Source: Escherichia phage Mt1B1_P17
Sequence record: NC_052662.1
Strand: one strand, 5' to 3'
DNA length: 64,000 bases
Shown: positions 1 through 64,000 of the stretch, piece after piece
How the letters are laid out: each line of letters begins with the position of its first letter
Position numbering within the stretch: position 1 is the stretch's first letter
The notes under the pieces: generated by a model
Told to the model about the DNA's origin: nothing
Database searches by the model: none
What the model saw: the letters and a program-made list of their open reading frames with translations, nothing else
Made by a program: the position numbers and the translations under genes

Positions 1-51
1 AACGCGAATTTTCGGGCCGTCAGGTCCACGCAGCGACAATTCCCAAATATC

Positions 52-255
52 ATGCGAATGAGAATAATTATCATTCGTATTCAATGACTTATGCAAGGCT
101 CATGCCAACGTAGCGACAAGGTGGGCCACTTGATTATAAATCACACAAACACTTATTTATCAATAGGTTGGCAACTTCATCATATGACGGAACAATGTCA
201 ACTAATCCCGCTCATGACAAGCAGACTATTATTCATATGAGAATGATTATTATTT
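52..255. repeat. two Fur-box-like imperfect palindromes (ATGCGAATGAGAATAATTATCATTCGT at 52..77; ATGAGAATGATTATTATTT at 237..255) in AT-rich non-coding DNA
   Basis: Read directly; near match to the 7-1-7 Fur-box pattern TGATAATnATTATCA; same motif family recurs at 13293..13407. Confidence 0.4.
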
Positions 256-564
256 AAACGTTTATTAACATAAAAACCAGAATAAATCAAGAATTTTCTG
301 ATTTTATTTACGTTTAAGAGAAGATGCTCAACATATCGCTACGCGATAGTATTCGCCCCCAAAAGTATTGACTTTTATTCTATTATGTGCACACTATGCA
401 ACCTGTCGCTATTCGCTCATGTTGCTACGTGCAATTATTCATCTTGCTAATGATTTCATATTGTAATTATTACAATGATTATTGTTATTGCGCTAATGTT
501 ATGATCTTGGTAATTACATATAATGCTAATAATAAGCCAGCGCAATAAGTGTAAGCGTCATTAC

Positions 565-583
565 GCTTGCAATTATTGCAAGC
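565..583. repeat. perfect palindrome GCTTGCAAT-T-ATTGCAAGC
   Basis: 9-bp arms read directly; adjacent second inverted repeat TAAGCGT/ACGCTTA at 552..568. Confidence 0.5.
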
Positions 584-1200
584 TACGCAGTAACAAGAAA
601 TAACCATCACCGATGGTTATGATTGTTGGGGTGTAGTTGGCTTATTATTAGCTCGCTATGTGTCCGGCATAGCGTGCTAATGATGATCCTGGGAATGATT
701 CGTTTTGTAATGATTTCATTCAGTCACTATTATGGCAATAGTTATTATTTTAATGGTTTCGTTTGTTATTGTTCGTTAGTTGGTTGTTTTGTCGTGTTAT
801 CGTTATCTTGCTTAGTATTCATCATGGTTTGATTGTTTCTTGTTATCAATCATCTTGCTATTATTCCTTTTATTATGATTAGTTTGCTTATTGTTTTAGG
901 TTGTTGGTTAGTTAGTTGTTGCGAACTGTTATCAACATTATAGTTATGCGCTTATATTGCATATATAATCATGTATAGATGATAATGGTTATCATTGCAC
1001 TAGAAAGGAGGTAAAAGGGTGTTTTTGATGGTTTGTTGTTGGTTGTTGATCGATTTTAACCGCTATAAATGGCTCTCTAACAGCCTGTTACCCTGGGAGG
1101 TATGGTTATTCGTTTAATGGTTGATTAGCTCGATACCGCGATTTATTCAATTTTGTTCTGTGTCGGTTTTTCATAGGCGAAAGCTATCAACATTGTTCGG

Positions 1201-1228
1201 GCAAAAAGAAAGGGCGCTTGGTGCGCCC
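1201..1228 (-). terminator. intrinsic terminator hairpin GGGCGC-TTGGT-GCGCCC (copy 1 of 3)
   Basis: Stem-loop with T-rich flanks just downstream of the stop of CDS 1245..1664; identical hairpin at 1776..1794 and 7207..7225. Confidence 0.5.
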
Positions 1229-1244
1229 CTTGTTTTGTTGTCAA

Positions 1245-1664
1245 TTATAACGCTTCATAGATTGAGTAGATCCGGTTTGCCAGGTCATTACGAAAGCGGA
1301 ATTTTTCATCACGTTTGATCATCAGATCCTTAAAACCGCATTCTTTCAGTGCTTCATTAACTTTATGGCGGCAAACGTTCATATTATCCTGCGCGTCACC
1401 AATAAACTTATTGCTGTGATGCATTGCTTTGATCTCTTCCTCTAATACCAGGGCAACTACACGGATCGGATCAAGCTGATATGCGGTAACATCCATGCGG
1501 CATTGTAAACGGCTTTTAACATCGTTTACCGGATATACTGCAACCTCTTCCCCGTCAACGTTCACGATAACCAATTTACCATCGATTTCGAAGCCTTTGG
1601 CGGCGCTACCGTGACAAAAAGCGTTATCGAAGGAGTAAGCTGGATTATTTGATTTAATGTTCAT
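1245..1664 (-). CDS. hypothetical early protein (139 aa)
   Basis: ORF with own TTGACA-N17-TATATT promoter upstream (about 1720..1750). Confidence 0.5.
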   Translation of the reverse strand: MNIKSNNPAYSFDNAFCHGSAAKGFEIDGKLVIVNVDGEEVAVYPVNDVKSRLQCRMDVTAYQLDPIRVVALVLEEEIKAMHHSNKFIGDAQDNMNVCRHKVNEALKECGFKDLMIKRDEKFRFRNDLANRIYSIYEAL

Positions 1665-1775
1665 GTTTTTATCCTTTGTTTCGTTTCGTTGTTTGCTGCC
1701 AGTGAGTTAAATATAATATAACGCCGATCCCCTGTCAATAGGGGATAGCGCATTATTTACATTTCTTTACGTTAA

Positions 1776-1794
1776 AGGGCGCTTGGTGCGCCCT
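1776..1794 (-). terminator. terminator hairpin copy 2 (AGGGCGCTTGGTGCGCCCT)
   Basis: Same hairpin as 1212..1228; lies between stop of 1804..2172 and the promoter of the next gene. Confidence 0.45.
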
Positions 1795-1803
1795 TGTATA
1801 ATC

Positions 1804-2172
1804 TTACTTTGTGCTGTTGTAAACGTTATCGCGTTCAACCATCACGGCAAGGCGGATCAGTTGATCAGTTGTATCGCGTAAACTGTCGGGCCATGTTTTA
1901 CTGTTCCAGTTATCCAGGTTTGACTGTATATAGGTTTCAATGGCTTGATCCATATTATCAAACAAGTTTTCCTCCAGGCTCTCGGCTGTTTCACACTGGA
2001 AAGCATTAGCGACACTATTAATCAATAAGCAAGCCAGTAAATCAGCATTACGCCAATTTTTACGGATAGTTTCATCTGTCAAATAACCAACGAGATTAAC
2101 CTTTGCGCCAGTGGTTGACGTTGCGATCACTTCTTGTGCTTTTTCAAGTGCTTTAATTACTGATTTGCTCAT
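1804..2172 (-). CDS. hypothetical early protein (122 aa)
   Basis: ORF; RBS AGAGGAAAAG; TTGCTT-N17-TATAGT promoter upstream. Confidence 0.5.
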   Translation of the reverse strand: MSKSVIKALEKAQEVIATSTTGAKVNLVGYLTDETIRKNWRNADLLACLLINSVANAFQCETAESLEENLFDNMDQAIETYIQSNLDNWNSKTWPDSLRDTTDQLIRLAVMVERDNVYNSTK

Positions 2173-2250
2173 CTTCTTTTCCTCTTTGTGGGCTTGCTGT
2201 ATTGCTCGCCCTACGCAATAACTATAAGTTAACAGGAGCTAGAAAGCAAG

Positions 2251-2484
2251 TTATTTTTTATAAAATTTTTCTGCTGTGATATTCTTCCCAGTAGGCTTAA
2301 CCACTTGCAAGATCTTATCATGTGCCGAACGTCCAAAAGAGTAAGATCCGTACACGGTAAACCAATAATCCCCGTTCGGTTGAACGGTTACGGCGGCGTA
2401 CGGTGTACCTCTTTCATTATCCCCGATAAAGTGAGAAACATTACCGTTAACATTTGGTTTAGTGCTTTTAATTTGTTCGATCAT
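2251..2484 (-). CDS. hypothetical early protein (77 aa)
   Basis: ORF; RBS AGGAG; promoter/hairpin cassette 2503..2562 upstream. Confidence 0.5.
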   Translation of the reverse strand: MIEQIKSTKPNVNGNVSHFIGDNERGTPYAAVTVQPNGDYWFTVYGSYSFGRSAHDKILQVVKPTGKNITAEKFYKK

Positions 2485-2502
2485 GATATGACTCCTAAAT
2501 CA

Positions 2503-2562
2503 GGCGGGAAACATTCCCGCCCTACGTGATAAATGATAATGTAAGCGTGATCCGGTGTCAAT
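2503..2562 (-). promoter_or_regulatory. early promoter cassette: TTGACA-N17-TATCAT, then TAGGGCGGG and 5' stem-loop GGCGGGAA-ACA-TTCCCGCC
   Basis: Read on minus strand; -35 at 2557..2562, -10 at 2533..2538, hairpin 2503..2521. Confidence 0.6.
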
Positions 2563-2867
2563 AGGTAGGATTGTAAAGATTTGATAGTTTATCTCTTTGA
2601 TGTTTTGTTGTTTGATAGATGTTAGCTATCAATATATAGCGGGGTCGTCCGGTGATTATCTTCCCCTGCTTCCAGGTGCCGCCCGTTCAATAAGTATAAC
2701 AAAAAACAGGACAAAAACAAGCCCTGTTTATTTATCTTAAAACCAGTTGCCAACCGTTTCCAATAGGTCACTGACTACCAGGACAACATTGATCAGCACA
2801 TGTTCAACCATGAAGGGGATAAGCGCCAGCGTTGCTACTACGATCCCCATTGTGATGATTACCTTTC

Positions 2868-3158
2868 TCATTGTTGGCGGTTTACGTAAGCTTTACCGTT
2901 TACGGTCATCGGTATGGCCTCAAGGTCTGGATCTTCCTTAAGGTCGCGTGCAAGCTCACCGCAGCGGATACCCTCGAATCCGTGGTATTCTGTCGTGCCG
3001 TCCTGGAAAGTTTTAGCGGCAAGGCATAGGCGATAATTAACGCCGATCCGGTTCACTGCGTTAATATCGGTTAACGTGATGGATTCTGGCAACTCTTTCG
3101 CCATTACAGGCGCGTTAATACCAACAACCAGGGCAACTACTGCGATCATCTTTTTCAT
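2868..3158 (-). CDS. secreted/periplasmic small protein (N-terminal signal peptide MKKMIAVVALVVGINAPVMA)
   Basis: ORF with hydrophobic signal-like N-terminus; 5' hairpin GGGGCGGTAACGCCCC and RBS upstream. Confidence 0.5.
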   Translation of the reverse strand: MKKMIAVVALVVGINAPVMAKELPESITLTDINAVNRIGVNYRLCLAAKTFQDGTTEYHGFEGIRCGELARDLKEDPDLEAIPMTVNGKAYVNRQQ

Positions 3159-3213
3159 GCTTTCTAGCCTCTTCCTATTGCGTTTAATGGGGCGTTACCG
3201 CCCCGCTTATGGT

Positions 3214-3450
3214 TTATTGATTGATGTTATAATGAAAATTATTTTCTTCAATAGCTTTTAAAATAAAAGCCGTGATCGCTTTCGTGTCTACTTGTTCGAA
3301 CGTATCGGAATAGCACCAATAATGATCATCCCCTACTTTCGGCGGGTAAACCTGGACAAGGAGATCGCCACCTGGTTGATCTATAAGCTCAACATGCAAG
3401 CCGGATGATTCAGCGGTTTTAACGGCGTTTAATACTGTTGCAATACTCAT
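3214..3450 (-). CDS. hypothetical early protein (78 aa)
   Basis: ORF; RBS; 5' hairpin GGGGCGGCAACGCCCC upstream. Confidence 0.45.
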   Translation of the reverse strand: MSIATVLNAVKTAESSGLHVELIDQPGGDLLVQVYPPKVGDDHYWCYSDTFEQVDTKAITAFILKAIEENNFHYNINQ

Positions 3451-3494
3451 AATCTTTCCCTTTCTGATGTGGGGCGTTGCCGCCCCTTTGTTGA

Positions 3495-3794
3495 TTAGAT
3501 CGCTGTTTCCAGTAGTTCGGCTAACGTCTTACCGCCTGATAGTTGGTCTAACGTTTGCTCTTCTGGCAAGAAATTAGCTGATATTAAACCGACTTGATTC
3601 CCTTTGTGCCAATTAGCTTGACGGATGATTCCATCCTTTAAGGATTTTACCGCCATTGTGCAACCGTCGCCAAATGATTCATTTTTATGATCCATCACTT
3701 CGTAAGCGCCCAGTTTGCTGCTGTTAGGCACCATTAACGCGAATACATCACCAACAACCAGTTTTTCTACGGTAACAATAGCGATAGTTTCCAT
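3495..3794 (-). CDS. hypothetical early protein (99 aa)
   Basis: ORF; RBS GAGGAAAG; cassette 3813..3869 upstream. Confidence 0.5.
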   Translation of the reverse strand: METIAIVTVEKLVVGDVFALMVPNSSKLGAYEVMDHKNESFGDGCTMAVKSLKDGIIRQANWHKGNQVGLISANFLPEEQTLDQLSGGKTLAELLETAI

Positions 3795-3812
3795 TTTACT
3801 TTCCTCATTATT

Positions 3813-3869
3813 GGCGGCACCATTGCCGCCCTACGTGGTAAATATTAGCACACTGGCGATCTGTGTCAA
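3813..3869 (-). promoter_or_regulatory. early promoter cassette: TTGACA-N16-TAATAT plus 5' stem-loop GGCGGCAATGGTGCCGCC
   Basis: -35 at 3864..3869, -10 at 3842..3847, hairpin 3813..3830 (minus-strand reading). Confidence 0.6.
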
Positions 3870-3875
3870 TACTTT

Positions 3876-4262
3876 TTATTCAATATAAATCAAATTATCT
3901 TCACCAATGTAAGCCGACACGTTCGGCATAAACTTAGCTGCATTGGTTAGGCGGTTCGCCGTGTTAGTGGTGTATATCTCAGGGCGATCCCAAAAGCCTA
4001 CGCCGTGACCGTTACGGGTAAAATGTAAATCATTCCCGATCTGGTTGGCTGTTGCGCCGTCGCTCATTGCCTCAGAGATAGCGGCAAGATTAGCATTAAT
4101 AAAGGCTGTTACATCCTGGGCGATCCGTTCGTCCGCGCTAGGAGAAAAATCATAATCGTCTAAGTTATCAATAAAATTACCTTCATGATCCCTTGCTGAT
4201 TCAGCAAAAATAAAGGCTTCTTTATAGCCGTTGATGATTTCAATAATGATTTCTGTTTTCAT
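3876..4262 (-). CDS. hypothetical early protein (128 aa)
   Basis: ORF; start overlaps stop of upstream gene. Confidence 0.5.
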   Translation of the reverse strand: MKTEIIIEIINGYKEAFIFAESARDHEGNFIDNLDDYDFSPSADERIAQDVTAFINANLAAISEAMSDGATANQIGNDLHFTRNGHGVGFWDRPEIYTTNTANRLTNAAKFMPNVSAYIGEDNLIYIE

Positions 4263-4483
4263 GCTGTACGCTCGACAATAATAATAGTTTGCGGGATCTC
4301 GTTTTCTACTACTAACAAGGCTTTTTTCTGTGTGATAGATATTTTAACACGTTGTAAAGTAGCGGTAAAATCTTTCATTTCATTATGCGCGGACTTCGTG
4401 CAATGCCAGATCTCAGGCTTACCAACTTGTAAGCCGCGTAAAAATTCCGTTTTGCCTGTTTTGTTCGTGATCATTTGTTTCAC
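4259..4483 (-). CDS. hypothetical early protein (74 aa)
   Basis: ORF in operon-like arrangement. Confidence 0.4.
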   Translation of the reverse strand: MKQMITNKTGKTEFLRGLQVGKPEIWHCTKSAHNEMKDFTATLQRVKISITQKKALLVVENEIPQTIIIVERTA

Positions 4484-4484
4484 C

Positions 4485-4589
4485 TTAACCGATACCGTGG
4501 GAAGATAGGATCATATTAGCCATAGTTGCAACTACTCCAACCGATAACGCTAGGCCAACCACTGCAACCGTGAAAATTTTCTCTAACAT
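4485..4589 (-). CDS. small hydrophobic (membrane) protein, about 35 aa
   Basis: Start moved to internal Met (MLEKIF...) downstream of the 5' hairpin; the track ORF 4485..4688 translates the hairpin. Confidence 0.35.
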   Translation of the reverse strand: MLEKIFTVAVVGLALSVGVVATMANMILSSHGIG

Positions 4590-4672
4590 GATTCTACCCT
4601 CATTAATGGGCGTTGCACCATTGCCCCGCCCTACGTAATACACTTTACTAGATAACAAATTATTGTCAAGCT

Positions 4673-4810
4673 TTATTTTACTTCCCAAACGGAAAATTCG
4701 CTGCCTGTTGGGATCATTTTTTTAATCTTGTTTGCTGCCGCTACCAGGTCAACGGCTTGTACTGTAATAATATAACCAATTGTCGAGGCTGTTGCGTTGA
4801 AAGTTTTCAT
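4673..4810 (-). CDS. small protein, about 45 aa (below track cut-off)
   Basis: ATG at 4810 with RBS AAAGGGCAA and 5' hairpin GGCGGGATTAATCCCGCC upstream. Confidence 0.4.
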   Translation of the reverse strand: MKTFNATASTIGYIITVQAVDLVAAANKIKKMIPTGSEFSVWEVK

Positions 4811-4854
4811 TATATTGCCCTTTAATACAGGCGGGATTAATCCCGCCTTGTTGA

Positions 4855-5025
4855 TTACTCTTCATTGTCGCCGTTATAGTATTCAATGCCGTTTTCATCG
4901 GTTACGGTGATGTTAACGCCACCGATAGCAACACGATCACGGGCAAACGTCATAGCTTCATTTAAATCTTCAGACCAAAAAATATTGTGACCTTTGCGCG
5001 ATACATAAAACATAGTCGGGATCAT
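4855..5025 (-). CDS. hypothetical early protein, about 56 aa
   Basis: Track ORF N-terminus (YHIGRRNGPP) is translated hairpin; start set to internal Met. Confidence 0.4.
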   Translation of the reverse strand: MIPTMFYVSRKGHNIFWSEDLNEAMTFARDRVAIGGVNITVTDENGIEYYNGDNEE

Positions 5026-5110
5026 GATTTGTTTCTCTTCTGTTATGAGCGGTGGACCATTCCGCCGCCCTATGTGGTAAACTTTACTACGTTGTTTGCG
5101 TGCTGTCAAA

Positions 5111-5395
5111 TTATTTTTTAATGTTTTGCCCTACAAAATTGATCACTTCCTTAAGCTGTCTCTCTGTCATGATCGTACCTGGTAACTCTTCTTTAATTTC
5201 TTCCGGTAAATAGATATTACCGCGCCAGGTTAACAAACAACCGTTTTGATCTTCGCAGATAGAATAAGAAAACATCCACTCGCAATCATTTTCAAGCTCC
5301 CAAAAACACAAAAAGTCTTCTTTCCCTAAGTTTTCAACGGTTAAACATAATCCGCGACGTGCTGCATAATTAGTTAGGCTTTTTGTAATTTTCAT
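5111..5395 (-). CDS. hypothetical early protein (94 aa)
   Basis: ORF; RBS; cassette 5418..5472 upstream. Confidence 0.5.
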   Translation of the reverse strand: MKITKSLTNYAARRGLCLTVENLGKEDFLCFWELENDCEWMFSYSICEDQNGCLLTWRGNIYLPEEIKEELPGTIMTERQLKEVINFVGQNIKK

Positions 5396-5417
5396 GATTT
5401 TTCTCTCTTCTTGTGAG

Positions 5418-5472
5418 CGGCACCATTGCCGCCCTACAAGATATATATTATCAGACTAGGCGGACTTGTCAA
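5418..5472 (-). promoter_or_regulatory. early promoter cassette: TTGACA-N16-TAATAT plus 5' stem-loop GCGGCAATGGTGCCGC
   Basis: -35 at 5467..5472, -10 at 5445..5450, hairpin 5418..5433. Confidence 0.6.
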
Positions 5473-5473
5473 A

Positions 5474-5584
5474 CTATTTTTTCTTTTTCTTTGCTTCCAA
5501 CCGTCTAAGGTTACGGCTTGACTTATTGCGCAAGGCGCTTAGATCGTCGTACCCTTTCCATGCTTGCATATCTTTCGGATTCAT
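5474..5584 (-). CDS. small basic protein, about 36 aa (MNPKDMQAWKG...KKKKK)
   Basis: Internal Met with strong RBS AAGGGGGAT; weak call. Confidence 0.3.
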   Translation of the reverse strand: MNPKDMQAWKGYDDLSALRNKSSRNLRRLEAKKKKK

Positions 5585-5594
5585 GTTATCCCCC

Positions 5595-5873
5595 TTAACG
5601 ATTATAAACATTATGGATGGCTTCAAAGGCAAGATGACCATAAGCCGCCAAATCGGGATTGATCCAAGCGTTATCCAACATCGTTTCAAGGACTGTGGAA
5701 TCATCGTATAAAGCATCATAGAAATCTGCACGGATGATCGTTTCAATGTCGTCCGGTGTTAGTTTGTCGTTCAACTTGCACACTGTTTCAACGTCAACAC
5801 CAATTTTCCAATTTTGTAAATTAGTGGTTAACATTGTTTTCATTTCTTCGGTTGTTAATTTAACGATGGTCAT
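5595..5873 (-). CDS. hypothetical early protein (92 aa)
   Basis: ORF; RBS AGAAGAGAG; TTGACA promoter and 5' hairpin GGGGCGACAAGCGCCCC upstream. Confidence 0.5.
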   Translation of the reverse strand: MTIVKLTTEEMKTMLTTNLQNWKIGVDVETVCKLNDKLTPDDIETIIRADFYDALYDDSTVLETMLDNAWINPDLAAYGHLAFEAIHNVYNR

Positions 5874-5953
5874 GATTTTTTCTCTCTTCTGTTAGGCGGG
5901 GCGCTTGTCGCCCCTATGTGATACATCTTATCAGGTTGATTCAGCTTGTCAAA

Positions 5954-6115
5954 CTATTTGTTAGCCGGATTATATGCCAGGACCGCGCCACTTGCTTTCA
6001 CGCTTTCCGCTTCATAGTTGCGCAGATCGTTTTCTGTAAGATTGAGCGCGATCACTTCCTCGATCTCAACGCCAGCGGCAAGGGCGATCTCTTTGATAAT
6101 ATCTGTTGTTTTCAT
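5954..6115 (-). CDS. hypothetical small protein, about 53 aa
   Basis: Internal Met (MKTTDIIKEI) with RBS AAGGTG. Confidence 0.4.
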   Translation of the reverse strand: MKTTDIIKEIALAAGVEIEEVIALNLTENDLRNYEAESVKASGAVLAYNPANK

Positions 6116-6127
6116 GGTGTGCACCTT

Positions 6128-6247
6128 ATAAGATGATTGATAAGATAGTGACAACGAAAGCGATTATACTGATGGCAAATGTCATCTTTTTACCTTCGGA
6201 TACTGCCGGATTCTCTACCGTGTATTCTACTGTGTACTTGCTCATCG
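6128..6247 (-). CDS. small membrane protein, about 39 aa (C-terminal hydrophobic helix)
   Basis: ATG at 6247 with RBS; TTGCAA-N18-TATTTA promoter and 5' hairpin upstream. Confidence 0.4.
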
Positions 6248-6343
6248 TGTAATCCTCTCGTTTGCTTTGGGAACTATTCCCGCCGCCCTATGAATTAAAT
6301 ATACACTATCTCAAAATGATTGCAAGCCTTTTTCTAAATTATT

Positions 6344-6628
6344 TTATGCAGTAAACAAACCATCATTTACAACGGCGGCGATGATCTCCCGTGCCATTGA
6401 TTCAGGGAAAGGGGCGCTATAGTCCTGGCTTGTCTCATCGGTATCGGTGATCCAATGATAAGCTAACGAGTAAAAGCCTTTACTAACTGTTTTCAGTGAG
6501 ATGATGATCACTCGGTCAAGCTTATTGGTGAATGTTGCCGTTAATGTGTTACCCTCCTGCGTCATGTTGGACAAGTAAGCGAGATCATTAATCAGGGAAA
6601 ACATTAGCACGGTGTTAGCTTTACTCAT
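6344..6628 (-). CDS. hypothetical early protein, about 94 aa
   Basis: Start moved to internal Met (MSKANTV) after the hairpin; RBS GAGGATG. Confidence 0.5.
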   Translation of the reverse strand: MSKANTVLMFSLINDLAYLSNMTQEGNTLTATFTNKLDRVIIISLKTVSKGFYSLAYHWITDTDETSQDYSAPFPESMAREIIAAVVNDGLFTA

Positions 6629-6699
6629 GATTGCATCCTCAAAGGGGCGCGGCACCATTGCCGCCCTACACGATAACTATAACACAATGTAAAACAGGA

Positions 6700-6906
6700 T
6701 CAACCTTTATTTTTCCACGGTGTCAGCTTGTTAATCATTGGTGATAAATAGCGTTTACCAACGTAAAACAGTACGCCAACTGATGCAACGGCGGCGACCT
6801 CATGCAAGGAGGAAGGACGCGCGGTGTCATAGTAGGTACCAATAATAGCAATAGCGGCTACTGCGGCAATGTCTGTAATAATTTTTTCTTGTTTTGTTGT
6901 GATCAT
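6700..6906 (-). CDS. small membrane protein (68 aa)
   Basis: Hydrophobic stretches; RBS; 5' hairpin GGCGGGGAATAGTTCCCCACC upstream. Confidence 0.45.
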   Translation of the reverse strand: MITTKQEKIITDIAAVAAIAIIGTYYDTARPSSLHEVAAVASVGVLFYVGKRYLSPMINKLTPWKNKG

Positions 6907-6991
6907 AATATTTACCTTTTTGTATGGTGGGGAACTATTCCCCGCCTGATGTAATACAGTTTAACAGGTCCGGTTATGGTGTCAACCACTT

Positions 6992-7177
6992 TTAAAGATA
7001 TTTTATGCTAATGACGTTTTCAGGTTTTACCTTGTTATGATGTGCATCAACATAGATCAAACCATCGTCAGAAAAGCCCAGGATCACACCCTGCGCGATA
7101 AAACCATACGCATCACGGTAACGCACGGCTATTTTTAATGTTGCGTTATAGGCTGTTTTAAGCTCGCTTAAAGTCAT
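6992..7177 (-). CDS. hypothetical early protein (61 aa)
   Basis: ORF; RBS GAGGATAAACA. Confidence 0.45.
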   Translation of the reverse strand: MTLSELKTAYNATLKIAVRYRDAYGFIAQGVILGFSDDGLIYVDAHHNKVKPENVISIKYL

Positions 7178-7206
7178 CTTTGTTTATCCTCTACATATAA
7201 AAAGAA

Positions 7207-7225
7207 AGGGCGCTTGGTGCGCCCT
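7207..7225 (-). terminator. terminator hairpin copy 3 (AGGGCGCTTGGTGCGCCCT)
   Basis: Identical to 1776..1794; T-tract on minus strand. Confidence 0.45.
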
Positions 7226-7233
7226 TGTTATGT

Positions 7234-7380
7234 TAATCCTCTAAATCCATCCAATTATATTTGTCACTCTTCCCGCGCTTTGTTTTATTGCGCTTGTCGC
7301 CTTTGCGGATCACTTCCTCGTTCCAGGCCTTGCGGATCTTGGAAGATTGAATTTTTTCTGCGCGATTAGATGTATTCATT
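7234..7380 (-). CDS. small basic protein, about 48 aa (K/R-rich)
   Basis: ATG at 7380; RBS GAGGAAAC; TTGACA-N17-TAAATT promoter and 5' hairpin upstream. Confidence 0.4.
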
Positions 7381-7458
7381 TTGTTTCCTCTTCATATGAG
7401 CGGCACCATTGCCGCTATATTGTTAATTTAAACTGTTTTGTAAAATTGTCAAGGTTTA

Positions 7459-7812
7459 TCATTCATAAGAGCAAGCAAGGATCACGCCTGCAATATAAAG
7501 CCAATAATTTTCCCTTTCTCGTTGGATTTTATCATCGCTGCTATTCTCTTTAATGTATCCCCAGGATGTTAACAAACGATCAATTTCCCAATATTCGAAA
7601 GCTATATTAATATCTGATGGCAAGCCTTGTAACCATGATGCAAGTGCTTTAACAATACTATAATTAAAACGTGATTGATTATCAGGGTACCAGTACTCGG
7701 AATTAAAACGGCGCATCAATTCCGCGATCTTCTCTTTTTCGGTTGTAATACCATAATCATTAAAATCGATAGCGGCAAGGATGTACTCTTTAATTGCATT
7801 TTGTGCTTTCAT
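7459..7812 (-). CDS. hypothetical early protein (117 aa)
   Basis: ORF; RBS; cassette 7831..7887 upstream. Confidence 0.5.
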   Translation of the reverse strand: MKAQNAIKEYILAAIDFNDYGITTEKEKIAELMRRFNSEYWYPDNQSRFNYSIVKALASWLQGLPSDINIAFEYWEIDRLLTSWGYIKENSSDDKIQRERENYWLYIAGVILACSYE

Positions 7813-7830
7813 GGTCTTTCTCTCTTTTTA

Positions 7831-7887
7831 GCGGGAACTATTCCCGCCCTACGTGTAACAGTTTACTGAAAATTAAATCCGTGTCAA
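7831..7887 (-). promoter_or_regulatory. early promoter cassette: TTGACA-N16-TAAACT plus 5' stem-loop GCGGGAATAGTTCCCGC
   Basis: -35 at 7882..7887, -10 at 7860..7865, hairpin 7831..7847. Confidence 0.6.
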
Positions 7888-7890
7888 GCT

Positions 7891-8112
7891 TTATTTTGTT
7901 ACTACCATTTGGTACCCTGTTTCAATGTTAGTAAATACTGTTATCCCGTCCTGGCGTTCACTCATTAGCATACAAGGCGCTAACATCCTTTCTACTGCCT
8001 TGCACTCATTGTAAACGGCGGTTATGTCTCCTGCGGCCTTGTCTTCTGTGGTGAATGTATCGTTTATGTAAACTTGACCAGCGACAACGGCGACAATAGC
8101 GAAAGTGATCAT
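7891..8112 (-). CDS. hypothetical protein (73 aa), hydrophobic N-terminus
   Basis: ORF with RBS. Confidence 0.4.
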   Translation of the reverse strand: MITFAIVAVVAGQVYINDTFTTEDKAAGDITAVYNECKAVERMLAPCMLMSERQDGITVFTNIETGYQMVVTK

Positions 8113-8185
8113 GATGTCTTTCTCTTTATGTGTTTCTATTAGTTGATATTACAGCAATTCGCAGATTAGTTTTTAGCAATTCGTG

Positions 8186-8404
8186 CTATTTACTCATAAC
8201 AGTATCGAAAACAAATTTTTCTTTGTTGTCAAAGCTCACGTATCCGATTCGACCACGCAAGCCGCAAGTAGTGCCGTATTCGTAACCGTCAAGACCTTTA
8301 ACCTTCCAATCCACGCCCATTAAAACCGCATTATATTTCTGACCAACTACAAACGCGCCACCAGTTGATTCAATGCAAACAACTTTAATTTTACGGATTG
8401 CCAT
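8186..8404 (-). CDS. hypothetical early protein (72 aa)
   Basis: ORF; 5' hairpin TATAGCGCC-TTACAAT-GGGCGCTATA upstream. Confidence 0.45.
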   Translation of the reverse strand: MAIRKIKVVCIESTGGAFVVGQKYNAVLMGVDWKVKGLDGYEYGTTCGLRGRIGYVSFDNKEKFVFDTVMSK

Positions 8405-8485
8405 TTTCTTTCTCTCTTTCTGGTGATTGGTTTCTCTTCTCTATAGCGCCCATTGTAAGGCGCTATAACGAAAAGTCAACGATTA

Positions 8486-8650
8486 TTTTTTAAGGCTTAA
8501 AGTACCTAACTTGTCAGCATGACGTAGACCAGGGAAGATCCATTTTCCTGATTCATCTTTTACAGGGGCTTTAAACGTAGCGCCCAGGTTGGCGGCGTTA
8601 ACTTTACGGGCAACGTTGCGAGCGGCTTCACGGGTAGCGAAAGTGATCAT
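8486..8650 (-). CDS. small protein, about 54 aa (below track cut-off)
   Basis: ATG at 8650; RBS GAAGAGGAAAAC; TTGCAA-N16-TAAACT promoter and 5' hairpin upstream. Confidence 0.4.
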
Positions 8651-8741
8651 GGTGTTTTCCTCTTCTCTTTGTTAGGCGGTGGACCATTCCGCCGCCTTGA
8701 TGTAATACAGTTTACTTTATTTTTGCAGTATTGCAAGCGTT

Positions 8742-8954
8742 TTATGAAATAATCGTCAAAGTAAAATTGTAATCACCTGATTGGTACAATACTTTATCAC
8801 CGAAAGTTCCAACACGTTTAACATTGCAATATATACCCATAACACTTTTTACATCTTTGATATTCTTCACGCCTGTAATATCTTTATTAAAATGATCGTG
8901 ATCAGAAAATAAAACTTGACTTGCATTTTTTAACAGTGTACGGATATTAGCCAT
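8742..8954 (-). CDS. hypothetical early protein (70 aa)
   Basis: ORF; TTGACA-N16-TAAACT promoter and 5' hairpin upstream. Confidence 0.45.
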   Translation of the reverse strand: MANIRTLLKNASQVLFSDHDHFNKDITGVKNIKDVKSVMGIYCNVKRVGTFGDKVLYQSGDYNFTLTIIS

Positions 8955-9044
8955 CGTGATAATCTCTCTTCTGTTGTGAGCGGCACTATTGCCGCCCTAC
9001 GTAATACAGTTTACTCTTTTTCTTTCCCGTGTCAACAATCTTTT

Positions 9045-9272
9045 TCAGATTAATTCATCCAGGCATAACAGGCGATCAACGTTGAGATCTGTTAGGCTGA
9101 TGGTTGGCACCTGGTAGGATTCGATGTACTCGACGCTTGCATATTCCCCAAAATTAGCAACAGCCCACTTATTCAAGATCTCACATACATCATTAATCTT
9201 TTTGTTTGTTACAACTGCTACAACCTGGGAATAGCCAACGGTGCCGGATACGCGAACAATATTGATAGCCAT
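9045..9272 (-). CDS. hypothetical early protein (75 aa)
   Basis: ORF; promoter/hairpin cassette upstream. Confidence 0.45.
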   Translation of the reverse strand: MAINIVRVSGTVGYSQVVAVVTNKKINDVCEILNKWAVANFGEYASVEYIESYQVPTISLTDLNVDRLLCLDELI

Positions 9273-9363
9273 AATCTTTAATCTCTCTGTTGTGAGCGGG
9301 AAACCATTTCCCGCCTTATGTGATACATCTTACACTAATTTTAAACGTTGTCAACTGTTTTTA

Positions 9364-9603
9364 TTACATTCCAACCATCGCGGCGCGGATCGCTGTAGTG
9401 CTATACTTGAAACCGTCTGGAGTTTTATCTTGTCCAGTTTGTTCCAGGAATAACATCATATCACGGGCAGCATCATTACGATTAGTATTAGCGGCGATAA
9501 ATTCTTTCGCCAACCGATATAATGATTCGTCATTATTAATCCAAAGGCTTACATTCCAGTGAGTTTTATTTTTGTGACCTAAGAACATTTTTGATTTAGC
9601 CAT
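9364..9603 (-). CDS. hypothetical early protein (79 aa)
   Basis: ORF; promoter/hairpin cassette upstream. Confidence 0.45.
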   Translation of the reverse strand: MAKSKMFLGHKNKTHWNVSLWINNDESLYRLAKEFIAANTNRNDAARDMMLFLEQTGQDKTPDGFKYSTTAIRAAMVGM

Positions 9604-9692
9604 GATATTAATCTCTTTTTCAGTGAGGCGGGAAGTATTCCCGCTCTCTATGTAATACAGTTTACTCTTTTTATTCGTGCTGTCAATGCTTT

Positions 9693-10058
9693 TTATAAAT
9701 CTTTTTTACGTTTAACATCACTCGCATGACTGTATACAGTGATCCCATTGTCACGGCAAAAACGGGAAAGATACGCGCCGCGTGAAAACTCTTTACCTTC
9801 CATATTAATAACCTTGCTAAATTCTTCCAGGGCGACGGTATCAAAATGATCACCATAGCCATATTGAAACGGAACGTTAACCACCTCGATCAGTTTACCG
9901 CCGATCTCAACGTCAACCATTAAAGAAAAATATGTGTTACCGTAGGACTGTTGAAACCAGCGACGGGCGCTAATGTGCACCGCTTCAATGCTGGATAATT
10001 CAATTTTAGCCGTGTTAGCCAGGGTAGCATAAGCGGAAACATTGATATTAATAGCCAT
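9693..10058 (-). CDS. hypothetical early protein (121 aa)
   Basis: ORF; TTGACA-N17-CATAAT promoter and 5' hairpin upstream. Confidence 0.5.
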   Translation of the reverse strand: MAININVSAYATLANTAKIELSSIEAVHISARRWFQQSYGNTYFSLMVDVEIGGKLIEVVNVPFQYGYGDHFDTVALEEFSKVINMEGKEFSRGAYLSRFCRDNGITVYSHASDVKRKKDL

Positions 10059-10155
10059 GATGATAATCTCTCTTTTTGGTTAGTGGGAAGTATTCCCGAT
10101 AAAAGTTATTATGCTTATACTATCACTCATTGTCAATAGTATAAGACTAAAACTT

Positions 10156-10335
10156 TTAACGATAATCGTTATAGGCTTTATTGACCTGGCGAATGTAACA
10201 TTCGAAAGCAAGATCAATGTATTCGTATTCACGCACATAATCACCATAGGTCACTACATACATTTTTAAAGTTTCCTCATAAGCCAGGAGGATCGAATCT
10301 AAACCTATAATCTCAGTTTTTGCAATGATAGCCAT
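10156..10335 (-). CDS. small protein, about 59 aa (below track cut-off)
   Basis: ATG at 10335; RBS; TTGACA-N16-TATAGT promoter and hairpin GGCGGCAATGGTGCCGCC upstream. Confidence 0.4.
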   Translation of the reverse strand: MAIIAKTEIIGLDSILLAYEETLKMYVVTYGDYVREYEYIDLAFECYIRQVNKAYNDYR

Positions 10336-10418
10336 GATGTTAACCTTTTATTGTTGGCGGCACCATTGCCGCCCTACGTGATAAACTATACCAGAAGTTT
10401 AAACAGTGTCAACCGTTT

Positions 10419-10781
10419 TTATTCGTAAATTTTACCGCTTTCGGCCCATACCATAACGCGGCGCATACTATCCCAAGTGTTTTGATCCAGGTTTAAGCCG
10501 TGCAACTCTTCGGTACTTCCCAGACCAGGTACCGCTTTGTTGTAAGTCGCATATAAGCGCCCTTGATACTCATACACCAGAGTAAGATCCGTTTGAATCA
10601 TCTTTTTAAGCATAGCATTAAGCATCATATTAGCGGCATGTTGATCACGTTTTAGCGGTAACATATCAATAAGGGCGCGATAAGCTGAAACATGGATATC
10701 AACCGTTTCACGTGGTAAATTTTTCATATCATCGCGGAAAGATACCAGATTAAACATGATAGTATTGATTTGCTTGCTCAT
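10419..10781 (-). CDS. hypothetical early protein (120 aa)
   Basis: ORF; cassette 10803..10863 upstream. Confidence 0.5.
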   Translation of the reverse strand: MSKQINTIMFNLVSFRDDMKNLPRETVDIHVSAYRALIDMLPLKRDQHAANMMLNAMLKKMIQTDLTLVYEYQGRLYATYNKAVPGLGSTEELHGLNLDQNTWDSMRRVMVWAESGKIYE

Positions 10782-10802
10782 TGTGTTACCCTTTTTTGTT
10801 TT

Positions 10803-10863
10803 GGCGGGGAAGTATTCCGCCGCCCTATGTGATACATCTTATCAGATTAAAAAACGTTGTCAA
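10803..10863 (-). promoter_or_regulatory. early promoter cassette: TTGACA-N16-TAAGAT plus 5' stem-loop
   Basis: -35 at 10858..10863, -10 at 10836..10841, hairpin 10803..10824. Confidence 0.6.
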
Positions 10864-10871
10864 GAATATTT

Positions 10872-10967
10872 TTAGAAAATAATAGCCGCTACTACAACCC
10901 AAAATGGAACGGCTAGAATGATAGCGTTAATCGTTCCAACCGTCAAGCTATTTTCTTTATTAATCAT
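10872..10967 (-). CDS. very small membrane protein, about 31 aa
   Basis: ATG at 10967; RBS AAGAGGCTT; TTGACA-N17-TAATAT promoter and hairpin upstream; hydrophobic C-terminal half. Confidence 0.35.
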   Translation of the reverse strand: MINKENSLTVGTINAIILAVPFWVVVAAIIF

Positions 10968-11049
10968 TGTAAGCCTCTTGCATAATTTCACTATGAGCGG
11001 CACCATTGCCGCCCTACGTGGTAAATATTATGCCAGTGGCGGCGATATG

Positions 11050-11616
11050 TCAAAGACTATTTTCAAAGTTTTCTAGTGCTATCCTTTTTTCTTCCTCTGT
11101 CGGCTGATAATCAGGAAAAGCATCAACACACAACAACGGCGGGATCTCTTCGTACTCTTCCTCTTCCGTTGTCTCCTCGTCTTCCTCCTGGGCTATGGCT
11201 GCAATTTTGGCTAATTTTCTTTCGGCTTGAATCAATTTACCATCAAGTACGTTTTTTGCCATGTTGTAAGCGGTCCAGGTGATGCGCTTACTTTCCAGAG
11301 CTTCATCAAGCGCCGCTATCTTGCTGGGGTATTCATCCAGGACACGAAAAGCCGGATCAACTTTGTACAAAGGATTATCTTTCGCGCCGTCGCTCGCATC
11401 TTCTGCACTGGATAAATCAGCGTTACCATTTGCCAGCCAGCCAGGGCGCACATAACGCGCTTTTACGTTGCCGTTACTACGTGCTAATCTGTTACCTATT
11501 TGCTCACCGCTATATCCCGTGGATTCATCGATAAGATGATCGGGAATGATGCGCGGATCATCTGCTTCATGTTTTACCCAAGACTGGATCACATATTCGC
11601 GGCCCATATTAACCAC
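11050..11616 (-). CDS. hypothetical acidic protein (188 aa; E/D-rich C-terminus)
   Basis: ORF; RBS AAAGGTGG; start overlaps stop of upstream gene. Confidence 0.5.
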   Translation of the reverse strand: MVNMGREYVIQSWVKHEADDPRIIPDHLIDESTGYSGEQIGNRLARSNGNVKARYVRPGWLANGNADLSSAEDASDGAKDNPLYKVDPAFRVLDEYPSKIAALDEALESKRITWTAYNMAKNVLDGKLIQAERKLAKIAAIAQEEDEETTEEEEYEEIPPLLCVDAFPDYQPTEEEKRIALENFENSL

Positions 11617-11866
11617 CTTTTTTCAACAATTGGCATACTTTAAAAAGACTTGCTGAATCCTTGCAAGGGTAGAAAGATGTACGATAGTCACGTACGCCAA
11701 CCTTGCGGATCTCGATGTTCTCGCATGTTGTTTGATCAAAGATATTTATTTCATCACGCCCCCTTATATAAACATAGTGGGGATGTATTAACGCATATTT
11801 TGCTAATCTGTAAAAAGCGTTATCTTTGAACGCGATCACGTGACCTTTTAATTTGATGTAAAACAT
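11609..11866 (-). CDS. hypothetical early protein (85 aa)
   Basis: ORF; RBS AAGGTGG; TTGACA-N16-TAATAT promoter and 5' hairpin upstream. Confidence 0.45.
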   Translation of the reverse strand: MFYIKLKGHVIAFKDNAFYRLAKYALIHPHYVYIRGRDEINIFDQTTCENIEIRKVGVRDYRTSFYPCKDSASLFKVCQLLKKGG

Positions 11867-11942
11867 TCTACCACCTTACAAATAGCGGGAACTATTCCCG
11901 CTTTATGTAACATATTAACAAATTATTCGTTAATGTCAAGCC

Positions 11943-12215
11943 TTAAAGCAAAAACGCTACATCTTGCGCTTTTAGTGTAGTATCAACCATTTTCGGGCTT
12001 TTATAATCAACAAAGCGCGCGGTTTTTTCAATAGCGAAACCGAGATAATCTTGCTTGTTGAAATTACATTCTTTCTTAAATGTTTCCCGTGCAATGGCAA
12101 TCGCTGCGTCCAGGGATAAACGCCCGTCAATATTGATATTAGCGAAAGATCCGCCACCGCTCATAGGTTTACCAGTGGTGCCAGCTACGATCATTGTTGC
12201 GCTATATGATGCCAT
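11943..12215 (-). CDS. hypothetical early protein, about 90 aa
   Basis: Track ORF N-terminus (YHIGRRNGPA) is translated hairpin; start set to internal Met MASYSAT. Confidence 0.45.
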   Translation of the reverse strand: MASYSATMIVAGTTGKPMSGGGSFANINIDGRLSLDAAIAIARETFKKECNFNKQDYLGFAIEKTARFVDYKSPKMVDTTLKAQDVAFLL

Positions 12216-12304
12216 GATGATAATCTCTCTGTTGTGAGCGGCTGGACCATTCCGCCGCCCTATGTGATACATCTTATCAGGTTGTTGTTTGTTGTCAATA
12301 CTTT

Positions 12305-12502
12305 TTATTCTATCCCTGCAATTTGATTAACGCGCTTGCATTTTGTAGCGTGCTGGTCTTCTGTAATGACTCCCATTTCTAACAGGGAATCAATGAAAGA
12401 TAAAACCGTTTCATGATCATCCTGGGGATGACTGAACTCAGTAAAACCGTTTACTATTACGTTGATTTGTCCAGCTTTCGCCACAATATGCAATGTTGCC
12501 AT
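12305..12502 (-). CDS. hypothetical early protein (65 aa)
   Basis: ORF; RBS; TTGACG-N17-TAGTAT promoter about 150 nt upstream. Confidence 0.4.
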   Translation of the reverse strand: MATLHIVAKAGQINVIVNGFTEFSHPQDDHETVLSFIDSLLEMGVITEDQHATKCKRVNQIAGIE

Positions 12503-12775
12503 GATCTTAACTCCAGGTGATGAATGATGTTTTTTGTTGGTGGACGGTGGATTATGGAGATCCTCACCTTTGCCCGTCCTGCATTGCGCCCTCCTGTTGT
12601 TTATTGTCGTTGTGCCGCGCCCCCCTCGACAAGATGAATACTACGCTACCAGGTGAGGAACGTCAACCACTTTTTCAATCTTTTTTATTTTCTTTTTGCT
12701 TGCTATGTATAAAGGAAAGGGCTATTATCTTTCTACCGCGCCAACCAGGGCGCACAACAAAGAAAGGGCGACACC

Positions 12776-13042
12776 ATGACAAATACTACATTACACCTTA
12801 TGCACTCATTGGGCTGGCAAGGCGGAACGGTGCACCAGGTAGCAAGCGCAACGGGCTTAAAGGTTGAAACAGTTCTCAACCTGGGCGATCATAAGGTGGA
12901 AGAGATAGATCATTTTGATACGTTCGCAAATGGTTATCTATGGGCTTGCAGTGGCGGCGGGGAAAGCAAGATACCACCAGGGGCGCGGGGCGATATGTAT
13001 TTTTGGTTAGGTGTCCTATCCTGGCAAGAAAACAAAAAATAA
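12776..13042 (+). CDS. hypothetical protein (88 aa), plus strand inside a minus-strand block
   Basis: ORF with weak RBS; GC-rich surroundings; uncertain. Confidence 0.3.
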   Translation: MTNTTLHLMHSLGWQGGTVHQVASATGLKVETVLNLGDHKVEEIDHFDTFANGYLWACSGGGESKIPPGARGDMYFWLGVLSWQENKK

Positions 13043-13044
13043 TC

Positions 13045-13073
13045 TTGACAAGCCCAGGGATCGGGCTTATACT
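13045..13073 (+). promoter_or_regulatory. near-consensus sigma70 promoter TTGACA-N17-TATACT with no downstream ORF
   Basis: -35 at 13045..13050, -10 at 13068..13073; followed by about 200 nt of GC-rich untranslated sequence. Confidence 0.5.
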
Positions 13074-13292
13074 GTTTTACATACAGAAGAGGAAGCGCCA
13101 CCCCACGGCGTAAAGGCGGGGCTAACATACCAGGGGGCACTGGTTGGAAGGTTGATCGCCGGTAGGCTGGGCGCTATATATTTGTAAAGAAATGTAAAGA
13201 TAAAATAATCACTTGCTTTCCTGGCTGGATCTGTTATTCTTATTACATGGCGAGGGGACACGGGAGCGCGAGACAAACACCGCCCCTGCGCG

Positions 13293-13407
13293 TCATTCTC
13301 TAAATGAGAATGATTATCATTTACTTTATTAAATAAGAATCAATCTCATTTATAAACTTAAATGCGAATCATTATCATTTGCATTTCCACATGAGAACTC
13401 TTCTCAT
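13293..13407. promoter_or_regulatory. cluster of four Fur-box-like imperfect palindromes
   Basis: ATGAGAATGATTATCATT (13304..13321), AGAATCAATCTCATT (13335..13350), ATGCGAATCATTATCATTTGCAT (13362..13384), ATGAGAA-CTC-TTCTCAT (13391..13407); read directly. Confidence 0.45.
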
Positions 13408-13427
13408 TCCCACCTGCATAAATTTTT

Positions 13428-13606
13428 GTAAACTTTAAATTTTGGTTTTGTACTTTCATTTTTGTAAAAGCAAAAAAACTTTAAATACTGTGGGCGCGCA
13501 AAATTTTTAAAATTTTCCTTGACTTTTGAGTTTTGTTTTGTATCTAACATTTTAAGATAATTTTCCTAAACTTTAAATTTTGGTTTTCAACTTTCACTTT
13601 TGTAAA
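13428..13606. repeat. two about 40-bp direct repeats (AAACTTTAAATTTTGGTTTTG/CAACTTTCA...TTTTGTAAA) in AT-rich intergenic DNA
   Basis: Copies at 13428..13468 and 13566..13606; extra AAACTTTAAAT-type and TTTGAGAT motifs nearby. Confidence 0.5.
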
Positions 13607-13857
13607 TTCTTAAAAAGTTTAAATAATTTGAGGAATTTTTGAGATAATAGGTAGTGGGAATTTGAGATAACCTTTAATCTTGTTGGTAAACCTTCAGGAA
13701 CCCACCTAGATCAAATCTTAGCAATGCAAACTGAAAAAGATAAGTGTTCGTATAGGACAAAATAATAGGCTCTCTACGGTGCTGTAGGAGCCTTATTTCT
13801 GTGCTACAAAGTGACGCCTTTGTTCTAAAAATGAAAAAAGTTAAAATATCACAAATA

Positions 13858-14391
13858 TCATCTTTGCGGTATTTTGTCTGGGAAAAGTATTTCTATCAGT
13901 TTGTTATGATATTTACCTAAAAGATTCTGTCCTTTCCAGGTGGCAGGGTTTAGCACCCCTGGTTCATACATCCCCATTCCAATTCCGTATACCTTATCGT
14001 AAGGACTTGCTTCAACAAATGTTTTGTATTGATATAGACGTAAATCGGCATACAAGTCTGGATTCTGTACATACTTCAAGCATAAACCTCGCATAACAAT
14101 ACGCTCACGATTCTCTTCCCATATTTTGTTATCGAAACCTGCTACTGCCCTACCCATACGTTTGTAATAAGCTTGTATCTTCTCATCTTCTCGTTTTAAG
14201 CTATGAGTCAGAATAGCTTGTGCGTTGTTGTGATCGTTAAAGAGCAAAGCTTTACGCCACATCATATATTGTTCTACACAGTTAAATGTTTCATTGTAAC
14301 CTGGTTCGGTTTCTGTAAAGGGTGCAATATACCAATTACTAAACACATCTTTATGTGAAAAGAAGAATACATATTCATCAGTTATTCTCAT
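13858..14391 (-). CDS. NADAR / YbiA-like (DUF1768-type) domain protein
   Basis: Motifs FFF...FSNWY, ...MMWRKALLFND, GRAVAGFD, LVEASPYD..YGIG match the NADAR family pattern from memory; not confirmed by search. Confidence 0.55.
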   Translation of the reverse strand: MRITDEYVFFFSHKDVFSNWYIAPFTETEPGYNETFNCVEQYMMWRKALLFNDHNNAQAILTHSLKREDEKIQAYYKRMGRAVAGFDNKIWEENRERIVMRGLCLKYVQNPDLYADLRLYQYKTFVEASPYDKVYGIGMGMYEPGVLNPATWKGQNLLGKYHNKLIEILFPDKIPQR

Positions 14392-14567
14392 TTTTTCATG
14401 CCTCCTAAGACTTCAGCTTGCCCGTCTTGAAAAGCTTTCATCAGAACTATCTTAAGATTGACTTCCAAACGTTCTTCATCCTCTCTATAACAATCCAACA
14501 CTGCTTTAAGTTCATCATAGTGGTTCAGAATAGGTTTAAAGATTTCATGATCTGCTAAACGTGCCAT
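14388..14567 (-). CDS. hypothetical protein, about 59 aa
   Basis: Internal Met with RBS AAAGGAG. Confidence 0.4.
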   Translation of the reverse strand: MARLADHEIFKPILNHYDELKAVLDCYREDEERLEVNLKIVLMKAFQDGQAEVLGGMKK

Positions 14568-14580
14568 AGTTTCTCCTTTG

Positions 14581-14946
14581 TTAGTCCATCCACCAGTAGC
14601 CATAAACTGCGTCTGCGTCGATGAGTTTGTGTTTGTTGTTCCGCATGTAGTCTAAGATAAGTAGACGTTTATTGTATCTGGAGAGATTATGACCCTCTTT
14701 TCCGCCATAGTCAAAATATTTTGCAAGATCTTTGCACTCAAACAAAATTAGTTCGGGAGTTTCTTCACACTGGTCTGTCTGGTACACTTGACGAATGATC
14801 ATGTATACATCATCGTCTTCCGCTAAATGCTCTACTGGTCCACATCCAGCAGGAACAAATTCATAGTCCCATCTGATCAGATGTTTCTCTACTGCTTCAA
14901 AGAAGTCCATTCTTTCGTTGCGCATAATTTGAACGTCAACTAACAT
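14581..14946 (-). CDS. hypothetical protein (121 aa)
   Basis: ORF; RBS CAGGAGGAAAC. Confidence 0.45.
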   Translation of the reverse strand: MLVDVQIMRNERMDFFEAVEKHLIRWDYEFVPAGCGPVEHLAEDDDVYMIIRQVYQTDQCEETPELILFECKDLAKYFDYGGKEGHNLSRYNKRLLILDYMRNNKHKLIDADAVYGYWWMD

Positions 14947-15947
14947 GTTTCCTCCTGTAATATTCCACCATAAAGTTTATAAATGTTTTGTATTGATGCC
15001 AGACAAGATAGCTCCACTGTTTCTGTGTAGCCGTCTGGCATAGCATATTTGCTCACTGCTTCTGTGTCTAACACCTTTTTGCAATACTTTTCTGAATTTT
15101 TGCACTGCTTCACAGTGGGGAACTGCCACACTTGAACTTGTCTCATAGTAAACACATTGCGGCTATTCTGTTCTTTGATACGGCGATCACTACTATTGGC
15201 AATACCAAACTTCAGTGCACAAAGAATACCATCTTCATCATAAATATGATTAATGTAACATTGTTGTTGGTTTTGGCCCCCGCACTGCGGACACCCACTC
15301 CCCTTATGTAGCAAACCATCTGCACGCCCTATCTGTTCCCCGTGCTCCTTACATCCATATTTAAACTTACCCATTGTTGAAGGTTTACCGATCCATCCTA
15401 CCCATATATATCCTCTCCTTTCTACTTCCTTTCTTGTTCTATAGGTGGTCTGATCCTCTGTGTATTTGTAACTTGTAGAACAGCGGCAAGGGAGACACCC
15501 ACGTTTAAGATGACTTCCGGTAGCATAGAATTTACCATCACACACCCCAGCTTCCACATATTCATCATGAGAGCAAACAGGACATTCAACCATCCATACT
15601 ATATCACACCCTTTACGTTCCCCTGTATTGGTGAAAATAGTGCCTTCCTTAAATTTACCTACCTTCATAAAATCTTGTATGTGTTGCTGGTCTGGAATAG
15701 TGATAGCTTTGCTTCTCTTTTTCGAACGTTCCCTGTAGGCGCACTTAGGACAACCTCGACCATCTTTAAAACTGTGAAACGTTGTAGTATTCCATTCATG
15801 ACCATGCTCACAACGATTGATCATCTTCGTATGCACACCTTTATCTTCTCCATACGTGCCGAGAATGGTAATCCCTTTAGCCTCAGCTATCGGCTTACAT
15901 TCTTCCATATATGTTTCAATACTCTTCTTTACTGACATATCTAACAA
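14940..15947 (-). CDS. Cys-rich (multiple CxxC zinc-ribbon-like) protein with C-terminal T5orf172-type domain
   Basis: C-terminal FGIANSSDRRIKEQN...PDGYTET motif shared with CDS 20722..21708; several CxxC pairs in N-terminal half. Confidence 0.5.
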   Translation of the reverse strand: MLDMSVKKSIETYMEECKPIAEAKGITILGTYGEDKGVHTKMINRCEHGHEWNTTTFHSFKDGRGCPKCAYRERSKKRSKAITIPDQQHIQDFMKVGKFKEGTIFTNTGERKGCDIVWMVECPVCSHDEYVEAGVCDGKFYATGSHLKRGCLPCRCSTSYKYTEDQTTYRTRKEVERRGYIWVGWIGKPSTMGKFKYGCKEHGEQIGRADGLLHKGSGCPQCGGQNQQQCYINHIYDEDGILCALKFGIANSSDRRIKEQNSRNVFTMRQVQVWQFPTVKQCKNSEKYCKKVLDTEAVSKYAMPDGYTETVELSCLASIQNIYKLYGGILQEETC

Positions 15948-15967
15948 TTCTCTTCCTATTAAACTGA

Positions 15968-15998
15968 AATCAATATAACAAAACCCGCCGAAGCGGGT
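15968..15998 (-). terminator. intrinsic terminator AAACCCGC-TTCG-GCGGGTTT plus T-tract
   Basis: Perfect 8-bp stem; minus-strand U-tract TTTTGTTATATT. Confidence 0.55.
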
Positions 15999-16016
15999 TT
16001 AGCTATTTGTGCTGTA

Positions 16017-17156
16017 TCAGAATACGCTACCCAGTGTGGTAGATCGCTGCGTTACAGGCTCCAGCACCACTCGCAGAGTGTTTCCTGGTGTAGTGCTCAT
16101 CACCAGGATCTTACCACCTTCAATCAGATCACAAGTTAGACCATCAGCAGTTGCACATAGATCAATATGTGGGTCGCCATCTTCGTCTAGGATAACATAA
16201 CTATTGGTTTCCATTGCTTCCACTTCATCATCTTTCAAGCTTTGTAGATAGATGTTCAAGGAACAAGCACCCGACAAAAACTTAGTAGGGGTAAAGTCGT
16301 GCCAGTTATTGATCCAATTCACCTTCAAGGTTTTGCCATTAGCTACAATAGAAGCCACATTCCATTTAGCATCATTGCCTAAAGAAATACCCATCATTTC
16401 AAGACATTCTTTAAAAGTCATTTTTGGATAGAAATTCAATTCTTCTACAATGCCTTGAATAACATCGAAAGACAACTCTGTGCTAACATCCCATAAACGT
16501 TGGAAGTTATCTACGTGTTTTTTATTTACCAAGTTCTTATCCAAGTAATCTAACATAGTTTCACTAGACAGTTTATCGTAATTGAAACTGTAGTAGATAC
16601 GACTAGGACGGTTTACAAAATATTCCGAGATATAGCCACTATTTTTAGTGAGGATGTAAAGTTTATTCCCACTTCCTGTTCCATCCAACAAGGTCAACAG
16701 TGCTTCCTGATCTTCTTTCTTAGCGTACACTTTATCAAATTCGTCAAATAAAACAACAGCACGATCTGTAATTTTACTCATAAATTCTAAGAAGCCAGCA
16801 TCTGTGTAAGGCTGTGTAACCAAAATGGTTGGAATACCTAAACCTTCTGTGGACATTAGAGACATGCTAATCAGTTTAGCTAACATCGTCTTACCACTGC
16901 CTTTTGTCCCTGTCAGTAACACCCCAGTATTTTTACCTTCTTTACTACGACGAGCAAATGTTTTAATAACATGTGCGGCGCGATCTTTAGTTTCCCCATA
17001 AAGAGTGTTCGGAAGAGAGAAACTTTCACCACGCACTAAAGAGTAGTTACCGTGCGGATCGCAGTTGACAACCCAAACTCCAGCAGGAAGTTTATTAGCT
17101 TCAACACCATATTCCTTATTTACAACAGCCACATCTCCAAAAATAGTGTATTTCAT
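16017..17156 (-). CDS. AAA-type P-loop ATPase
   Basis: Walker A GTKGSGKT and Walker B VVLFDEFDK. Confidence 0.6.
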   Translation of the reverse strand: MKYTIFGDVAVVNKEYGVEANKLPAGVWVVNCDPHGNYSLVRGESFSLPNTLYGETKDRAAHVIKTFARRSKEGKNTGVLLTGTKGSGKTMLAKLISMSLMSTEGLGIPTILVTQPYTDAGFLEFMSKITDRAVVLFDEFDKVYAKKEDQEALLTLLDGTGSGNKLYILTKNSGYISEYFVNRPSRIYYSFNYDKLSSETMLDYLDKNLVNKKHVDNFQRLWDVSTELSFDVIQGIVEELNFYPKMTFKECLEMMGISLGNDAKWNVASIVANGKTLKVNWINNWHDFTPTKFLSGACSLNIYLQSLKDDEVEAMETNSYVILDEDGDPHIDLCATADGLTCDLIEGGKILVMSTTPGNTLRVVLEPVTQRSTTLGSVF

Positions 17157-17512
17157 TAGAACGTTTCTCCTTTTAAAATAATTACTGTAAACTTTGCAGT
17201 TTTTTCACTCTTAATATTCTTGACTAATAAGTATTCTCCTCCAGGGGCATCTTTATATTGTTTAATAGCTACTATTTCATTTTTGCAAGTGGCTATAATC
17301 GAATAAAAAGGACGTTCCGTGTTATCTTCTTTTCCTGTATATGCCTCAACATCTTTACACTCTTCTAGAACACCATTTCCAGGTGTATAGTAAAACTTGT
17401 TGCCTGTGATCACAACATCTTTACCAATATCTGTTTTAACTGCTACAAATTTTTGAGCGTAAGTGGTGAAGCTTACGGTAGCCAGCAATGTGGCTAAGAT
17501 TAATTTTTTCAT
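17156..17512 (-). CDS. secreted protein with signal peptide (MKKLILATLLATVSFTTYAQ)
   Basis: Start set at internal Met with RBS AGGAGGG. Confidence 0.5.
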   Translation of the reverse strand: MKKLILATLLATVSFTTYAQKFVAVKTDIGKDVVITGNKFYYTPGNGVLEECKDVEAYTGKEDNTERPFYSIIATCKNEIVAIKQYKDAPGGEYLLVKNIKSEKTAKFTVIILKGETF

Positions 17513-17523
17513 AAACTTCCCTC

Positions 17524-17688
17524 CTATTCCCACAACATACAAATCGCAGCGACAAACATGTTAGCAACAGCCGCACCAAGAACTATAAACATCGCCAGTT
17601 CAGAACAATATTCACCAACCAGAGGGGATACTATTGCACAGAGTAGTCCCAATGTCAAACACAAGTTGATGATGAAGTTTAAAATCAT
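17524..17688 (-). CDS. small membrane protein, about 54 aa (below track cut-off)
   Basis: ATG at 17688 with RBS AAGGAGAG; hydrophobic throughout. Confidence 0.35.
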   Translation of the reverse strand: MILNFIINLCLTLGLLCAIVSPLVGEYCSELAMFIVLGAAVANMFVAAICMLWE

Positions 17689-17697
17689 ATTCTCTCC

Positions 17698-17862
17698 TTA
17701 CAACCAACCCTTTGCCTGGTAGCCTTTAGAAAATCCATCTTCCCATTCTTCGAATTCCTTTTTGTGTGTCATTGGACAGTATGGATTTACTTTATTAAAC
17801 ATACCAAACTTGAACCCTGCGGTATACCCTTTCTTAAAAGCTATTGATTCTAAAGAGATCAT
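17698..17862 (-). CDS. hypothetical small protein, about 54 aa
   Basis: Internal Met with RBS AGAGGAG. Confidence 0.4.
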   Translation of the reverse strand: MISLESIAFKKGYTAGFKFGMFNKVNPYCPMTHKKEFEEWEDGFSKGYQAKGWL

Positions 17863-17875
17863 ATTCTTTCTCCTC

Positions 17876-18127
17876 TTAGAACTCGACAATGATTTTGTCT
17901 AAGTGTTCTGCTTCAACTTGGGATAATGTTAACACCTGCACCAAACCTCTGTCAATGCCTAATTTGATCACTTGCAAATAATCACCGAAAAGATCAGAGA
18001 TTTCAATCTGGTGTTCAGTAACCACCACGACCTCGTTACCCTTGGTATACTCTCTCCAGATTCGTCCACACTTGTAAATGAAATCTTTCTGGTCTTCACT
18101 GATCATCTTAGGCTTAACGCTTAACAT
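17876..18127 (-). CDS. hypothetical protein (83 aa)
   Basis: ORF in operon; start overlaps upstream stop. Confidence 0.45.
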   Translation of the reverse strand: MLSVKPKMISEDQKDFIYKCGRIWREYTKGNEVVVVTEHQIEISDLFGDYLQVIKLGIDRGLVQVLTLSQVEAEHLDKIIVEF

Positions 18128-18465
18128 TACATACTCCCGTATTCTGGTTCAATATTATGTTTACGACAAATGGTATCCCAACGTTCATTACCAAAACTTC
18201 TTCCATGTAGAGCGTTAAATGCGAAATGCTCTGCCAACCACAATACTACATCATCAGGATCTGTGTCAAGAGGAATTCTAAACTCTCGATCATAACGCAT
18301 ACGCAGAATAAAATCCTTATCATCTTCAAGGAGATACATGTGACTTTTAGCCCGTGATGCCAAATCAAAGAAAGGAGGCTCATCTTTCCAAACGTGACGC
18401 TCAACTTCAACACCATGATCAACTACCAGAGTAGCGATTACCTCTCTCATTTCTTTACTAAACAT
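18127..18465 (-). CDS. hypothetical protein, about 112 aa
   Basis: Start at internal Met with RBS GGAGGT. Confidence 0.45.
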   Translation of the reverse strand: MFSKEMREVIATLVVDHGVEVERHVWKDEPPFFDLASRAKSHMYLLEDDKDFILRMRYDREFRIPLDTDPDDVVLWLAEHFAFNALHGRSFGNERWDTICRKHNIEPEYGSM

Positions 18466-18475
18466 ATTACCTCCA

Positions 18476-18652
18476 TTAACCAATTAGTTCAACCGATTTG
18501 CAAATGTAAATCCAAACTGGAGTGAGCATAAGAGCTATACCGAATACACAATTCCACTTAATTCCCATTTCCTCTATTAGAGACATGATTAAGCCAACAG
18601 CACTAATAATCAGATAGATCCCTAAGAAAGCCATTGTGAAGAATTCAGACAT
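18476..18652 (-). CDS. small membrane protein, about 58 aa
   Basis: Two hydrophobic segments; start at internal Met with RBS. Confidence 0.4.
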   Translation of the reverse strand: MSEFFTMAFLGIYLIISAVGLIMSLIEEMGIKWNCVFGIALMLTPVWIYICKSVELIG

Positions 18653-18654
18653 AT

Positions 18655-19011
18655 TTAGCTCCAAAGATTATCAAAATAACTAGCGAATAAAAGACGGCCC
18701 TCTAATCGTGCCTTCCTTTGATCTTCAGCATACACGATTTCTGGATTACCACTATCAATAAAAGCATTCTCCATCTTTTCTAAAATATTTAACCACTCTC
18801 TTCTACCTGTCTCCTCTTCTTCATCTGTATACGGCGCACTTCTATTTGGATACAAAACACGCATCAGTTTAGTGGGGATCATGACAAACGTGCTATTGTT
18901 TGCCTTCTCACGGAAGGCTTTAATTCCTGCATAGATTACCTTCCCCAAAGCTGCATCCAAATCCATCAGGTCACTTTCTTCTATTTGAATTTCATCGTGT
19001 ACAATTTTCAT
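18655..19011 (-). CDS. hypothetical protein (118 aa)
   Basis: ORF; RBS GGGAGAAGG. Confidence 0.45.
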   Translation of the reverse strand: MKIVHDEIQIEESDLMDLDAALGKVIYAGIKAFREKANNSTFVMIPTKLMRVLYPNRSAPYTDEEEETGRREWLNILEKMENAFIDSGNPEIVYAEDQRKARLEGRLLFASYFDNLWS

Positions 19012-19295
19012 CGTGCCTTCTCCCGATCTGCATCTAATTTCAACAAGAAAGCTGTATACTCTTCCGAACCTTGGTGTAAAAACATGCGATAAGAGCTTAC
19101 CAGTTTCTTGGTCGTTGTATAACGTTCCATTTCCCCAACAACACCTCCACCTAGTGTGTAGAGCACAATACCTTCAACTCCAACATGGGTTACTACTTCA
19201 ACCAAGTCTGTGTTATCCCAATGATAGTTAGGTGACACAATAAGATCGCCAACTGCCAGTTTAATGTTTGCTACTTCATTTTGTGAATAATACAT
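19008..19295 (-). CDS. hypothetical protein, about 95 aa
   Basis: Start at internal Met (MYYSQNEV) with RBS AGAGGAG. Confidence 0.4.
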   Translation of the reverse strand: MYYSQNEVANIKLAVGDLIVSPNYHWDNTDLVEVVTHVGVEGIVLYTLGGGVVGEMERYTTTKKLVSSYRMFLHQGSEEYTAFLLKLDADREKAR

Positions 19296-19332
19296 TTGGT
19301 TCTCCTCTCTTAATTGATGGAAGTAGTATACC

Positions 19333-19824
19333 TTACCACATAATCTCGCGCAACTCTTTTTCTTCTTTGAAATTACGTAAGTTTTCCAGTGCACGATTTA
19401 GGTCTTCTTCCGTCTCTGCTTTCTGGACTTTTTCCATCATTTTCGCAACAATATTTTTCTTAACTTGCAAATCTGGAACAGGCATACGTTTTTCCATTTC
19501 ATAAGCTTCTCGTTTATGACGTTCCTCCATCTCTGCTTTTTCTTTCACCCAATCCGCCTCGTCCATTGCACCTTTGCAGACACAAGTGTAACCTTTAATA
19601 GTATAATCACCATGTTCAATACCAGGTTGAAGAGCTAAAGCTTCATTACCACAATACGCGCACAACGGACGACCTGGCATTTTCAAAGTTTTGGTAGCCT
19701 TAGCGCCACATTGACTATCCCAGCTTGTTTTATAACTGGAACCGTTGTCTCCGTGAGAACGACCAACCAAGAAGTTACGGAAGAAACCCATAGCACGTTC
19801 GTCAATGTAATCAGGGTAAGCCAT
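19333..19824 (-). CDS. hypothetical Cys-containing protein (163 aa; CAYCGN...CVCKG)
   Basis: ORF; RBS AAGGAG. Confidence 0.45.
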   Translation of the reverse strand: MAYPDYIDERAMGFFRNFLVGRSHGDNGSSYKTSWDSQCGAKATKTLKMPGRPLCAYCGNEALALQPGIEHGDYTIKGYTCVCKGAMDEADWVKEKAEMEERHKREAYEMEKRMPVPDLQVKKNIVAKMMEKVQKAETEEDLNRALENLRNFKEEKELREIMW

Positions 19825-19836
19825 TATATTCTCCTT

Positions 19837-20130
19837 TCACATTAAGACACGTTTTGTGTCGATGGGTGCATTATCAAACATGTTAAGAACATTGTCAAGC
19901 AGTTTTACTAATTCATTTGTAATTTGTTCTTTTGAACGGGAGGAAGTGAGCACTTTGCTTTCACCAACGATATGCATAACTTTTATAGGGGCATCTAAAA
20001 TAATGTTGTGTTGACGATCCTCTTCAAAAGAAGCCAACCATTTCTCATTGTTACCGTGCAAGGCTACAATCACACCAAAACCGTTAATTGTTTCAGAAAT
20101 ATTCTTAGTTGCTAAAGTAATGTTCATCAT
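19837..20130 (-). CDS. hypothetical protein (97 aa), first gene of leftward operon
   Basis: ORF; RBS AGAGAGG; promoter immediately upstream. Confidence 0.45.
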   Translation of the reverse strand: MMNITLATKNISETINGFGVIVALHGNNEKWLASFEEDRQHNIILDAPIKVMHIVGESKVLTSSRSKEQITNELVKLLDNVLNMFDNAPIDTKRVLM

Positions 20131-20156
20131 CTACCTCTCTTGTTAATGTTCATACA

Positions 20157-20214
20157 TGATACCTGAAAATAATTTCAGATCAAGTGTTGACATGCTTTTT
20201 AGTCCTGTTAAGAT
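20157..20214. promoter_or_regulatory. back-to-back divergent sigma70-type promoters
   Basis: Leftward: -35 TTGATC (20178..20183) and -10 TATCAT (20157..20162); rightward: TTGACA (20187..20192)-N16-TAAGAT (20209..20214). Confidence 0.5.
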
Positions 20215-20244
20215 CAACTCATACAAAACGAGAGGAGAAAACAA

Positions 20245-20670
20245 ATGCAAAACATGACTTGGACCGAAGCTAAAGAAGCGATGCAGAATGGCAAACGTGT
20301 GAAGCACGAATACTTCTGTAGTGATGAGTGGTTTGAGATGCAATACGGTGTTATTCTGGATGAGCATGGCTACAATATGTCAAACTGGTTCCGAGGGGAA
20401 GCTTGGCAGGAACAGGGTTGGTTTGTAATTGAAAAAGAAGACAGTAAGGAAGAAGGCGTGTTGTCTAATGTAGAACGCGAGATGAGGGAAACAAAGATAC
20501 CTGCTTTGGATTTTGTATACCTGGAAGAACTTGTGGCAGCCTCTTTTGTAGCAGGGAATCTTTGGAAGACGCCTGTTAGCCGACTGGAGAATCAAAATAA
20601 CCCGTCTGCTCGTAATCACAAGCTTTATAAGGGCAAAAACCACAACAAACTAAAGAAAAGGAAGAAATAA
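20245..20670 (+). CDS. hypothetical protein (141 aa; basic C-terminal tail)
   Basis: ORF; RBS AGAGGAG. Confidence 0.5.
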   Translation: MQNMTWTEAKEAMQNGKRVKHEYFCSDEWFEMQYGVILDEHGYNMSNWFRGEAWQEQGWFVIEKEDSKEEGVLSNVEREMRETKIPALDFVYLEELVAASFVAGNLWKTPVSRLENQNNPSARNHKLYKGKNHNKLKKRKK

Positions 20671-20721
20671 TCCATCCTTGTATTAGTGCCATAGAGCGTG
20701 ATTACATCAAGGAGATTTTTA

Positions 20722-21708
20722 ATGATTAATGAAGAACAATTTGTAAAAGTTCCTATGTGGATTCTAAAAATAAGCCAAGTAAACGGGCATAAATTTACAG
20801 ATAGTGCTAAAAACCTTTACTGCTATTTGAGAGGGTTTGATCGTGCATTTCCCTCTTACGCTAAGATAGGCGATGTTTTTGGCATAACACCAAGAGCAGC
20901 AGAAGAAAGGGTTAAGAAATTGCTCGAAATGGGATTAATTATAAAAGATGCACGACCAGGAAGCTCTAACCTTTATCGAGTGCTTGATATTCCAAAAGGA
21001 GAATCATCACTACCTGATCCTTCTGAGAAAGAAGAAGCTATTGTTAAAGCTGTTCAGGAACAGCTTCCCCTTATGGAATGGAAGAACTTTAAAAAATGGT
21101 ACTCACCATCTGGTAATGAATACACCGCTACACTGCCAGCCGTTGAAATCTATAGCTATATAGCTGGATTCAATGAACAAGGGCAAGAATGTTACGCTAC
21201 TCAAAAAACATTAGCTAATATTGGAATGGTTAGTGATCGTCAGGTACGCAATATTATAAATATGTTTGTTGATATGGGAGTTCTTTCTGTAGAGGCACGC
21301 CACGGTCAAACATCACTCTATAAAACCTTACCCTTTACAGAGATGAATGTTAAAAAGCAAAAAAGAGTAAAAGAGATTCCGTACACTGAAAACCAACAAT
21401 CAGATTGGTGTTTTTATATACAAAAATTGGTTTCTCCCTTTTATACCTGCCTGAAAGCAGGGATTACGGTAAACATTGATCGTAGAATCAAAGAGCAAAG
21501 TAAAAACAGCATGTTTAAACATTATCTACTTGACAGTTTTAGTGGAGATTATGCTACTATTTTCTCTTTGGAGAAAGAAGTTAAAAAAGGTTTTAACCGC
21601 TCTTTATGCTTAAAAGAGTGGCTGCCAGATGGTTATACCGAAACATATAATCTAGAAGACTATGAAAGTATAAAAAATTTTGTTAGTGAGAAATTGATTA
21701 AGGAGTAA
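20722..21708 (+). CDS. putative DNA-binding protein: two winged-helix-like repeats plus C-terminal T5orf172-type domain
   Basis: Internal sequence repeat (GFDRAFPSYAKIGDVFGIT... and ECYATQKTLANIGMVSDRQVR...) and C-terminal GITVNIDRRIKEQ...PDGYTET shared with CDS 14940..15947. Confidence 0.5.
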   Translation: MINEEQFVKVPMWILKISQVNGHKFTDSAKNLYCYLRGFDRAFPSYAKIGDVFGITPRAAEERVKKLLEMGLIIKDARPGSSNLYRVLDIPKGESSLPDPSEKEEAIVKAVQEQLPLMEWKNFKKWYSPSGNEYTATLPAVEIYSYIAGFNEQGQECYATQKTLANIGMVSDRQVRNIINMFVDMGVLSVEARHGQTSLYKTLPFTEMNVKKQKRVKEIPYTENQQSDWCFYIQKLVSPFYTCLKAGITVNIDRRIKEQSKNSMFKHYLLDSFSGDYATIFSLEKEVKKGFNRSLCLKEWLPDGYTETYNLEDYESIKNFVSEKLIKE

Positions 21709-21710
21709 AC

Positions 21711-21860
21711 ATGATTATCTACAAAAACAAGTTCACTGGTTGTCTCCGTAAATTTATCGATAAGAAAGGGTATGTTTCTCTTGACAACGGGGTTACATGG
21801 ACAGAGAATGGCACTTCAGAACAACTGATCAAAGCTTTGCCTTACTACGAGGAGGTTTAA
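21711..21860 (+). CDS. small protein, 49 aa (below track cut-off)
   Basis: ATG 3 nt after upstream stop; RBS AAGGAG; ends just before next gene. Confidence 0.3.
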   Translation: MIIYKNKFTGCLRKFIDKKGYVSLDNGVTWTENGTSEQLIKALPYYEEV

Positions 21861-22184
21861 ATGTCAAACAGTTTGTTTAGCGTGTCAATTGCACCACGTG
21901 TCAACATCCGTTGTCAGTTTGTTACTTTACCTGGTGTAACGCATATCACATTAGAATACGATCCTCGCTCACGAGACAACCCAATCACAGGGAAAATTGA
22001 TTGTGCTTATGGAGACTTTGTTATGGATCACCAAACCCTCTTATGCTGTGTGCAACGCTTACAGGCAGGATCTTTATACATCTTTAAGAAAACAGTGTTC
22101 CAAGAGATTGCTCAAGCAGTTGAAAGCGGTATGGAGACTCTTAACGTTATGATTGAAGCAGCCAACCAGAAGGAGGTTTTATGA
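21861..22184 (+). CDS. hypothetical protein (107 aa)
   Basis: ORF; RBS GAGGAGG. Confidence 0.5.
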   Translation: MSNSLFSVSIAPRVNIRCQFVTLPGVTHITLEYDPRSRDNPITGKIDCAYGDFVMDHQTLLCCVQRLQAGSLYIFKKTVFQEIAQAVESGMETLNVMIEAANQKEVL

Positions 22185-22438
22185 CACTTTATCACGTAAC
22201 CACTGAAGGCGATACCGAAGGTCGTACTACGAAAGATTTAGGGTATGTTGAAGCAGATTCCCCTGAACACGCAATTAAGTATTTGCATTCCATCGGTAAA
22301 TATGCGACTTATGAATATACTATCTACAAGGTTGAAGTTAGCCCTATACAAGTGGCAACTCCTATGGCAGAGTTGAAACATCTTAAGGCAAAAGTAAGAC
22401 CTGGTATAGTGTCCGATTACAAAGGGGAAGTAAAGTGA
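22181..22438 (+). CDS. hypothetical protein (85 aa)
   Basis: ORF; RBS AAGGAGG; overlapping start/stop. Confidence 0.5.
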   Translation: MTLYHVTTEGDTEGRTTKDLGYVEADSPEHAIKYLHSIGKYATYEYTIYKVEVSPIQVATPMAELKHLKAKVRPGIVSDYKGEVK

Positions 22439-22647
22439 GTGGATGGATTAAAGTATCTGGTACCGAGGATGTTCCTATCGGAGAATGGCTCGTAATCATG
22501 GCAAACGGCAAGAAGGGATTCTGTGAAGTTAACAAAACACGCAATGGCACGATAGCTGTTATCAATGGTCATTTTTATTTTGACTTGGCACCTGTGATCG
22601 CATACCATGCACTACCAACATATGAAGAGGAGATTAACAATGGCTAA
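22435..22647 (+). CDS. hypothetical protein (70 aa), GTG start
   Basis: ORF; RBS; overlapping start/stop. Confidence 0.45.
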   Translation: MSGWIKVSGTEDVPIGEWLVIMANGKKGFCEVNKTRNGTIAVINGHFYFDLAPVIAYHALPTYEEEINNG

Positions 22648-22963
22648 CAAAGAACCACATGTATATACTGCACTGGTAAAGCACTTGAACAAAGAACGTA
22701 ACAGGATCATTGCAGATTATCGTAAATTTAAACGTAGTAGTCTAAATCGTAAATACATGCCACATGCAGCTTTTGACGCTACACGTGCAGTATTTCGTGC
22801 AAAGATTGCGGAAATGGATAATCTGCTTAAGCTTGCACGATTATCTATTCATGCATCCAAAGTAACAGGAGTCACTCACTTCTTTGACTTCGATACTAAA
22901 GCACTATATGCACCAGAGGCAGGTGAACAATTGATTTATCTACTTACCAAAAATAAGTGTTGA
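22640..22963 (+). CDS. hypothetical protein, about 107 aa
   Basis: Start set at MANKEP with upstream RBS. Confidence 0.45.
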   Translation: MANKEPHVYTALVKHLNKERNRIIADYRKFKRSSLNRKYMPHAAFDATRAVFRAKIAEMDNLLKLARLSIHASKVTGVTHFFDFDTKALYAPEAGEQLIYLLTKNKC

Positions 22964-23132
22964 CTTTTTTCAAAAAATATGCTACCCTAACCCCGAAGGG
23001 TCGAGCGATAGCGAGTATAGATTATGTAATAGATTAATCTCTATCGTTAGATGTTCGAAGAACAGAGATTTAAGTACTTGTTCTTATCGGTAGATGATCG
23101 TAAGATCAAGAACAATAATAGGAGAGTGTGTT

Positions 23133-23330
23133 ATGTTAGTCAGTGAAATACTACCTGACTCTAATGGTAATCAGATCACTGTTGATTGGTTTCCTGGTAC
23201 TGGTACACTAGATCTAACTGCTGAATGGTCTGGTGATATTTATGGAGAAGGTGTATTATCATTGTCTACAGAACAAATGATCATCCTTCGTGACTTCTTA
23301 ATTAGTTTAGATCTAGGAGAAAACAAATGA
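23133..23330 (+). CDS. hypothetical protein, about 65 aa
   Basis: Internal Met with RBS AGGAGAG. Confidence 0.4.
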   Translation: MLVSEILPDSNGNQITVDWFPGTGTLDLTAEWSGDIYGEGVLSLSTEQMIILRDFLISLDLGENK

Positions 23331-23596
23331 GTAAAACTTCTGTTGAGTTTATCGAGAAATCCCCTGTTCCAAAGTTATACCGTTTATCTGAAATTGAACC
23401 TATGTCTGTTTTCTACTACTACGATTCAGAAGTAAGTGAACAAGAACGGGACTACTACTTAGCTACAGATACAGGTGCAGTGTGCTTAACAGGTTCTCGT
23501 GCAGGAGAATACATTGTGACTAGTCGTTTTAATGAAGCAGATTACTGTTGGGCTAAGGTTGAAACTAAGATTGTCATCAACATCACTAATCATTAA
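23327..23596 (+). CDS. hypothetical protein (89 aa)
   Basis: ORF; RBS AGGAGAAAA. Confidence 0.45.
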   Translation: MSKTSVEFIEKSPVPKLYRLSEIEPMSVFYYYDSEVSEQERDYYLATDTGAVCLTGSRAGEYIVTSRFNEADYCWAKVETKIVINITNH

Positions 23597-23606
23597 GACT
23601 AATCTG

Positions 23607-23648
23607 ACAAAGAGTTACTTGACATGTGCAAAGCTCTTTGTGTAGAAT
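23607..23648 (+). promoter_or_regulatory. promoter TTGACA-N18-TAGAAT bracketed by inverted repeat ACAAAGAG/CTCTTTGT
   Basis: -35 at 23619..23624, -10 at 23643..23648; 8-bp inverted repeat arms at 23607..23614 and 23634..23641. Confidence 0.45.
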
Positions 23649-23678
23649 AAAGATTCACTTACTAAGGAGATTTTATAA

Positions 23679-23876
23679 ATGGCTACAAAGAAACAGAAAA
23701 TGAAATGTCTTACTCTTACTGAACTGGGTCAAGCTTCCAACTGCGTTACTGTTGGTAAGATTTATTCTACAGTTCTTGATAAAGACAACAACAGTTTTAC
23801 TTTCAAAGATGATAACGGAAACCCTCAAGTTGGAATCTACCCTTCCTGTGCTTTTGGTACTTGGGAAAAAGTGTAA
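23679..23876 (+). CDS. hypothetical protein (65 aa)
   Basis: ORF; RBS AAGGAG. Confidence 0.45.
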   Translation: MATKKQKMKCLTLTELGQASNCVTVGKIYSTVLDKDNNSFTFKDDNGNPQVGIYPSCAFGTWEKV

Positions 23877-23919
23877 CTAATTAGAGGGTATACTTGTAAA
23901 CAAGATTAAGGAGGCATTT

Positions 23920-24093
23920 ATGGGAGATAAACAAAGTAACATCCGTTACGCGCTTTATGGAAGAATGGGTGCAGATTGTGAATGGATGCTTCTGTCGCAA
24001 CGTATACCCTCTTACAAAGAGGCTCTTGAAAAAAGAGACTATTATAAACAAACATGGCGTTTTGTCATTTGTAAACACTATTTGGAGGCGTGA
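23920..24093 (+). CDS. small protein, 57 aa (below track cut-off)
   Basis: ATG with RBS AAGGAGG; stop overlaps next start. Confidence 0.3.
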   Translation: MGDKQSNIRYALYGRMGADCEWMLLSQRIPSYKEALEKRDYYKQTWRFVICKHYLEA

Positions 24094-24401
24094 TGAGTAC
24101 ATTATCATTAGCAGTTACGGTGCACCAGTATTACGAAGAAGCTGTAAAAGATTCAGAAAACCCATCTACATTGGTGTTTGAAGATCGGACTGGTCTTAAA
24201 TGGGTAGAATCTGGGGATGAACTCTACTTTTGGTATCCACAAGGTTGCACAAGTAATTCTAATTTGTATAGTTATGAACTGGAGTATCGTGCGCCTGTAG
24301 ACGAAGATGACAATTACATCATGTATTATGTTAATAATGGTTGCGGTGAAACGTTTAATGTAGTATTCTCTAAAGCCTTGAAGTCCGACGAGGAGATGTA
24401 A
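24093..24401 (+). CDS. hypothetical protein, tandem paralogue A
   Basis: Shares TLSLAV...Y...VKD...EDD.FIM..VN.G.GE...VVF with CDS 24401..24706. Confidence 0.45.
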   Translation: MSTLSLAVTVHQYYEEAVKDSENPSTLVFEDRTGLKWVESGDELYFWYPQGCTSNSNLYSYELEYRAPVDEDDNYIMYYVNNGCGETFNVVFSKALKSDEEM

Positions 24402-24706
24402 TGCGGCACAATACGACTTTAAGTTTGGCAGTTGCAGCCCACATGCTGTACAATGATTCTGTGAAGGATGAGTTGTCGCCTGTGAGTTTAGCTTTCTATC
24501 TGATAGACAGGGATTGGATGTTCTCTGGTGAGGATGAAATCTACTACGTAAATTCACGCGGTTTTATTGAAAGTTTTGAACTTGAACATCACGCACCAAC
24601 AGCAGAAGATGATCGTTTTATTATGTTCTGTGTAAATGATGGTTACGGAGAGGTGTATGACGTAGTATTCTTCAAAAACCGACAGAAGACTGAAGAGGAA
24701 TTCTAA
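24401..24706 (+). CDS. hypothetical protein, tandem paralogue B
   Basis: Paralogue of 24093..24401; overlapping start/stop. Confidence 0.45.
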   Translation: MRHNTTLSLAVAAHMLYNDSVKDELSPVSLAFYLIDRDWMFSGEDEIYYVNSRGFIESFELEHHAPTAEDDRFIMFCVNDGYGEVYDVVFFKNRQKTEEEF

Positions 24707-25070
24707 ATGAAAAGGCTACTTTGTATCCTGATGTTGATGATTGCCACCAATGCTACAGCCGCCCGTGATGGTTTCAAGATTGGGGGTGGAAGGTAGCCAA
24801 TTCTTCACTTGGTATGGTGGTGAAGCTGTCTACCAGGTGGATGATAAAAAGTATAACTGCAAGTTTGATCGTATAGATCGTGGAGTGGATAATTGGGGTG
24901 ACGCTTACAAAGCCACAGGTTTCTATTGCACAAAAGATTTATATATTACAGTCAAAGAACCACAAGACAATAGAAAGGTGTTGTTCATTGTGGTAAACCC
25001 TGCTAAATTTGAAGAACGTAAAGCTTACTATGCAGATATGTTCATTGAATACAAAAAGGAGGAAAAATGA
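24707..25070 (+). pseudogene. secreted protein gene split by a frameshift at a G5 run (24782..24786)
   Basis: Signal-peptide ORF 24707..24796 (MKRLLCILMLMIATNATA..., RBS GAAGAGGA) is joined to ORF 24741..25070 by removing one G of GGGGG. Confidence 0.4.
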
Positions 25071-25429
25071 GAGAAACAATCGTAGATGTTGTTATTAATG
25101 GTCAACGTTATGTGCCTGTTGTAGAGAAAGCTGAACCAGATGCTTTAGATGTTGTTTTTGAAGACGATGATCTTGGCACTGTTACTGTGCGTGAATATTT
25201 CAGACGACTGCTCTCTACACTTTGGGAAGAAGAAGATAGTTTCAGTGGAAAACGCCCTTTCGGTAACTCTTGCTGGCAGTTCGATTTGATTATTGGTTTG
25301 ATCGATGCTGGGTACCTGGAAGGTAAAGTTTATCGTGACGAAGATGGTGGTATAGAAGATACCGACTATGATCGGGAAGAAGCAGATAAACTCATCCAGG
25401 GTCTGATCGCACGTATGTGTTTAGGTTAA
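25067..25429 (+). CDS. hypothetical acidic protein (120 aa)
   Basis: ORF; RBS AAGGAGGAAAA. Confidence 0.5.
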   Translation: MRETIVDVVINGQRYVPVVEKAEPDALDVVFEDDDLGTVTVREYFRRLLSTLWEEEDSFSGKRPFGNSCWQFDLIIGLIDAGYLEGKVYRDEDGGIEDTDYDREEADKLIQGLIARMCLG

Positions 25430-25430
25430 T

Positions 25431-25799
25431 ATGAAGGTATTAAACTTTTACCATTTAGGCAAAACAATCCCAGAAGGTGCTGTTTATATTGGTAGAGCAA
25501 TGCCACACATGGAATTAAAAGCCTCTAAGTTTGCAAACCCTTTTAAGTTAAAAGATGATGAACCACGAGGATCAACTATACAAAGGTATAAAGAGTGGTT
25601 GTGGGAGCAAATTCGTTGTGGTAAGATCACTCTTGAAGATTTATTAGAGTTAGAAGGGAAAGATTTAGTTTGCTTCTGCTCCCCTCAACCTTGTCATGGA
25701 GATGTATTGGTAGCAGCCGTGACTTGGGCTAGAAAAGAGTGGGACAAAAGGCATCCTACTTATGTAGACAATTATTGGATTTGGGAGGAGAATTTTTGA
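25431..25799 (+). CDS. conserved-looking hypothetical protein (122 aa; YIGR...NPF...CFCSPQPCHGDVL motif)
   Basis: Motif pattern typical of a widespread phage protein family of unknown function; from memory only. Confidence 0.45.
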   Translation: MKVLNFYHLGKTIPEGAVYIGRAMPHMELKASKFANPFKLKDDEPRGSTIQRYKEWLWEQIRCGKITLEDLLELEGKDLVCFCSPQPCHGDVLVAAVTWARKEWDKRHPTYVDNYWIWEENF

Positions 25800-26155
25800 A
25801 AAATATTATTGATGTAGATGTGTTTGGTATCACAGCACTACAAGACAAACAAGCAACATTATACTACCATAAAAAAGAGGATAAGGCTTACATCTACATC
25901 TACCTAGGAGCAGAAAAATTTGGTGTTGGAGATATGGCTCTAAATGTAGAAGGGGATCTTCCTTTAGAACAAAAGTTGAAAGTTTTTCGTTTCACAAGAG
26001 ATGTTAAACTAGACGGCGTTATCGCAATCCTACAAGAAGACCATTATTATATGGTAACTTTCGTTACTCCTGCTTTCTCTGGTCTTAATGGAGAAGAAGC
26101 TCTTAACGATGTTATTATCTTAAAGATTGGTAATGCTTTAAACGATGTAAACTAA
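25796..26155 (+). CDS. hypothetical protein, about 119 aa (TTG start)
   Basis: RBS GGAGGAG before TTG; ORF continues to 26155. Confidence 0.4.
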   Translation: MKNIIDVDVFGITALQDKQATLYYHKKEDKAYIYIYLGAEKFGVGDMALNVEGDLPLEQKLKVFRFTRDVKLDGVIAILQEDHYYMVTFVTPAFSGLNGEEALNDVIILKIGNALNDVN

Positions 26156-26169
26156 AGGAGGGAGTGTGT

Positions 26170-26679
26170 ATGTTCTTTGATGCAAATTCTCTTTTTGTAT
26201 CTACAGCAGGGCAGTCTGCTGTTAATGCAGAATTTGAGGAAAGAGAAGAATGGATTGATAATCACAACTATGATCCAAGTAATCTAAACTGGTGCAGTTT
26301 GGATGTTGGTAATCTTAGTAGAGATAATGCACTTAGAGCATACTACTCTGTATATACTGTTGACAATCTTTATCAATACTACGTGTTTCGTAGTCTTATT
26401 GTTAATCTTAATTTAGCTGGACGTTTAAAGAACAATAAGGCATTCACATTGGGACATTATATTCCCTTCCGTAAAGGTGGTGTGCATTTTCCATGTAATT
26501 GGATCATTCAAACACGAAAAGAAAACAGTTTAGCAGGAGACACCATGCCAAGATTTAAAGATAAGTGGACATGGGAAAAACAAATGGGGTACATTAATGC
26601 ACATTTGCCACCTAATCTAAAAGAACCTTATGCCAGCAGAGCTAAGGAAATGATGAGGATTGTCAAGAGTTTTTATTAA
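26170..26679 (+). CDS. hypothetical protein, possible HNH-like nuclease (GHYIPFRKGG...N)
   Basis: Partial HNH-like His/Asn motif; RBS AAGGAGGG; weak assignment. Confidence 0.35.
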   Translation: MFFDANSLFVSTAGQSAVNAEFEEREEWIDNHNYDPSNLNWCSLDVGNLSRDNALRAYYSVYTVDNLYQYYVFRSLIVNLNLAGRLKNNKAFTLGHYIPFRKGGVHFPCNWIIQTRKENSLAGDTMPRFKDKWTWEKQMGYINAHLPPNLKEPYASRAKEMMRIVKSFY

Positions 26680-26693
26680 GAGAGGAGAAATAC

Positions 26694-28286
26694 GTGTCTA
26701 CACAATTGAGTTTTACACCTACCGAGGAACAATACGCTATTGAAAGCGGGTATAAAGAAAATCGTTTCGTTACAATTCAAGCTAAATCTGGATCAGGTAA
26801 AACGTCAACACTGTATATGTTGGCTAATGGCACAAATGATAGTATTCTATATTTGGCGTTTAACAAAAGTATGGCAGAGGAAGCTCGACGTAAAATGCCG
26901 CCTAACGTTATGTGCCGAACGCTACATTCAATCTGTTACCAGCGTCTTCCACAAAACCTTCGACACAAATTGTCTCGTCCAGAAGGTCAATATGTTAACG
27001 TAGCTGGAACTGGTAGTGAGATTGCCAAAAAATTCAAGATTCAGAATTTGATTGATAAGAATGGTAAAGTGCTACTGACTCGTGCAATGATCGGGTTAAT
27101 GGTAAAACAAACTTTAGCTAAATATGAGTTTTCTGACGATGAACATATCGGACATAAACATTTTCCTAAAGTGCACATGTCAGATCTAAAACGTAAAAAC
27201 ATCAACGAACAAAAACTTATTAACGAAGTTGTTAAATATGCGAAGCAACTTTGGCGTGAGCGTATTGATCCTAAATCAGAAACCATTATGACTCATGACA
27301 CCTATGTGAAACTCTTTGAATTGAGCAAAGAAGATTTAGGATACGATATTATTTTTGGAGATGAATTCCAGGATGTTAACCCTGCATTCCTGTCTATCCT
27401 TCGTAATGCTAAATCGGCTAAACGTATTGTTGTTGTGGGTGATGAATTTCAGAGTATTTATCAGTTCCGTGGAAGCCAGAACATGATGAAGCAAACGGCT
27501 ACATATGGGGTTGAGTTGCCTCTGACAGCTTGTTTTCGCTTTGGTCCTAAAGTTGCGGACATTGCTAATGCGATCCTTTCTGATCGTTCACCTCTGAAGC
27601 ATCCGCTGGTAGGCAAAGGTTATGATACTGTCACTGGAAGTTTTCATTCTGATGTGGTAGATTATAGTAAACCTTACACCATTATTTTCCGTAAGAATTT
27701 GACTCTGTTGCTCGAAGCTATGGACCGAATCGCTAACGGAGAAGAGATTATTATTAACGTAGATACCAAAGATTTCATTTCTATGGTTGATAGTGTTAAT
27801 GCTTTACGTAGAGGCGATTTGGACAAAGTTAAGCATGAGACAGTTCTCCCTTACACTTCTTGGGAAGAATTTGTAGAGTGTGCAGAATCAGATCCTGATG
27901 CAAAACGACTTTTAAACATTGTTGTTTCTGGTAAAGCTAACAATATTGCATACACTTTACGTATGCACCGTAACTCTCCAACAGCTAAAGTTACTTTAAC
28001 TACAGCCCACAAATCAAAAGGTTTGGAATGGGATCAGGTTATTGTTGCAAATGACTTTCCTTCTAATTATGATAAGAAGGGTGAGTGGGTAGGTCTTGAA
28101 GAATCAGAACGAAACCTTCTGTATGTTGCACATACACGTTGTATTAAATGTCTACAATGGAACCGGACTGTTCAAGAGATTCTAGACATGCATCGTTTAG
28201 GTAAGAGCACGGCTCCTGTATCCGAAGAAGATAAGCTTATAGCTGCCCTTGCTCGTAAGATTAATCAAATCAGAGAGGATCGTTAA
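26694..28286 (+). CDS. UvrD/PcrA-like superfamily 1 DNA helicase
   Basis: Walker A AKSGSGKTS, motif II GDEFQDVNP, UvrD-like C-terminal TTAHKSKGLEWD; GTG start with RBS AGAGGAG. Confidence 0.7.
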   Translation: MSTQLSFTPTEEQYAIESGYKENRFVTIQAKSGSGKTSTLYMLANGTNDSILYLAFNKSMAEEARRKMPPNVMCRTLHSICYQRLPQNLRHKLSRPEGQYVNVAGTGSEIAKKFKIQNLIDKNGKVLLTRAMIGLMVKQTLAKYEFSDDEHIGHKHFPKVHMSDLKRKNINEQKLINEVVKYAKQLWRERIDPKSETIMTHDTYVKLFELSKEDLGYDIIFGDEFQDVNPAFLSILRNAKSAKRIVVVGDEFQSIYQFRGSQNMMKQTATYGVELPLTACFRFGPKVADIANAILSDRSPLKHPLVGKGYDTVTGSFHSDVVDYSKPYTIIFRKNLTLLLEAMDRIANGEEIIINVDTKDFISMVDSVNALRRGDLDKVKHETVLPYTSWEEFVECAESDPDAKRLLNIVVSGKANNIAYTLRMHRNSPTAKVTLTTAHKSKGLEWDQVIVANDFPSNYDKKGEWVGLEESERNLLYVAHTRCIKCLQWNRTVQEILDMHRLGKSTAPVSEEDKLIAALARKINQIREDR

Positions 28287-28538
28287 ATGGCGGGGTATCA
28301 CATAACAGACATTAAGAAACAACCTTATGGCAGCATAGAAAAGATTAAAGAGGAAGTAGAAGAACTTTTTGATGCTGTTGAACAGGATTGCAAAATAATG
28401 CAACTTGTTGAATTATCAGATATTATAGGTGCTGTTGAGGGAGTTTTAGAACAACAGTTCCCAGATATGACTTTACAAGATTTAATCATTATGTCCAGCA
28501 TTACTAAACGCGCTTTCCGCACAGGAGGGAGATCATGA
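28287..28538 (+). CDS. small acidic helical protein, possible MazG-like NTP pyrophosphatase
   Basis: EEVEELFDAVEQD...ELSDIIGAVEG pattern resembles MazG/HisE-type metal-binding helices; tentative. Confidence 0.35.
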   Translation: MAGYHITDIKKQPYGSIEKIKEEVEELFDAVEQDCKIMQLVELSDIIGAVEGVLEQQFPDMTLQDLIIMSSITKRAFRTGGRS

Positions 28539-29089
28539 ACGTAGCTGTTATTGCTCAAGCTATTGATTACTATGGGCGATTTGCGGAGATGTTGGAAGTC
28601 CCTTATCTTGTAGATGCGGATATCCTTGCATATACATTACCAGAAGGTAAAGAGGATCGCCCCTTGGGGCATCCTAATGGTAAGTTCTACGTAGCCAGTG
28701 CAGAGCAGTCTTTCCTCCAGATGGAGAAAGACGGGTTTGAATTTTCAACAGATCATCCTTATATGGCTCTAACACCTTGCTACCGAACAGAAGAAGAGTT
28801 AGATGATGTTCATTTTAACATTTTCTTGAAGTTGGAAATTATTGAGTTTTATCCAGGAGCATCCATCAAAGAATATGCCGAAACTATGCGCTATTTCTTT
28901 TGGACGTATTACAAAGTTCAAACTCAAATCATAGAGACAGATATTGGTCTTGACGTGGAAGATATGTATGGGTTAGAATTAGGTTCGTTTGGGATGAGAA
29001 CTTCTCCACAAGGTCATCCGTATTTATACGCCACTGGTATCGCAGAGCCTAGGGCATCTATTGCAATAAAACGAGGAGGGTTATTATGA
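28535..29089 (+). CDS. hypothetical protein (184 aa)
   Basis: ORF; RBS GGAGGGAG; overlapping start/stop. Confidence 0.5.
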   Translation: MNVAVIAQAIDYYGRFAEMLEVPYLVDADILAYTLPEGKEDRPLGHPNGKFYVASAEQSFLQMEKDGFEFSTDHPYMALTPCYRTEEELDDVHFNIFLKLEIIEFYPGASIKEYAETMRYFFWTYYKVQTQIIETDIGLDVEDMYGLELGSFGMRTSPQGHPYLYATGIAEPRASIAIKRGGLL

Positions 29090-30432
29090 ATGTATATACA
29101 CATAAGCAAGATTTGGTAACAGCGGCAAACAATCGGGGCTTGTTCGATAGGCTTTGCAAAGCTATTGAAATTGCATATGGTTGGACTAAAGAGACAGATC
29201 CTAAACTTACAGGACAATATGCTCTTTTACACGGTTGCACAAATTTTCCATACATCTGTCACACAGTCGGGACCAATGAATTTTCTGGAGAGCCGACAGT
29301 AGGAGATAATGAGCTACGTTTTACAGGAGATGCAATGCTAGATTTAATTCTTAAGAAAGCTAAAATGCTAAAAATTGAAGATGTTTACACAGACACTAGT
29401 AACCTTTCTGAAGAAGAAATTGGAGAAATGATTACTACTTTCAATAATACAACAGGGAAGAGTTTTTGGACTAAAAGCGATGCTTCCCGTCTTAAACGAG
29501 TAGACCCTGCTATTCCAGAAGACGGTAAGAAGTATCGAAAAGTTATCTTTTACGATAAAATGGCAGGTCTGGATGCTCTACATCTTGAGTGTGGAAGCCT
29601 TGTGCCTCCGGCTGTCAGAGAACATGAATTTGCAGTTGAGGTTGAAGCGCAGGAGTTTAAAGATATGTTTTATACTAAGCATGTAAGAAAAGTGGAAGAT
29701 GTGGAACAACAAAAAGAGACTTTTGAACCAGAAGACACAGAGCCTACCTATATTCCTAATACAGGTATTCAACCTTGTGAAGACTTTGTTCAAGTCCGTT
29801 ACAAAAATGGTGTTTTAGAAGTATGTAAAGCCAACCACTTCGAATGGGAGAAATACGATAGTGAATGGCAGATTGAAGAATATTTTGTTCTCCCAAGAAC
29901 AGCAAAATACCAAGCACACATCGGAGGTAGACGCCCTTGTGATGGTCCTGTTAATGTTCTTTTTCGAAATGGGGACCAAGGAAAAGGTTTGGCAGAGACA
30001 TTTTATTGGAGCCACTCTGGAGATGGATCAGATATTGTAGGTTATATTAAACTTAACCCATCTCCACGTTACCGCAAACGTCGTCAGAAGCCGCCAGTAG
30101 GTAAGAAGAGTGTCGTTCGTGTCCTCTACACTACACAACAGACCTACACATTTAAAAATGTGGTAGACGTGCAAGTAACCGAGGAGCGAGTTTATATCCA
30201 ATATGACCGTGAAGTTACAGAGGGTATCAAAGAATCGGTTACTACCGAAATTGAAAATAAGCTTGTTATGGCAATCATTGTGGAAGAAAGTAAAGTAGAG
30301 AACGGTAAAGCCTACACTGTTCGTGATAGCTTCTTGCGTAATATTGATGGAACTTGGGATTATAATGGACACGATGGGACCGCTGTAAAGAACGGTAAGA
30401 TCATGGGAAGACAATTCCTCTCCAAACGATAA
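29086..30432 (+). CDS. hypothetical protein (448 aa)
   Basis: ORF; RBS GAGGAGGG; followed by terminator. Confidence 0.5.
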   Translation: MNVYTHKQDLVTAANNRGLFDRLCKAIEIAYGWTKETDPKLTGQYALLHGCTNFPYICHTVGTNEFSGEPTVGDNELRFTGDAMLDLILKKAKMLKIEDVYTDTSNLSEEEIGEMITTFNNTTGKSFWTKSDASRLKRVDPAIPEDGKKYRKVIFYDKMAGLDALHLECGSLVPPAVREHEFAVEVEAQEFKDMFYTKHVRKVEDVEQQKETFEPEDTEPTYIPNTGIQPCEDFVQVRYKNGVLEVCKANHFEWEKYDSEWQIEEYFVLPRTAKYQAHIGGRRPCDGPVNVLFRNGDQGKGLAETFYWSHSGDGSDIVGYIKLNPSPRYRKRRQKPPVGKKSVVRVLYTTQQTYTFKNVVDVQVTEERVYIQYDREVTEGIKESVTTEIENKLVMAIIVEESKVENGKAYTVRDSFLRNIDGTWDYNGHDGTAVKNGKIMGRQFLSKR

Positions 30433-30437
30433 AACTT

Positions 30438-30461
30438 AAAGGCGCACTTTGCGCCTTTTTT
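30438..30461 (+). terminator. intrinsic terminator AAAGGCGC-ACTTT-GCGCCTTT plus T6
   Basis: Perfect stem followed by TTTTTT. Confidence 0.6.
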
Positions 30462-30532
30462 GATTTTCCTCAAAGCTTTTTTCGGTTGGAAGAGGTAGAA
30501 TAATAGTTCTACTCACAAAATAAGGATTAATA

Positions 30533-32347
30533 ATGAAAGATTTGTACCAAGATGTTTTTTCTTTTTTAGATCGCACTTCAGAAACATACACTAGAGAGAA
30601 TGCAAACAAACCTTCCCACCTCGTTAACACGCATAGGGATCTCTTGGCGGGGATTTTAAGCAAACATATGGCAATGACACAGATACTGCCAAAAAACTTG
30701 TCAGAGTGGCATACAGAAGGTTTTGGACATATTCACGACTTGGATTATCTACTCTCTCCTCTTACAAACTGTTGTCTTGTTAATTATCAAGATATGTTAG
30801 AGAATGGTTTTAAGATCGGAGCCGCACAGATAGAAAAACCAAAATCTATTGGGGTAGCTACCACAGTGCTAACTCAAATTATCCAAGCTGTTGCCTCCAG
30901 TCAGTATGGAGGTCAGACGTGTGCGCACATTGATAAAGGTCTTAGTCCTTATGTTGAAGCTAGTTTCCTTAAAAACATGGAGATAACCAAACGTCGCTAC
31001 GGTTGTTATGCAAGGAAAGAAGCCCTAGAAATGACCGAACAAGATGTATACGATGCTATGCAAACTCTCTTGTATCAGGTTAATACTTTAATGAGTGTTA
31101 ATGGACAATCTCCTTTTATTACAATCAGTATGGGTCTGGATACCTCTGTTTTTGGCAGAATGATTACAGCTAACTATCTTAAAGTGCATAGTAACGGTCT
31201 AGGCAAAGATCATGTAACGCCTGTATTCCCTAAAGTTATTTTCTTTTTACAAGAAGGTGTTAACATGAAACCTAGTGATCCTAACTATGACCTTAAGCAA
31301 CAAGCTTTGGCATGTTGTGCTGATCGTATTTATCCAGATTTTATTTCTGTTCCTTTGAACAAAGAAGTTACGGGATCAGCAGATGGTACTGTTACGAGTA
31401 TGGGTTGTCGTTCCTTTTTGTCGTACTATGCCACCGAACAAGGAGAAAAATACGATGGACGATTCAACCTTGGAGTAGTTTCTATCAACTTACCTCTGAT
31501 CGCTGCGGAAGCGAGAAGTAAAGGAGAATCTTTCACCGATCTTCTTAATAAACATATGGAGATAGCCTACGATGCTCACATGCTACGTGTAAACCGTATC
31601 AGACATACCAAAGCATCTGAAAACCCTATTCTTTTCATGGAAGGGGCTTTAGCGCGTTTAAATGCCAATGATGAAATTGGTGTTTTGTTTGAAGGTGGTT
31701 ATGCTTCTATTAGTATTGGTTATGTAGGTCTTGCCGAAGCTTTGGAAATCCTTTATCCAGAAGAAAAAGATAAAAAGGAATTTGGTAAAAGCATTCTGCA
31801 ACATATGAAAGATGTGTGTGCTGTGTTTAAAGAACGATCTAAGCTGGCGTTTAGTCTCTATGGAACTCCAGCAGAATCTTTGTGCTATAAGTTTGCAACA
31901 GCTTTAAATGAAAAATACCCAGGTTTGGTAGAAAGAGACTATCTTACTAACTCTTTTCATCAACCTGTATGGTTGGTAACAAATCCTTTTGAAAAATGGG
32001 ATTATGAAGCAGGTTTTGCACAGATTAGTAATGGTGGTAACATAAGTTATGTCGAAACACCAAACTTAAAGAATAACTTAGAAGCTTTGGAGACTTTAGT
32101 AGACTACGCTTATGAACATATTCACTATTTTGGTATTAATCAGCCCGTGGATCAATGCTTTAAGTGTGGTTTTCATGGAGAATTTAAGGCAACGGCTAAA
32201 GGGTTTGAGTGTCCTGATTGTGGCAACCATGAAGAAGAAACTATTTCTGTAGTTAGACGTGTATCAGGGTATCTTTCTGCCCCTAATTCACGGCCTTACA
32301 ACAAAGGTAAAATGCAGGAAGTTTTGCAAAGGGAGAAACATCTTTGA
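30533..32347 (+). CDS. nrdD: anaerobic ribonucleoside-triphosphate reductase (class III RNR)
   Basis: C-terminal zinc ribbon CFKCG...CPDCG followed by glycyl-radical motif RRVSGYL; size about 600 aa. Confidence 0.85.
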   Translation: MKDLYQDVFSFLDRTSETYTRENANKPSHLVNTHRDLLAGILSKHMAMTQILPKNLSEWHTEGFGHIHDLDYLLSPLTNCCLVNYQDMLENGFKIGAAQIEKPKSIGVATTVLTQIIQAVASSQYGGQTCAHIDKGLSPYVEASFLKNMEITKRRYGCYARKEALEMTEQDVYDAMQTLLYQVNTLMSVNGQSPFITISMGLDTSVFGRMITANYLKVHSNGLGKDHVTPVFPKVIFFLQEGVNMKPSDPNYDLKQQALACCADRIYPDFISVPLNKEVTGSADGTVTSMGCRSFLSYYATEQGEKYDGRFNLGVVSINLPLIAAEARSKGESFTDLLNKHMEIAYDAHMLRVNRIRHTKASENPILFMEGALARLNANDEIGVLFEGGYASISIGYVGLAEALEILYPEEKDKKEFGKSILQHMKDVCAVFKERSKLAFSLYGTPAESLCYKFATALNEKYPGLVERDYLTNSFHQPVWLVTNPFEKWDYEAGFAQISNGGNISYVETPNLKNNLEALETLVDYAYEHIHYFGINQPVDQCFKCGFHGEFKATAKGFECPDCGNHEEETISVVRRVSGYLSAPNSRPYNKGKMQEVLQREKHL

Positions 32348-32814
32348 ATTTTGCAGGATATGAACCTGTAGATCTTATTAATGGTGAGGGAGTTAGGTGC
32401 TCCCTCTGGGTTAGTGGTTGTAGCCACGGTTGTCGTGGCTGTTTTAACCAAAAAGCCTGGTCTTATTCTTATGGGAAACCGTTCACTCACGAAAATGTAG
32501 AGCAAGTTTTAAAAGATTTGTCAAGACCGTTTGTAAAAGGTTTAACAATTTTAGGAGGAGAGCCATTAGATCCGCAGAATATTTACAATGTTAAAAACCT
32601 TATAGAAAAGGTTAGAGACGTTTATGGGTCAAGCAAAGATATAATGGTGTATACAGGATATACTTTTGAGGAAGTGCCTTTGTATATTAAAAATCTTGTT
32701 GACATTATTGTAGACGGAAAGTATGAAATAAACAATCCAACTACAAAACCTTTCAGAGGGTCAGATAATCAAAGATTATGGACCAAAACGGCAAGTGGTT
32801 GGCAATCAGATTAA
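32344..32814 (+). CDS. nrdG: anaerobic RNR activating enzyme (radical SAM)
   Basis: CSHGCRGC radical-SAM cluster motif near N-terminus; 156 aa; TTG start overlapping nrdD stop. Confidence 0.8.
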   Translation: MNFAGYEPVDLINGEGVRCSLWVSGCSHGCRGCFNQKAWSYSYGKPFTHENVEQVLKDLSRPFVKGLTILGGEPLDPQNIYNVKNLIEKVRDVYGSSKDIMVYTGYTFEEVPLYIKNLVDIIVDGKYEINNPTTKPFRGSDNQRLWTKTASGWQSD

Positions 32815-32827
32815 CTTAGGAGGTTTT

Positions 32828-33019
32828 ATGGTTACATATTTTGCTGTAGGAGATAGAGTAGGGACGGCAGGAGAACTTTTGAAGAACAGTGATCGGGACG
32901 TTAAGGACATTCTTGCAACCCTTGTGGATATTTTACAAAGAAAAGAGTTGCTTTCTGATCGAGATGTTGCTAAATTACTTGATATCGGAGGAGATGAACT
33001 TCAAAGACTTCCATTTTAA
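32828..33019 (+). CDS. hypothetical small protein, about 63 aa
   Basis: Internal Met with RBS AGGAGG. Confidence 0.4.
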   Translation: MVTYFAVGDRVGTAGELLKNSDRDVKDILATLVDILQRKELLSDRDVAKLLDIGGDELQRLPF

Positions 33020-33034
33020 GTGAGGAGATAAGTA

Positions 33035-33640
33035 ATGCAACATAGTGTAGTAGTCAACATGCCGAATAGTGGGGATAAATCTTTTGGTGTCCCTGCTAAA
33101 AAAGTGTGGAAAGCCCATTTTCATCTTACTTTATCTAACGTTAGTTCTGAAGAGTTGATGAAAGCAGCTAAGATTATTGGTGCCAAATGCACAACAATTG
33201 ATTTACATCGGGATACAAAGTCTCAACGTGATCGTATGTTAACAAAGTATCAAAGCGATCTCGACACTACTTTAATGTTGCAGTGTGTAGAAAAACTTGA
33301 GAATGCAGGTTTCAATGTTGTTCGTTACAAACTGGAACGAATGTTTAAACATGTTGCCTGTGTTCTTTTCATGGATCTAAGTAAAGAAAATTACGGAGAA
33401 GTTCACATTAAGACTTCAGCAAGTGATCCCGAAGTAGAAACAAACTTCTTCCGTATTTCTTCTAATGCTGAAGAAATTGATTACCGATTTTATAATGCTC
33501 GCTTATATTCCGCAGAAGATAAGTTGCGTTTCAATGAAGCGTATGATATGCTCTTGAACAGTGGGATACAGATAAAAGGCTACCACATAGAACAAGTGGT
33601 AGTGGACAGTAATCTTAACTTAGACGCATGGTGGGCTTAA
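33035..33640 (+). CDS. hypothetical protein (201 aa)
   Basis: ORF; RBS GAGGAG. Confidence 0.5.
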   Translation: MQHSVVVNMPNSGDKSFGVPAKKVWKAHFHLTLSNVSSEELMKAAKIIGAKCTTIDLHRDTKSQRDRMLTKYQSDLDTTLMLQCVEKLENAGFNVVRYKLERMFKHVACVLFMDLSKENYGEVHIKTSASDPEVETNFFRISSNAEEIDYRFYNARLYSAEDKLRFNEAYDMLLNSGIQIKGYHIEQVVVDSNLNLDAWWA

Positions 33641-33641
33641 T

Positions 33642-34298
33642 ATGACTATTAAACATATCTCTTTTGATGTATGGAACACACTGATCACAGCAAACTCCAA
33701 TTACGCAGACATGCGAGCCTGGACTATCGCAAAATATGGAGATATTACGGAAGTGGAAGCAAGAGCAGCTTATAAAAAGATCAAAAAGGAACTGGATAAT
33801 GCAGCACTTCAAGGCAAAGCCGAGTGTGCAGCATACGCCTGGGAAAGACTTGGTTCTGAACTTGGGATAACGCCTTGGAAGTCTGCAAAGCTTCGTTTCG
33901 AGTGTGAACAGTGGTTCCTTAAGTTTCCACCACACGTAGCCGTGGATCTGCCGATGTACTTGCTGTATCTTTCAGGGCGTTATGATTTGAGTATTAAGAG
34001 CAATACCAACTTCATATCAGGGGATATCCTGCGTCGTGCTTGTAAGTTTGATAGTTGGAATTGTTTTGAGTTCACCCATTTCTCGGATGAAGCTTTACTT
34101 TGTAAACCAGATCCGCGATTCTTTGCTCGCACGCTCACGTATTCTCCGATCCCTCTGTTAGGGCACGAAGTGTTGCACGTAGGCGATAGTGAAGAATATG
34201 ATGGAAAATGTGTTGACTTAGGATTTAACTTCTGTCATATTAAGAACCCTAACGACTTACTAGAGAAACTTAAAAGAGGAGAAATTGTAAATGCGTAA
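33642..34298 (+). CDS. HAD-superfamily hydrolase/phosphatase-like protein
   Basis: HAD motifs I FDVWNTL, II IKSNTN, III KPDPRFF, IV VGDSEEYD in correct order. Confidence 0.55.
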   Translation: MTIKHISFDVWNTLITANSNYADMRAWTIAKYGDITEVEARAAYKKIKKELDNAALQGKAECAAYAWERLGSELGITPWKSAKLRFECEQWFLKFPPHVAVDLPMYLLYLSGRYDLSIKSNTNFISGDILRRACKFDSWNCFEFTHFSDEALLCKPDPRFFARTLTYSPIPLLGHEVLHVGDSEEYDGKCVDLGFNFCHIKNPNDLLEKLKRGEIVNA

Positions 34299-35118
34299 TC
34301 AAACTCAAATTTTTGCAAATAAATTTGATGACCTGGAAACTGCTACTTTTGATATCCAAGATTATTCAAAATTAAAATTTGGTAGTAACCAAGCTGCGCG
34401 TCGTATGGGTAAAGAATTAGCACTTCAGTTTTTTGCTCAAGTGGCAATGAAACATATTGGGGAACAATTTGTTATCATTCCTTCTCCTTATAACCATGTG
34501 CATAATGCTGCAACAATGATGACAGATCATTTTATTAATTATTTTAATATGTTGCAATCACAATATGATCAAGGTCGTTCAGCAGAACTGGACATTATTC
34601 ATCGTAAAGTTAGCTATATCAACGATTATGGTTTCTTGGATAAAGCTAGTCGTAAGAAACTTATTGATGGGGATACATTCTACTGCAACAAAGAATTCTG
34701 GGGTGATAAGAAGCTTGTATTCATTGATGATGTAAATATCACTGGAACGCATGAAGACAAACTGATTGAGATCCTTGATGAAAATCAAGTTAAAAATGAT
34801 GTTTACTTCTTGTATTTTGCAAAATACGAAGGTAATCAAGCAGATACCGAAGCTAAACTGAATTTTAACTACATTAATACACCAGAAGCGTTTGTTAAAA
34901 TGATTAATGAAGAACGTGATGCACAGTGTCTTGTTCGTCCTATTAAGTATCTTATGGGCCAAAATCATGAAGACTTCAAAATCATTCTTAGCCAATTGCC
35001 ACATTACTATGTAGAGCAACTTTTCTTTGGATGTTTGGGAGAAGGTTACAACCGAATTTCAAAGTATGCTGAAAACTTTGAATTCTTGGATCGTTACACA
35101 AAACAACACATTCTGTAA
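34291..35118 (+). CDS. phosphoribosyltransferase (type I PRTase) domain protein
   Basis: PRPP-binding motif KLVFIDDVNITGTHED. Confidence 0.5.
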   Translation: MRNQTQIFANKFDDLETATFDIQDYSKLKFGSNQAARRMGKELALQFFAQVAMKHIGEQFVIIPSPYNHVHNAATMMTDHFINYFNMLQSQYDQGRSAELDIIHRKVSYINDYGFLDKASRKKLIDGDTFYCNKEFWGDKKLVFIDDVNITGTHEDKLIEILDENQVKNDVYFLYFAKYEGNQADTEAKLNFNYINTPEAFVKMINEERDAQCLVRPIKYLMGQNHEDFKIILSQLPHYYVEQLFFGCLGEGYNRISKYAENFEFLDRYTKQHIL

Positions 35119-35132
35119 TAAGGAGCTAAAAA

Positions 35133-35606
35133 ATGCTTAAAATGAAAAGAGGTAATCTTATTGATGCCGCTAAAGCAGGTGAAGTAACTGTTATTGCTCA
35201 TTGTTGCAACTGTATGTGTAATATGGGGGCAGGTATTGCCCCACAAATCAAACAAGCATTTCCTTACGCATATGCAGCAGACTTAGACACAATGGCTGGT
35301 GATCAAAGTAAACTAGGTTGTTTTAGTTTAGGGGTGCCAGACGAACAATCAGACCCTTTGGTATATAATCTATACGGGCAATACCGTTACGGATACAATG
35401 CTAAAGGTCGTCAGTTGGACTATGATGCACTTTACGATGCACTAATAGCTATGGCTAACGATTTGCTTCTCCGTGACCAAAAATGTAAGATCGGCTTACC
35501 TATGATTGGCGCTGGATATGCTGGAGGTAATTGGGCTATCATCCAAGTGATGATTGAAGAAACTTTAGTAAAAACAGGTCACGATGTGACTATTTATAAA
35601 CTTTAA
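35133..35606 (+). CDS. macro domain (ADP-ribose-binding/hydrolase-like) protein
   Basis: N-terminal VIAHCCN...GAGIA and C-terminal GLPMIGAGYAGG resemble macro-domain glycine-rich motifs. Confidence 0.55.
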   Translation: MLKMKRGNLIDAAKAGEVTVIAHCCNCMCNMGAGIAPQIKQAFPYAYAADLDTMAGDQSKLGCFSLGVPDEQSDPLVYNLYGQYRYGYNAKGRQLDYDALYDALIAMANDLLLRDQKCKIGLPMIGAGYAGGNWAIIQVMIEETLVKTGHDVTIYKL

Positions 35607-35618
35607 GAGGAGATTAGT

Positions 35619-35840
35619 ATGGGTGTTTTTGCAGGTATTGTTGCAGTGGTAAGCTTTTTTGTTATTGCTTTTATGCTTAGTTTGATTCCAGCTTGGTTAC
35701 TGTTGCTGGCTTACAACTATGTTGCTGAAGTTATGGGTCATGCAGATATCACTGTCCCAGTAACCTTCTGGACCGTGGTTTGTGTTTCGTTTATTCTGGC
35801 TGTATTACGAGGAATCTTTTCCTCTCATTCAACAAAATAA
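35619..35840 (+). CDS. small membrane protein (two hydrophobic helices)
   Basis: ORF; RBS AGAGGAG. Confidence 0.45.
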   Translation: MGVFAGIVAVVSFFVIAFMLSLIPAWLLLLAYNYVAEVMGHADITVPVTFWTVVCVSFILAVLRGIFSSHSTK

Positions 35841-35843
35841 GTG

Positions 35844-35902
35844 TTGACATAGTTCTTAAAAAGAGTAAGATATATCACATGAAGCGGGGAATAGTTCCCC
35901 GC
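35844..35902 (+). promoter_or_regulatory. early-type promoter cassette on plus strand: TTGACA-N16-TAAGAT plus 5' stem-loop GCGGGGAATAGTTCCCCGC
   Basis: -35 at 35844..35849, -10 at 35866..35871, hairpin 35884..35902; same architecture as the minus-strand early cassettes. Confidence 0.6.
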
Positions 35903-35919
35903 AAAGAGAGGAGAAAAGA

Positions 35920-36894
35920 ATGCAACTTGGTTTCCCAATTATTGATGTAGTTGTTTTAGTTGGTATTTTAGCATTGTCTATTGGTATTGATTTCTTTGGT
36001 CACAAAGAAAATAAAGAAATTTCATTCAAATCCGCAGTTGGTTGGTCGATCTTTTGGATTGGTGTATCATTAGCTTATTATGGTTTTGTATACTTCCAAC
36101 ATGGTGCCGATTTTGCTAACTTGTTTTTAAGTGGATATGTGTTGGAAAAATCTTTGTCGGTAGATAACTTAGTAGTATTTGTAGCAGTATTCGCAAGTTT
36201 TGGTATTAAAAGCACACACTTGCAGCACAAGATTCTACTTTGGGGTATTGCAGGTGCGATTGTCTTCCGAGGTGTGTTTGTAGCAGTAGGCACTTACTTG
36301 TTAAGTTTGGGCTGGTATGTTAATATCTTCTTCGGTGCGGTCATCCTTTTCTGTGCAGCTAAAATGGTATTTGCTGGAGATAATGACGCAGAAGTTGATT
36401 ACTCTAAACACTGGGCTACCCGTATTGTTCGTAAACTGTTCCCTGTATCTAATAAAATGGATGGGGAGAAGTTCTTCACAATCGAAAATGGTGTTCGTGT
36501 AGCAACTCCAGCTTTGGTTTGCGTATTCGTGATGGAAATGGTTGATGTAATCTTTGCAGTAGATTCTGTTCCGGCAGTGATCGCAGTAACACAAGAACCT
36601 CTGCTTGTATTCTCTTCGATGTTATGTGCAATCTTAGGTCTACGTGCTCTGTTCTTTGTTCTTAGTGTTGCACTGAAGTATCTGGTTCACTTGGAGAAAG
36701 CAGTTATTGTGGTTCTGGTGTTTGTAGGTGTTAAACTGATGTATCACCCGTTTGCAGAAACGTTACATGAAAAAATGAGCTTCCTGCCAGCGCACATTGA
36801 TCCAACTATTAGTATGTATATTGTCCTGGGCACATTAGCTCTTGGTGTTATTGCAAGCTTTATCTTCCCTGAAAAAGAAGAAGCTACTGTTTAA
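35920..36894 (+). CDS. terC: TerC-family integral membrane protein
   Basis: Multiple hydrophobic helices and the TerC-type motif LEKSLSVDNLVVF. Confidence 0.6.
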   Translation: MQLGFPIIDVVVLVGILALSIGIDFFGHKENKEISFKSAVGWSIFWIGVSLAYYGFVYFQHGADFANLFLSGYVLEKSLSVDNLVVFVAVFASFGIKSTHLQHKILLWGIAGAIVFRGVFVAVGTYLLSLGWYVNIFFGAVILFCAAKMVFAGDNDAEVDYSKHWATRIVRKLFPVSNKMDGEKFFTIENGVRVATPALVCVFVMEMVDVIFAVDSVPAVIAVTQEPLLVFSSMLCAILGLRALFFVLSVALKYLVHLEKAVIVVLVFVGVKLMYHPFAETLHEKMSFLPAHIDPTISMYIVLGTLALGVIASFIFPEKEEATV

Positions 36895-36900
36895 TAAATG

Positions 36901-36925
36901 AGCCTCCTTCGGGAGGCTATTTTAT
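36901..36925 (+). terminator. intrinsic terminator AGCCTCC-TTCG-GGAGGCT plus T-rich tail
   Basis: Perfect 7-bp stem followed by ATTTTAT. Confidence 0.55.
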
Positions 36926-36936
36926 AGGAGAGACTT

Positions 36937-37287
36937 ATGAGTAATTTTGATGAAATTCAAGAACTTGTTTGGGATTTATCTGGTGATGTGGATTACATTT
37001 CAGATTATCTTTCAAAAGTTTACCCTGGGGTAAGCGTTATGATTGTGACCAAAGATCCAATTAATTTGCCTCCTAATGTTGTAGCTTGTTGTGGAAGTGG
37101 TTCAGGAGAAGTAGAGCCTGTATCTCGTTGGGAATTAACTAAAGCTGTTTCAAAACGAAGCGGTGAAGTTTTGAATATTGATATTGAGCAAATATGGACT
37201 TCTCCAGCAGCCAAATGGAATGATCCAAATGGTTGGGATTTGTTCTTCTGGGATAATGAGACTGATGATGAGGTGTTTTTAAAATGA
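36937..37287 (+). CDS. hypothetical acidic protein (116 aa)
   Basis: ORF; RBS AGGAGAG. Confidence 0.5.
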   Translation: MSNFDEIQELVWDLSGDVDYISDYLSKVYPGVSVMIVTKDPINLPPNVVACCGSGSGEVEPVSRWELTKAVSKRSGEVLNIDIEQIWTSPAAKWNDPNGWDLFFWDNETDDEVFLK

Positions 37288-37529
37288 AATACTTGTTGGT
37301 TGTGTTTGAAAATATCTGTTTTGCAATAGGGTTGTTTGTTGTAATTTTTGTATTGACAAGCGTAATCAACGGCAGTAAAGTGAGTTTATACCGAGATGGA
37401 GAGCAACTTTATTGCTTCTCTGGAGATTTCAAACACAGATGTATTAATAGCCAAAACGAGGAAAGCAAATATGAAAAAACTAGCCCTGATTTTAATTGGT
37501 TGTATCTTTTTAACAGCTTGCGAGGATGA
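37284..37529 (+). CDS. possible small membrane protein (81 aa; N-terminal hydrophobic helix)
   Basis: ATGA overlap with upstream stop; 3' end overlaps the lipoprotein gene by 59 nt, so uncertain. Confidence 0.3.
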   Translation: MKYLLVVFENICFAIGLFVVIFVLTSVINGSKVSLYRDGEQLYCFSGDFKHRCINSQNEESKYEKTSPDFNWLYLFNSLRG

Positions 37530-37908
37530 AACAAATCCTGCACAATACCAACAACCTCCTCAACAATACGCTCAACAAGGATCTGACGGAGATACAACTA
37601 TTATCAACAATGGTGGCGGTTCTAGTAGTAGCGGTGTTGGTGAGTTTGCTACAGGTATGTTGTTAGGGCATATGATGAGTGGCGGTAGTAATCGTAGCAG
37701 TGGGGATTATAACGATAACAGAACGATTATTAATAAGCATTATAATACACCTAAACCGAAAACTAATTTTTATGGTAAGCCTAAACAAGAGATAAAAACT
37801 TATGAAAAGCCGAGACAAACTTTTAAAACAAATAGTAGCTATACAACTCGTAAATCTTACAATAGCCCTTTAAGTAAAAAGAGTTCATCTCGTAGCAAGC
37901 GACGTTAA
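37471..37908 (+). CDS. lipoprotein (lipobox LTAC), Q/G/S/N-rich low-complexity body
   Basis: MKKLALILIGCIFLTAC signal and lipobox; RBS AGGAAAG; track ORF starts further upstream at 37396. Confidence 0.5.
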   Translation: MKKLALILIGCIFLTACEDETNPAQYQQPPQQYAQQGSDGDTTIINNGGGSSSSGVGEFATGMLLGHMMSGGSNRSSGDYNDNRTIINKHYNTPKPKTNFYGKPKQEIKTYEKPRQTFKTNSSYTTRKSYNSPLSKKSSSRSKRR

Positions 37909-37922
37909 TAAGGAGAAAAACA

Positions 37923-38516
37923 ATGACAATTTCTATTCGTACTTCCATTACAGGTGTTAAAAGTTTGCCTAATGCTTTGCAAATCACACGTGCTTTGAGG
38001 GATACGTTCTCTGCTGTGGATGAGCATAAGATGCTCGATAATCTCTCAAATTGGCCCTATTTCCATTATTTTAAAAATGAAGACGACGAGTTTATAGACG
38101 CTGTTTCTTACGGTTATGATTTCGGTAAGGAGGTTTCCCCTGAAGAATTTGTAGCTACGGTGTTCCCAAACGGTTTGCCTACTCGCAGTAAACGTAAAAA
38201 AGGACCAAAAAACAAGAAACGTGCTACTAATAAAGCTACCATTTTCTTTACTGATGGCACACAATATACGATTAAAGATTTTGAAGAGGTATCTTATACA
38301 GCAGGTGGGAGTCTTTCTTTCTACACCATCAAAAAACAAAACTATACGTTCAGCCATGTTTCTAACATGATTGAAATGTTAGTAGAAGATATTGAAAGCG
38401 TGGCTGTGTTAGGTATGCATAAAAGCTTTTTAATTACAAATATTTCAGATTTCAGTGCAAGTTTATCTGGCCCTGATTTTGAAGCCACGACCACGCATTT
38501 CGCTTTTAAGGTGTAA
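37923..38516 (+). CDS. hypothetical protein (197 aa)
   Basis: ORF; RBS AAGGAGAAAAA. Confidence 0.5.
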   Translation: MTISIRTSITGVKSLPNALQITRALRDTFSAVDEHKMLDNLSNWPYFHYFKNEDDEFIDAVSYGYDFGKEVSPEEFVATVFPNGLPTRSKRKKGPKNKKRATNKATIFFTDGTQYTIKDFEEVSYTAGGSLSFYTIKKQNYTFSHVSNMIEMLVEDIESVAVLGMHKSFLITNISDFSASLSGPDFEATTTHFAFKV

Positions 38517-38519
38517 GTT

Positions 38520-39110
38520 ATGCATACCGAGAGAGACTTGCAACTCTTGTGGTGGGAAGTGATGCAGGAAATAAAAGAAGATTTTCCTGTTTACTACAAC
38601 ATGTTACGTGAAGCAGGATATAAAGCTTGTGTTAGAAACAAAGTGAATAACTCTTTCGGTTGGTGCAACTACCGAGATAAAATTGTTGTTGTAAATTGGC
38701 ACTTGCATAAGAACTCCACAAGAGATATGATCGTGGATACAATGAAGCACGAAATTGCTCATGCTATTGATGGTTGTATGGGTAAGTTTAGTAGACACGG
38801 TGCTCATTGGCAAAAACTGGCAGCAGAGTTAGGGGCTAATCCTAAAGCCACTTCCAAAGAGCCGTTGAACCACGAATATAAATATGTTCTTGTTCTGGTA
38901 GATAGGTTTGCGACAAGATGTGTTAGAGGTTATAATCGTAAACCTAATCGCATGTACCCAGGTAAGCAACCTAATATGTGGTTGAAATCAGATAAAGAAG
39001 GGACCGAAGGAAAATTATGGTTGTATAAATGGGACGATTGGGTTAAAGTAGCTAAAGAGTACGGTGTTTCACCATATATAAGAGATGCAGAAGAGGAGAA
39101 TGAAGAATGA
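38520..39110 (+). CDS. putative zinc metallopeptidase (HExxH; SprT-like)
   Basis: MKHEIAHAIDG motif with downstream His. Confidence 0.45.
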   Translation: MHTERDLQLLWWEVMQEIKEDFPVYYNMLREAGYKACVRNKVNNSFGWCNYRDKIVVVNWHLHKNSTRDMIVDTMKHEIAHAIDGCMGKFSRHGAHWQKLAAELGANPKATSKEPLNHEYKYVLVLVDRFATRCVRGYNRKPNRMYPGKQPNMWLKSDKEGTEGKLWLYKWDDWVKVAKEYGVSPYIRDAEEENEE

Positions 39111-40219
39111 CAAGTCCATTTTTAAAAGCAGCTACTGGCGGTCAGAAGAAGCCTGAAATGAGCGTATTTGCTGCAACAACAGATGCAAGTAAATCTGTAT
39201 TCGCTCCAAGCGTGTTAGATGCCAGTCCTGTTTATGCACCAGCGGCACCGCAAGAAGTTCCAGTTTTGCCTTCTATGACCCGACAAGAGATCGAAGAGAT
39301 TGGGGCAGAGGCAGGAACAACCTTGCGTTCCTTGAATGCCGAGGTGTTAAAACATCAACGTAGTAATCAAGGCGATCAGATGAGTGAACGACTCACAGCT
39401 TTGATTAAACAGGCAAAACAACTTGATCCAAACTCTATTAAACAAAGCAAAGGTATTACTAAACTCATTAAAAAAGTTATGGGTATGAAAGAAGACCTGT
39501 TCGGGGAGTTTGATAATGTTAATAACCGTATTGAAGAGTTGGTAAAGAACCTTCAAATGGATATTCGCAAAGAAGAAGATTCCTTGGTATATCTTGAAAA
39601 GCTACATCAAGCTATTGGACAATATGCTGCAAGTTTGAACCGAGATATGCAGCTTCTAACAGCAACCTATGAAAAAGAAGAACAAGCTTTGGCTGCTCTT
39701 CCAGAAGATGCAGTAGAACAGCGACAAGTGATCCGAGATACTTTGGATCTCTTGGAGATTCGTATTGCAGATTTAAAAGCATTGCGCCTACTGTGTGTCC
39801 AAATGGGACCGCGTGTACAAGGTATGCAAAAAGTTTCTGCAAGCTTAATGCGATCTGCGCGTAACATAGTAAATAATGTTATTCCTGCTTACTCTGCTAA
39901 CTTCTCAATGTATATCGAGAGCTTACGTCAAATGAAAGCAGCAGAGACGCAGAATAACGTTCTTGATGAATTTAACCTGGCAATTAAACTGGGTAGCGAT
40001 CTTGCCACACAGAATCAGATCGAAGCAGCAGCACTGGCTAACCGTCAAGTGTTGGATATTGAAACTCTGCGTCACGATCAGGAAAACTTGGTTAAGATGT
40101 TGGAAGAAACTAACCGCATCAATACGGAAGCCCGTGCTGCTCGTGTTGATTATATTAATGAAGTTCAATCTCTGGAAGACGGGATGGTAGCTGCTGTGAA
40201 ACGAGGGCTTGGTAAATGA
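39107..40219 (+). CDS. long alpha-helical/coiled-coil protein; possibly TelA-like (unverified)
   Basis: 370 aa, helical heptad-like composition; TelA suggested only by size and Ter-gene context. Confidence 0.4.
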   Translation: MTSPFLKAATGGQKKPEMSVFAATTDASKSVFAPSVLDASPVYAPAAPQEVPVLPSMTRQEIEEIGAEAGTTLRSLNAEVLKHQRSNQGDQMSERLTALIKQAKQLDPNSIKQSKGITKLIKKVMGMKEDLFGEFDNVNNRIEELVKNLQMDIRKEEDSLVYLEKLHQAIGQYAASLNRDMQLLTATYEKEEQALAALPEDAVEQRQVIRDTLDLLEIRIADLKALRLLCVQMGPRVQGMQKVSASLMRSARNIVNNVIPAYSANFSMYIESLRQMKAAETQNNVLDEFNLAIKLGSDLATQNQIEAAALANRQVLDIETLRHDQENLVKMLEETNRINTEARAARVDYINEVQSLEDGMVAAVKRGLGK

Positions 40220-40416
40220 GAATCCGTATCTATATAATTGATGAGGACATTGGTGTCCGTTATGATGACGAAAAACGATTCGCGCCGATGGGAGGTATAT
40301 ATCCCCCAAGTGTTCTAGCAGTTTGTCGTGATTGTTATATTTATGAAGGTTGTCGTAACTTCCGTAAATTCGAACTCCTTGCAGATATTGACTTCAATGA
40401 GGAGGAGGAGGAGTAA
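40216..40416 (+). CDS. hypothetical small protein (66 aa)
   Basis: ATGA overlap with upstream gene. Confidence 0.4.
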   Translation: MRIRIYIIDEDIGVRYDDEKRFAPMGGIYPPSVLAVCRDCYIYEGCRNFRKFELLADIDFNEEEEE

Positions 40417-40590
40417 TGAAAATACTACGAGTGAATATTGAAACTGCTTGGTGTGGATGCAATGAGGTTGTGGATATCGAAATTGAAGATGATATGTCTC
40501 AAGAGGATATAGAAGATCTTGCACACGAAACCTTTCAGGATTATTGTAATTACGGGTTCCATATTTTAGAGGAGGAAGAAGATGTATAAT
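40417..40590 (+). CDS. small acidic protein, 57 aa (below track cut-off)
   Basis: ATG directly after upstream stop; RBS GGAGGAGG. Confidence 0.3.
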
Positions 40591-40980
40591 CCAACAGGTA
40601 TTCTTTTAAAACTTACAGTAACAGACCCTACTCTTTTCACTAAGTTAGCAAGTGGTGAAGTTTATGAAGTAATGAAAGATGGTGACGGTTGGTGTTATCT
40701 TTGTGGCTACTTCCTCTGTGATGCAGAAGAGTTAGAGTCCATTGTAACTAAAGGTTTTTATGAAGAACCAGGGTTCCGTGTGGAAACTACGCAGAAACCT
40801 GATACCATTACGCTGACTCGACAGGAACTGATCACAATCATTGAAGATGCTTTTATTGATGGCTGGAATACACAAGATAATGACTGGGGTGGACCCGAAG
40901 CTTTTCTGGAACATCATAAAGCTTATGGAGAATTTTGTGAAACCACTGTAGCTCTTGATAATCTGAAGGAGGGTTTGTAA
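40582..40980 (+). CDS. hypothetical protein (132 aa)
   Basis: ORF; RBS GAGGAGGAAG. Confidence 0.45.
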   Translation: MYNPTGILLKLTVTDPTLFTKLASGEVYEVMKDGDGWCYLCGYFLCDAEELESIVTKGFYEEPGFRVETTQKPDTITLTRQELITIIEDAFIDGWNTQDNDWGGPEAFLEHHKAYGEFCETTVALDNLKEGL

Positions 40981-41543
40981 TGGGTTGTTTTAGCTTTTTG
41001 TGCAAAGAATCGGGCAAAGCTGCCCTTTCTACTTCTTTCGACGGATCACCTTGCTACCTCTTTCTTTTGAAGGACGGTGTTGTTATTGAAGAGATGTATG
41101 GCAACTATGATAGTTATGGTTGTGTTTTCTCTGGAAAGGAGGATGAAAATGGTGTTCGTGAACGATTTGAATGGGCTATGGATTGGAGTAAGGTTTGTGA
41201 TTTGATGCATTCCTCAAATCCAAGGGACGGTATCGCTATGGTGCTGGAAGAGTACTTTACAGGTGAAATCCCTACAGAACAATCTGACGGAGATCCTAAC
41301 CAAGGTTGGGGTGATGGTGAAGAAGATCCAGATTGTTTTTTCAGCACAGAAAAGAATAAGTTTAAACGTGTTGACAACCCTTATCACAAAGTGCATAATA
41401 CTCTCATTGAAACAAAAGATGACAAGATGGAAATTGAAGAAGATGATCCTCTTGTAACACTTCCTATAAGTGAGTTACAAAAGATCACTAAGGAAGCTTA
41501 CGATTTGGGCTTCAAAATTGGTAGAGGAGGTATGCGTGTTTAG
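40980..41543 (+). CDS. hypothetical acidic protein (187 aa)
   Basis: ORF; RBS GGAGGG. Confidence 0.45.
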   Translation: MGCFSFLCKESGKAALSTSFDGSPCYLFLLKDGVVIEEMYGNYDSYGCVFSGKEDENGVRERFEWAMDWSKVCDLMHSSNPRDGIAMVLEEYFTGEIPTEQSDGDPNQGWGDGEEDPDCFFSTEKNKFKRVDNPYHKVHNTLIETKDDKMEIEEDDPLVTLPISELQKITKEAYDLGFKIGRGGMRV

Positions 41544-41814
41544 ATTCAATATTCAAGAAGAAAAAAGTCAGGATTTACCTATTGCTTTCGAAGATCTTGA
41601 CGTAGGGGCCACATTCATGTATTATGATGCCTATGAAGACGCAGGGTTGGATACCTACCGTAACTTGGTGTTCATTAAAAATTCCACAAACAGTGCGATT
41701 TGTATTAATGGATCACTAGCACAACGAGGCTATACTCATTGCATCCCACCAGATACAAATATGGTGGAAGTAGATTTAGAAGTTACCAATATTACACTTA
41801 AGAAGGAGAAATAA
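41536..41814 (+). CDS. small partner protein, paralogue 1 (GTG start)
   Basis: VFRFNIQEE...EDLDVGATFMYYDAYEDAGLD aligns with CDS 42836..43105; RBS GAGGAGG. Confidence 0.4.
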   Translation: MFRFNIQEEKSQDLPIAFEDLDVGATFMYYDAYEDAGLDTYRNLVFIKNSTNSAICINGSLAQRGYTHCIPPDTNMVEVDLEVTNITLKKEK

Positions 41815-41815
41815 T

Positions 41816-42610
41816 ATGTCCGAGAAAATCAGCCTGAAAAAACGTCAAGAAAACCTTGCTTTCTCTCTGAAAAAGAATAAGAACCTGAATGAAGGTAAGA
41901 TTGTTCTTCGTGTAGCATGTGCTCTAGATATTTCTGGTAGTATGCATGGTCTATATTCTAGTGGGGTAGTGAGTGATTTTGTAGGTAAACTGCTTCCTTT
42001 TGGTATGCTGTTCGACGATAATCAACAAATTGATATGTGGGCCTTCAATACGAGTTCCCAAGAGCTTACTCCAGCAACAGCAGACGTTTACGATGACTAT
42101 GTTGGTAAATGTATGCGTAATGTTCGTATCGGAGGTGGAACAAATTACGCCCCTGTAATGGCAGATATCTACGATGAGTATTTTGGCACTGTTACCAAAT
42201 ATATTACCACTAAACAAGTGGTACAAGAGGAGGCTCCAAAGAAAGGCTTCTTTAATCGTCTGCTTGGTAAAACTGAAACAGTGTCTGTAGAGCGTGAAAA
42301 AGTTGTAGCTGTATCTGAACCAGGTGCTGACGTTACCCCTGGTGTTGTATTCTTCCAGACGGATGGTGAGAATGGTGATCCTAGTGCTGTTCGTCGTCTT
42401 ATTGAAGAGAATAAGAATAAACCTATTTATTGGTTCATGGTTGGCGTTGGTAATGAGAAGTTTGGGTTCCTGAAAGAACTGGCAAATGCTTATGATAATG
42501 TTGGTTTTATTGGCATTAAAGATTTAGACTTGACAGATTCAGAGCTTTATGACAAACTCTTATCTGAAGAGTTCGGAGAGTGGGTTGTTAAAGTAGGTGC
42601 TAAAAAATGA
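41816..42610 (+). CDS. vWA-domain protein (TerY-like) with TerD-like N-terminal leader
   Basis: MIDAS motif ALDISGSM; N-terminal SEKISLKK repeats the TerD N-terminus of CDS 43121..43723. Confidence 0.55.
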   Translation: MSEKISLKKRQENLAFSLKKNKNLNEGKIVLRVACALDISGSMHGLYSSGVVSDFVGKLLPFGMLFDDNQQIDMWAFNTSSQELTPATADVYDDYVGKCMRNVRIGGGTNYAPVMADIYDEYFGTVTKYITTKQVVQEEAPKKGFFNRLLGKTETVSVEREKVVAVSEPGADVTPGVVFFQTDGENGDPSAVRRLIEENKNKPIYWFMVGVGNEKFGFLKELANAYDNVGFIGIKDLDLTDSELYDKLLSEEFGEWVVKVGAKK

Positions 42611-42855
42611 TCGACGAGCTTGCCTCTCAAGTCATAGAAAATTATTGGCGCGAGAGAGAAGCTTTCATTATGCGCAGTCTCAAAGAGTATTTCATTGGGA
42701 CTGTGCGAATGGAAGATATTGTAAGTAGAGTGGAGATTCATGTATGGCCCGATTATGAAGAATGGGTTGACAAAGAAAATGAAAATGCTATAATTCTTCG
42801 TATATACAAACCGGAGATAACATTAGGAGGAAGAAGTGTTAAACTTCGAAATTGA
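42607..42855 (+). CDS. hypothetical protein (82 aa)
   Basis: ORF with overlapping start/stop. Confidence 0.4.
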   Translation: MIDELASQVIENYWREREAFIMRSLKEYFIGTVRMEDIVSRVEIHVWPDYEEWVDKENENAIILRIYKPEITLGGRSVKLRN

Positions 42856-43105
42856 TGAGCAAAAAGTAAATAAACGATGCCTTACCATTAAAGATTTGGA
42901 TGTAGGAGATACTTTCGTCTATGAAAATGCATTTGACGAAAATGGTTTAGACCTTAGTGAAATCATTGTTTATTTAAAAGTAGATGATGGGGAAAATGAT
43001 TATTCTGCTGTAGAACTAAACCATCATGCACAATTAGTATCAATCCAAAACACATCTAAGCTTTTGGAAGTAGAATTGACTGTAACTGGTATTACACTTA
43101 AATAA
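42836..43105 (+). CDS. small partner protein, paralogue 2 (GTG start)
   Basis: VLNFEIDEQ...KDLDVGDTFVYENAFDENGLD; paralogue of 41536..41814. Confidence 0.4.
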   Translation: MLNFEIDEQKVNKRCLTIKDLDVGDTFVYENAFDENGLDLSEIIVYLKVDDGENDYSAVELNHHAQLVSIQNTSKLLEVELTVTGITLK

Positions 43106-43120
43106 TAGAGGAGACAAAAG

Positions 43121-43723
43121 ATGACTGATAAAATTTCCCTGAAAAAAGGCTCTAGCGAAAAAATTTCCCTGAAGAAAGTTGCTCCGGCTCTGAAAGAACT
43201 GCGCCTGGAATTCTCTTGGAAATCTGATTCTAAACTGGATCTGGATGTAAGTGCACTGGTTTGTCGTCACAATGCCGCTGGTAATCCTGAAATGCTGTCT
43301 GCACGTCATCTGGTTTGCTATGCTAACAAGTTTGATCCTGAACGTTCTACCTTCGCTGGTGACGATGTTCGTGATGGAACTGGCAGCATGGAGCAGATTG
43401 ATATTACTCTGGCTAAAATCTCTCCTGATGCACAAGAGATTGCCTTTGTTCTGACCATTGATGATGATACAGGTCTGAAACGTTTTGGTCATGCTTCTGA
43501 AGGTATGCTTAAAATCTTCGACTCCGAGCGCAATGTGGAAATTCTGGATTTTGACTTCCTGGCTCCTGAAGTAGCTGGCAACACAATCTGCCACGTGGCT
43601 TCCTTGGTTCGTGAAGATGGGGAATGGAAGCTGAAAGCATATGGTGTAGGTAAAGCTGGTCTGGATATTTGTGATGTGGTGATGGCCTTCGGTGGTAAAA
43701 AAGAATGGTATGAATGTCCATAA
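43121..43723 (+). CDS. terD: TerD-family protein
   Basis: N-terminal KISLKKGSSEKISLKK repeat, LDLDVSAL, acidic D-rich loops and GEWKLKAYG, matching the TerD pattern from memory. Confidence 0.75.
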   Translation: MTDKISLKKGSSEKISLKKVAPALKELRLEFSWKSDSKLDLDVSALVCRHNAAGNPEMLSARHLVCYANKFDPERSTFAGDDVRDGTGSMEQIDITLAKISPDAQEIAFVLTIDDDTGLKRFGHASEGMLKIFDSERNVEILDFDFLAPEVAGNTICHVASLVREDGEWKLKAYGVGKAGLDICDVVMAFGGKKEWYECP

Positions 43724-43741
43724 TAATTAACAAATGATTTT

Positions 43742-43766
43742 GAGGGGGAGAAATCCCCCTCTTGCA
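43742..43766 (+). terminator. terminator hairpin GAGGGGG-AGAAAT-CCCCCTC
   Basis: Perfect 7-bp GC stem after the terD stop; weak T-tract. Confidence 0.5.
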
Positions 43767-43822
43767 ATAAAGCCTCTATCGTGTTATACTAGAAATTCGT
43801 TAACTTAAAAAGGAGGCAAAAT

Positions 43823-44344
43823 TTGCTGATAAAAAACTTTGTAACAGTTGCGTTACTATCCTTAACTGCTTTTACATTTACACCTGTTGTGGCGAAAGCC
43901 GAAGCTGCAAACGTAAAAACCGCTAAAGTAGTTCACAAATGTACAAAGCAATATAATGATAAAATTCTATTAGCTTGTGCAATTTACGCAGAAGGTCGTG
44001 GTCTGGGTAAAAAAGGAATGAATGCCGTTGGGAATGTGGTAATCAACAGAAGAAATGATACCTACTTCCCTAACACAGTCAGAGGAGTCTTGTTCCAGAA
44101 AGGACAATTCTCATATGCGAAAACTTTTAACGTAACAGAGAAAGATAAGTGGCAGGAAGCAAAAGCAATAGCGGAGCGTTTACTTTATTTAGAGAAACAT
44201 TTTCCTGAATTGCGGTCTGTTTTAGATGTTACTAAAGGTGCTCTATACTTCAAGAAACGGAATATAAGGACACACTGGGAACGTGATATGCGTCTTGTTT
44301 ATCGAGATAAAGTGCATGGTTTCTATCTACCAAAGGGGAGTTAA
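43823..44344 (+). CDS. secreted cell-wall hydrolase, SleB-like domain
   Basis: Signal peptide; motifs AIYAEGRG, GMNAVGNVVINR, FPNTVRGVLFQKGQFS; TTG start with RBS AAGGAGG. Confidence 0.55.
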   Translation: MLIKNFVTVALLSLTAFTFTPVVAKAEAANVKTAKVVHKCTKQYNDKILLACAIYAEGRGLGKKGMNAVGNVVINRRNDTYFPNTVRGVLFQKGQFSYAKTFNVTEKDKWQEAKAIAERLLYLEKHFPELRSVLDVTKGALYFKKRNIRTHWERDMRLVYRDKVHGFYLPKGS

Positions 44345-44345
44345 A

Positions 44346-44630
44346 ATGCAAGAAGATAATACTGTTGTTGTAGCAAGTTACCTGGTTGTCGGTCTTACCG
44401 AAGAAGACGTATACTACACCCGTAAGCATTTGGAAGCATACGCTACTTTGTTTATGGAAGATGAAAAGGATGTAGATAAATATAGCATTGATATGATCAA
44501 CGACAGTATTTATCCTTGTATGGTTCTTAAAGTAGATGCTGTGTTGTGGGAGCGTTTTGCAAGGACTCATGATGCTGTAGAATGCTCCGCAGTAATGTCT
44601 CAAAACAACATTTTAGGGGAGATTCATTGA
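44346..44630 (+). CDS. hypothetical protein, about 94 aa
   Basis: Internal Met MQEDNT with RBS GGGGAG. Confidence 0.45.
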   Translation: MQEDNTVVVASYLVVGLTEEDVYYTRKHLEAYATLFMEDEKDVDKYSIDMINDSIYPCMVLKVDAVLWERFARTHDAVECSAVMSQNNILGEIH

Positions 44631-44860
44631 TGGGAGAAGTCATTGAAGTCAATTTTCGCACTAAACAGAAAGTGCAAAAATATGTCGTTATTAAAAACAT
44701 TTGCGTTGTCTGCTTCAATACAGTAATATACGACTCACGACGCGGAGAAAACGAAAATGAACCTTACATTGAAATTTCTAAGAACAAAGGTCAATGTATT
44801 TGTAAGAACTGTGCAGTAGCTATTAAGGAGGTTGTAAATGAAAACGCTTGGGACCAATGA
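44630..44860 (+). CDS. small Cys-pair protein (CVVCFN...CKNC), possible zinc ribbon
   Basis: Internal Met MGEVIEV; start shares one base with upstream stop. Confidence 0.4.
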   Translation: MGEVIEVNFRTKQKVQKYVVIKNICVVCFNTVIYDSRRGENENEPYIEISKNKGQCICKNCAVAIKEVVNENAWDQ

Positions 44861-45029
44861 AACTGGCGAAATCTCTCTTCAAGAAGTGACAAACGACAAG
44901 CTGATTAAACTACGGGATGTAGCTCGTGACCATCTCCAAGAATCTTTTAAAGAATATATGGAAGCACGAGATCGTGTGATCCAGATTCAACAAGAAATGA
45001 TTAAACGTGGGATTGTAGCTGACAGTTAA
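44838..45029 (+). CDS. hypothetical small protein (63 aa)
   Basis: ORF; RBS AAGGAGG. Confidence 0.4.
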   Translation: MKTLGTNETGEISLQEVTNDKLIKLRDVARDHLQESFKEYMEARDRVIQIQQEMIKRGIVADS

Positions 45030-45045
45030 TATAACGGAGGGGAGA

Positions 45046-45609
45046 ATGATTTATTATATTACTCCCTATCTGACAGGAAATATCGGCAAGGCTATCAATA
45101 AAGCCATTGCCGTTCTTCCAGATGATAGTTGGGTGTGTTTAAGAGATACCGATACAATGTTCCTCCTACCTGATCAACCATCTATGCTTGAAGAGCTTGT
45201 TATGTCAAACCCGCCTTTTGATGTAATAGGTGCAACTTGTAACAGGTTAGGCAGTGGTTATCAGCTTTTCTCTAACCAAATTAACGATGATCCAGATATT
45301 CTAAACCATATAGAATATGCTAAGATTGCAAGAGAATATCATAAAGTGAGTGTTGAAGAAGTTCCTTTCGGAACACCTCTGGCAGGTTTCTTCTTGCTTT
45401 TTAGAAAATCATTGTGGAATGAAATTCCTTTCGAAGAAAAATCTATCCAATTCGACTTAATTTTCTCTCGCACTTTACATGAAAAAGGAAAGAGGTTAGG
45501 ATTGATGCGGGGAATGTATCTGTTTCACATTTACAGATTAGGTCAAATAAATCCTCAACGGTCTATACATCATTTATTACACTGTCATGATCACAGTAAA
45601 ACTATTTAG
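45046..45609 (+). CDS. possible GT-A-like glycosyltransferase
   Basis: LPDDSWVCLRDTDTMF resembles a DxD nucleotide-sugar motif; tentative. Confidence 0.35.
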   Translation: MIYYITPYLTGNIGKAINKAIAVLPDDSWVCLRDTDTMFLLPDQPSMLEELVMSNPPFDVIGATCNRLGSGYQLFSNQINDDPDILNHIEYAKIAREYHKVSVEEVPFGTPLAGFFLLFRKSLWNEIPFEEKSIQFDLIFSRTLHEKGKRLGLMRGMYLFHIYRLGQINPQRSIHHLLHCHDHSKTI

Positions 45610-45617
45610 GAGAGAAA

Positions 45618-46301
45618 ATGGAAAATATTAAAATTGGAGTGGGTGTTATCACTGTAGGTGTCCGTCCACTTAAAGACTACCTTGTAACAGATCCACGTGC
45701 AGATTTTCGAGTATTCAACGATCCAGATCGTAAAGGTGTAGCTTATGCCAGGAATGAACTTATGCACCAGTTTTATGAAGAAGGTTATGATTATTGGTTT
45801 ATTTTTGACGACGATTGCTACCCAGTCATGGAGGGATGGGAAACATACTTTGTAGATCAAGCTGTCTCTGGAGGATGGGATTTCTTTGGTATGCCGGAGT
45901 ATTTCAAAGATAAAGTTGTTGGAAGCAAAGGAGAAGTTATTCTCTGGGAACTTGCAATGTGTCAATTTGCAATGTATTCTCGTGCCGTTGTTGAGAAGAT
46001 GGGTTATTTCCGTCCTTACACTCACGGCTATGGTTTTGAAGATGCTGAATGGGGACACCGTTTGCAAGCTGCTGGTTTGAATCATGGTATTCAGGCAACA
46101 CCTTGTCCACTTCGTATCATGGCTTATATCCACCCAGACGATGTTTTTGGAAACAACCCTATGCCTTTTGCTAATCTGACAAAAGAAGAGAAAGAAGCTG
46201 CTATCGGGATTAACTGGGAAGAATATAAAGCATCTTTAGAGGATATTAAAAATGGGAAAATCCGAATTTCCTATGAGGAGGCACTGGCACATGTCAAATA
46301 A
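45618..46301 (+). CDS. GT-A-fold glycosyltransferase-like protein
   Basis: DYWFIFDDDCYP (DxD) and GYGFEDAEWGHRL motifs. Confidence 0.45.
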   Translation: MENIKIGVGVITVGVRPLKDYLVTDPRADFRVFNDPDRKGVAYARNELMHQFYEEGYDYWFIFDDDCYPVMEGWETYFVDQAVSGGWDFFGMPEYFKDKVVGSKGEVILWELAMCQFAMYSRAVVEKMGYFRPYTHGYGFEDAEWGHRLQAAGLNHGIQATPCPLRIMAYIHPDDVFGNNPMPFANLTKEEKEAAIGINWEEYKASLEDIKNGKIRISYEEALAHVK

Positions 46302-47238
46302 AAAATGGTCTAAACTAAAAATTGATGCAAAACCTCATAGCGGTTGTGACTATCATCGTATTGTTATGCCATTTAACAACAATAATTTTCAACCTAAGAA
46401 AGATATTGTTGTGTTTAACCGTATCCACTCTAAAGGTGCAGAATACGTTTTATCTTTGAAACGTCAAGGTGTTAAGGTTGTTGTAGATTTAGATGATTTT
46501 TACCAACTTAATCCAGAGCATTATTTAGCAAGTCTATACGAGTCAAACACTCATGCTATTGTAGCTATGGTTAAGCTTGCTGATGTGGTTATTGTGACTA
46601 CAGAATATTTGGCATATAAGATCCGTCACTTAAATAGAAATGTCGTTGTGATCCGAAATGCACTTCCTTTTGATAGCGGACAATTCACTTTGTCAAATGA
46701 TCGTTCATCCGGTACCCCTGTTGTATGGGCTGGCGGTGCTAGTCACGAACCAGATTTACGACTAGTCTCTAATACTTTCGATGATGAACTTCTTACTATT
46801 GCGGGATATGAAGCATCACAAAGCATCACGGGACAAGAGTGGATTAAGATTCGCAGAAATTTACCAAATGCCAAATATAAAGCTGCTGTAAAAGATTTAG
46901 ATAATTACATGAGTGTTTACGAAAGTCATGCTATTGCTATAGCTCCTTTGGTAGACAATGATTTTAATAATTGTAAAAGTAATCTCAAAATCCTGGAAGC
47001 TGGAGCAAAAGGTATTCCGATTGTTTGTTCTAAGGTATTACCTTATTTTAACCCTGTAGATGCTCGCGCTGTTGCTTACGCAGAGAATAAAGCAGAATGG
47101 CATTACGAAATTGTTAAGCTTCTTCGCAATCCAAACTATCGGGAAGATCGTGGCTTGTTCTTGGCTGAACATGTTCGAACACATTATAATCTGGCAGATG
47201 CAAACGAGTTGCGACGCCAGGTTATTGAAAGTTTGTAG
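46291..47238 (+). CDS. GT-B-fold glycosyltransferase-like protein, paralogue 1
   Basis: C-terminal NCKSNLKILEAGAKGIPIVCS resembles the GT-B donor-binding helix; paralogue of 47246..48190. Confidence 0.5.
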   Translation: MSNKKWSKLKIDAKPHSGCDYHRIVMPFNNNNFQPKKDIVVFNRIHSKGAEYVLSLKRQGVKVVVDLDDFYQLNPEHYLASLYESNTHAIVAMVKLADVVIVTTEYLAYKIRHLNRNVVVIRNALPFDSGQFTLSNDRSSGTPVVWAGGASHEPDLRLVSNTFDDELLTIAGYEASQSITGQEWIKIRRNLPNAKYKAAVKDLDNYMSVYESHAIAIAPLVDNDFNNCKSNLKILEAGAKGIPIVCSKVLPYFNPVDARAVAYAENKAEWHYEIVKLLRNPNYREDRGLFLAEHVRTHYNLADANELRRQVIESL

Positions 47239-47245
47239 GTGAAGT

Positions 47246-48190
47246 ATGGGACAAATAATTCTTGACAATCGTAACGGAATCAATTATAGTGTCTGCGATT
47301 TCCATAGGGTAGTGCTGCCTTACTCAAGGCAGTTCTCTTCACAACCTAAATACAACGTTTTCGTTTTTAACGGAGTGCCAACAAAAGGTAAAGAGGGCTT
47401 TTTAGCCCTTAAAAACCTAGGCTTTAAAATGGTTATGGATTTGGATGACTCTTTAGTTATTCCAAAAGGACACATGTTAGAAGGTATTTTTGAATCAGGT
47501 ATTCGTGAACATTTAAAATGGTTTTTAGAGCACAGTGATCTTGTTACAACTACGACACCTGCCTTGCAAGTTGAACTTTCACAATACAATGATAATGTGC
47601 ACATAATCCCTAATGGACTTCCTTATGATGAAGGTCAATTTGTGTTGACCCGTGATCGCTACTCCAAAACTCCATTAGTCTGGGCTGGAAGTGAAACACA
47701 TAAACAAGATTTGGCTATCTTGCCCGATTTTGGTAAAGATCTTACAATATGTGGTTTTCGTAGGGATTCTGAAGTTTTAAGTAGTCGTGAATGGTCTGTA
47801 ATCAGAGAAAATGTAGCACCAACTTGTGTTTATGAAGGTGTAAGACCATATGCCAACTACATGGAATCTTACGATGGTCATCAAATCAGTCTTGCGCCAT
47901 TGATTGATAACGTGTTTAATAATGCAAAAAGCAATCTTAAAATTCTTGAGGCAGGTGCTAAGGGTTTACCTTTGATCTGTTCTCCTCGTGAGAATTATCA
48001 TACACAAGAGTTTAAAGATTTGTTATTCTTTGCTGAAACACCTTCCGAGTGGAAAGATATTACGGAATACTTATTAAGTGCTCCCGATGTTTGCATGGAG
48101 AAAGGATTAGCATTAGCTAAGTATGTCAGGACTCATTATCACATTGATGTGTTGAATGAGCGTCGTAGACTTTTATTTGAGGAGCTATAA
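47246..48190 (+). CDS. GT-B-fold glycosyltransferase-like protein, paralogue 2
   Basis: NAKSNLKILEAGAKGLPLICS; collinear similarity with 46291..47238. Confidence 0.5.
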   Translation: MGQIILDNRNGINYSVCDFHRVVLPYSRQFSSQPKYNVFVFNGVPTKGKEGFLALKNLGFKMVMDLDDSLVIPKGHMLEGIFESGIREHLKWFLEHSDLVTTTTPALQVELSQYNDNVHIIPNGLPYDEGQFVLTRDRYSKTPLVWAGSETHKQDLAILPDFGKDLTICGFRRDSEVLSSREWSVIRENVAPTCVYEGVRPYANYMESYDGHQISLAPLIDNVFNNAKSNLKILEAGAKGLPLICSPRENYHTQEFKDLLFFAETPSEWKDITEYLLSAPDVCMEKGLALAKYVRTHYHIDVLNERRRLLFEEL

Positions 48191-48468
48191 TGATTAACAC
48201 TTTTGATTTTGAATACACCACTCGTAACGGGAAAGCCTTAGTTGTGGAGGTGGATTACTATTATGAAGAGCCTAACCCGCTTTCTCGTGAAAGTGATTGG
48301 GATTACCACGGAGGGCTTTTAATTGACGGTATTCGTTTTTATGAAGGCTCTACAGAAGTTTTTGAAAAAGATTTAAATGTAACTGTAGCAGAAATTGCTT
48401 TCCAATTTAGAAAGCATATGGAAGAACTAGAAGCAGAATATATGATGGAGACTAACGAACCATTTTAA
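48190..48468 (+). CDS. hypothetical acidic protein (92 aa)
   Basis: ORF; overlapping start/stop. Confidence 0.45.
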   Translation: MINTFDFEYTTRNGKALVVEVDYYYEEPNPLSRESDWDYHGGLLIDGIRFYEGSTEVFEKDLNVTVAEIAFQFRKHMEELEAEYMMETNEPF

Positions 48469-48480
48469 CAGGAGAACAAA

Positions 48481-50259
48481 GTGTCGCACATTATAACTAA
48501 ATATGGATTTGATGTTGATCTTAGCAAGGAAGGGCATACAGGTTGTCCGCGCTGCATGAAAAATGGCAAGGATCGCTCTCGTAATAACCTGATGGTTTAT
48601 GGATTAGATTCTAATGGAGAGCATAAAGGTGCTAAGTGCTTTGCGTGTGAATACACTATTCCTAGCGTAGAATGGTTACGAGAAAATGGTGAAGTTTTAG
48701 AAGAAGAGGAGGAGATTGTGGGTTCGGAATTTAATAAACAGATTCATCGTAAAATTGTTCAAGAAACATCAACCAACCCACGTGGTTATCGAGGCATTAA
48801 AGAAAAAGTTTCATCTTTCTATGGTGTTCGTTATGAATACCGTCAGGAAGGGGATCAGATGGTAGTAGAAAGTTGTTTATATCCGACTACTATCGGTAAA
48901 GAATTGGTTGGTTTTAAGCGTCGTATTCATCCTAAAGATTTCAGTAAACCTATTGGTCAAGTAGGTAAAGATGTAGATCTTTTTGGACAAATTCGTTTTG
49001 CAGACCGTTCTCATACTGTGGTAATTACAGGTGGTGAACACGATGCTCTGGCAGCTTATCAAATGCTATCTGAAAACTTGGACAACAAGTATGAACTTCC
49101 AGCAGTAGTTAGTGGCACAACTGGTGAAACCAGTATGTATAAACAAGTTCAGGCACAATATCCTTTCTTTGAAAAATTTAAGAAGATTATTGTTTGCATG
49201 GATAATGATAAAGCAGGTAATGAGGCATTTGAAAATATTGTTAAGGTGCTGCCTCGTAACAAAGTCTACCGTATGCAGATGGATCTTAAGGATGCCAATC
49301 AGTATCTGGAAGAAGGTCGTGCAAAAGATTTCGTAAAAGCTTTTTGGAGTGCTCGTCTATACACCCCAGCAGGTGTTTATGCTTCTAATGTCTTGTATGA
49401 AGCTGCATTAGAATGCTTGGAATCCAAGATGATTACCTTGCCTCCTTTTATGCGTGTAGCTGCAAACATGCTGGGTGGTGGTTTAGTAGAGGAAGAGATT
49501 ACAGTCATCCTGGCAAAGACCAGTATCGGTAAAACTTTGATGGTGAACGAGATCACCAAACATATTATTGTTGCGCACCCAGAACATACCCTAGGTATCC
49601 TGTCCTTGGAAGCAACTTATAAGAAATATTCTCGTAACCTGTTGTCCTCGTTCCTGCATATTCCTCTACACAGGAAAACACCGGAAGAGAAATTTCAAAT
49701 CTTGGAAGAGAATAAAGAAAAAATCCTAGATTTTTACGAAAGAGAAGATGGATCACCACGTTTTTATGTATGTGATGATCGTGGAGCAGATGTGGAGTCT
49801 ATCAAAGAAAAAGTTTTGGAGATGATCATCTATTTTGGAGTAACAATTCTTGTTATCGACCCTTATTCTGATTTGCTTTCTGGTATGGATGTTCAAGCCC
49901 AAGAAGAGTTAGCAACATGGTTGAAGCGCATTATGAAAGAGTATGCTATAACTATTATCGTCATCTCACACGTTAAGAAATCGGCTAATGGTGGCAATGA
50001 ACACTTAACAGAGGACGATGCAATGGGTAGTAGTTTCTTGGCTAAAGGTGCTGGTATTACCTTGGCTTTGGAACGAGATAAAGCCGCTGAAGACCCTGTA
50101 GAACGCAATACGACTCATTGCTTTATCCTAAAAAACCGTGAGTTCTCGGAAACTGGTCCGGCAGGGCAGTTTTACTATGACATTAGAACTGCAACTCTGC
50201 ATGACAAAGAGCAGTATTTCAACAATCCTGCTAATTTGCCTACGGATAGCAACTATTAA
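48481..50259 (+). CDS. bifunctional DNA primase-helicase (T7 gp4-like)
   Basis: N-terminal zinc ribbon CPRC...CFAC, TOPRIM-like acidic motifs (GGEHD, CMDNDKAG), P-loop AKTSIGKT; GTG start. Confidence 0.8.
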   Translation: MSHIITKYGFDVDLSKEGHTGCPRCMKNGKDRSRNNLMVYGLDSNGEHKGAKCFACEYTIPSVEWLRENGEVLEEEEEIVGSEFNKQIHRKIVQETSTNPRGYRGIKEKVSSFYGVRYEYRQEGDQMVVESCLYPTTIGKELVGFKRRIHPKDFSKPIGQVGKDVDLFGQIRFADRSHTVVITGGEHDALAAYQMLSENLDNKYELPAVVSGTTGETSMYKQVQAQYPFFEKFKKIIVCMDNDKAGNEAFENIVKVLPRNKVYRMQMDLKDANQYLEEGRAKDFVKAFWSARLYTPAGVYASNVLYEAALECLESKMITLPPFMRVAANMLGGGLVEEEITVILAKTSIGKTLMVNEITKHIIVAHPEHTLGILSLEATYKKYSRNLLSSFLHIPLHRKTPEEKFQILEENKEKILDFYEREDGSPRFYVCDDRGADVESIKEKVLEMIIYFGVTILVIDPYSDLLSGMDVQAQEELATWLKRIMKEYAITIIVISHVKKSANGGNEHLTEDDAMGSSFLAKGAGITLALERDKAAEDPVERNTTHCFILKNREFSETGPAGQFYYDIRTATLHDKEQYFNNPANLPTDSNY

Positions 50260-50277
50260 GGGCTTCGGCCCTTTTAT
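50260..50277 (+). terminator. intrinsic terminator GGGC-TTCG-GCCC plus TTTTATT
   Basis: Hairpin immediately after primase-helicase stop. Confidence 0.6.
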
Positions 50278-50289
50278 TAAAAATACCTG

Positions 50290-50318
50290 TTGACAACTTT
50301 ACGGCAGAGACTTATACT
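50290..50318 (+). promoter_or_regulatory. consensus sigma70 promoter TTGACA-N17-TATACT
   Basis: -35 at 50290..50295, -10 at 50313..50318; drives CDS 50352..50783. Confidence 0.6.
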
Positions 50319-50351
50319 TGTCTCATCAACCAAACAAGAGGAGAAGTAAAA

Positions 50352-50783
50352 ATGCGTATGACAATCGATCTGAATGCAAAAGTTAAAGCTGCTGGTGCTC
50401 TGGGTGCTGGTGTTATTAAACACAAACAAGCGTTGGCATTTGCCATCCCACATATGATTGTTGAGGATCATCCTGAAGAGTTTGCTGTAAAAGTTGTTGA
50501 GAACAATGTTTCTGTTATTGAACATATCCCAACTGGACGTTCTTACCGTGTTGTTTCTTCTAAAGGTTTCCGTTTCGATGTAAGCCCTTCTTTCACAAAA
50601 GGTGCTGGTCGTAGTAAAGTGGGTATTCTTTCTTACAAATATTATATCGATAAAGTTGCAGATGGTGTTGCATTCTGTCGTGTAAGTGAAGGTAAAGTAG
50701 ATATCATCTTTAAAAATACTAAAAACATGGTTATTTCTGATGATGGTAAAGTTGACCTCACTATTGAGTTCGCTAACAACTAA
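50352..50783 (+). CDS. hypothetical protein (143 aa) behind a strong promoter
   Basis: ORF; RBS GAGGAGAAG. Confidence 0.5.
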   Translation: MRMTIDLNAKVKAAGALGAGVIKHKQALAFAIPHMIVEDHPEEFAVKVVENNVSVIEHIPTGRSYRVVSSKGFRFDVSPSFTKGAGRSKVGILSYKYYIDKVADGVAFCRVSEGKVDIIFKNTKNMVISDDGKVDLTIEFANN

Positions 50784-50792
50784 GGAGGACTA

Positions 50793-51587
50793 TTGAGCAA
50801 GTTGAACACACTTGATCAATATTACACTAACCCCGCTTATGCGGGGTTCTTATGTGATAAGATCAAAGAAATTTTTGGAGAGGAAGCTAACTACGTAGAA
50901 CCATCTGCGGGAGAAGGAGCTTTCTCTTCTTGTTTTAAAAACATAACTTCTTTTGATATTGACCCTAAGTTTGAAGATTGTATTGAGGCAGATTTTTTAG
51001 CTCAATCTGTTGAGTCTGTTGGTAGTGTAACTGCTTTTGTCGGTAATCCTCCATTTGGAAAAAATGCTAGTCTTGCCATTAAATTCTTTAACCATTGTGC
51101 TGAAATGCTGGATAACGAAGGTGGTATTTGTTTTATCTTGCCTCGCACATTTCAAAAAATCTTTTTTGCACACAAGCTAAATCCCCATATGCATCTTCTT
51201 TACGAAGAAGAATGTCCAAAAGGATCTTTTATTCTTCATGGAGAACCTTGGGATGTTCCTTGTGTATTCCAGGTATGGATTAAACGCAACGAGAAGCGTT
51301 CTCCCGTTGTTTTAGGAGAGAATCGACTATTCGTATTAGGTAACAGTAAAGACTACGATATAGCCGTTAGGAGAGCGGGAGCAAGTGCAGGTAAAGTGTT
51401 ATCAGAAGAAGATTCTTTATCTGAAGCATCTACCTATTTTTTAAAAGCCTTGACTTCTGATCTTAAAACGCGTATCATTGAGGCTTACCCGTTACTTAAA
51501 GCTGAAGCTAGTAAAACTGCGGGAGTAAGAAGTTTAAGTTTAAAAGAACTTCAGTGGGTTCTGGAGAACATTAGAAAGGAGGAATAG
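50793..51587 (+). CDS. DNA methyltransferase (N6-adenine/N4-cytosine type)
   Basis: SAM-binding motif EPSAGEGAF and catalytic motif GNPPFG; TTG start with RBS AAGGAGGA. Confidence 0.6.
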   Translation: MSKLNTLDQYYTNPAYAGFLCDKIKEIFGEEANYVEPSAGEGAFSSCFKNITSFDIDPKFEDCIEADFLAQSVESVGSVTAFVGNPPFGKNASLAIKFFNHCAEMLDNEGGICFILPRTFQKIFFAHKLNPHMHLLYEEECPKGSFILHGEPWDVPCVFQVWIKRNEKRSPVVLGENRLFVLGNSKDYDIAVRRAGASAGKVLSEEDSLSEASTYFLKALTSDLKTRIIEAYPLLKAEASKTAGVRSLSLKELQWVLENIRKEE

Positions 51588-54184
51588 TGAGTAAGTTTAC
51601 ATGGGATATTGAAGCAAACGGATTGTTGAATAATGACACTATTGATTATTTAGCTAGTCCTTATCGTCTCAAAGACACATTTCAAATGCACTGTATTGTC
51701 TTAGAGAACCATGAAACAGGAGAAATAGTAGCTTTCCACGATGGCCCTAAATACATCTTTGATGGGCGTCCTTATGAAGAGTCAGATGGTAAATACACAT
51801 ATGTTCTTAAAGAGTATGTGGCGCAAGATTACACACATTTTCAACTAAAAGATTTCCCAGATTTTATTAATCATGAAGGTTATTTTAAAGACAAGCCTGA
51901 ATATCTGGTTGAAATGGCTGTGGCTCACAACGGTATCAACTACGACTGGTTGGCTACAAAACTGTTTTATGGATTAGATTACAGTGTTAAATATAATACG
52001 TGGGGCAAAAATAAGGTAAAACTTATTGACTCCTTGATTTTGAGTAAAGTGTTAAACCCAGATCGAAAGATTGAGGGCAAATCAGGACATAGCTTGGCAG
52101 CACTTTCTCGAAAAGCAGGTGGTGATGTAAAAATAGATTTCCGTAAAGAGATTCCAGAAGAAGATCGATTTAAGACTTTTGCTGCGGATATGCTTTATTA
52201 CTGTATCTATGACAACAAAGCCAATACGAGCGTATATAATTACCTTATGGAAGAATGGGGTGATTATGATAAATGGGAAGGTCCATTTGAACTTGAACAA
52301 CGTGTAGCAGACATTATTACACGCCAGGAACACCGTGGGTTTGCTTTTAACATGAAACAAGCAGAAGAGAACCTTGCTTTTTTGGATGCAGAAATGGAGC
52401 GTCTTCGTTTACTCGTTGAGCCTATTTTGCCACCTAAACCAGCAACAAAAGGTTATCTTAAGGCTTTTATTCCACCTAAGTTGCAAATTAAAAAGAACTT
52501 AGAGCCAACTAACCATATGATCAATTTTGCTAAGAAACATGATGGTCATTTGGAAGAGAGGGATGGCGATTGGTGGTTAGTTATGTTGGGGAAAGAGTGG
52601 AAACTGCCAGTTGCAGCAGATGAGCCTCTATGTGATCCTAACATTCCTGCAACATTGAACGATACAACCCATATTAAAAACTGGCTTGTAGGATTAGGTT
52701 GGGTACCGTCTGAATATAAAGATAAAGACTTGACTCTTAAATCTGGCACCAAGATTAAAAAGAGCGAGGAAGAACTTCAGAAAGGTATTCGAGCTTACGT
52801 TGAGCAAACCCTATCTTCTAATTTTTGTCAGGATCGTTGTGATCATCTGGAGTGCACACCGGAAACCCTGGAAAGGAAGATTCAAGAGCGTATAGCAAAA
52901 GGTAAAGGTCGCGGTCTTAAAGTATTGACTAACCCGTGTTTTACCAAAGGTCAGGAAAAAGAAATTTGTCCTAACCTGCAAGCTTTGGGTGAGAAGTTTC
53001 CTTATGCTACACAGATTGTAGAATACTTAACGTATAAGCATCGTAGGAACTCTATTTTAGGTGGCGGTGCTGATTGGGAAGAAGATGAAGAAGATCAAGA
53101 ATACGATAAAGGTTTCTTAGCCGCAGTAAGGGCGGATGGGCGTATTCCTACCCCAGCCGCTACATGTGATGCTGCAACCTCTCGTATGAAGCATAGATCT
53201 GTAGCTAATATTCCTCGTGTCACATCTTTGTTTGGATGGGAGATGCGTAACTTGTTTGGTGTAGAGGTTCCTAAATACTTCCAGATCGGCTACGATTTCG
53301 ACTCTTTGGAAGCAAAAATTGAATCACACTACTGTTGGCGGTACGAGCCGGAGCCACACGAATATTGTAACGCTCTGTTGTTAGAGAAACCTAATGATGT
53401 TCACACAATGATGGCAAAACGTATCACTGAAACTATTGGACGTAAATTTGAACGTAGTCCTGCTAAATCTGTTAAGTATGGTATTACCTATGGTGCACAA
53501 GCCGACAAGGTTGCTAAAACAATTGGTAGCGATAAGTTTACAGGTCAATTGGTGTTTGATGCTTTCTGGGAAGCTGCATTCCCATTGGCGCGTCTTAAAG
53601 AACGTTTAAACGATTTCTGGGTTAAGACTGGTAAACAATATGTTTTGGGTATTGACGGTCGTAAGGTTCCTACTCGTTCTGCTCACGCGATTCTTAACTC
53701 TCTATTCCAAAGCGGCGGGGTTATCTGTGCTAAACGTGCAATGGTTATTTATGACGACATGATCGAAGAAGAAGGGCTAAGTGTTGACTTCTTTAAAGAT
53801 GACTGGAAGAATAAAGACTTCGTGCAACAAATGATCGCATATCACGATGAAGCCCAGCTTGAAGTTTCTCGTAACCTTGTAGAATTTAAATGGTTTTCAC
53901 CTGAATCATTAGGTTGGAAGAAAGTAGACGATCCTGAAGAACAAAAGAAAATTGATAAAGAATGCCTTGCTAAAGTTGAAGAATGGAAGCATAATAAGGA
54001 AAAAGAGACGGGACAAATTTGGGCTAACATTCATGAATCTCCCAAAGGTGGATGGTTTACAGCCTATAGTCGGGCAGGTGAACTCGCTGCTTTAGCTGTT
54101 ACTAAGGCTGGAGAATTTTACAATCTTAATGTTCAGCTTACTGCCGGATATGATGTGGGTAACTCCTGGGCATCCTGTCATTGA
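51587..54184 (+). CDS. family A DNA polymerase, T7 gp5-like, with 3'-5' exonuclease domain
   Basis: Exo I motif WDIEANGLL, DGRKVPTRSAHAILNSLFQSGG and C-terminal ...WASCH recalling T7 DNA polymerase; GTG start. Confidence 0.85.
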   Translation: MSKFTWDIEANGLLNNDTIDYLASPYRLKDTFQMHCIVLENHETGEIVAFHDGPKYIFDGRPYEESDGKYTYVLKEYVAQDYTHFQLKDFPDFINHEGYFKDKPEYLVEMAVAHNGINYDWLATKLFYGLDYSVKYNTWGKNKVKLIDSLILSKVLNPDRKIEGKSGHSLAALSRKAGGDVKIDFRKEIPEEDRFKTFAADMLYYCIYDNKANTSVYNYLMEEWGDYDKWEGPFELEQRVADIITRQEHRGFAFNMKQAEENLAFLDAEMERLRLLVEPILPPKPATKGYLKAFIPPKLQIKKNLEPTNHMINFAKKHDGHLEERDGDWWLVMLGKEWKLPVAADEPLCDPNIPATLNDTTHIKNWLVGLGWVPSEYKDKDLTLKSGTKIKKSEEELQKGIRAYVEQTLSSNFCQDRCDHLECTPETLERKIQERIAKGKGRGLKVLTNPCFTKGQEKEICPNLQALGEKFPYATQIVEYLTYKHRRNSILGGGADWEEDEEDQEYDKGFLAAVRADGRIPTPAATCDAATSRMKHRSVANIPRVTSLFGWEMRNLFGVEVPKYFQIGYDFDSLEAKIESHYCWRYEPEPHEYCNALLLEKPNDVHTMMAKRITETIGRKFERSPAKSVKYGITYGAQADKVAKTIGSDKFTGQLVFDAFWEAAFPLARLKERLNDFWVKTGKQYVLGIDGRKVPTRSAHAILNSLFQSGGVICAKRAMVIYDDMIEEEGLSVDFFKDDWKNKDFVQQMIAYHDEAQLEVSRNLVEFKWFSPESLGWKKVDDPEEQKKIDKECLAKVEEWKHNKEKETGQIWANIHESPKGGWFTAYSRAGELAALAVTKAGEFYNLNVQLTAGYDVGNSWASCH

Positions 54185-54202
54185 TCTAACGTATTGTTTT
54201 AT

Positions 54203-54223
54203 AAGGGGCTTCTGCCCCTTTAT
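54203..54223 (+). terminator. intrinsic terminator AGGGGC-TTCT-GCCCCT
   Basis: Hairpin directly after DNA polymerase stop. Confidence 0.55.
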
Positions 54224-54233
54224 AGGAGAAGAT

Positions 54234-54425
54234 ATGAGTTACGATTTAGATTATTTTGGTATGCCTTACCTACCAGATGAATTTGAAGGCGAAGAAGAAC
54301 GTGAATGGGACGATGGGGATATCCGTTGTTGGTCTTGTGGTAAAGATATGTCTTATGAACAACATATGCACAATGATGGTTTCTGCATACATTGTTATAA
54401 TGAAATTGATTTGGAGGAAGATTAA
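54234..54425 (+). CDS. small acidic Cys-containing protein, about 63 aa
   Basis: Internal Met with RBS AGGAGAAG. Confidence 0.4.
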   Translation: MSYDLDYFGMPYLPDEFEGEEEREWDDGDIRCWSCGKDMSYEQHMHNDGFCIHCYNEIDLEED

Positions 54426-54602
54426 TGGGAAATGGTATCATGATTTGCTATAAAATTGTGCGTATTGTCGGAGACGAAGTTACCACTCGGTATTTTATGA
54501 TAGAGTCTCAAGCCGATGAGGTTTATAATGACTGGCTTGAAAAAGGTGGATACGATTTTGTATCTAAAGAAACTTTCCGTTTAGAAGTATAAGGAGAAAA
54601 CA

Positions 54603-54821
54603 ATGCGTAAATTAGTGAGCTTTAATGTTTCAATTCTTGTTGATGAACAAAATGAAGATGTTATTAAAGGTCTTGCAAATAAGATTGCAGGTGGAATGAC
54701 GGAAGCTGAAGTGTGGGAAGAATGTGCTCGACTTTATGAGGAAGGTGTTATTGAGGTCTTGGGGGATGAGATTAATATGGACGATGTTGTAAAAGTAACT
54801 GTGGAGCGTATCAATGACTAA
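54603..54821 (+). CDS. hypothetical acidic protein (72 aa)
   Basis: ORF; RBS AAGGAGAAAA. Confidence 0.4.
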   Translation: MRKLVSFNVSILVDEQNEDVIKGLANKIAGGMTEAEVWEECARLYEEGVIEVLGDEINMDDVVKVTVERIND

Positions 54822-55407
54822 ATCAAAACAAATCAATATTGCCAAAGAAATTCTTACCGTATTAAAGATCGCTGATCCTAATTCTGTCTTGGCTGGCGGT
54901 GCTGTTCGTGATTGGCGTATTCTTGATATTGCTGGACGTGATCTGGATTTCTATACATCCCTTCCTGCACATCGGACTGAAGAACAAATACAAGGATTAA
55001 TTGCATCTGCTTTAATGGGAACCAATATTCGTAAACTAGGAAACAAAGAGGCTTCTGACAATTATGAAGGTGTTACTGGTCTTAAACACGTTTTTGAGTT
55101 TGAACGTGATGGTCAGCTTTGCAACCTTATGATTATGGAACCAAGCGTAATGACAACCTTTCTAAATGAGTTCGATCTGTCCATCTGCCAGGCTGCATTT
55201 GATGGGAAGGACTGTTATTATTCTAAAGATTTTGAAACAACCTTGGAAACAGGGATCTGCTTCTTGCACAAAGATGTTAGAGAAGATGCCAAACATGTTA
55301 TTAAAATTGCTACACGTTTTCCATATCTTCGTTTTGTGAAAGAGGTTAAGGTTCCACGTCCACCTCAAGTAGATACCAGATTGGAAGAAGATGATATTCC
55401 TTGGTAA
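54814..55407 (+). CDS. minimal nucleotidyltransferase (Pol-beta superfamily; CCA-adding/poly(A)-polymerase-like head)
   Basis: GGAVRD followed by DLD motif (LAGGAVRDWRILDIAGRDLDFYT). Confidence 0.45.
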   Translation: MTKSKQINIAKEILTVLKIADPNSVLAGGAVRDWRILDIAGRDLDFYTSLPAHRTEEQIQGLIASALMGTNIRKLGNKEASDNYEGVTGLKHVFEFERDGQLCNLMIMEPSVMTTFLNEFDLSICQAAFDGKDCYYSKDFETTLETGICFLHKDVREDAKHVIKIATRFPYLRFVKEVKVPRPPQVDTRLEEDDIPW

Positions 55408-55452
55408 TTAAAGCTTGACAATATTAAACATTTTATGATAGGATAGCATTCA

Positions 55453-55845
55453 ATGACTGAACGTTCTAAGATAGCTGTTGAAACTGTTTATGGAAACTAT
55501 ACCAGTTTGACACTAGTTGAGAAAAATGTTGTAGGTCTTGACAACTCTTTTTATTTTCAAATTTTGGTTATTCAAGGTGGAAACAAGAAGCTAACTGCTC
55601 GTGTTGAAACCTCTGAAATAATTGAAACCACTGTTACAAACAAAGAATTCATTTCACTGCAAGATACAATCCGAAACGTTATAGACGAAGAAGGCAAAGC
55701 TGCCACAATTAAACTCGGAGGTTTCCCAGTGCAAATAGTTCATTTTCCTAATGGTGAAATTGGAGTTGGAATAGGTAAAGGTAAATACCTGTTAGAGCAA
55801 GATGATATGGAAAGACTCCGCTCTTTCTGTGCAAAATTAATGTAA
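55453..55845 (+). CDS. hypothetical protein (130 aa)
   Basis: ORF with RBS. Confidence 0.45.
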   Translation: MTERSKIAVETVYGNYTSLTLVEKNVVGLDNSFYFQILVIQGGNKKLTARVETSEIIETTVTNKEFISLQDTIRNVIDEEGKAATIKLGGFPVQIVHFPNGEIGVGIGKGKYLLEQDDMERLRSFCAKLM

Positions 55846-55861
55846 TGTAGAGGAGATAATA

Positions 55862-56794
55862 ATGTCCGTAATTAATACTGAAACTGATCGTAAAGGCAAA
55901 ACCGTAACTTATGCAACTGGTATCGTAGACTACGTTAAACTGGATAAATTCGCTGAACCTAAAACTTTTCATTGGGAAGGAAAAACGATTGTTTCAACTC
56001 ACCGAGCTTCTCTTGTTCTGAAAGAGAAAGGTGCTAAACCAGATGAGAAAGGTGTTTGGATTTCTCTTGGTGACATTGAACTGAAAGAAGGTTATGAAAA
56101 CCTGCAAGTCAAAGAAGGTGATAATTGGATCACTATTGAAAAAGGTGTAGAAGTAAGTATTGATATTGATCGCGTTGATAATAAAGGCGGTAAAACTTAC
56201 TACAATACTAAAAAATCTCGTATTACAGTATTGTCTACCGATGGTGTTCAGAAGTCTAACAAATCTTCTGGCAATAAAGGTTCCAACGATGCTGCTCCTA
56301 AGCAGTCCTATAAAAAACGTGATACCGTAGGCCTGGAAACTGGTCACGCAGTAAATGGTGCACTGGAACTGATTCGTAATGGTGTTAAAGGCGATGCTTT
56401 CGATATCGCTGGGGTTGTTCAATCTGCAACTGTCACACTGAAATCGGAAATTGCTGAATCTCGTGGCGTTGATATTAATGATTATGATCTTGGGGCGTCT
56501 GTTGGTCACGCTATCCTCAATGCTTGTAAAGACCATACCATTAAGACTGTATCTGTAGAAGATTTGATTGACTCTGCTCGTAAAGTTCTAGCTTTGTCTG
56601 ATAAAGTTGCTGCTGCCATTCGTGGTTCCGTAGAACAACCTAAGAAAGAAGAGAAGAAAGAAGTTAAAAAGCCTGAACCACAACCAGAACCAACTCCAAG
56701 TAATCAAGAAGAACCTCCAATGGACTTCGATGATGATATTCCATTTGCCCCTATTGGACTGCAATATGGTCGAAACTTCCTGCATTGCTTCTAA
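55862..56794 (+). CDS. single-stranded DNA-binding protein with E. coli SSB-like acidic tail motif
   Basis: Gly/Ser-rich linker then ...EEPPMDFDDDIPF, followed by 15 further codons before the stop. Confidence 0.5.
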   Translation: MSVINTETDRKGKTVTYATGIVDYVKLDKFAEPKTFHWEGKTIVSTHRASLVLKEKGAKPDEKGVWISLGDIELKEGYENLQVKEGDNWITIEKGVEVSIDIDRVDNKGGKTYYNTKKSRITVLSTDGVQKSNKSSGNKGSNDAAPKQSYKKRDTVGLETGHAVNGALELIRNGVKGDAFDIAGVVQSATVTLKSEIAESRGVDINDYDLGASVGHAILNACKDHTIKTVSVEDLIDSARKVLALSDKVAAAIRGSVEQPKKEEKKEVKKPEPQPEPTPSNQEEPPMDFDDDIPFAPIGLQYGRNFLHCF

Positions 56795-57260
56795 GGTTTG
56801 TTTCAAGTGCGGGGTGTTAAAGCCCCTCACTGAATTTTACAAACATAAAGCTATGGCTGACGGTCACGTCAATAAATGCAAAGAATGTAATAAGAAAGAT
56901 GTTAAACAGAATCGTAAAGATAAATCTGAATATTACAAAGAGTATGATAAAAACAGAGATCAGACCCCAGAGCGCAAAGCTTTAAAAGAGGCTTACGCAA
57001 AAGGGAAAGGTAAAGATAAGGCTAATGAAGCTAAGAAACGTTACATCGAAAAGAATCCGAAAAAACGTTCTGCTCATATAGCTGTAGGTAACGCACTACG
57101 AGATGGAAAGTTAATAAAACAACCTTGCCAAGTGTGTGGGTCTGTTGATGTTCATGCTCATCATTGTGATTATGATAAACCGTTAGATGTTCTATGGCTG
57201 TGTCCTCTGCACCATGAAGCTTGGCATCAAGAACATGGGGAAGGGTTGAACGCTGAATAA
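56766..57260 (+). CDS. HNH homing-endonuclease-like protein
   Basis: N-terminal Cys cluster CFKCG...CKEC and C-terminal HNH motif VHAHHCDYDKPLDVLWLCPLHH; start uncertain (56730 or 56766), overlaps the SSB 3' end. Confidence 0.6.
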   Translation: MVETSCIASKVCFKCGVLKPLTEFYKHKAMADGHVNKCKECNKKDVKQNRKDKSEYYKEYDKNRDQTPERKALKEAYAKGKGKDKANEAKKRYIEKNPKKRSAHIAVGNALRDGKLIKQPCQVCGSVDVHAHHCDYDKPLDVLWLCPLHHEAWHQEHGEGLNAE

Positions 57261-57265
57261 AAGAA

Positions 57266-57290
57266 AGGAGCCAAATGGCTCCTTTTCTTA
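57266..57290. terminator. bidirectional terminator AGGAGCC-AAAT-GGCTCCT between convergent genes
   Basis: Perfect 7-bp stem with T-rich runs on both strands. Confidence 0.6.
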
Positions 57291-59960
57291 TTTATAACCC
57301 GAAGGAATATTGTTATAATCAGAAAGTTTTGTGCAATACCTGAATAGGTAACTATTAGCTACTCCACCTAATGTATTTGTTAATGTTGTTCCTGTTCCTG
57401 TAAGATTTGTGCATCCACTAAAGAAAGAAGATAATGCTCCACGTTTACCACAAACAGTTAACCCTGGGTTGTCATTAAAGATTTTATTAAAATCTGTAAG
57501 TGCTAAACAACCTTGGAATGTAGCTGTTAAAGAGGTCACTTTCGTTGGAATATTATCAAACATTCCTGCTGGAACTTCTGCAAGAGAGGTGCAATCTTTA
57601 AAGGTGTAAGAATATCTTGTAACTTTTGATAGATTCTTAAATAAATCTGAAGGAATAGATGTTAAAGATGTACAACCTTCAAACGTGCTTGACATTGTTG
57701 TCATTGAAGGAAATAAAGTATCACTGAATAATCCTTCAGGGATAGCTGTCAAACTTGTGCAGCCAGAGAAGATACCACTTATAGATGTTCCGGTGTAAGA
57801 TGTGTTACTAAAACAATCAGAAGTTATTCGTCTTAAGTTAGCACAACCTTTTAAGAATTGTGAGGCTGGACTTGTAGAATAACCAATTCTGTTGCCGCCC
57901 CATAATTCTAAAAGATCTGGATTTGCTTCCATAGACACATCAACACTATTCACTACTGAAGCACTTGCAAATTCAATAGCCAGTCTATATTCTCCTGCTG
58001 GATAACTATCCACTGTAGAGAAAGCTTTATTTCTAAATATTACTTTATTTGAAGGTATTACAACGTCATCCACCTTAACTACAAAGTTAGCTGGTGTGAC
58101 AGTACCCGATAAAATTGGGAACGTAATTGCCCCATCTGCCGAGTGGTTGAAATATCCGTTTAGAACCGTTAAACTACTACTCGGAGATGGAGCTAACTCC
58201 TTTCCCGCAACAGCATTCACCGTTAAATAAGAACTATCGGAAGCGGTAACAACACCTTGATACGTAGCTGTGCAACCAATCCTACAACCACCATCACCAA
58301 CACCAGTTATTACACCAGTTGTAGGATCTACTGTAGCAACACTAGGATCTGTAGTTGTATATTCAACAACCATGCCAGGTAAGCTTGCTGCCCCTGTTGG
58401 CGTTATTTCTGCTACCATTGTTTGTGTTGTTCCTACATCCATCGCAGATAAGCTAGGAGTGTAAACGCTCAATGTTGAAGCATATCCTCCAGAGGTATCT
58501 GATAAAGTTGTTCCTTCAGCGTTTAAGGCTGTCATACCTGCATCAAAACCACCTTCTGCATGGAAAGTCATTAAACCAGTAGATGATATTGTCATGTTTG
58601 CAGGGGCAGAAGAAGTGTATTTAATATTGAAAAGTTTACCTCCTTCTGGGCTAACAGAATGTGTCAACTGTTTAGTTCCACCTACAATACAAATTCCTAA
58701 AGAATCTGTAGTTAAGCCAGTTGCCAGAATATCACCCGTAATCACGGAGCTTGCTATTGGTGTGAATTTATTATAGTTTAGACCACTATTGAACAGATAA
58801 GAGGCTTTCCCATCTTTCCAAATACCGGAATAATACATATCTCCATTATAAACGAAAAAGGTTCCTTGATAACCTAATTGGTTAGTAATATCCATATTCA
58901 GCGTATGAACGCTTGTGAGCTTGTTTATATCCCAGGAACCCACTCCTTCAGGTTTAACTGGTTTTCCCACTTGGAGTGGATCTCCGCTCGCAGAATCATA
59001 CCCCAAACCTAAGTTTGCAGTATAGTTCTTACCAATAGCCCACAAGGAATTATTGATCCCAACGAAAAAAGAGTGGCGGCTTGGTGGAAATTTCCATGTT
59101 GAGAAACCTGCTGCAAAGGTATCCAGTTTAGTGTAGGTTGTTTCTGTATTAGACCTGACATATAAGTAGTTTACCGTGCCCGTACCACCGGAGGTATCTC
59201 CTACAACTATTGTCTGGGAAACTGTATTGATGTAATCTTTGACATACACTGTTTCAGTAGTGGATATCGTGGCATTGACAAAAGCGGTTGTTGTGTTATT
59301 ATTACCTGCTAAACCTTTACTGGCTCCACAAACACGCAAGGTTCCCACATTGTTGACATAAGAGCATTGGTTGTAACCTGCATCAAAAGCAATTGCTGCA
59401 CTTGTTATCTGACGAGGAGTAGAAACCTCGTTAGTAGTACTTGCACCTAAACTACCTACTGTGTTTTGACCTGATCCATAAAGAACACCACTATTCATTA
59501 ACCAGAGAGTGTTGTTATATCCTCCCTTAACCTCTTTAAGATTGGCTAAAGAGATAGTCCCTGTTATTACAGATGGAAAGCTGGTCCAAGTAGTTACACA
59601 TGCGTCCGTACCACCTGCTGCTATAGATCCTACCAATCCTGCTGTCAATCCTGAATATTGCCATCCCCCACTGTTAGTTTTAATAACAAAACAACGATCT
59701 GCGGTAAACACATCCGCTACTACAGTAGAAGCTAAGTGGAAATTATTGAATCGTGCACTACGAGTTCCATCTGCAATCTCACCAAAAAGGTTTGCGCCTT
59801 GAGTAAACAATCTACCATCATTAAGCAAAATTGCTAAACTGCTGTTAGAATTACCAGCATTATCTGGGTAATCTAAAGTGATTACTTTTTTAACAATACC
59901 TGCTGGCAGAGGAACGACACCAGTGCTGGTCATAATAGTAAATATTGGAATTGGAAACAT
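57288..59960 (-). CDS. tail fibre / receptor-binding protein with C-terminal leucine-rich-repeat-like (BspA-type) module
   Basis: 890 aa, G/T/S/N-rich; C-terminal repeats of F.GCTSLT.IP..LF about every 25 aa; RBS GGAGGG. Confidence 0.55.
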   Translation of the reverse strand: MFPIPIFTIMTSTGVVPLPAGIVKKVITLDYPDNAGNSNSSLAILLNDGRLFTQGANLFGEIADGTRSARFNNFHLASTVVADVFTADRCFVIKTNSGGWQYSGLTAGLVGSIAAGGTDACVTTWTSFPSVITGTISLANLKEVKGGYNNTLWLMNSGVLYGSGQNTVGSLGASTTNEVSTPRQITSAAIAFDAGYNQCSYVNNVGTLRVCGASKGLAGNNNTTTAFVNATISTTETVYVKDYINTVSQTIVVGDTSGGTGTVNYLYVRSNTETTYTKLDTFAAGFSTWKFPPSRHSFFVGINNSLWAIGKNYTANLGLGYDSASGDPLQVGKPVKPEGVGSWDINKLTSVHTLNMDITNQLGYQGTFFVYNGDMYYSGIWKDGKASYLFNSGLNYNKFTPIASSVITGDILATGLTTDSLGICIVGGTKQLTHSVSPEGGKLFNIKYTSSAPANMTISSTGLMTFHAEGGFDAGMTALNAEGTTLSDTSGGYASTLSVYTPSLSAMDVGTTQTMVAEITPTGAASLPGMVVEYTTTDPSVATVDPTTGVITGVGDGGCRIGCTATYQGVVTASDSSYLTVNAVAGKELAPSPSSSLTVLNGYFNHSADGAITFPILSGTVTPANFVVKVDDVVIPSNKVIFRNKAFSTVDSYPAGEYRLAIEFASASVVNSVDVSMEANPDLLELWGGNRIGYSTSPASQFLKGCANLRRITSDCFSNTSYTGTSISGIFSGCTSLTAIPEGLFSDTLFPSMTTMSSTFEGCTSLTSIPSDLFKNLSKVTRYSYTFKDCTSLAEVPAGMFDNIPTKVTSLTATFQGCLALTDFNKIFNDNPGLTVCGKRGALSSFFSGCTNLTGTGTTLTNTLGGVANSYLFRYCTKLSDYNNIPSGYK

Positions 59961-59970
59961 TTAAACCCTC

Positions 59971-59998
59971 CATAAAAAGAAAGCCCCTTTCGGGGCTT
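59971..59998 (-). terminator. intrinsic terminator AAGCCCC-GAAA-GGGGCTT plus T-tract
   Basis: Hairpin downstream of collagen-like fibre gene stop on the minus strand. Confidence 0.6.
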
Positions 59999-60001
59999 CT
60001 G

Positions 60002-62026
60002 TTATCGTGTTACAACAACCATGTCCACGATATCACCCACACCAGGATACGTTAATTGCAAAATTGTTACTGCGTTAGCAGTAGTTGCTATTTCTGTATC
60101 ATTTAGTGCTCCATAAGACGCATCTAGTGTAACCGTGTGTCCCGTTGTATCTTGAATCAAATAAATCATTGCTGAAAACGCTTTAGGTTTTGTAGAGCCA
60201 GTGACACCAGGCCATGCTCCAACTGTCAGAGCGTCAGTTACTGTAACAACATACATATTGGAAGTTCCAGAAGGAGTCCAAGATGCTCCAGAGTTGGCAG
60301 TAGTTGTTTCAAGTTCCATGAAACCTGCTGTAACTTTAGTTGGTGTTATAGCTTCCGTAGGATCTGATCCTGATATTTCGATCCAGTTTCCATCAGAACG
60401 ACCATACGTCAAGCCGTCTTGAGGGGCTTCTGGTATACTAGGAAGAGTTCCTATAAGCGTCCACGTAGAAGAATCTGTTTTCTTAAACACTGCTCCAGTG
60501 GTAGTATTGAAGGCGTAATCATTGATAACACCGTCTCCTGCGACTGGATTAGTTGTTGCTACAAACCACTGTGCGCCGTCCTTACCGTTGGTCCCATCAG
60601 TACCGTTGGTTCCGTTTGTTCCAGGATCACCCTTATCTCCTTTATCCCCTTTTTCACCTTTGTCGCCTTTAATACTTCCCATGTCAACAAAAGATGCGGA
60701 ATTGGTGTCTTGATCGTAGGTATAGATGTAAAGATTACTAGTGTCTTCAGTTAAGTAAGCATCACCATAGTTATTGTAAACAGGGAGAGCTTCACTGTTC
60801 GGAACATGACCTTTAGCTGTAATTGATGTTCCTCCAAGACTGCCAACATTCATCCATTCCGTAGCATCTTGGACCCAAACATACAAATCATTATTAATTT
60901 TATATGCATCACCTACTTCTCCAGTCGGAGGAAGTTCAGCTTCGCTGTTCAGAACCCCGATAATCTCTAAGCCTGATCCTGTTGCACCAACTGGTCCTTG
61001 TGGACCTAATTCACCTTGTGGACCTTGCTCTCCTTGATCACCCTTGTCTCCTTTTGGACCTTTAAGCGAGGCAATGAAATCTACTTCTGTCCCTTCATTA
61101 CCAGCATCCAGCCAACTTTGATATGCAGATTTCCCTTCATCTCCATCTGTTCCATCTAGACCGTCTTTACCTGCCTCACCTTGTGGACCTTGAGGACCAA
61201 CAATATTACCCATGTTGACCCAAGCTGTCCCATTGGAGACATAAAGATTACCATTGATAGAATAAGCTTGGCTTACGTTTTCAGAGTTAGGTTGTGGTAA
61301 GTTACTTGTAGAAGGCAAATCCCCACGATAATCAAAACCGTTGGCGTTAACACCAGGTGCTCCCTGTGGCCCTGTAGGACCAACATCGCCTTTATCACCT
61401 TTTATAGAGGTAAGAAAATCATAAACAGATCCTGTATTACCATCTGCCAACCATACCTCGTAAGCTGATTTACCTTCTGGCCCAAGAGAAGAAATAAGTT
61501 TCCAAACAGAACCATCCCAAGCGTAGATTACATCACCTACGATATAACCATCCCCTGCAACGTTACCTGTAGATGGTAGTTCACTAGTGCTTGCTAATGA
61601 TCCTTTAATATTAAGTTGAGCACCAGTGTCCCCTTTCAAAGAAGCAAGCCATTGTGCTTCTGTTCCAACAAAACCATTATCAAGTGCGATCTGATAAGCC
61701 GATTTACCAGCTTCAGGTATTGTTTCCGACAGATCATCAATCTGTTGCTGCATTGCCGTAAACTTGGCATTGATAATTGCTATATCATCGGCGGTCCCAA
61801 CACTTTGCCATGCAAGGGAAGAAATACCACCTGTGGTGGCTGGCGTAGAGTTTGCTGGAACTACTTTAGGAAAAGTTCCTTTCCATTGGTAATAATTCCC
61901 TTCTGCTGCTAACAGCAAAACTTCACGGGAATTACGTAATGTAAAACCTGCCTCAAAGCTGCGACGTTTTCGATAAGTAGCTTCTACCAGATCGGCTATC
62001 GCACTATTAGGTCTTGTTAAATTCAT
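60002..62026 (-). CDS. collagen-like tail fibre protein
   Basis: Multiple Gly-X-Y tracts (GPQGPQGEAGKDGLDGTDG, KGPKGDKGDQGEQGPQGELGPQGPVG, KGDKGEKGDKGDKGDPG); RBS AGGAGAG. Confidence 0.6.
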   Translation of the reverse strand: MNLTRPNSAIADLVEATYRKRRSFEAGFTLRNSREVLLLAAEGNYYQWKGTFPKVVPANSTPATTGGISSLAWQSVGTADDIAIINAKFTAMQQQIDDLSETIPEAGKSAYQIALDNGFVGTEAQWLASLKGDTGAQLNIKGSLASTSELPSTGNVAGDGYIVGDVIYAWDGSVWKLISSLGPEGKSAYEVWLADGNTGSVYDFLTSIKGDKGDVGPTGPQGAPGVNANGFDYRGDLPSTSNLPQPNSENVSQAYSINGNLYVSNGTAWVNMGNIVGPQGPQGEAGKDGLDGTDGDEGKSAYQSWLDAGNEGTEVDFIASLKGPKGDKGDQGEQGPQGELGPQGPVGATGSGLEIIGVLNSEAELPPTGEVGDAYKINNDLYVWVQDATEWMNVGSLGGTSITAKGHVPNSEALPVYNNYGDAYLTEDTSNLYIYTYDQDTNSASFVDMGSIKGDKGEKGDKGDKGDPGTNGTNGTDGTNGKDGAQWFVATTNPVAGDGVINDYAFNTTTGAVFKKTDSSTWTLIGTLPSIPEAPQDGLTYGRSDGNWIEISGSDPTEAITPTKVTAGFMELETTTANSGASWTPSGTSNMYVVTVTDALTVGAWPGVTGSTKPKAFSAMIYLIQDTTGHTVTLDASYGALNDTEIATTANAVTILQLTYPGVGDIVDMVVVTR

Positions 62027-62054
62027 TTATCTCTCCTATCATTAGACCATTCTA

Positions 62055-62082
62055 TTGGAAGAAGAGGGGGAAATCCCCCTCT
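62055..62082 (-). terminator. terminator hairpin AGAGGGGG-AAAT-CCCCCTCT
   Basis: Perfect 8-bp stem downstream of tailspike gene stop. Confidence 0.55.
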
Positions 62083-62088
62083 ATTCCA

Positions 62089-64000
62089 TTAGGTTGTTGG
62101 CACATCTACTACTGGCGTTGGGCGAATAACCGCAGTATTACCTACAGAAACATTACTGGAATCATTAGGTATGGTTTTAATTCTAACTCCAGCACTTGTA
62201 GGCGTTACAATTGGATCTGCAATGTCTATTTTAACTGGGTTAGTCCACGTATCATTATCTTGATAAGGTGCACGAGTAATAACTGTGTCCAAATCTGCTC
62301 CACCTACGCCAGCACCAGGAATACGGATACGTGTCCCTGCTGACAGAGGGTAATGATACAACCAAGAAGCATTTGTTGCTGTCCCGTTAGGAGTCAAGTT
62401 CTGTGTCAGGAAGGTATCTCCTGCCTGTGTAGCTCGAATACCGAAAGCTGGGATATCTGGAATATATGCCCCACTTGTTGTTACAAGGAAGAACGTATTA
62501 TCCGCCTTGACTATCATATCACCTTTGTCAAACTCTTTCCCTGTTGGGAAATGCATTCCATCAATGTTTCGACTAGGATTAGGCTCTAAGTAATAAACTT
62601 TGCCAGTTGTTCCTACAATAGCTCCAATACCACCTGCGATATTGGTATACATATTAGCTTCAACATTACAGTTGACACGATGAATATCCGAGTAACGGCA
62701 ACGGCTCCACTGTGGACGACCAGTAACCATCGTCTTGCCATCTGGGTAACAGTTTACGTTAACCATTTCAAGAACAGATTTTTCTCTACGGAAGAATCCA
62801 TCATAAAATGTCCCTGGACCAGATTCAGGTTGACCAACACAATCGAAGATATTACAGGTGATGTTAGACATTGAAAGCCAAGAAGCTATACCGAACAACT
62901 GCAATGCAGCGCAACGAATATTTTCAAAGCTAACTCTGTTTTCATAACCTGGCCCAGCGGAAACTCCTGCAAAAACACGCCCAGTTTTGGTGTGAATATT
63001 ACGAACAGAATAGTTAAAGCATGGGTTTGAAGGTCTACCCTGTGCCGGAACTACCGGATTACCCTCTTCGTCCAGAACTGCGTTAGTTCCCCACTCCAAA
63101 TAAATCATACGGATATTACTTGCAAGTGTGCTACCGTCTGTTTTAGGCTCTCCGTAAACACCGTCAATCGTAAAATCTTTACTTCCATACATTACAACTG
63201 CGCCAGTTGCCAAACCTGTCCCAACAGATACGGTTTGATCTGGATCGCCATGAATGTTTTCGATAGAGATATTACGACCAACTTCTACGTGGACAATCTG
63301 ACGACAACGTTTTGCAAAAACGTTACGAATTGTAATATTCTTGCAATATTGATCATCAGGGATTCCGTAACCATATGGTCCTTTACCAGCTACACCGATA
63401 CCGATACCCCAGTTGGACAGAGGAATAGGAGCGTTAGTCCCATCGATATTAGACAGGTAAATATTCTCAATCACACAACCATCGTCATAATGTTTATTGA
63501 TGACGTTCAGTTCTATTGCATCACCTTGCATGTCCATGAAGGTAAGGTTACGGAAGACACCACGTGTTACTGGTTCCCCTGTTCCTTGTTGAAGGATGCC
63601 ATACAACCCGTTTTTAAAAGTACAGTTATCAATTTCAAAAGTACCTGATATTGGGTTGCCTTGGAATACCAAGCTACCAACTTGACCTGGGCGAGGAGCA
63701 CCGTCCCACAAACAATCGAACATGCGCACAGCACCACCCCAATACATAACACGAGAGTTACGGAAAGTTGTGCCTTCTACTGTAGCATTCTGCACACGAT
63801 AGTCGCGTTGACCACGGAACACACCACCACGCAAAGTGATATCTTGAATATCAAAAGAGCTTGTCGTGAAAGTCATATCGCAACCGTAAGCATCGAGAAT
63901 CTTACTTTTCGAAGCTTTTGCTGCTAACAGTGCCGCCTGGAAAGCTGCTTCTGGTGTGGTATAGGTAGTTTTATTGTTAGCAAATTCTGACAAGTAGACA
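62089..64000 (-). CDS. tailspike-like protein with right-handed beta-helix (pectate-lyase-like) features; 5' end beyond window
   Basis: Reading frame is open to the window edge; repeated N..G/IxNxx motifs typical of beta-helix depolymerases. Confidence 0.5.
   Translation of the reverse strand, partial: VYLSEFANNKTTYTTPEAAFQAALLAAKASKSKILDAYGCDMTFTTSSFDIQDITLRGGVFRGQRDYRVQNATVEGTTFRNSRVMYWGGAVRMFDCLWDGAPRPGQVGSLVFQGNPISGTFEIDNCTFKNGLYGILQQGTGEPVTRGVFRNLTFMDMQGDAIELNVINKHYDDGCVIENIYLSNIDGTNAPIPLSNWGIGIGVAGKGPYGYGIPDDQYCKNITIRNVFAKRCRQIVHVEVGRNISIENIHGDPDQTVSVGTGLATGAVVMYGSKDFTIDGVYGEPKTDGSTLASNIRMIYLEWGTNAVLDEEGNPVVPAQGRPSNPCFNYSVRNIHTKTGRVFAGVSAGPGYENRVSFENIRCAALQLFGIASWLSMSNITCNIFDCVGQPESGPGTFYDGFFRREKSVLEMVNVNCYPDGKTMVTGRPQWSRCRYSDIHRVNCNVEANMYTNIAGGIGAIVGTTGKVYYLEPNPSRNIDGMHFPTGKEFDKGDMIVKADNTFFLVTTSGAYIPDIPAFGIRATQAGDTFLTQNLTPNGTATNASWLYHYPLSAGTRIRIPGAGVGGADLDTVITRAPYQDNDTWTNPVKIDIADPIVTPTSAGVRIKTIPNDSSNVSVGNTAVIRPTPVVDVPTT

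Follow-up and report, generated by a model that had tools for sequence, protein, structure and literature searches.

Two genes with a common C-terminal domain

The analysed window, a 64-kb stretch of DNA from a phAPEC8-like coliphage, holds two genes whose products end in a similar C-terminal block behind differing DNA-binding fronts. The genes, their parts and the neighbouring features are listed here by position:

14940..15947, minus strand: gene 1, CapR-zinc-finger/T5orf172 endonuclease-family CDS (maximal TTG ORF, 335 aa)
14943..15284, minus strand: T5orf172/GIY-YIG-type nuclease domain of gene 1, aa ~222-335 (alignment A2; HMM 151 bits)
15285..15836, minus strand: DNA-binding region of gene 1, CapR-type treble-clef zinc-finger repeats, aa ~38-222
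20131..20244, no strand: strand-switch intergenic region (ORF orientation; GC-skew sign change near 20 kb)
20673..21713, plus strand: 1,041-bp insertion that most Phapecoctavirus genomes lack, holding gene 2 (blastn breakpoints against tuntematon, phAPEC8 and PNJ1809-36)
20681..21035, plus strand: satellite-identical segment 1, a 41 nt repA leader with RBS plus head 1 (aa 1-104/105)
20722..21708, plus strand: gene 2, predicted two-headed chimeric nuclease CDS (head 1, head 2 and T5orf172 domain; 328 aa)
21081..21341, plus strand: satellite-identical segment 2, head 2, the second winged helix (aa ~119-210)
21376..21705, plus strand: T5orf172/MUG113-type GIY-YIG nuclease domain of gene 2, aa 219-328

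Both coding sequences lie where the first-pass annotation of this DNA had placed them. The likely start of gene 1 is ATG 15938 (332 aa), in agreement with the database homologue P0051, while TTG 15947 gives the maximal ORF; gene 2 begins at the ATG at 20722, which has an RBS (AAGGAG) 7 nt upstream, and GTG 20698 is merely its ORF maximum.

The C-terminal blocks of the two proteins are 36% identical over 80 aa (BLASTP, E=5e-8), and the C-domain of gene 2 alone, used as query, drew hits (E<1e-3) to 100 members of the gene 1 family. In an alignment of 40 sequences assembled from matches to full-length gene 1 (A2), K-x-G-I, R, E and D-G-x-T-E-T were invariant. The catalytic Arg and Glu (A2 positions R37 and E66) were conserved in 40/40 sequences, R37 being the Arg of DRRIK and E66 corresponding to E286 in gene 1 and E284 in gene 2. 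The remaining motifs run in parallel: CYI, KFGI at 246, DRRIK at 254 and GYTET in gene 1; FYI at 231, KAGI at 245, DRRIK at 253 and GYTET in gene 2. No other ORF within the window matched the domain profile.

Scores against Pfam T5orf172 (PF10544) fell below the gathering cutoff of 20 (14.1 bits for gene 1, 15.0–16.8 bits for gene 2; as whole proteins 14.1 and 15.0). Taken alone, the domain of gene 2 passed the cutoff of the sister family MUG113 (23.6 bits, cutoff 22.3), and the orthologue P0067 reached the T5orf172 cutoff (20.1 against 20). Across the family, T5orf172 was matched by 22/40 members and MUG113 by 21/40 (E≤0.1), with at most one match to any other family. The shared domain has the GIY-YIG alpha/beta fold, with the same beta-beta-alpha-beta-alpha core as canonical GIY-YIG nucleases (I-TevI, Slx1, the UvrC N-domain and the T4 Seg proteins): a Tyr in beta1, ‘xGI’ in beta2, an Arg that opens helix 1, and a Glu within the helix that follows beta3. 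A modular, ‘beads on a string’ design is likewise common to the window proteins and I-TevI. The shared domain is a T5orf172/MUG113-type member of the GIY-YIG superfamily; the first-pass annotation had recognised it as T5orf172-type. NCBIfam and PADLOC scans returned nothing useful, an hhalign comparison of the domain with I-TevI was uninformative, and the KilA-N domain also suggested for a search was absent. Chance or low-complexity similarity between unrelated proteins has next to no probability: the low whole-protein T5orf172 scores and negative Foldseek and PDB sequence searches speak for it, but the BLASTP match, the 100-protein match set, the invariant A2 residues and the T5orf172/MUG113 family matches refute it.

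Judged from sequence, the best reading of both genes is as modular site-specific endonucleases with a common T5orf172-type GIY-YIG C-terminus. This part of the first-pass interpretation stood, in contrast to its placing of the genes on either side of a divergent promoter region. About 4.2 kb and a dozen genes separate gene 1 from the strand switch, so the two are not a divergent pair, and promoter-like matches within 20131–20244 were at chance level (6, versus 6.0 expected in shuffled sequence), on which ground the divergent-promoter idea was rejected. The strand-switch region is context and has no part in the function of either gene; a functional link between the two genes was not supported by anything found.

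A hypervariable zinc-finger gene at a fixed locus

The Cys-rich front of gene 1, described as zinc-ribbon-like at first pass, matches Pfam CapR (PF21817) at 83.2 bits (cutoff 24.2) in two to three stretches, the best at aa 92–157. A DUF4379 match covers aa 38–71, and Cys pairs occur as CxxC at aa 66, 122, 151 and 219 and as CxC at aa 154. Among PHROG families gene 1 matches phrog_681 ‘endonuclease’ (1e-64), and its orthologues are annotated as ‘endonuclease’ or ‘putative homing endonuclease’. The CapR-zinc-finger/T5orf172 family occurs in vibriophage ICP1 and in T5-like and other phages.

The gene occupies a constant locus, adjoining an ATPase gene, in all Phapecoctavirus and Justusliebigvirus relatives examined, among which no empty site was found, and it is intact in most of 139 homologue clusters. 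Its DNA-binding repeat region is its most divergent part (56–79% identity to tuntematon and phAPEC8, versus 93–100% in the flanks), and the dip is confined to the gene. The number of CapR stretches also varies among relatives (2–3, 4 or 5).

CapR/T5orf172 homing-endonuclease genes (HEGs) are known in ICP1 (Gp53, Gp121, Gp130, Gp165 and Gp174) and other phages (PMC8096241, PMC10448857); according to PMC10448857, homing by the ICP1 genes is still to be demonstrated. Like these, gene 1 combines N-terminal CxxC...CxC zinc-finger repeats with a C-terminal T5orf172 domain, and like described T5orf172 HEGs its alleles vary in repeat number and appear mosaic in the DNA-binding region. Unlike the variably present ICP1 genes, it has one fixed locus, occupied in every relative examined, and its nuclease domain forms a divergent branch that mostly scores under the Pfam T5orf172 cutoff. 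On these comparisons gene 1 is an ordinary, hypervariable CapR-zinc-finger/T5orf172 homing-endonuclease-family gene at a fixed locus, whose target would be set by a string of treble-clef zinc fingers that appears to be undergoing reshuffling among related phages.

The same constancy of position beside the ATPase gene, the intactness in most clusters and the concentration of divergence in the DNA-binding repeats would also fit a domesticated nuclease or regulator fixed at the locus under diversifying selection (e.g. for excluding competing phages or elements) and no longer an active mobile element. We regard this as a serious but somewhat less probable alternative: repeated mutual replacement of HEG alleles could yield the same pattern, and T5orf172 HEGs have been described as typically mosaic and variable in repeat number.

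An accessory insertion with heads like satellite initiators

Gene 2 fills an insertion with clean boundaries between a gp065-like ORF (20245..20670) and a VOG5739-like ORF (21711..21860). It was found in only four phage records and is absent from most relatives; apart from the window, the exact protein is recorded just once, on a 1-kb contig. Its identity across genera is 95–98% (95% for the nuclease domain), versus 68–75% for the upstream backbone and 83–88% for the downstream ORFs. These patterns make gene 2 an accessory gene subject to horizontal transfer, which apparently moved between genera recently; the downstream sequence weakly suggests a co-conversion tract.

The two winged-helix-like repeats noted earlier at the front of gene 2 were confirmed as HTH_36 in two stretches (43.6 bits, Pfam), with PHROG matches to replication initiation proteins. 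Segment 1 is 99.2% identical at the DNA level to E. coli chromosomal islands, and head 1 is identical at 104/104 aa to the RepA-like initiators of islands L007, L013, L014 and L022 (tRNA-Thr islands, ~15-kb putative E. coli satellites). The head 1 sequence is present in 469 of 5,426 complete E. coli genomes at ≥90% identity with partial matches counted, and the full allele (≥80% of the query covered) in 172. Head 2 is 98.5% identical to E. coli DNA, with matches in 225 of the 5,426 genomes; its protein sequence is 88% identical to P0025 and near-identical to the RepA-like protein of L023 over aa 122–202. It thereby matches a second, more widespread satellite RepA class (the P0025 class), and it recurs in the proteins of Muut, Inny and BI-EHEC. 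Of the satellite RepA proteins, gene 2 lacks the C-terminal halves. The islands, which are present in a published satellite list, carry integrase, capsid-like, tape-measure and baseplate genes but lack a complete set of virion genes. The first-pass annotation had missed what matters most about gene 2, an accessory insertion with near-identical satellite replication-initiator heads.

In 14/14 putative satellite islands sampled, four RepA head classes paired with four iteron families; class A (head 1) has the array ACAGAAnnnTGTTA x4–5 and class D (head 2) the array GGAAATGAGTTCC x3–5. Records aligning from just past the iteron array into repA were considered as a break of this linkage and rejected, since they hold other head classes there. 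No iteron array of the matching kinds was found in the 64-kb window, where the one motif-D match, at 9299, is a solitary GC-rich hairpin outside any array.

The near-identity of the heads to satellite replication initiators points to satellite DNA as the target, and away from phage DNA or host DNA at large, which had been suggested for the two genes. A plainer view would make gene 2 a free-standing HEG that passes from one co-infecting phage genome to another and cleaves phage DNA close to where it is inserted, its satellite-like heads having no anti-satellite role. Its occurrence in some genomes and not in others, cleanly bounded by two conserved ORFs, the recent move across genera, the somewhat higher, co-conversion-like identity of the downstream ORFs and a domain family dominated by HEGs are all as expected of such a gene. 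We nevertheless consider it unlikely: both heads are 98.5–99.2% DNA-identical to satellite initiator domains, the window is without a matching iteron array, and the phages differ precisely in head 1, each fitting another satellite class, which is hard to square with a fixed phage site. Mobility and an anti-satellite function are compatible with each other.

A predicted anti-satellite nuclease

Iteron-dependent origin cleavage and rescue of a phage from its satellite have been shown experimentally only for the origin-directed nuclease Odn (Gp88) of ICP1, which needs both the iterons and its residue E180 to cut the satellite origin (Barth et al. 2021, PMC8263062). Gene 2 follows the same logic, a satellite-initiator DNA-binding domain fused to an HEG-derived T5orf172 nuclease, and its C-domain is homologous to that of the resident CapR/T5orf172 gene, gene 1. 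Odn E180 aligns weakly with the Glu that is invariant in the family of the two window proteins (hhalign E=1.3e-3, probability 19%). An earlier assignment of the catalytic Glu to the GYTET loop was dropped, E180 lying in the helix after beta3 and corresponding to the invariant ‘aEk’ Glu. The A2 profile HMM (HMMER) did not detect ICP1 Odn, the nuclease domains being too diverged. Odn has a single DUF6945 head (119.9 bits) 42% identical to PLE RepA_N, whereas gene 2 has two HTH_36 heads ~99% identical to their satellite counterparts; host, satellites and phage lineage all differ as well. With heads of different families the two are not orthologues, and by analogy gene 2 is best seen as Odn-like in logic, a parallel invention.

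Gene 2 most likely cuts satellite origins, to judge from the near-identity of its heads to satellite initiators. Head 1 would have been copied recently from the RepA-like initiator of the ~15-kb satellites, namely from its N-terminal DNA-binding domain, and head 2, also recently, from the same domain in the second replicon class. In an infected cell carrying such an island, presumed to parasitise this phage, the protein would bind the iteron arrays recognised by those initiators; its nuclease domain would then cleave there, blocking satellite replication and protecting the phage. The combined reading, a CapR/T5orf172 HEG-family gene 1 and an Odn-kind gene 2 directed against satellite origins, seems to us reasonably probable.

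Gene 2 could also work without cutting, as a DNA-binding competitor or repressor at satellite or phage initiator sites, or as the phage's own replication initiator. Its heads are of the initiator winged-helix type with PHROG replication initiation matches, and I-TevI autorepresses. DNA-binding proteins derived from HEGs can be repressors (PMC8096241), and CapR itself is a domesticated, nuclease-less HEG derivative. We think this improbable, as a full nuclease domain is kept, intact in its invariant Arg and Glu and 95% conserved across genera, while the C-terminal halves of satellite RepA were left behind; an essential phage initiator is excluded by the absence of gene 2 from most relatives.

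Genes of both kinds were published by the Seed laboratory between 2021 and 2023. Gene 2 belongs to the Odn-like family of the 2023 paper, in the corresponding place ahead of the VOG5739 ORF (synteny) and with the same architecture of two initiator-type heads and T5orf172, head 1 matching a satellite RepA; head 2 and the nuclease domain are 95–98% identical in the Muut and Inny copies. Its head-1 class is that of CP022664, one of the three representative satellites in that paper, and is probably the one published for Mt1B1_P17, a Phapecoctavirus, as assigned by elimination and typed indirectly via CP022664. At the junction of head 1 with head 2, where satellite sequence runs through ...SLPDPSEKE, gene 2 is unlike both BI-EHEC and P0001. 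Head 2 was there reported without detectable homology to the matching satellite repA, whereas here it is 98.5% DNA-identical to another satellite RepA class; iterons, not mentioned in the main text of that paper, were identified in the present analysis.

Concept and gene family being already published, the gain is incremental. What goes beyond the 2023 paper, as a tentative proposal, is targeting by two heads, the predicted iteron targets and a mechanism of head exchange. It is conceivable, if short of probable, that gene 2 is a cassette-updatable anti-satellite nuclease with a constant head 2 against the most widespread E. coli satellite replicon class (GGAAATGAGTTCC iterons) and an exchangeable head 1. 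Head 1 would be replaced by recombination with resident satellites, which would use the conserved repA leader with its RBS at the 5' end and a brief microhomology in the linker at the 3' end. If so, one protein would confer immunity to two replicon classes, with a specificity re-programmable in the field.

Phage satellites are abundant in E. coli, and the responses of virulent coliphages to them are hardly known. The locus supplies concrete predicted targets, two iteron families, and a candidate catalytic residue, E284. Should the proposal for gene 2 hold, virulent phages would have in it a natural sequence-programmed nuclease against their own parasites; phAPEC8-like phages are therapeutic candidates, and a matching nuclease could then decide their host range on satellite-bearing strains.

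Two genes with a common C-terminal domain

The window is a segment of a phAPEC8-like Phapecoctavirus genome (Stephanstirmvirinae), and an 8-kb query around the genes considered here was matched by 120 phage records, the best being BI-EHEC (97.7%). Two T5orf172-type proteins flanking a divergent promoter region had been proposed in the first-pass annotation, and both ORFs were present where it had placed them:

14940..15947, minus strand: gene 1, an ORF of 332 aa from its likely start at ATG 15938, the length of the database homologue P0051
20722..21708, plus strand: gene 2, starting at ATG 20722, with an AAGGAG ribosome-binding site (RBS) 7 nt upstream

The genes do lie on opposite sides of a strand switch (20131-20244). 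Gene 1 is, however, separated from it by ∼4.2 kb, and the shared domain is the only thing that connects the two genes. The divergent promoter region was not borne out, as promoter-like matches occurred at chance level.

The C-terminal block common to both proteins is real. The two C-termini share 36% identity over 80 aa (BLASTP, E=5e-8), the gene 2 C-terminal domain alone matched 100 members of the gene 1 family (E<1e-3), and in an alignment of 40 sequences the K-x-G-I, Arg, Glu and D-G-x-T-E-T positions were invariant. A profile of this domain matched no other ORF in the 64-kb window. Against Pfam T5orf172, the whole proteins scored 14.1 (gene 1) and 15.0 bits (gene 2), under the cutoff of 20, while the gene 2 domain alone reached 23.6 bits against the sister family MUG113 (cutoff 22.3). 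Across the 40 family members, T5orf172 was matched by 22 and MUG113 by 21, with at most one match for every other Pfam family. The original T5orf172-type/GIY-YIG call was essentially right, the assignment holding at the level of domain and family. An AlphaFold2 model of the domain (pLDDT 90.9) has the beta-beta-alpha-beta-alpha-alpha order of the GIY-YIG core; since neither Foldseek nor a sequence profile searched against the PDB gave a significant match, support for a GIY-YIG fold is moderate rather than strong. The catalytic residues are conserved. In the nuclease Odn of phage ICP1, E180, which experiments have shown to be essential, falls within 'DTEQRIHEEL', and hhalign placed the invariant Glu (E284 in gene 2, E286 in gene 1) on this residue with the K-x-G-I and Arg motifs in register, in an alignment that is itself weak (E=1.3e-3, probability 19%).

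Gene 1 and the CapR endonuclease family

The front end of gene 1 carries CapR-type zinc fingers (PF21817, 83.2 bits) with CxxC/CxC pairs, and the protein falls in a PHROGs 'endonuclease' family (1e-64). CapR zinc fingers in front of a T5orf172 domain are the architecture of the ICP1 homing-endonuclease family (Netter et al. 2021; Barth et al. 2023; PMC8096241, PMC10448857), which gene 1 resembles in the same order of parts. In both Phapecoctavirus and Justusliebigvirus, orthologues occupy the same locus beside an AAA ATPase gene, and several are already annotated as 'endonuclease' or 'putative homing endonuclease'. Compared with tuntematon and phAPEC8, the body of the gene is 56–88% identical, lowest over the zinc fingers, between flanks of 93–100%. 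Orthologues range from 332 to 465 aa with 2–3, 4 or 5 CapR stretches, a variation that fits the gain and loss of repeats and the mosaicism described for CapR/T5orf172 homing endonucleases. No empty site was found among the relatives examined. Gene 1 belongs to a kind already described, and from these comparisons it may be either a still-homing gene or a fixed, diversifying nuclease.

Between the stop codon of the ATPase gene and the start of gene 1 there is a terminator-like GC hairpin with a T run behind it (AAACCCGC-TTCG-GCGGGTTTTGTT; 15978-16001, minus strand), so that gene 1 may be transcriptionally separate from this upstream gene. In the ORF at 14388..14603, identity to PNJ1809-36 falls to 66–76% at 14400-14600 amid surroundings of ∼100%, which is another small mosaic patch.

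Gene 2 as a chimera with satellite-derived heads

Gene 2 joins two HTH_36-type winged-helix heads (aa 1-104/105 and ∼119-210) to the nuclease domain (aa 219-328). Its DNA was found in only four phage records (BI-EHEC, Inny and two of Muut), and a tblastn search of 50,697 records with head 2 and the nuclease part returned full-length matches only in these three phages. Tuntematon, phAPEC8 and PNJ1809-36 lack 20673..21713, a clean insertion of 1,041 bp with a small conserved ORF on either side. Identity to the Justusliebigvirus copies is 95–98% for head 2 and the nuclease domain, compared with 68–75% or undetectable similarity for upstream backbone genes and 83–88% for downstream ORFs. On these comparisons gene 2 is an accessory, moving gene.

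Just downstream of gene 2, the ORF at 21861..22184 (107 aa; window 21859-22170) is a second presence/absence polymorphism, missing in tuntematon, phAPEC8 and BI-EHEC and found in PNJ1809-36 (92%) and Muut (84%). Downstream of a gene 2 homologue in a metagenomic Justusliebigvirus-like contig (L018:4437-6984), a UvrD-type helicase gene has weak Hint/intein-splicing Pfam matches, which suggests an intein.

Head 1 (aa 1-104) is 97–100% identical to ∼190-aa E. coli proteins labelled 'transcriptional regulator'. At the DNA level, 20681..21035, spanning a 41-nt leader with the RBS and the first 104–105 codons, is 99.2% identical to E. coli chromosomal loci; it matched 469 of 5,426 complete genomes, with at least 80% of the query covered in 172. 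The example locus, an island of ∼15 kb in CP024240, is listed in the satellite table of Barth, Dunham and Seed (2023). It is bounded by tRNA-Thr on one side and a tyrosine integrase on the other, and has replication-initiator-like, capsid-like, tape-measure and tail/baseplate genes. An alignment of these proteins showed a sharp chimera: aa 1-104 of gene 2 match the satellite protein, and from ∼aa 108 on the match is to the proteins of Muut and Inny. These two phage proteins have N-domains unlike that of the window and unlike one another, and each is 98–99.5% DNA-identical to other E. coli islands.

Such a chimera of satellite-derived head and nuclease was already described by Barth, Dunham and Seed (2023), and gene 2 belongs to this kind. 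One of their three representative satellites, CP022664, carries the window-type head (104/104 aa), and Mt1B1_P17 is classified as a Phapecoctavirus; by elimination, the head-1 class of the window and the one published for Mt1B1_P17 are very probably the same. The family, very probably including this head class, is already in the literature as a bioinformatic proposal.

Head 2 adds to this picture, as it too is satellite-derived. Loci in 225 of the 5,426 E. coli genomes share 98.5% identity with 21081..21341, a segment that corresponds to aa 30-122 of a second class of RepA, the satellite replication initiator (P0025). In the same satellite family, this class occupies the place of repA, and its distribution is very wide (indexed in 3,152 collection blocks). 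Barth, Dunham and Seed (2023) described the second domain as without detectable homology to the repA of the matching satellite, whereas head 2 of the window matches another RepA class.

A further addition concerns the swapping of heads. The 5' crossover lies within a leader and RBS conserved among satellite repA alleles and phage genes, and on the 3' side the linker contains the switch point, a short microhomology (AAGAAG). One head class is joined at three different linker junctions (in the window, in BI-EHEC/P0002, and in protein P0001 of Justusliebigvirus-like contigs), and the linker of the phage proteins is already present in some satellite RepA proteins; together these indicate that exchange was repeated.

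Modularity extends to the satellite RepA-like proteins (comparison of L007:14042-14611 with P0025 and P0013): one C-terminal half, ending ...DSLPF, occurs with heads of class A or class D, and another, ending ...DFDIPF, with heads of class A or of a class D-like type. The head-2-type module was also seen in P0035 (312 aa, ENA metagenome), another shuffling product, with an unrelated C-terminal region and no T5orf172 domain. In E. coli 2016C-3878 (L023:2866-10503), a ∼7.6-kb island between duplicated TPP riboswitches at thiM holds an integrase, an HNH endonuclease, a serine recombinase and a RepA-like gene of the head-2 type. Lacking capsid and tail genes, this smaller element has the replication module of the satellites.

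Iteron families and predicted targets

At 1.3–1.9 kb upstream of repA, each satellite carries semi-palindromic iterons of 22–23 nt in a tandem array:

Class A iteron (head 1 of the window): ACAGAAnnnTGTTA, 4–5 copies; in CP024240 the array has 4 and lies around 4144960-4145090
Class B iteron (Muut): TATCAAnnnTGATA, 4 copies
Class C iteron (Inny): GTAACGAnAnGTTAC
Class D iteron (head 2): GGAAATGAGTTCC, 3–5 copies; in CP057085 the array has 5 and lies about 1.3–1.4 kb upstream of repA

Iteron family followed head class in 14 of 14 satellites with zero cross-class arrays, in a non-random sample with each motif taken from a single member of its class; part of the association could stem from physical linkage within related islands. 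Genome counts in E. coli (139 for iteron A, 172 for the head-1 allele, 118 for the joint 2-kb module) are consistent with the pairing. Apparent exceptions were rejected, as those records carry other heads.

No array of the class A–D type was found in the 64-kb phage window. A lone palindrome at 9299-9311 (GCGGGAAACCATTTCCCGC) matches the class D core and was rejected as an array, being an isolated copy in a hairpin context. The satellite of E. coli RM9131 (L008:3119-3234) has a second 5-copy tandem array, GGGGTAGTTCACTATGAGCTA, with a 22–23 nt period, adjoining its class B iterons, and this motif recurs, in one or two copies, in satellites belonging to other classes.

In ICP1, a RepA_N-like head directs the T5orf172 nuclease of Odn, and the PLE origin is cut in an iteron- and E180-dependent manner (Barth et al. 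2021, PMC8263062). By analogy, the gene 2 protein most likely binds class A and class D satellite iteron arrays; it would cleave at the bound arrays, and satellite replication would then stop, the islands being presumed parasites of this phage. Gene 2 would thus work like Odn, yet is no orthologue, since the Odn head is DUF6945 and those of gene 2 are HTH_36, and HMMER found no connection between the nuclease domains. Iterons are not mentioned in the main text of Barth, Dunham and Seed (2023), to which the predicted iteron targets are an addition. The most useful output of this analysis is a concrete prediction, open to test, of one catalytic residue and of two iteron families as targets.

Follow-up and report, generated by a model that had tools for sequence, protein, structure and literature searches.

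A putative host-type promoter bracketed by a chance-level inverted repeat in a phAPEC8-like phage of Escherichia coli

The genome of phage rV5 contains 33 consensus-like host-type promoters distributed throughout its length, 11 of them with an extended −10 element, all of which are predicted promoters only (PMC3606486). The site described here is located at 23619 in a 64,000-nucleotide stretch of DNA from Escherichia phage Mt1B1_P17 (NC_052662.1), hereinafter designated the window. It is of an already known, ordinary kind, namely that of the host-type promoters spread across rV5-like genomes (PMC3606486). Specifically, it is similar to the σ70 promoters of rV5-like and phAPEC8-like phages in its consensus −35 element, its near-consensus −10 element, its spacer within the range of 16–19 nt, and its A-rich upstream flank. 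Nothing of substance distinguishes it from those promoters; its spacer is 18 nt long. The same promoter layout is found at ~34 sites in the window. At 23619, the TTGACA hexamer is flanked by the two arms of a perfect 8-bp inverted repeat with a 19-nt loop, which an earlier note on this DNA took for an operator-like palindrome under repressor control or for a promoter-occluding hairpin of DNA or RNA. The positions and letters that it gave for the two arms, the −35 hexamer, and the −10 hexamer are exact to the base.

The 2 kb around the site share 97–99.7% identity with some 60 Escherichia phages of the genus Phapecoctavirus (phAPEC8, ESCO13, tuntematon, WPEC1, and others), which are myoviruses of ~150 kb belonging to the subfamily Stephanstirmvirinae. 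Judged from its sequence, the source DNA is that of a Phapecoctavirus, a phAPEC8-like myovirus of E. coli. The G+C content of the phage genome is 39%. The site lies within a rightward operon of closely packed genes, which starts at ~20.2 kb, near TTGACA-N16-TAAGAT at 20187, and extends into genes of nucleotide metabolism (helicase, ribonucleotide reductase). The promoter occupies a gap of 82 nt between an 89-aa ORF and a 65-aa ORF, one of few such intergenic gaps in the operon. The coordinates of the features are collected in Table 1. Neither the 89-aa ORF nor the 65-aa ORF has a match in Pfam, and searches of the neighbouring ORFs against Pfam and PHROGs returned only families of unknown function.

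Table 1. Features of the promoter gap and its surroundings, with positions in the window
Feature	Position	Strand	Remark
Upstream CDS, 89 aa, phrog_24836	23327..23596	+	Stop codon 10 nt before the left arm
Extended hairpin, 17 pairs including G-U	23603..23646	+	Predicted if transcribed from upstream
Left arm, ACAAAGAG	23607..23614		About −48..−41, within the A-rich flank that precedes the −35
−35 hexamer TTGACA, 6/6	23619..23624	+	Consensus match
Spacer, 18 nt, right arm in its 3' part	23625..23642	+	Sister and third clades: 17 nt, TGn extended −10
Right arm, CTCTTTGT	23634..23641		About −21..−14, in the T-rich part of the spacer
−10 hexamer TAGAAT, 5/6	23643..23648	+	Invariant in 49/49 related loci from four lineages
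Predicted transcription start	23654..23656 (~23655)	+	6–8 nt past the −10, from standard σ70 geometry
Shine-Dalgarno AAGGAG	23664..23669	+	9 nt before the ATG (23679); annotated ribosome-binding site in ESCO13
Downstream CDS, 65 aa, phrog_27862	23679..23876	+	Annotated in relatives
Examples of TTGACA promoters	12298, 11053, 10863, 10412, 9686, 9354, 9035, 7887, 6985, 5952, 5472, 5109, 4669, 3869, 2561	−	

TTGACA-N18-TAGAAT matches the consensus at 11 of 12 positions and is the top + strand site within 18–30 kb. It is located 30 nt upstream of the 65-aa CDS and is followed by a good Shine-Dalgarno sequence and an ATG. The site has the attributes of a σ70 promoter, namely a −35 element, a −10 element with A at position 2 and T at position 6, a spacer of 16–19 nt, and placement in non-coding DNA. 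A literature search for transcript data from Phapecoctavirus or phAPEC8 found none. We consider it probable that the site is an ordinary promoter of the host σ70 type, with a predicted activity and start, and that the repeat around its −35 element is a coincidence.

To compare the promoter gap among relatives, 49 loci from GenBank phages and public assemblies were used, and these represent four lineages. A scan of IMG/VR and metagenomes with the 65-aa protein yielded only 3 distinct loci (L005 and L008 being the same contig), and look-ups of the exact protein gave more; the protein is indexed in 855 blocks, and several hundred public contigs contain the gap. Across the 49 loci of the four lineages the −10 element is invariant and the −35 element reads TTGAnn. 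Both hexamers are invariant in the 39 loci of the window type. The site occurs in ~63 phage records, and the repeat is identical in most close relatives. Several loci of the window type carry substitutions in or near the arms: C23608T (left arm) together with T23615C in three loci (L016, L019, L024), A23631G together with C23634T (right arm) in L009, C23629T in L010 and L026, and C23634G (right arm) in L030. In the ESCO13 group, which is also of the window type, G23606C lengthens the repeat to 9 bp.

The L036 type, represented by seven contigs, is diverged over the upstream gene and the gap to ~23634 (58–88% identity) and is nearly identical from 23635 to 23876. Fourteen substitutions lie in 23599–23634, and four of the eight left-arm bases are changed, which converts the arm to ATACAAAA; these contigs also carry C23634T in the right arm. 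All 14 substitutions spare the −35 element (p = 0.038), indicating that the hexamers outlast the surrounding sequence.

In the other two lineages the 65-aa protein is 80–88% identical, the promoter is in the identical place, and the repeat is absent. Specifically, the sister clade (phiWec179/188, PsgM04F, and metagenome contigs) has an 80% identical protein and the promoter TTGATC-N17-TGa-TAGAAT, and the third clade (L044–46) has an 88% identical protein and the promoter TTGACT-N17-TGa-TAGAAT. The weaker −35 elements of these clades would be compensated by the 17-nt spacer and the TGn extended −10 element. Both clades have other genes in place of the 89-aa upstream gene, of which the L036-type contigs carry a 78%-identical allele. 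The repeat is therefore not a conserved companion of the promoter in related phages: its arms are altered in close relatives, and two sister clades have the promoter but not the repeat. Because the hexamers are kept in four lineages while the arms vary or are missing, the conserved object is the promoter and not the arms. The promoter that had been proposed upstream of the 65-aa CDS is upheld by its consensus −35 element, its 5/6 −10 element, its placement in the gap, and the retention of hexamers and position in all four lineages.

The gap that contains the promoter is also a mosaic junction (window 23329–23634 and 23877–23920; loci L036, L038–L043, and L033). In the L036-type contigs the allele of the upstream gene is 58–88% identical, and similarity returns to ~100% at 23635, within the promoter spacer. 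Similarity breaks a second time directly past the stop codon at 23876. The same promoter adjoins unrelated upstream genes in the sister and third clades.

The inverted repeat is real but at chance level. A count of perfect 8-bp inverted repeats with loops of 3–30 nt gives 56 for the window, compared with 39.8 ± 9.0 for dinucleotide shuffles. Only one of the 34 TTGACA-N16-19-TAnnnT sites on both strands, the one at 23619, is overlapped by such a repeat, and random placement of the same intervals results in a mean of 1.33 overlapped promoter-like sites, with P(≥1) = 0.74. The arm word occurs eight times in the window, and its other copies lie at no promoter. A search of the 64-kb window for the complete arm-N19-arm pattern, tolerating three mismatches at most, returned one chance-level match only and none at a promoter.

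Base composition may account for one of the two arms. In the 12 nt that precede the −35 element, A makes up 47% on average over the 34 TTGACA-type sites, versus 30% window-wide. The A-rich region of the left arm is thus a general trait of this phage's promoters and resembles an UP-element flank. The T-rich distal spacer, which contains the right arm, is not general among spacers, and a purely compositional origin of the repeat is only half supported.

Two further inverted repeats were observed close by. One is a second perfect 8-bp repeat (TTGTTCTT / AAGAACAA, 23078–23085 / 23108–23115, 22-nt loop) in the previous intergenic gap (22964–23132). It brackets a weak promoter-like sequence, TTGTTC-N17-TAAGAT, and TGTTC/GAACA occurs four times within 62 nt; this repeat is judged to be at chance level too. 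The other is a perfect 11-nt repeat (TGTAGAATAAA / TTTATTCTACA, 23641–23651 / 23761–23771) with one arm at the −10 region and the other within the 65-aa CDS. The arm in the CDS is not kept in the sister clade, and the left arm is upstream of the predicted transcription start.

Dyad operators such as lambda OR/OL, the LexA box, and the P22 Mnt and Arc operators resemble the repeat at 23619 in that dyad symmetry overlaps promoter elements. In the known operators of this kind, the half-sites are one or two integral helical turns apart, the site recurs at several promoters or in tandem, and its sequence is conserved together with the cognate regulator. Here, in contrast, 27 bp separate the half-sites, only a single copy exists, the arms are variable, and no cognate regulator was found. 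Because 27 bp between arm centres corresponds to ~2.6 helical turns, the two half-sites face different sides of the helix, unlike those of a dimer operator. It is very improbable that the arms are half-sites at which a dimeric repressor of phage or host origin blocks the −35 element and times the expression of the 65-aa ORF. Such control would agree with a perfect 8-bp dyad that brackets the −35 element, is identical in most close relatives, and reaches 9 bp in the ESCO13 group. However, the dyad symmetry does not exceed chance (56 versus 39.8 ± 9 repeats; 1 of 34 promoter-like sites overlapped versus 1.33 expected), and the window has no other copy at any promoter with 3 mismatches allowed. 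In addition, the arm sequences vary (C23608T, C23634T/G, L036 type) while the hexamers are kept, and the repeat is missing in two clades that retain both promoter and gene. The suggestion of repressor control made in the earlier note is therefore not supported, given a repeat at chance level, an arm word found at no other promoter, and arms that vary or are absent.

The only HTH protein seen nearby, of 336 aa, is encoded by ORF 20698–21708 (+); it carries two HTH_36 domains, and its C-terminal region weakly resembles MUG113/T5orf172. Full-length copies occur in only four phage records (best identity 90.5%, in BI-EHEC), most close relatives lack it, and its gene is probably a sporadically distributed one of homing-endonuclease type. 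It was considered as the cognate regulator and rejected for its sporadic distribution: four phage records have it in full length, versus ~63 with the repeat. The other small ORFs nearby have no recognisable domains in Pfam or PHROGs.

Cruciform extrusion from duplex DNA requires long arms and short loops. The AT-rich 8-bp arms and 19-nt loop of the repeat at 23619 are far from those of known extruding repeats, and too weak for the promoter-occluding DNA hairpin proposed earlier to emerge from a duplex. The single-stranded DNA folds with −6.3 kcal/mol (z = −1.75), which is in the direction expected for a hairpin, but 10 of 200 shuffles fold equally well and the arms are not conserved. That the repeat hides the −35 box as a cruciform or a single-strand hairpin is therefore exceedingly improbable. 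An RNA hairpin could not occlude the promoter through the promoter's own transcript, because the predicted start (~23655) is downstream of both arms.

An RNA hairpin could form only in a transcript that enters the gap from upstream. The repeat would then be the core of a 17-pair hairpin (23603–23646) in a polycistronic read-through mRNA from the promoter near 20187; positioned between the 89-aa and 65-aa ORFs, this hairpin would be processed or would stabilise a 3' end, and it would overlap the promoter only because both share a short gap. This is possible but unlikely. Read-through itself is plausible, since no + strand terminator-like site is present between 20187 and 23600. The RNA of 23597–23660 folds with −13.8 kcal/mol, and that of the ESCO13 group, with G23606C, folds with −16.3 kcal/mol (z = −2.6). 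However, the z-score of the window sequence is −1.56, with 15 of 200 shuffles as stable, and random 64-nt windows of the same sequence have a mean z of −0.24 (sd 1.19), 12.4% of them reaching z ≤ −1.57. An Rfam scan of 22900–24200 at E ≤ 1 gave no match.

The substitution pattern is likewise divided. Most single-base variants are compatible with G-U pairing on the + strand only (C-G to U-G, U-G to C-G), and the L036-type contigs contain one compensatory double change, from G-C to A-U. Pair-keeping events number ~9, versus 4 pair-breaking ones, with a binomial p of 0.03–0.13 that depends on the assumed neutral retention rate; the pair-breaking changes are C23634G in L030 and three L036-type changes. 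For the 17-pair structure in the eight distinct alignable variants, 94.1% of cells are paired, versus 93.2% in shuffles (75 of 500 as high). The covariation score of 0.172, versus 0.145 in shuffles, is reached by 36 of 500 and is not significant, and the single pair with a double change is equalled in 303 of 500 shuffles. In an ungapped cross-clade alignment of 10 sequences, the 8 pairs of the repeat exceeded 500 of 500 shuffles; we discount this count because columns of different clades are non-homologous, the first row supplied the structure, and 79% of cells remain paired after a slide by +2.

The gap can fold into other hairpins in the other lineages, with z = −3.1 in the sister clade, but these hairpins are not homologous from one lineage to the next, and the gap of the third clade is unstructured (z = −0.7). 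The gap of the L036 type folds with z of about −1.3 to −1.5. Intercistronic hairpins of phage mRNAs, such as the RNase III sites of T7 and 3' stabilisers, share with the predicted hairpin a stem-loop between ORFs of a long operon and the lack of a U-tract. Those hairpins are long and conserved, and their cleavage or protective action has been demonstrated by experiment, whereas the one predicted here is short, AU-rich, statistically unremarkable, and variable between lineages.

The lack of a U-tract also means that the hairpin is not a terminator. A terminator-then-promoter arrangement shares with this site a hairpin just past a stop codon and beside a promoter, and a true example is present in the window at ~50270–50320. 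An intrinsic terminator was considered at 23619 and rejected because the T-run is absent and the stem is weak: only 3 of the 8 stem pairs are G-C, the loop measures 19 nt, the tail reads GTAGAATAAAG, and the site is missing from the terminator scan.

The sister clade has a 13-bp hairpin of its own, GAGGTTGTATTCT-GAT-AGAATGCAATCTC, across its −10 element (1963–1991 of the phiWec179 locus, L002; the same in L003–L005, L007, and L008). It folds with −16 kcal/mol and z of about −3.1 to −3.2. The third clade lacks this hairpin despite sharing its right arm. It is conceivable, though rather improbable in our estimate, that each lineage is selected for some stem-loop over the conserved promoter in the mosaic-junction gap. 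The stem-loop would be placed differently each time: around the −35 element in the window and L036 types, over the −10 element in the phiWec179 clade, and with the −35 element as an arm in the third clade. If this were true, RNA structure would mark a processing or stability boundary at module junctions in the read-through mRNA, or alternatively the structure would couple upstream read-through to internal initiation.

Other promoter-like elements are present in the window. More than 15 near-consensus promoters of the form TTGACA-N17-TAAnnT, on the − strand of window 1–13000 (Table 1) and also on the + strand at 35844, each precede a small ORF. Each is followed by a conserved GC-rich stem-loop ~8 nt past the −10 element (e.g. 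GGGCGGCAATGGTGCCGCC), so that every transcript would begin with the stem-loop. The arrangement looks like a repeated cassette of a promoter plus a 5' stem-loop, similar to the 'promoter-early stem-loop' cassettes of T4-type phages. No such GC-rich stem-loop follows the promoter at 23619, which differs in this from the − strand promoters. An antisense promoter-like sequence with 11 of 12 matches, ATGACA-N16-TATAAT, is located at 24041–24068 (− strand) inside the 57-aa ORF 23920..24093, and may be an antisense promoter or a product of chance.

Taken as an ordinary host-type promoter, the site at 23619 would most likely work in a simple way: host RNA polymerase would initiate near 23655 and add transcription of the 65-aa ORF and the genes that follow it. 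We infer that the repeat has no role; it would be required by no regulatory step, and is most likely a coincidence. If active, the site is one more host-type internal promoter in the early/middle operon of phAPEC8-like phages, placed before small ORFs. In a phage genome of 39% G+C, short AT-rich inverted repeats around promoters arise by chance at approximately the observed rate, and such repeats should not be taken as operators unless they are recurrent or conserved.

Follow-up and report, generated by a model that had tools for sequence, protein, structure and literature searches.

The genome of Escherichia phage Mt1B1_P17 presents a puzzle at positions 24707-25070 of the stretch of DNA that we analysed (64,000 nt of record NC_052662.1, hereafter the window). 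An open reading frame that begins in the manner of a secreted protein stops after 29 codons, and what could be the remainder of the same protein follows in the +1 frame. Is this one gene or two, and if it is one, is it broken in the phage, broken only in the deposited sequence, or expressed by ribosomal recoding? Mt1B1_P17 is a phAPEC8-like myovirus of the genus Phapecoctavirus (Stephanstirmvirinae), with a genome of 151,202 bp.

Organization of the locus

All the elements of the locus lie on the + strand. The TAA codon of the upstream gene (24704-24706) directly abuts an ATG at 24707, and a Shine-Dalgarno (SD)-like sequence AAGAGGA is located at 24693-24699, i.e. 7 nt 5′ of the ATG and within the end of the upstream gene. 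It is present in all the aligned relatives. As written, the reading frame that opens at this ATG comprises 29 codons and a TAG (24707-24796). The product MKRLLCILMLMIATNATAARDGFKIGGGR (29 aa) consists of a signal peptide and 11 further residues, ARDGFKIGGGR. The signal peptide (M1-A18, MKRLLCILMLMIATNATA) is encoded by 24707-24760, with a signal peptidase I site predicted after A-T-A and before A19. A run of five G nucleotides (24782-24786) is the site of a one-base insertion, as there are four in every relative, and the premature TAG that results from the frameshift is read in the sequence at 24794-24796. The rest of the gene (24783-25070) is in the +1 frame, running from G26 to K120 and the TGA at 25068-25070, and contains the whole of a predicted β-barrel domain. 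The open reading frame on this side extends from 24741 to 25070, giving 109 aa from a TTG start or 106 aa from the first ATG at 24750. Direct reading of the sequence 5′ of the 24741 and 24750 starts revealed no AGGAGG-like sequence.

Deletion of one G from the run of five creates a single open reading frame of 363 nt, encoding 120 aa. The junction peptide of the full-length protein is IGVEGSQFFTWYGGEAVYQVDDK, and its counterpart in the truncated product is DGFKIGGGR. The preliminary description of this locus, with a ribosome binding site and ATG at 24707 opening a signal peptide, a remainder in the +1 frame lacking a ribosome binding site of its own, and a junction at GGGGG where removal of one G restores some 120 aa, is thus an accurate one.

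The next gene (25056-25429, including its SD sequence AAGGAGG at 25056-25062) is intact and also encodes 120 aa. It starts at an ATG (25067) that shares bases with the TGA of the broken gene (ATGA, 25067-25070), and its exact product was found on 324 contigs.

The two reading frames belong to a single gene

In a profile search, residues 1-120 of the repaired protein matched positions 1-121 of the 121 positions of phrog_5474 with E = 7.7e-33, and homologues of 119-123 aa align with it from end to end. Along its full length the repaired protein has 97% identity with the cluster representative (P0001), and likewise with the 120-aa coding sequences annotated in relatives. A single coding sequence of 363 nt, in the same place and with the same neighbours, is annotated in the phages ETEC-TG, ASO2A, anhysbys, ECO340P1 and tuntematon. 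When the 120-aa proteins of the relatives were used as queries in tblastn, residues 1-26 aligned in one frame (88-100% identity) and residues 24-120 in the next. Because the full-length match to phrog_5474 and the 97% identity with P0001 and with the coding sequences of the relatives embrace both parts, the alignments show that the two-ORF layout is a split gene, and not a chance juxtaposition. The suggestion that the second frame carries the rest of a plausible mature protein of the same gene is well founded.

The encoded protein

The N-terminus has the layout MKR / LLCILMLMIA / TNATA followed by A19, as read from the sequence. These would be the n, h and c regions of a Sec signal peptide, the first of them positively charged and the second hydrophobic, and the small residues at -3 and -1 would place the cleavage site. 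The layout is conserved in kind in all of the full-length homologues. AlphaFold2 modelling of the repaired protein gave a mean pLDDT of 80 (84-95 for most of the mature domain) and a pTM of 0.70. The model has eight β-strands and one short helix, preceded by the signal peptide, which is disordered and is the only segment of low pLDDT, N-terminal to the well-folded domain. C51, C74 and the motif D-x-WGDAY are invariant across the homologues.

The family is a small one. Sixteen representatives were found at E ≤ 0.001 among 1.8 billion, confined to these phages and their relatives. The REC/phAPEC8-type phages carry an allele of 119 aa that is 57% identical, and because of this the gene can be regarded as genus-wide. 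An earlier reading, obtained at 60% coverage, that about half of the genus is without the gene was wrong; the REC/phAPEC8-type phages retain the 57%-identical allele, and what they lack is one of two paralogous genes that lie upstream.

The best annotated viral neighbour is a protein of Serratia phage Moabite that its depositors named 'putative lysozyme inhibitor', with E of about 1e-5 and 20% identity. The repaired protein has the predicted periplasmic location and eight-stranded β-barrel fold of the MliC/PliC proteins, but no Pfam family, MliC included, was matched at E up to 1, so that membership of that family is not indicated by sequence. There was also no match in NCBIfam, and a search against the sequences of the PDB returned nothing but a chance match to an antibody (E = 1.1). 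The PliC/MliC lysozyme inhibitors, the type VI immunity protein BtaiB and DUF4251 have sequence identities of ≤10% with the P17 protein, and unrelated barrels, avidins among them, score just as highly against it, so that it is only a fold class that is shared with these proteins. The modelling thus supports a predicted Sec-exported, periplasmic eight-stranded β-barrel with one likely disulfide bond, in the fold class of periplasmic inhibitor and immunity proteins.

The window contains another intact gene for a signal-peptide protein of 118 aa with two cysteines (17159-17512, - strand), and the tuntematon copy of this shares the label VOG7198 with the frameshifted gene. It was considered as a paralogue on account of the shared pVOG label, and rejected at an hhalign probability of 1.8%.

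Neighbouring genes and other features of the window

The two genes just upstream of the split gene (24090-24401 and 24401-24706) are tandem paralogues (E = 2e-22), their products being 44% identical across 103 residues, and in REC/phAPEC8-type relatives just one of them is present. The 101-aa upstream protein is JR327_gp064, with a P17-specific sequence. On the other side, at 25431-25799, there is a protein of 122 aa that is called 'ribonucleotide reductase NrdA-like' in several records. The name looks like a carry-over of annotation, because the only match on record for this protein is to Pfam DUF4326.

We note two repeated sequences elsewhere in the window. The motif TTGTGAGCGG occurs in 7 copies at ≤1 mismatch, against 2.4 expected by chance, between 5043 and 12241. 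All are on the + strand, within a block of small genes encoded on the minus strand, and they frequently lie at intergenic positions that vary by indels. The 17-mer GCTTGGTGCGCCCTTGT is present in two exact copies, at 1781-1797 and 7212-7228. Both are probably repeated regulatory or terminator elements. No tRNA genes were found in the indel-rich region 1-22000.

The fifth G is private to the Mt1B1_P17 record

The window proteins gp060, gp064, gp065 and the DUF4326 protein match those of Mt1B1_P17 exactly, and the deposited record carries G5. All 34 GenBank phages that have this allele carry G4 and one intact open reading frame of 120 aa. With a query of 91 bases centred on the run, each of the 34 phage records aligned over 90 bases and none at 100% identity. 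G4 was also read directly in ETEC-TG, BI-EHEC, ASO2A, anhysbys and tuntematon, in one IMG/VR contig and in one Logan contig. Scans for the exact G5 junction returned no match in IMG/VR, in a metagenome collection or in the GTDB genome collection. The G4 sequence, used as a control in the same exact-match scans, was found on 1 contig (IMG/VR), 2 contigs (metagenome) and 1 contig (GTDB genome/MAG). The comparison of homopolymer length among related phages that had been proposed for this locus therefore gives G4 throughout and G5 in the P17 record only. A set of relatives with the same two separate reading frames, which would have spoken against a broken gene, was looked for as well; the relatives carry the single one.

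Logan contig SRR34436951_129803, the nearest relative that we found, differs from the window by 21 substitutions over 6 kb (99.63% identity) and also encodes the P17-specific gp064 protein; its run is G4 and its 120-aa gene is unbroken. Either the two lineages parted very recently and the extra G came after that, or the base is present only in the consensus. This contig was considered as an independent assembly of P17 and rejected, the 21 substitutions in 6 kb marking it as a distinct close relative. A search of the contig index with the 106-aa reading frame gave no match, and no separate assembly of P17 came to light, this contig being the nearest. BI-EHEC (OL505078), with a match 1201 bases long, was considered as possibly sharing the extra base; this was also rejected, as it has G4 here and its extra base lies elsewhere.

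Mutation in the phage or error in the consensus

The preliminary description offered a sequencing error and a recent inactivating mutation as explanations, and a G5 that is private among relatives with G4 fits both. Indels were polarised by comparison of the window with six relatives. BI-EHEC was not used for counting because it is noisy, with many private insertions of 1-2 bases, and four annotated relatives were used instead. At least two other relatives cover 57,584 positions of the window, and among these positions there are just two private indels of non-triplet length, namely the G5 at 24782 and A6 in place of A5 at 35128. Homopolymers of at least four bases number about 1,100 in the window, and a comparison at the protein level found no other gene in the window that is split relative to all the relatives. 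This is not the pattern of an assembly prone to homopolymer errors.

The second indel is non-coding. Its position is in the stretch that separates AAGGAG from the ATG of a gene for a phosphatase-like protein of 157 aa, at 35118-35136, in the sequence AAGGAGCT(A)nATG, where the distance from ribosome binding site to start is one base longer than in all five relatives.

In BI-EHEC the private insertions of 1-2 bases occur at or next to GTAC (giving GATAC or GTATAC), together with several homopolymer differences. In window coordinates the positions concerned are 2406, 7690, 8939, 10530, 16726, 25312 and 41253, and the stretch is unannotated in OL505078. These insertions look like systematic base-calling error, perhaps at a modified motif, and are not a feature of the window.

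Consensus errors in runs of five bases are uncommon with Illumina MiSeq, for which the rate of homopolymer indel error is low at 5-6 bases. The clean assembly tilts the balance towards a real mutation when it is taken together with the reported sequencing of the Mt1B1 phages on Illumina MiSeq Nano (PMC10470868). We consider it probable that a single G has been added in the DNA of the phage, and that the split gene is an ordinary, private null allele. We infer that the extra G is carried by the phage itself and not by the consensus alone, that it originated by slippage in replication, that the intact protein is exported to the periplasm and that its function has been lost.

The other explanation of substance is that the phage truly has G4 and an intact 120-aa gene, with the extra G present only in the deposited consensus. 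This is possible, although we think it the less probable account. A homopolymer difference of +1 that is unique to one record is a classic signature of error as well as of mutation. G5 occurs in one record only, with none of the 34 GenBank relatives and no exact match in the three collections sharing it, and even the relative at 99.63% has G4. The one further private indel within the 57.6 kb likewise extends a homopolymer by one base (A6 compared with A5 at 35128). Moreover the genus as a whole retains the gene, as at least two alleles with 57% identity; from this retention purifying selection can be argued, and a null allele is then somewhat unexpected. Against an error, nothing systematic is apparent: of some 1,100 runs that are at least four bases long only two are affected, and this gene is the only one that is split. 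BI-EHEC illustrates how a noisy assembly looks, and the reported use of MiSeq (PMC10470868) also counts against it. In addition, natural knock-outs of the same gene exist in other phages.

Loss of the gene in other phages

A second broken copy is present in a Logan contig of 83.5 kb, SRR9943761_594 (P0004; L011 3001-3321), which has G4 at the site of the window's insertion. Its frame is broken near L011 3076, where GGT-GGTGAA has become GGTGGGGGAGG, a G5 lying 35 nt downstream of the window's site. Assembly noise was considered as the cause of this frameshift and rejected, as there is no other non-triplet coding gap in comparison with ECO340P1. In a further variant (P0007, 75 aa) the first 29 residues of the gene run on in frame into the C-terminal end of the DUF4326 protein encoded two genes downstream. 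Most of the gene has been deleted, along with the following 120-aa gene and the N-terminal part of DUF4326, and a single fusion stands in place of three genes. At least three samples have this variant, with the fusion located at L012 2501-2728, L013 938-1165 and L014 153-380.

On the strength of these sequences the gene is dispensable in nature, other phages having lost it independently by frameshift and by deletion. Truncated members are visible in the clusters of the neighbouring genes too, and we therefore claim no special enrichment of loss here. It might be argued, from two independent G4-to-G5 insertions at different runs in two phages and a deletion variant in several samples, that phAPEC8-like phages repeatedly lose this gene or switch it, either because loss is selected on some hosts or because its short G runs act as a crude reversible switch with leaky +1 slippage. 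We consider this very improbable. The second G4-to-G5 event, in SRR9943761_594, is in a different run and is suggestive only as far as phase variation is concerned.

Recoding and contingency at the G run

The third option in the preliminary description was a slippage-prone site. This could be a functional +1 ribosomal frameshift, setting a ratio of full-length protein, or a contingency tract switching the gene on and off. G runs are classic targets of the glycine-tRNA frameshift suppressors, and in a +1 model tRNA-Gly would re-pair from GGG to GGG on G-GGG-G. A +1 slip on AUU-GGG-G would recreate the wild-type sequence ...KIGVEGSQ exactly, and the site is surrounded by a G-rich, SD-like stretch, GGGGGUGGAAGG. 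However, +1 sites of the prfB type require a hungry codon or a stop at the point of slippage. Here the 0-frame codon in the A site after GGG is the common GGU, and the TAG comes three codons later, so that neither a slow codon nor a stop occupies the A site. Folding of the 101 nt that follow is no better than that of shuffled sequences (z = -0.75), which gives no sign of a stimulatory element. Nor is the frameshift conserved in orthologues, the gene being in frame with G4 in the 34 GenBank phages, in IMG/VR, in the metagenome and MAG contigs and in the nearest relative. Programmed recoding is therefore unsupported, on account of the want of a conserved frameshift, a slow codon or a stimulatory RNA structure, and only +1 leakiness at background level would be expected at G5.

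A switch might draw on the independent change from G4 to G5 in the same gene of a second phage. Yet runs of 4-5 bases are far below the length of known contingency tracts, and no polymorphism of length at this site was seen among more than 38 sequences; the run is of four bases in every other sequence and five here, and is not a long polymorphic tract. A functional role of either kind is thus very unlikely, and this part of the preliminary description is not sustained.

Annotation of the locus

In RefSeq the locus is represented only by the 106-aa downstream reading frame (24750-25070), as JR327_gp065 (YP_009986990.1), which is identical to the reading frame in the window. This product begins with 11 residues, MLQPPVMVSRL, that come from reading the signal peptide region out of frame, and the annotation is a truncated and mis-started reading of the frameshifted gene. 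The truncated entry is already in UniProt and BFVD, as A0A7G8L1E0. The RefSeq annotation apart, it is extremely unlikely that there are two genuine genes here, for a secreted peptide of 29 aa and an independent cytoplasmic protein of 106/109 aa, given that the second would begin with out-of-frame signal peptide and has no ribosome binding site, that the layout occurs in no relative, and that the family profile spans both parts as one protein. The main value of the analysis is a practical one; gp065 should be flagged as a pseudogene, or corrected after a check of the reads.

Consequences of the additional nucleotide

Where the locus is intact, the product would be a precursor of 120 aa, comprising a Sec signal peptide and an eight-stranded β-barrel containing a disulfide, that is exported to the periplasm of the host. 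Taking the fifth G to be real, as we favour, one G would have been added to the run of four in P17, most likely by slippage in replication, to give the G5 at 24782-24786. Ribosomes initiating at the ATG at 24707 would then read the signal peptide and 11 further residues, and stop at the TAG at 24794. The barrel part would be left in the +1 frame, with at most a trace of full-length protein arising by spontaneous +1 slippage on GGG-G. Since the barrel part has neither ribosome binding site nor signal peptide, P17 should lack the protein, or make no more than a trace of it. Little polarity would be expected because the downstream gene is intact and has a strong ribosome binding site of its own. 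As written, the gene would be a null allele of a dispensable accessory gene.

P17 has been used in work with gnotobiotic mice, and as sequenced it would be without an exported β-barrel protein that is found genus-wide. It could serve as a natural knock-out, for comparison with a repaired phage or with a G4 relative in order to learn the role of the protein.

Comparison with known systems

The locus resembles prfB (RF2) in requiring a +1 shift, in having a G-rich, SD-like sequence nearby and in having an in-frame stop soon after. In prfB, however, it is the stop codon that occupies the A site at the point of slippage, an arrangement conserved among bacteria, whereas in P17 the stop follows three codons beyond the run, the A site holds GGU and the frameshift is found in no relative. 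The poly-G contingency loci of Neisseria, Haemophilus and Campylobacter are similar in that the length of a G tract sets the frame of a gene for an exported protein. Their tracts are usually of at least 7 bases and are polymorphic within populations, while here there are 4 or 5 bases, with 4 elsewhere. The closest likeness is to the frameshift pseudogenes, common among accessory genes of phages and bacteria, that arise when replication slippage in a short homopolymer leaves a single-base indel. In common with these, the P17 gene has a mononucleotide run that is longer by one, a premature stop a few codons on, an intact remainder and intact orthologues. Nothing material distinguishes it from them, save the question of whether the base is in the DNA or in the consensus. 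The split in P17 is an already known, ordinary kind of frameshift.

Follow-up and report, generated by a model that had tools for sequence, protein, structure and literature searches.

Common among pathogens, the Ter system has been tied to tellurite, colicin and phage resistance. A biosynthetic module for a 'nucleoside-like metabolite' was reportedly linked to it by Anantharaman, Iyer and Aravind in 2012, and to our knowledge the predicted product has never been identified. In Iyer et al. 2021 (PMC7824862), for Ter systems and phage-borne ones among them, a 'signal biosynthesis' module of a phosphoribosyltransferase (PRTase) and a HAD enzyme is already proposed, with Acinetobacter phage vB_AbaM_ME3 as an example of a phage-borne system having both. 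The HAD-PRTase arrangement inside a Ter set has accordingly been described by comparative genomics, and the phage pair reported here is a further member. Two other described systems concern macrodomain proteins. T4 Tk.4 is AdfM, an anti-DarTG2 macrodomain, as supported by genetic evidence in T4, with a mechanism that was inferred and not demonstrated (HIDEN-SEQ preprint, 10.1101/2025.11.20.689424). Adpp is the ADPR-1''-phosphate phosphatase macrodomain of NARP1-AP, in which Adps, Adpp and Namat carry out NAD+ reconstitution (Osterman et al. preprint, 10.64898/2026.01.28.702374). NARP3, on the other hand, is a PnuC/NadR system unrelated to the HAD, PRTase and macrodomain genes.

The stretch of DNA analyzed here, referred to as the window, is 64,000 nucleotides long and represents a genome of the Phapecoctavirus (phAPEC8-like) type. 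Three adjacent ORFs on the same strand, encoding a HAD, a PRTase and a macrodomain protein, were found precisely at the positions given in Table 1. All of the motifs quoted for them in the initial annotation were recovered, and HMM and structure searches agreed with its three labels, giving HAD-IA-like, PRTase_3 and macro. The PRTase ORF starts within the HAD ORF, overlapping it by 8 nt, and is separated from the macrodomain gene by 14 nt. Strong terminator-like hairpins identified in a consensus scan, at 30438-30458 and 36901-36918, flank a co-directional array with the order nrdD-nrdG-orf-unk201-HAD-PRTase-macro-TM-TerC, in which TerC comes last. A promoter scan was at chance level (42 found vs 39 expected), and only these two hairpins were used to set the limits of the array. 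Neither Rfam families nor tRNA were found across the whole window. The gene preceding HAD, unk201, is distributed over Phapecoctavirus and close relatives only; its product matches PADLOC 'AbiEi' models and gives a weak DUF559 signal, and it probably lies outside the HAD-PRTase module.

Table 1. Positions of the HAD, PRTase and macrodomain genes and of surrounding features in the window.
Feature	Position	Strand	Product length	Remarks
Conserved protein of unknown function (unk201)	33035..33640	+	201 aa	stop codon 1 nt before HAD start
HAD-superfamily (subfamily IA-like) hydrolase	33642..34298	+	218 aa	
Type I phosphoribosyltransferase, PF15610 (PRTase_3, 'ComF-like')	34291..35118	+	275 aa	
Stand-alone macrodomain	35133..35606	+	157 aa	
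Predicted membrane protein	35619..35840	+	73 aa	between the macrodomain gene and TerC; lineage-specific (Stephanstirmvirinae)
TerC/Alx-family integral membrane protein	35920..36894	+	324 aa	TIGR03718, 319 bits vs cutoff 246
Terminator-like GC-rich hairpin	36901..36918	.		directly 3' of TerC; consensus scan only
TelA-like protein	39107..40219	+	370 aa	
vWA-TerF-like protein	41816..42610	+	264 aa	
TerD-family protein	43121..43723	+	200 aa	

The HAD protein carries the motifs FDVWNTL (aa 8-14), IKSNTN (aa 118-123), KPDPRFF (aa 155-161) and VGDSEEYD (aa 180-187), which had been taken for a full HAD motif set. This description holds for motifs II (S120), III (K155) and IV (G181-D182...D187, i.e. 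GDxxxD with the Mg2+ ligands), all of them intact and conserved in the family, but not for motif I (D9-V-W11-N-T13), in which the nucleophile D9 is invariant in the family while Trp occupies the Asp+2 position. Asp+2 of motif I (DxDxT) is the general acid/base of HAD phosphatases. Its substitution by Trp (D-x-W-x-T) was seen in all aligned family members, fusions included, with the exception of a single one with Tyr. Given the missing Asp+2, the label 'phosphatase' is an assumption for this protein, whose motif IV would still be expected to bind Mg. The score against the Pfam Hydrolase model is 21.2 bits, under the cutoff of 26.4 that more distant HAD homologues exceed, and the matches to the NCBIfam HAD-IA models DREG-2, YjjG and CTE7 are all far under their cutoffs; a match to PDB 2om6 lends further support to the HAD assignment.

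The PRTase is assigned to Pfam PF15610 (PRTase_3) at 142.5 bits (cutoff 28.7; E=2e-41), the match covering profile positions 9-264 of 264. The PRPP-binding motif VFIDDVNITGTHED is located at aa 143-156 and includes the loop D146-D147-V-N-I-T151-G152-T153; in 91 homologues D146, D147, T151, G152 and T153 of this DDxxxTGT loop are invariant or nearly so. A further invariant loop, HRKVSYxxDYGF, is found at aa 104-115, and a family-specific C-terminal helical domain spans approximately aa 186-275. As a sequence search of PDB gave no match for the PRTase, it was classified by fold search alone. With an AlphaFold model of pLDDT 93.8, the best Foldseek matches in PDB were HGPRT, ComF and PyrR, all of which are type I PRTases, the likeness being confined to the core fold (TM about 0.36-0.46). 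The protein is thus a clear member of PF15610 whose PRPP loop is intact and whose fold is of type I. A literature search on PRTase_3, PF15610 and the ComF-like family returned nothing relevant.

The two enzymes are tightly coupled. The HAD gene lies directly upstream of the PRTase gene in 45 out of 46 sources and in all of the 23 dereplicated lineages, and by tblastn each of the two was found in 155 GenBank phage records, with an identical distribution over genera and with HAD and PRTase adjoining wherever the records were cross-checked. Fusions of HAD to PRTase_3, about 490-545 aa in length, also occur, with at least 17 among the 150 cluster representatives listed. HAD and PRTase_3 are in other words an obligate pair. 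Since each of the HAD, PRTase and macrodomain proteins has hundreds of homologues, the three-gene observation as such is far above chance.

The pair is also linked to Ter genes. TerC, TerD, TelA and a TerF-type vWA protein are all encoded near it in the window, and in 13 of the 23 lineages at least one of TerC, TerD, TelA and vWA-TerF is found within 10 kb, often interleaved with the pair. In L002 and L006, for example, TerD comes 29-39 nt after the PRTase, and in L021 TelA is followed by HAD. Contigs of bacterial type have a TerY-PP2C-kinase triad, three TerD genes and a P-type ATPase alongside the pair, and on a Pedococcus chromosome the order is TelA-TerD-TerD-TerC-vWA-TerD-HAD-PRTase_3-PRTase_3. 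As for co-occurrence with TerD across phages, which the initial annotation had put forward as a check, TerD was found in 144 phage records from the same genera as the pair, minus Rhizobium. Its claim that PRTase and HAD are enzyme classes tied to Ter loci likewise agrees with the assignment to PRTase_3 and with the phage module described by Iyer et al. 2021 (PMC7824862). No Ter genes were detectable within 10 kb of the pair in eight of the 23 lineages, e.g. in Rhizobiaceae, where a ClpP-like gene accompanies it, and in Rhizobium phages. In two T4-like contigs, the neighbor of the pair is instead a vWA-like gene of the DUF2828/DUF7788 type, and RNA ligase genes are found at a distance of a few kb. 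As several lineages have the pair without Ter genes, its function is not strictly Ter-dependent.

With moderate confidence, we interpret HAD and PRTase_3 as a two-step small-molecule unit in a phage-borne Ter system, and the macrodomain as a separate counter-defence gene. As we infer it, the PRTase would join a nucleophile, probably base-like, to PRPP, and the HAD would remove phosphate from the resulting ribotide, or transfer it, to give a riboside-type small molecule. The pair would then constitute the minimal biosynthetic arm of the phage Ter system (TerC/Alx, TelA, vWA-TerF-like and TerD), its product may serve as a ligand or signal for the membrane-associated Ter proteins, and the system might be used during infection, e.g. 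in the exclusion of superinfecting phages or in the handling of ion or envelope stress.

The strict coupling of PRTase to phosphatase, along with the fusions, would fit equally well if the pair were a metabolic effector running a futile cycle, from base and PRPP to nucleotide and onwards to nucleoside and Pi, which would drain PRPP or nucleobase and thereby block host metabolism or a superinfecting phage. PRTase-domain effectors disrupting purine metabolism are known in defence, namely ShosT (PMC11961720) and the Retron-Eco11 effector, and the lineages in which the pair is found without Ter genes also favor such a cycle. However, a lytic phage with nrdDG directly upstream itself needs nucleotide pools, a sensed product would better account for the conserved interleaving with TerD proteins, which bind ligands, and neither the HAD nor the PRTase is matched by a PADLOC defence model. 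We consider the futile cycle unlikely. PADLOC likewise has no model for the TerD, TelA or vWA proteins.

The macrodomain protein has the glycine motifs NMGAGIA (aa 30-36) and IGAGYAGG (aa 125-132). While its score against the Pfam Macro model is marginal (22.3 bits vs a cutoff of 22), matches were obtained to PDB entries 5e3b (E=2.5e-12) and 5m31 (DarG, 1.7e-6), to TARG1 (3e-6) and to the PADLOC DarG model (6e-10), and the protein belongs to the Poa1p/TARG1/DarG/SCO6735 class. Gln81 is situated at the position of the catalytic Lys (K84 in TARG1, K80 in DarG) and an Ala (GYAGG) at that of D125 in TARG1; the same Gln/Ala replacement of the catalytic Lys and Asp is found in SCO6735, BT1257 and T4 Tk.4. 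The macrodomain family was found in 2,921 phage records, compared with 155 for the HAD-PRTase pair. It adjoins the pair in Stephanstirmvirinae only, i.e. in two of the 23 lineages, and is missing from the neighborhood of the pair in 19 of them, while its nearest relatives outside Stephanstirmvirinae are solitary and placed amid unrelated small genes. A 143-aa ORF upstream of HAD in the jumbo-phage contig L002 was considered as a possible macrodomain and ruled out.

The macrodomain gene is consequently separate and not part of the conserved HAD-PRTase module. Of the adjacency described in the initial annotation, the HAD-PRTase part is retained in every lineage and the proximity to Ter genes in more than half, whereas the macrodomain part is not, and together with the counter-defence homologues this distribution contradicts the proposal of a single three-gene pathway. 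By analogy to those homologues, the protein is taken to be an ADP-ribose-processing orphan within the Tk.4/AdfM-Adpp family and most likely counters host ADP-ribosylation or NAD-cleavage defences. In the window lineage, given the shared array and the short gap between the genes, there may be some functional interplay between macrodomain and pair.

NAD+ salvage against NAD-depleting defences had also been suggested for these genes. All three would then form one ADP-ribose/NAD pathway, in which the PRTase rebuilds a pyridine- or ADPR-derived nucleotide, the macrodomain dephosphorylates ADPR-1''-phosphate and the HAD trims phosphate. The placement of macrodomain and PRTase in one array is in favor of this, as is the identity of the NARP1-AP macrodomain as an ADPR-1P phosphatase (10.64898/2026.01.28.702374), along with the macrodomain of Vibrio phage VPG01, which is sited between Adps and Namat and is 40% identical to that of the window; VPG01 resembles the phage Gary operon studied for NARP1-AP in gene layout, but its macrodomain is not the protein that was studied. 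Against it, tblastn with the VPG01 Adps and Namat proteins matched nothing in either the window or 148 kb of the 95-99% identical Phapecoctavirus 536P1, so there is no NARP1 pathway for the window macrodomain to feed, and NAD+ reconstitution was rejected for the window phage. In addition, PRTase_3 belongs to the type I PRTases, while VPG01 Namat, which is of NARP1 type, is annotated as a nicotinamide phosphoribosyltransferase, a phosphatase tightly fused to a PRTase would reverse nucleotide salvage, and the pair follows Ter genes rather than the macrodomain. A common pathway of this kind is improbable in our view. What can be kept of the suggestion concerns the macrodomain alone, for which a counter-defence role centered on ADPR or NAD is plausible from its homologues; for the PRTase it does not hold.

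We give similarly little credence to the idea that the Stephanstirmvirinae macrodomain has been recruited to the pair, with the trio making or processing an ADP-ribose-like or ribose-1''-phosphate-bearing riboside as a second messenger for TerD, TerC, TelA and vWA. If true, this would amount to phage small-molecule signaling for conflict with other phages or with the host, and to an unusual HAD chemistry in which Trp stands in for the general acid. Lastly, ordinary nucleotide salvage or pool sanitizing within a replication module is very improbable. It could be suggested by the placement of the pair after nrdD and nrdG within one co-directional array, by the 'putative orotate phosphoribosyltransferase' label in GenBank and by the purine salvage PRTases that are the best structural matches. 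However, neither Pfam nor NCBIfam matches the PRTase to OPRT, HGPRT or another salvage family, which leaves the GenBank label unsupported, the structural likeness does not go beyond the core fold (TM about 0.36-0.46), and the other lineages examined have Ter genes or DUF2828 as neighbors.

With one PRTase and one HAD, at times fused, the phage form is the smallest version of the Ter biosynthetic arm. Easily manipulated E. coli phages are among those that harbor it, with relatives of phAPEC8 and phi92 present in common collections and the BASEL phage JohannJBalmer among the TerD matches, and a minimal module in such tractable phages makes both product and target experimentally approachable. A likely mis-association is also removed, as the macrodomain gene is better considered a candidate for anti-DarT2 or anti-aRES function.

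Compared with known proteins, the phage HAD shares the overall HAD-IA architecture of PH0253 (PDB 2om6), and PH0253 and the REG-2-like HAD-IA 'variant' hydrolases likewise have FDVWNTL as motif I with Trp at Asp+2, although the matches of the phage protein are all under the curated family cutoffs. Since no characterized enzyme is known to have a motif of the FDVWNTL type, a substrate is not transferable to the phage HAD. With ComFC, a competence protein (PDB 7p0h), and HGPRT, the phage PRTase has the type I core fold and the PRPP loop in common, but it differs in its low TM (0.35-0.46), its 11-15% identity and the N-terminal segment and C-terminal helical domain of its own that PRTase_3 possesses; a Pfam search detected no ComF-type zinc finger in the phage protein. 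The macrodomain belongs to the same Poa1p-like family as Adpp, and its homolog T4 Tk.4/AdfM is a stand-alone macrodomain of about 155 aa, 34% identical over the whole domain (E=7e-21), with a similar score against the macro region of PADLOC DarG and with the same Gln at the catalytic Lys position of DarG and TARG1.

The closest system overall is the Ter-linked biosynthetic module of bacteria. Large bacterial Ter clusters differ from the phage version in that the latter is minimal and has its Ter genes spread over approximately 10 kb amid phage-specific ORFs instead of in a compact operon. Neither ATP-grasp nor CitE-like lyase nor PRTase_1/2 was annotated in the SKA64 record, over the equivalent of window region 19,000-51,000, or present among the ORFs scanned. 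The enzyme classes are nonetheless those of the bacterial module, i.e. PRTase_3 and a HAD-fold hydrolase, the partners TerC, TerD, TelA and TerF-type vWA are shared as well, and the role predicted for that module, as a signal or ligand synthase, is the one we propose for the phage pair.

The HAD gene and the adjacent PRTase_3-type phosphoribosyltransferase (PRTase) gene form one module, since four lines of evidence agree. We built HMMs from the window and locus proteins and ran them on every ORF of 46 sources, which comprised the window, an annotated phage record and loci taken from IMG/VR, from GTDB genomes and from metagenome assemblies; HAD lay 5' of PRTase_3 in 45 of these. Only L040 departs from this: it is an additional PRTase copy with a frameshift, on a Rhizobium plasmid where an intact pair (L036) is present too. 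Once the set was dereplicated at 70% identity, HAD adjoined PRTase_3 in 23 out of 23 lineages, and PRTase homologs only 45-55% identical, on phage contigs of 140-350 kb, have the HAD gene directly 5'. By tblastn against the GenBank phage collection (50,697 records), PRTase and HAD were each found in 155 records with an identical genus spread (Escherichia 103, Rhizobium 11, Klebsiella 10, Brevundimonas 7, Campylobacter 5, Caulobacter 4), and their coordinates adjoin in every cross-checked record. All co-occurrence figures refer to the 46 sources and to record counts. Besides these, when 1.84 billion cluster representatives were searched exhaustively, only 492 relatives came up; among the 150 matches listed, 17 are fusions of ~490-545 aa with HAD N-terminal and PRTase_3 C-terminal, which strongly argues that both enzymes work on consecutive steps. 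Multi-domain relatives (cluster representatives P0265, P0336, P0345) have the layout PRTase-HAD-PRTase_3 (841 aa) or a tandem of PRTase_3 and a second PRTase domain (538-550 aa), echoing the paired PRTase_3 genes of a Pedococcus ter cluster (L045). Within Phapecoctavirus, two HAD alleles occur in GenBank records, ~99-100% and ~77% identical to the window. As the neighboring PRTase is at least 98% identical in these same phages, e.g. in Schickermooser and vB_EcoM_3A1_SA_NWU, the sequences suggest allelic replacement of HAD alone.

Coordinates of the features discussed, in the window and in loci of other genomes
Sequence	Feature	Position	Remark
Window	Terminator-like hairpin	30438-30458	stem 9 bp
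Window	Conserved 201-aa protein	33035-33640	stop 1 nt before HAD start
Window	HAD	33642-34298	+, 218 aa
Window	PRTase_3	34291-35118	+, 275 aa
Window	Macrodomain	35133-35606	+, 157 aa
Window	Terminator-like hairpin	36901-36918	stem 7 bp
Window	SprT-like, TelA	38520-40219	4-nt overlap
Window	Four glycosyltransferases	45046-48190	consecutive
L043	Bacteroidales-type locus	5130-13489	MAG contig
L041	Bacteroidales-type locus	4528-10765	MAG contig
L038	Bacteroidales-type locus	809-7230	MAG contig
L035	Rhizobiaceae operon	8834-11591	Sinorhizobium terangae
L004	DUF2828/DUF7788 locus	10967-12562	T4-like or jumbo contig
L007	DUF2828/DUF7788 locus	7152-8555	T4-like or jumbo contig

The three ORFs lie where the initial annotation had placed them, and all motifs quoted there are found in their products. 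The HAD motifs, claimed as a full set, are real, but motif I reads D-V-W-N-T, with Trp at Asp+2, so the set is not full. This D-x-W-x-T form occurs in all but one aligned family member, fusions included, the exception having Tyr; the Ser of motif II, the Lys of motif III and motif IV (GDxxxD, which binds Mg) are retained. The general acid/base at Asp+2 is the defining residue of HAD phosphatases, and because it is lost the usual phosphatase mechanism cannot be assumed. Motif IV, which dehalogenases lack, favors phosphoryl-transfer chemistry. HAD scores 21.2 bits against Pfam Hydrolase, under the 26.4 cutoff, has NCBIfam matches of HAD-IA type, and aligns over the full length with PDB 2om6, a HAD protein with an identical FDVWNTL motif. 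The PRTase covers the whole of PF15610 (PRTase_3, 'PRTase ComF-like'; E=2e-41); the GenBank label 'orotate phosphoribosyltransferase' finds no support in Pfam or NCBIfam. The PRTase family is highly conserved: mean column identity over 91 sequences is 53%, the invariant residues including D146, D147, G152, T153, H154, E155 and a loop HRKVSYxxDYGF. The confident AlphaFold model of the window PRTase (pLDDT 93.8) resembles HGPRT, H. pylori ComF and PyrR, all type I PRTases, in the core only (TM 0.35-0.46), and the family-specific C-terminal helical domain is without a match in the fold search. The K-V-S-Y of this loop, modeled with lower confidence, may resemble the K-S-Y flexible catalytic loop of HGPRT.

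The linkage to Ter genes seen in the window recurs in other genomes. At least one of TerC, TerD, TelA and the vWA-TerF-like gene lies within 10 kb of the pair in 13 of the 23 lineages, a lower bound since several loci end at contig ends; the linkage is not universal, 8 lineages having none within that distance. Ter genes and the pair are often interleaved, as in TelA-vWA-...-TerC-HAD-PRTase-TerD (two unrelated large contigs), TelA-HAD-PRTase (L021) and HAD-PRTase-vWA-TerC-TerD (L019). A Pedococcus chromosome has the order TelA-TerD-TerD-TerC-vWA-TerD-HAD-PRTase_3-PRTase_3. TerD occurs in 144 GenBank phage records; these cover the genera that have the pair, Rhizobium excepted. In three Bacteroidales-type MAG contigs the pair is directly preceded by genes for TerY (vWA+TerY_C), a PP2C phosphatase and a protein kinase, and followed by a gene for a P-type cation ATPase and by TerD in three tandem copies. 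These resemble features of gut 'Jug' jumbo phages, for which TerD and a Ca-ATPase are reported in a paper that also warns of such mis-binning; the contigs may be mis-binned jumbo-phage DNA, and some 'bacterial' contigs in the survey may be phage. In Rhizobiaceae, an operon of a 151-aa gene, HAD, PRTase_3 and a ClpP-like peptidase, chromosomal or plasmid-borne, was found in L035 and 11 other loci, and Ter genes are absent within 10 kb of it. These loci share a related small gene family with phage contigs L016 and L017. In L004 and L007, T4-like or jumbo contigs that lack Ter genes close by, a vWA-like DUF2828/DUF7788 protein lies within ~1.5 kb of the pair, which hints at a vWA-type protein as constant partner. 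RNA ligase genes lie a few kb off in both, and L004 also has a weak 2H-SAK match.

Window positions 33000-37000 are 99.6% identical to Escherichia phage vB_EcoM_ESCO37 and 92-99% to dozens of other Phapecoctavirus genomes (phAPEC8-like, Stephanstirmvirinae, ~150 kb). The gene order matches the annotated record of phage SKA64: nrdD, nrdG, two hypothetical genes, 'REG-2-like HAD hydrolase', 'phosphoribosyltransferase family protein', 'putative phosphatase (Macro_Poa1p_like)', a TerC-family membrane protein, several hypothetical genes, SprT-like, TelA, several small genes, vWA-TerF-like, TerD, SleB and four glycosyltransferases. By consensus scan only, one co-directional array from nrdD to TerC lies between two strong terminator-like hairpins, which are bidirectional and have T tracts on each strand. 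The overlap of the SprT-like metalloprotease gene with the TelA start suggests translational coupling; this neighbor adjoins TelA only in Phapecoctavirus-type loci. The glycosyltransferases just 3' of TerD and SleB, GT2-like and GT1 wbuB-like per the SKA64 annotation, may have a role in DNA or surface glycan modification. The 201-aa protein matches PADLOC 'AbiEi' models near full length (E=5e-13), with weak Pfam DUF559 matches in 5 out of 25 homologs, invariant H28-x-H30-x-T32 and E122-x-H124-x-K126, and generic ferredoxin-like fold matches only. Possibly this is a further orphan gene next to that of the macrodomain, antitoxin-like or with a nuclease fold.

The macrodomain is a story separate from the pair. 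The initial annotation had grouped all three genes as a trio, a set that is not supported: the macrodomain gene is directly beside the pair only in two Stephanstirmvirinae lineages out of the 23, lies 6-8 kb away in two more, and is absent from the neighborhoods of the other 19. Its family spans 2,921 phage records, ~19x the pair, including T4-like phages (gene tk.4), Vequintavirinae and many others, and outside the subfamily the relatives nearest to the window protein (48-50% identity) stand alone amid unrelated small genes. Barely over the Pfam Macro cutoff (22.3 against 22 bits), it clearly matches solved macrodomains, i.e. SCO6735 (5e3b; 2.5e-12), BT1257, T. aquaticus DarG and human TARG1. 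The catalytic Lys and Asp of TARG1/DarG align to Gln81 and Ala, likewise in SCO6735 and Tk.4. T4 Tk.4, 34% identical (E=7e-21), guards T4 from DarTG2, as shown genetically, and was named AdfM (2025 preprint, 10.1101/2025.11.20.689424). In Vibrio phage VPG01, a macrodomain 40% identical lies between Adps and Namat, the layout of NARP1-AP, whose macrodomain Adpp converts ADPR-1''-phosphate to ADPR and defeats aRES defence (10.64898/2026.01.28.702374). A NARP1-feeding role is unlikely in the window phage, because no Adps or Namat homolog was found in the window or in 148 kb of phage 536P1 (95-99% identical). The macrodomain is probably an independent counter-defence gene.

For the pair, we infer as most likely a scheme in which PRTase_3 would join a nucleophile to PRPP and HAD would then process the phosphate of the product. 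The riboside-type product would serve the phage Ter proteins, probably as a ligand of TerD-type sensors that would act at the membrane along with TerC, TelA and the vWA protein; superinfection exclusion or stress management in infection would be the likely purpose. Rival readings are an effector that drains PRPP or a base, a single ADPR/NAD pathway taking in the macrodomain, and, lastly, ordinary nucleotide salvage. The preferred scheme is the one that the Aravind group proposed for the Ter systems of bacteria and of phages (Iyer et al. 2021, PMC7824862). Our observations support its genomic premises and add that HAD and PRTase are strictly coupled, that they can be fused and that the HAD motif is unusual. 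This kind of system is already known, and the genes are annotated in many GenBank records; specific here are its reduction to two enzymes, a minimal form, in E. coli phages that are tractable, and a macrodomain neighbor recognized as a probable independent counter-defence gene.
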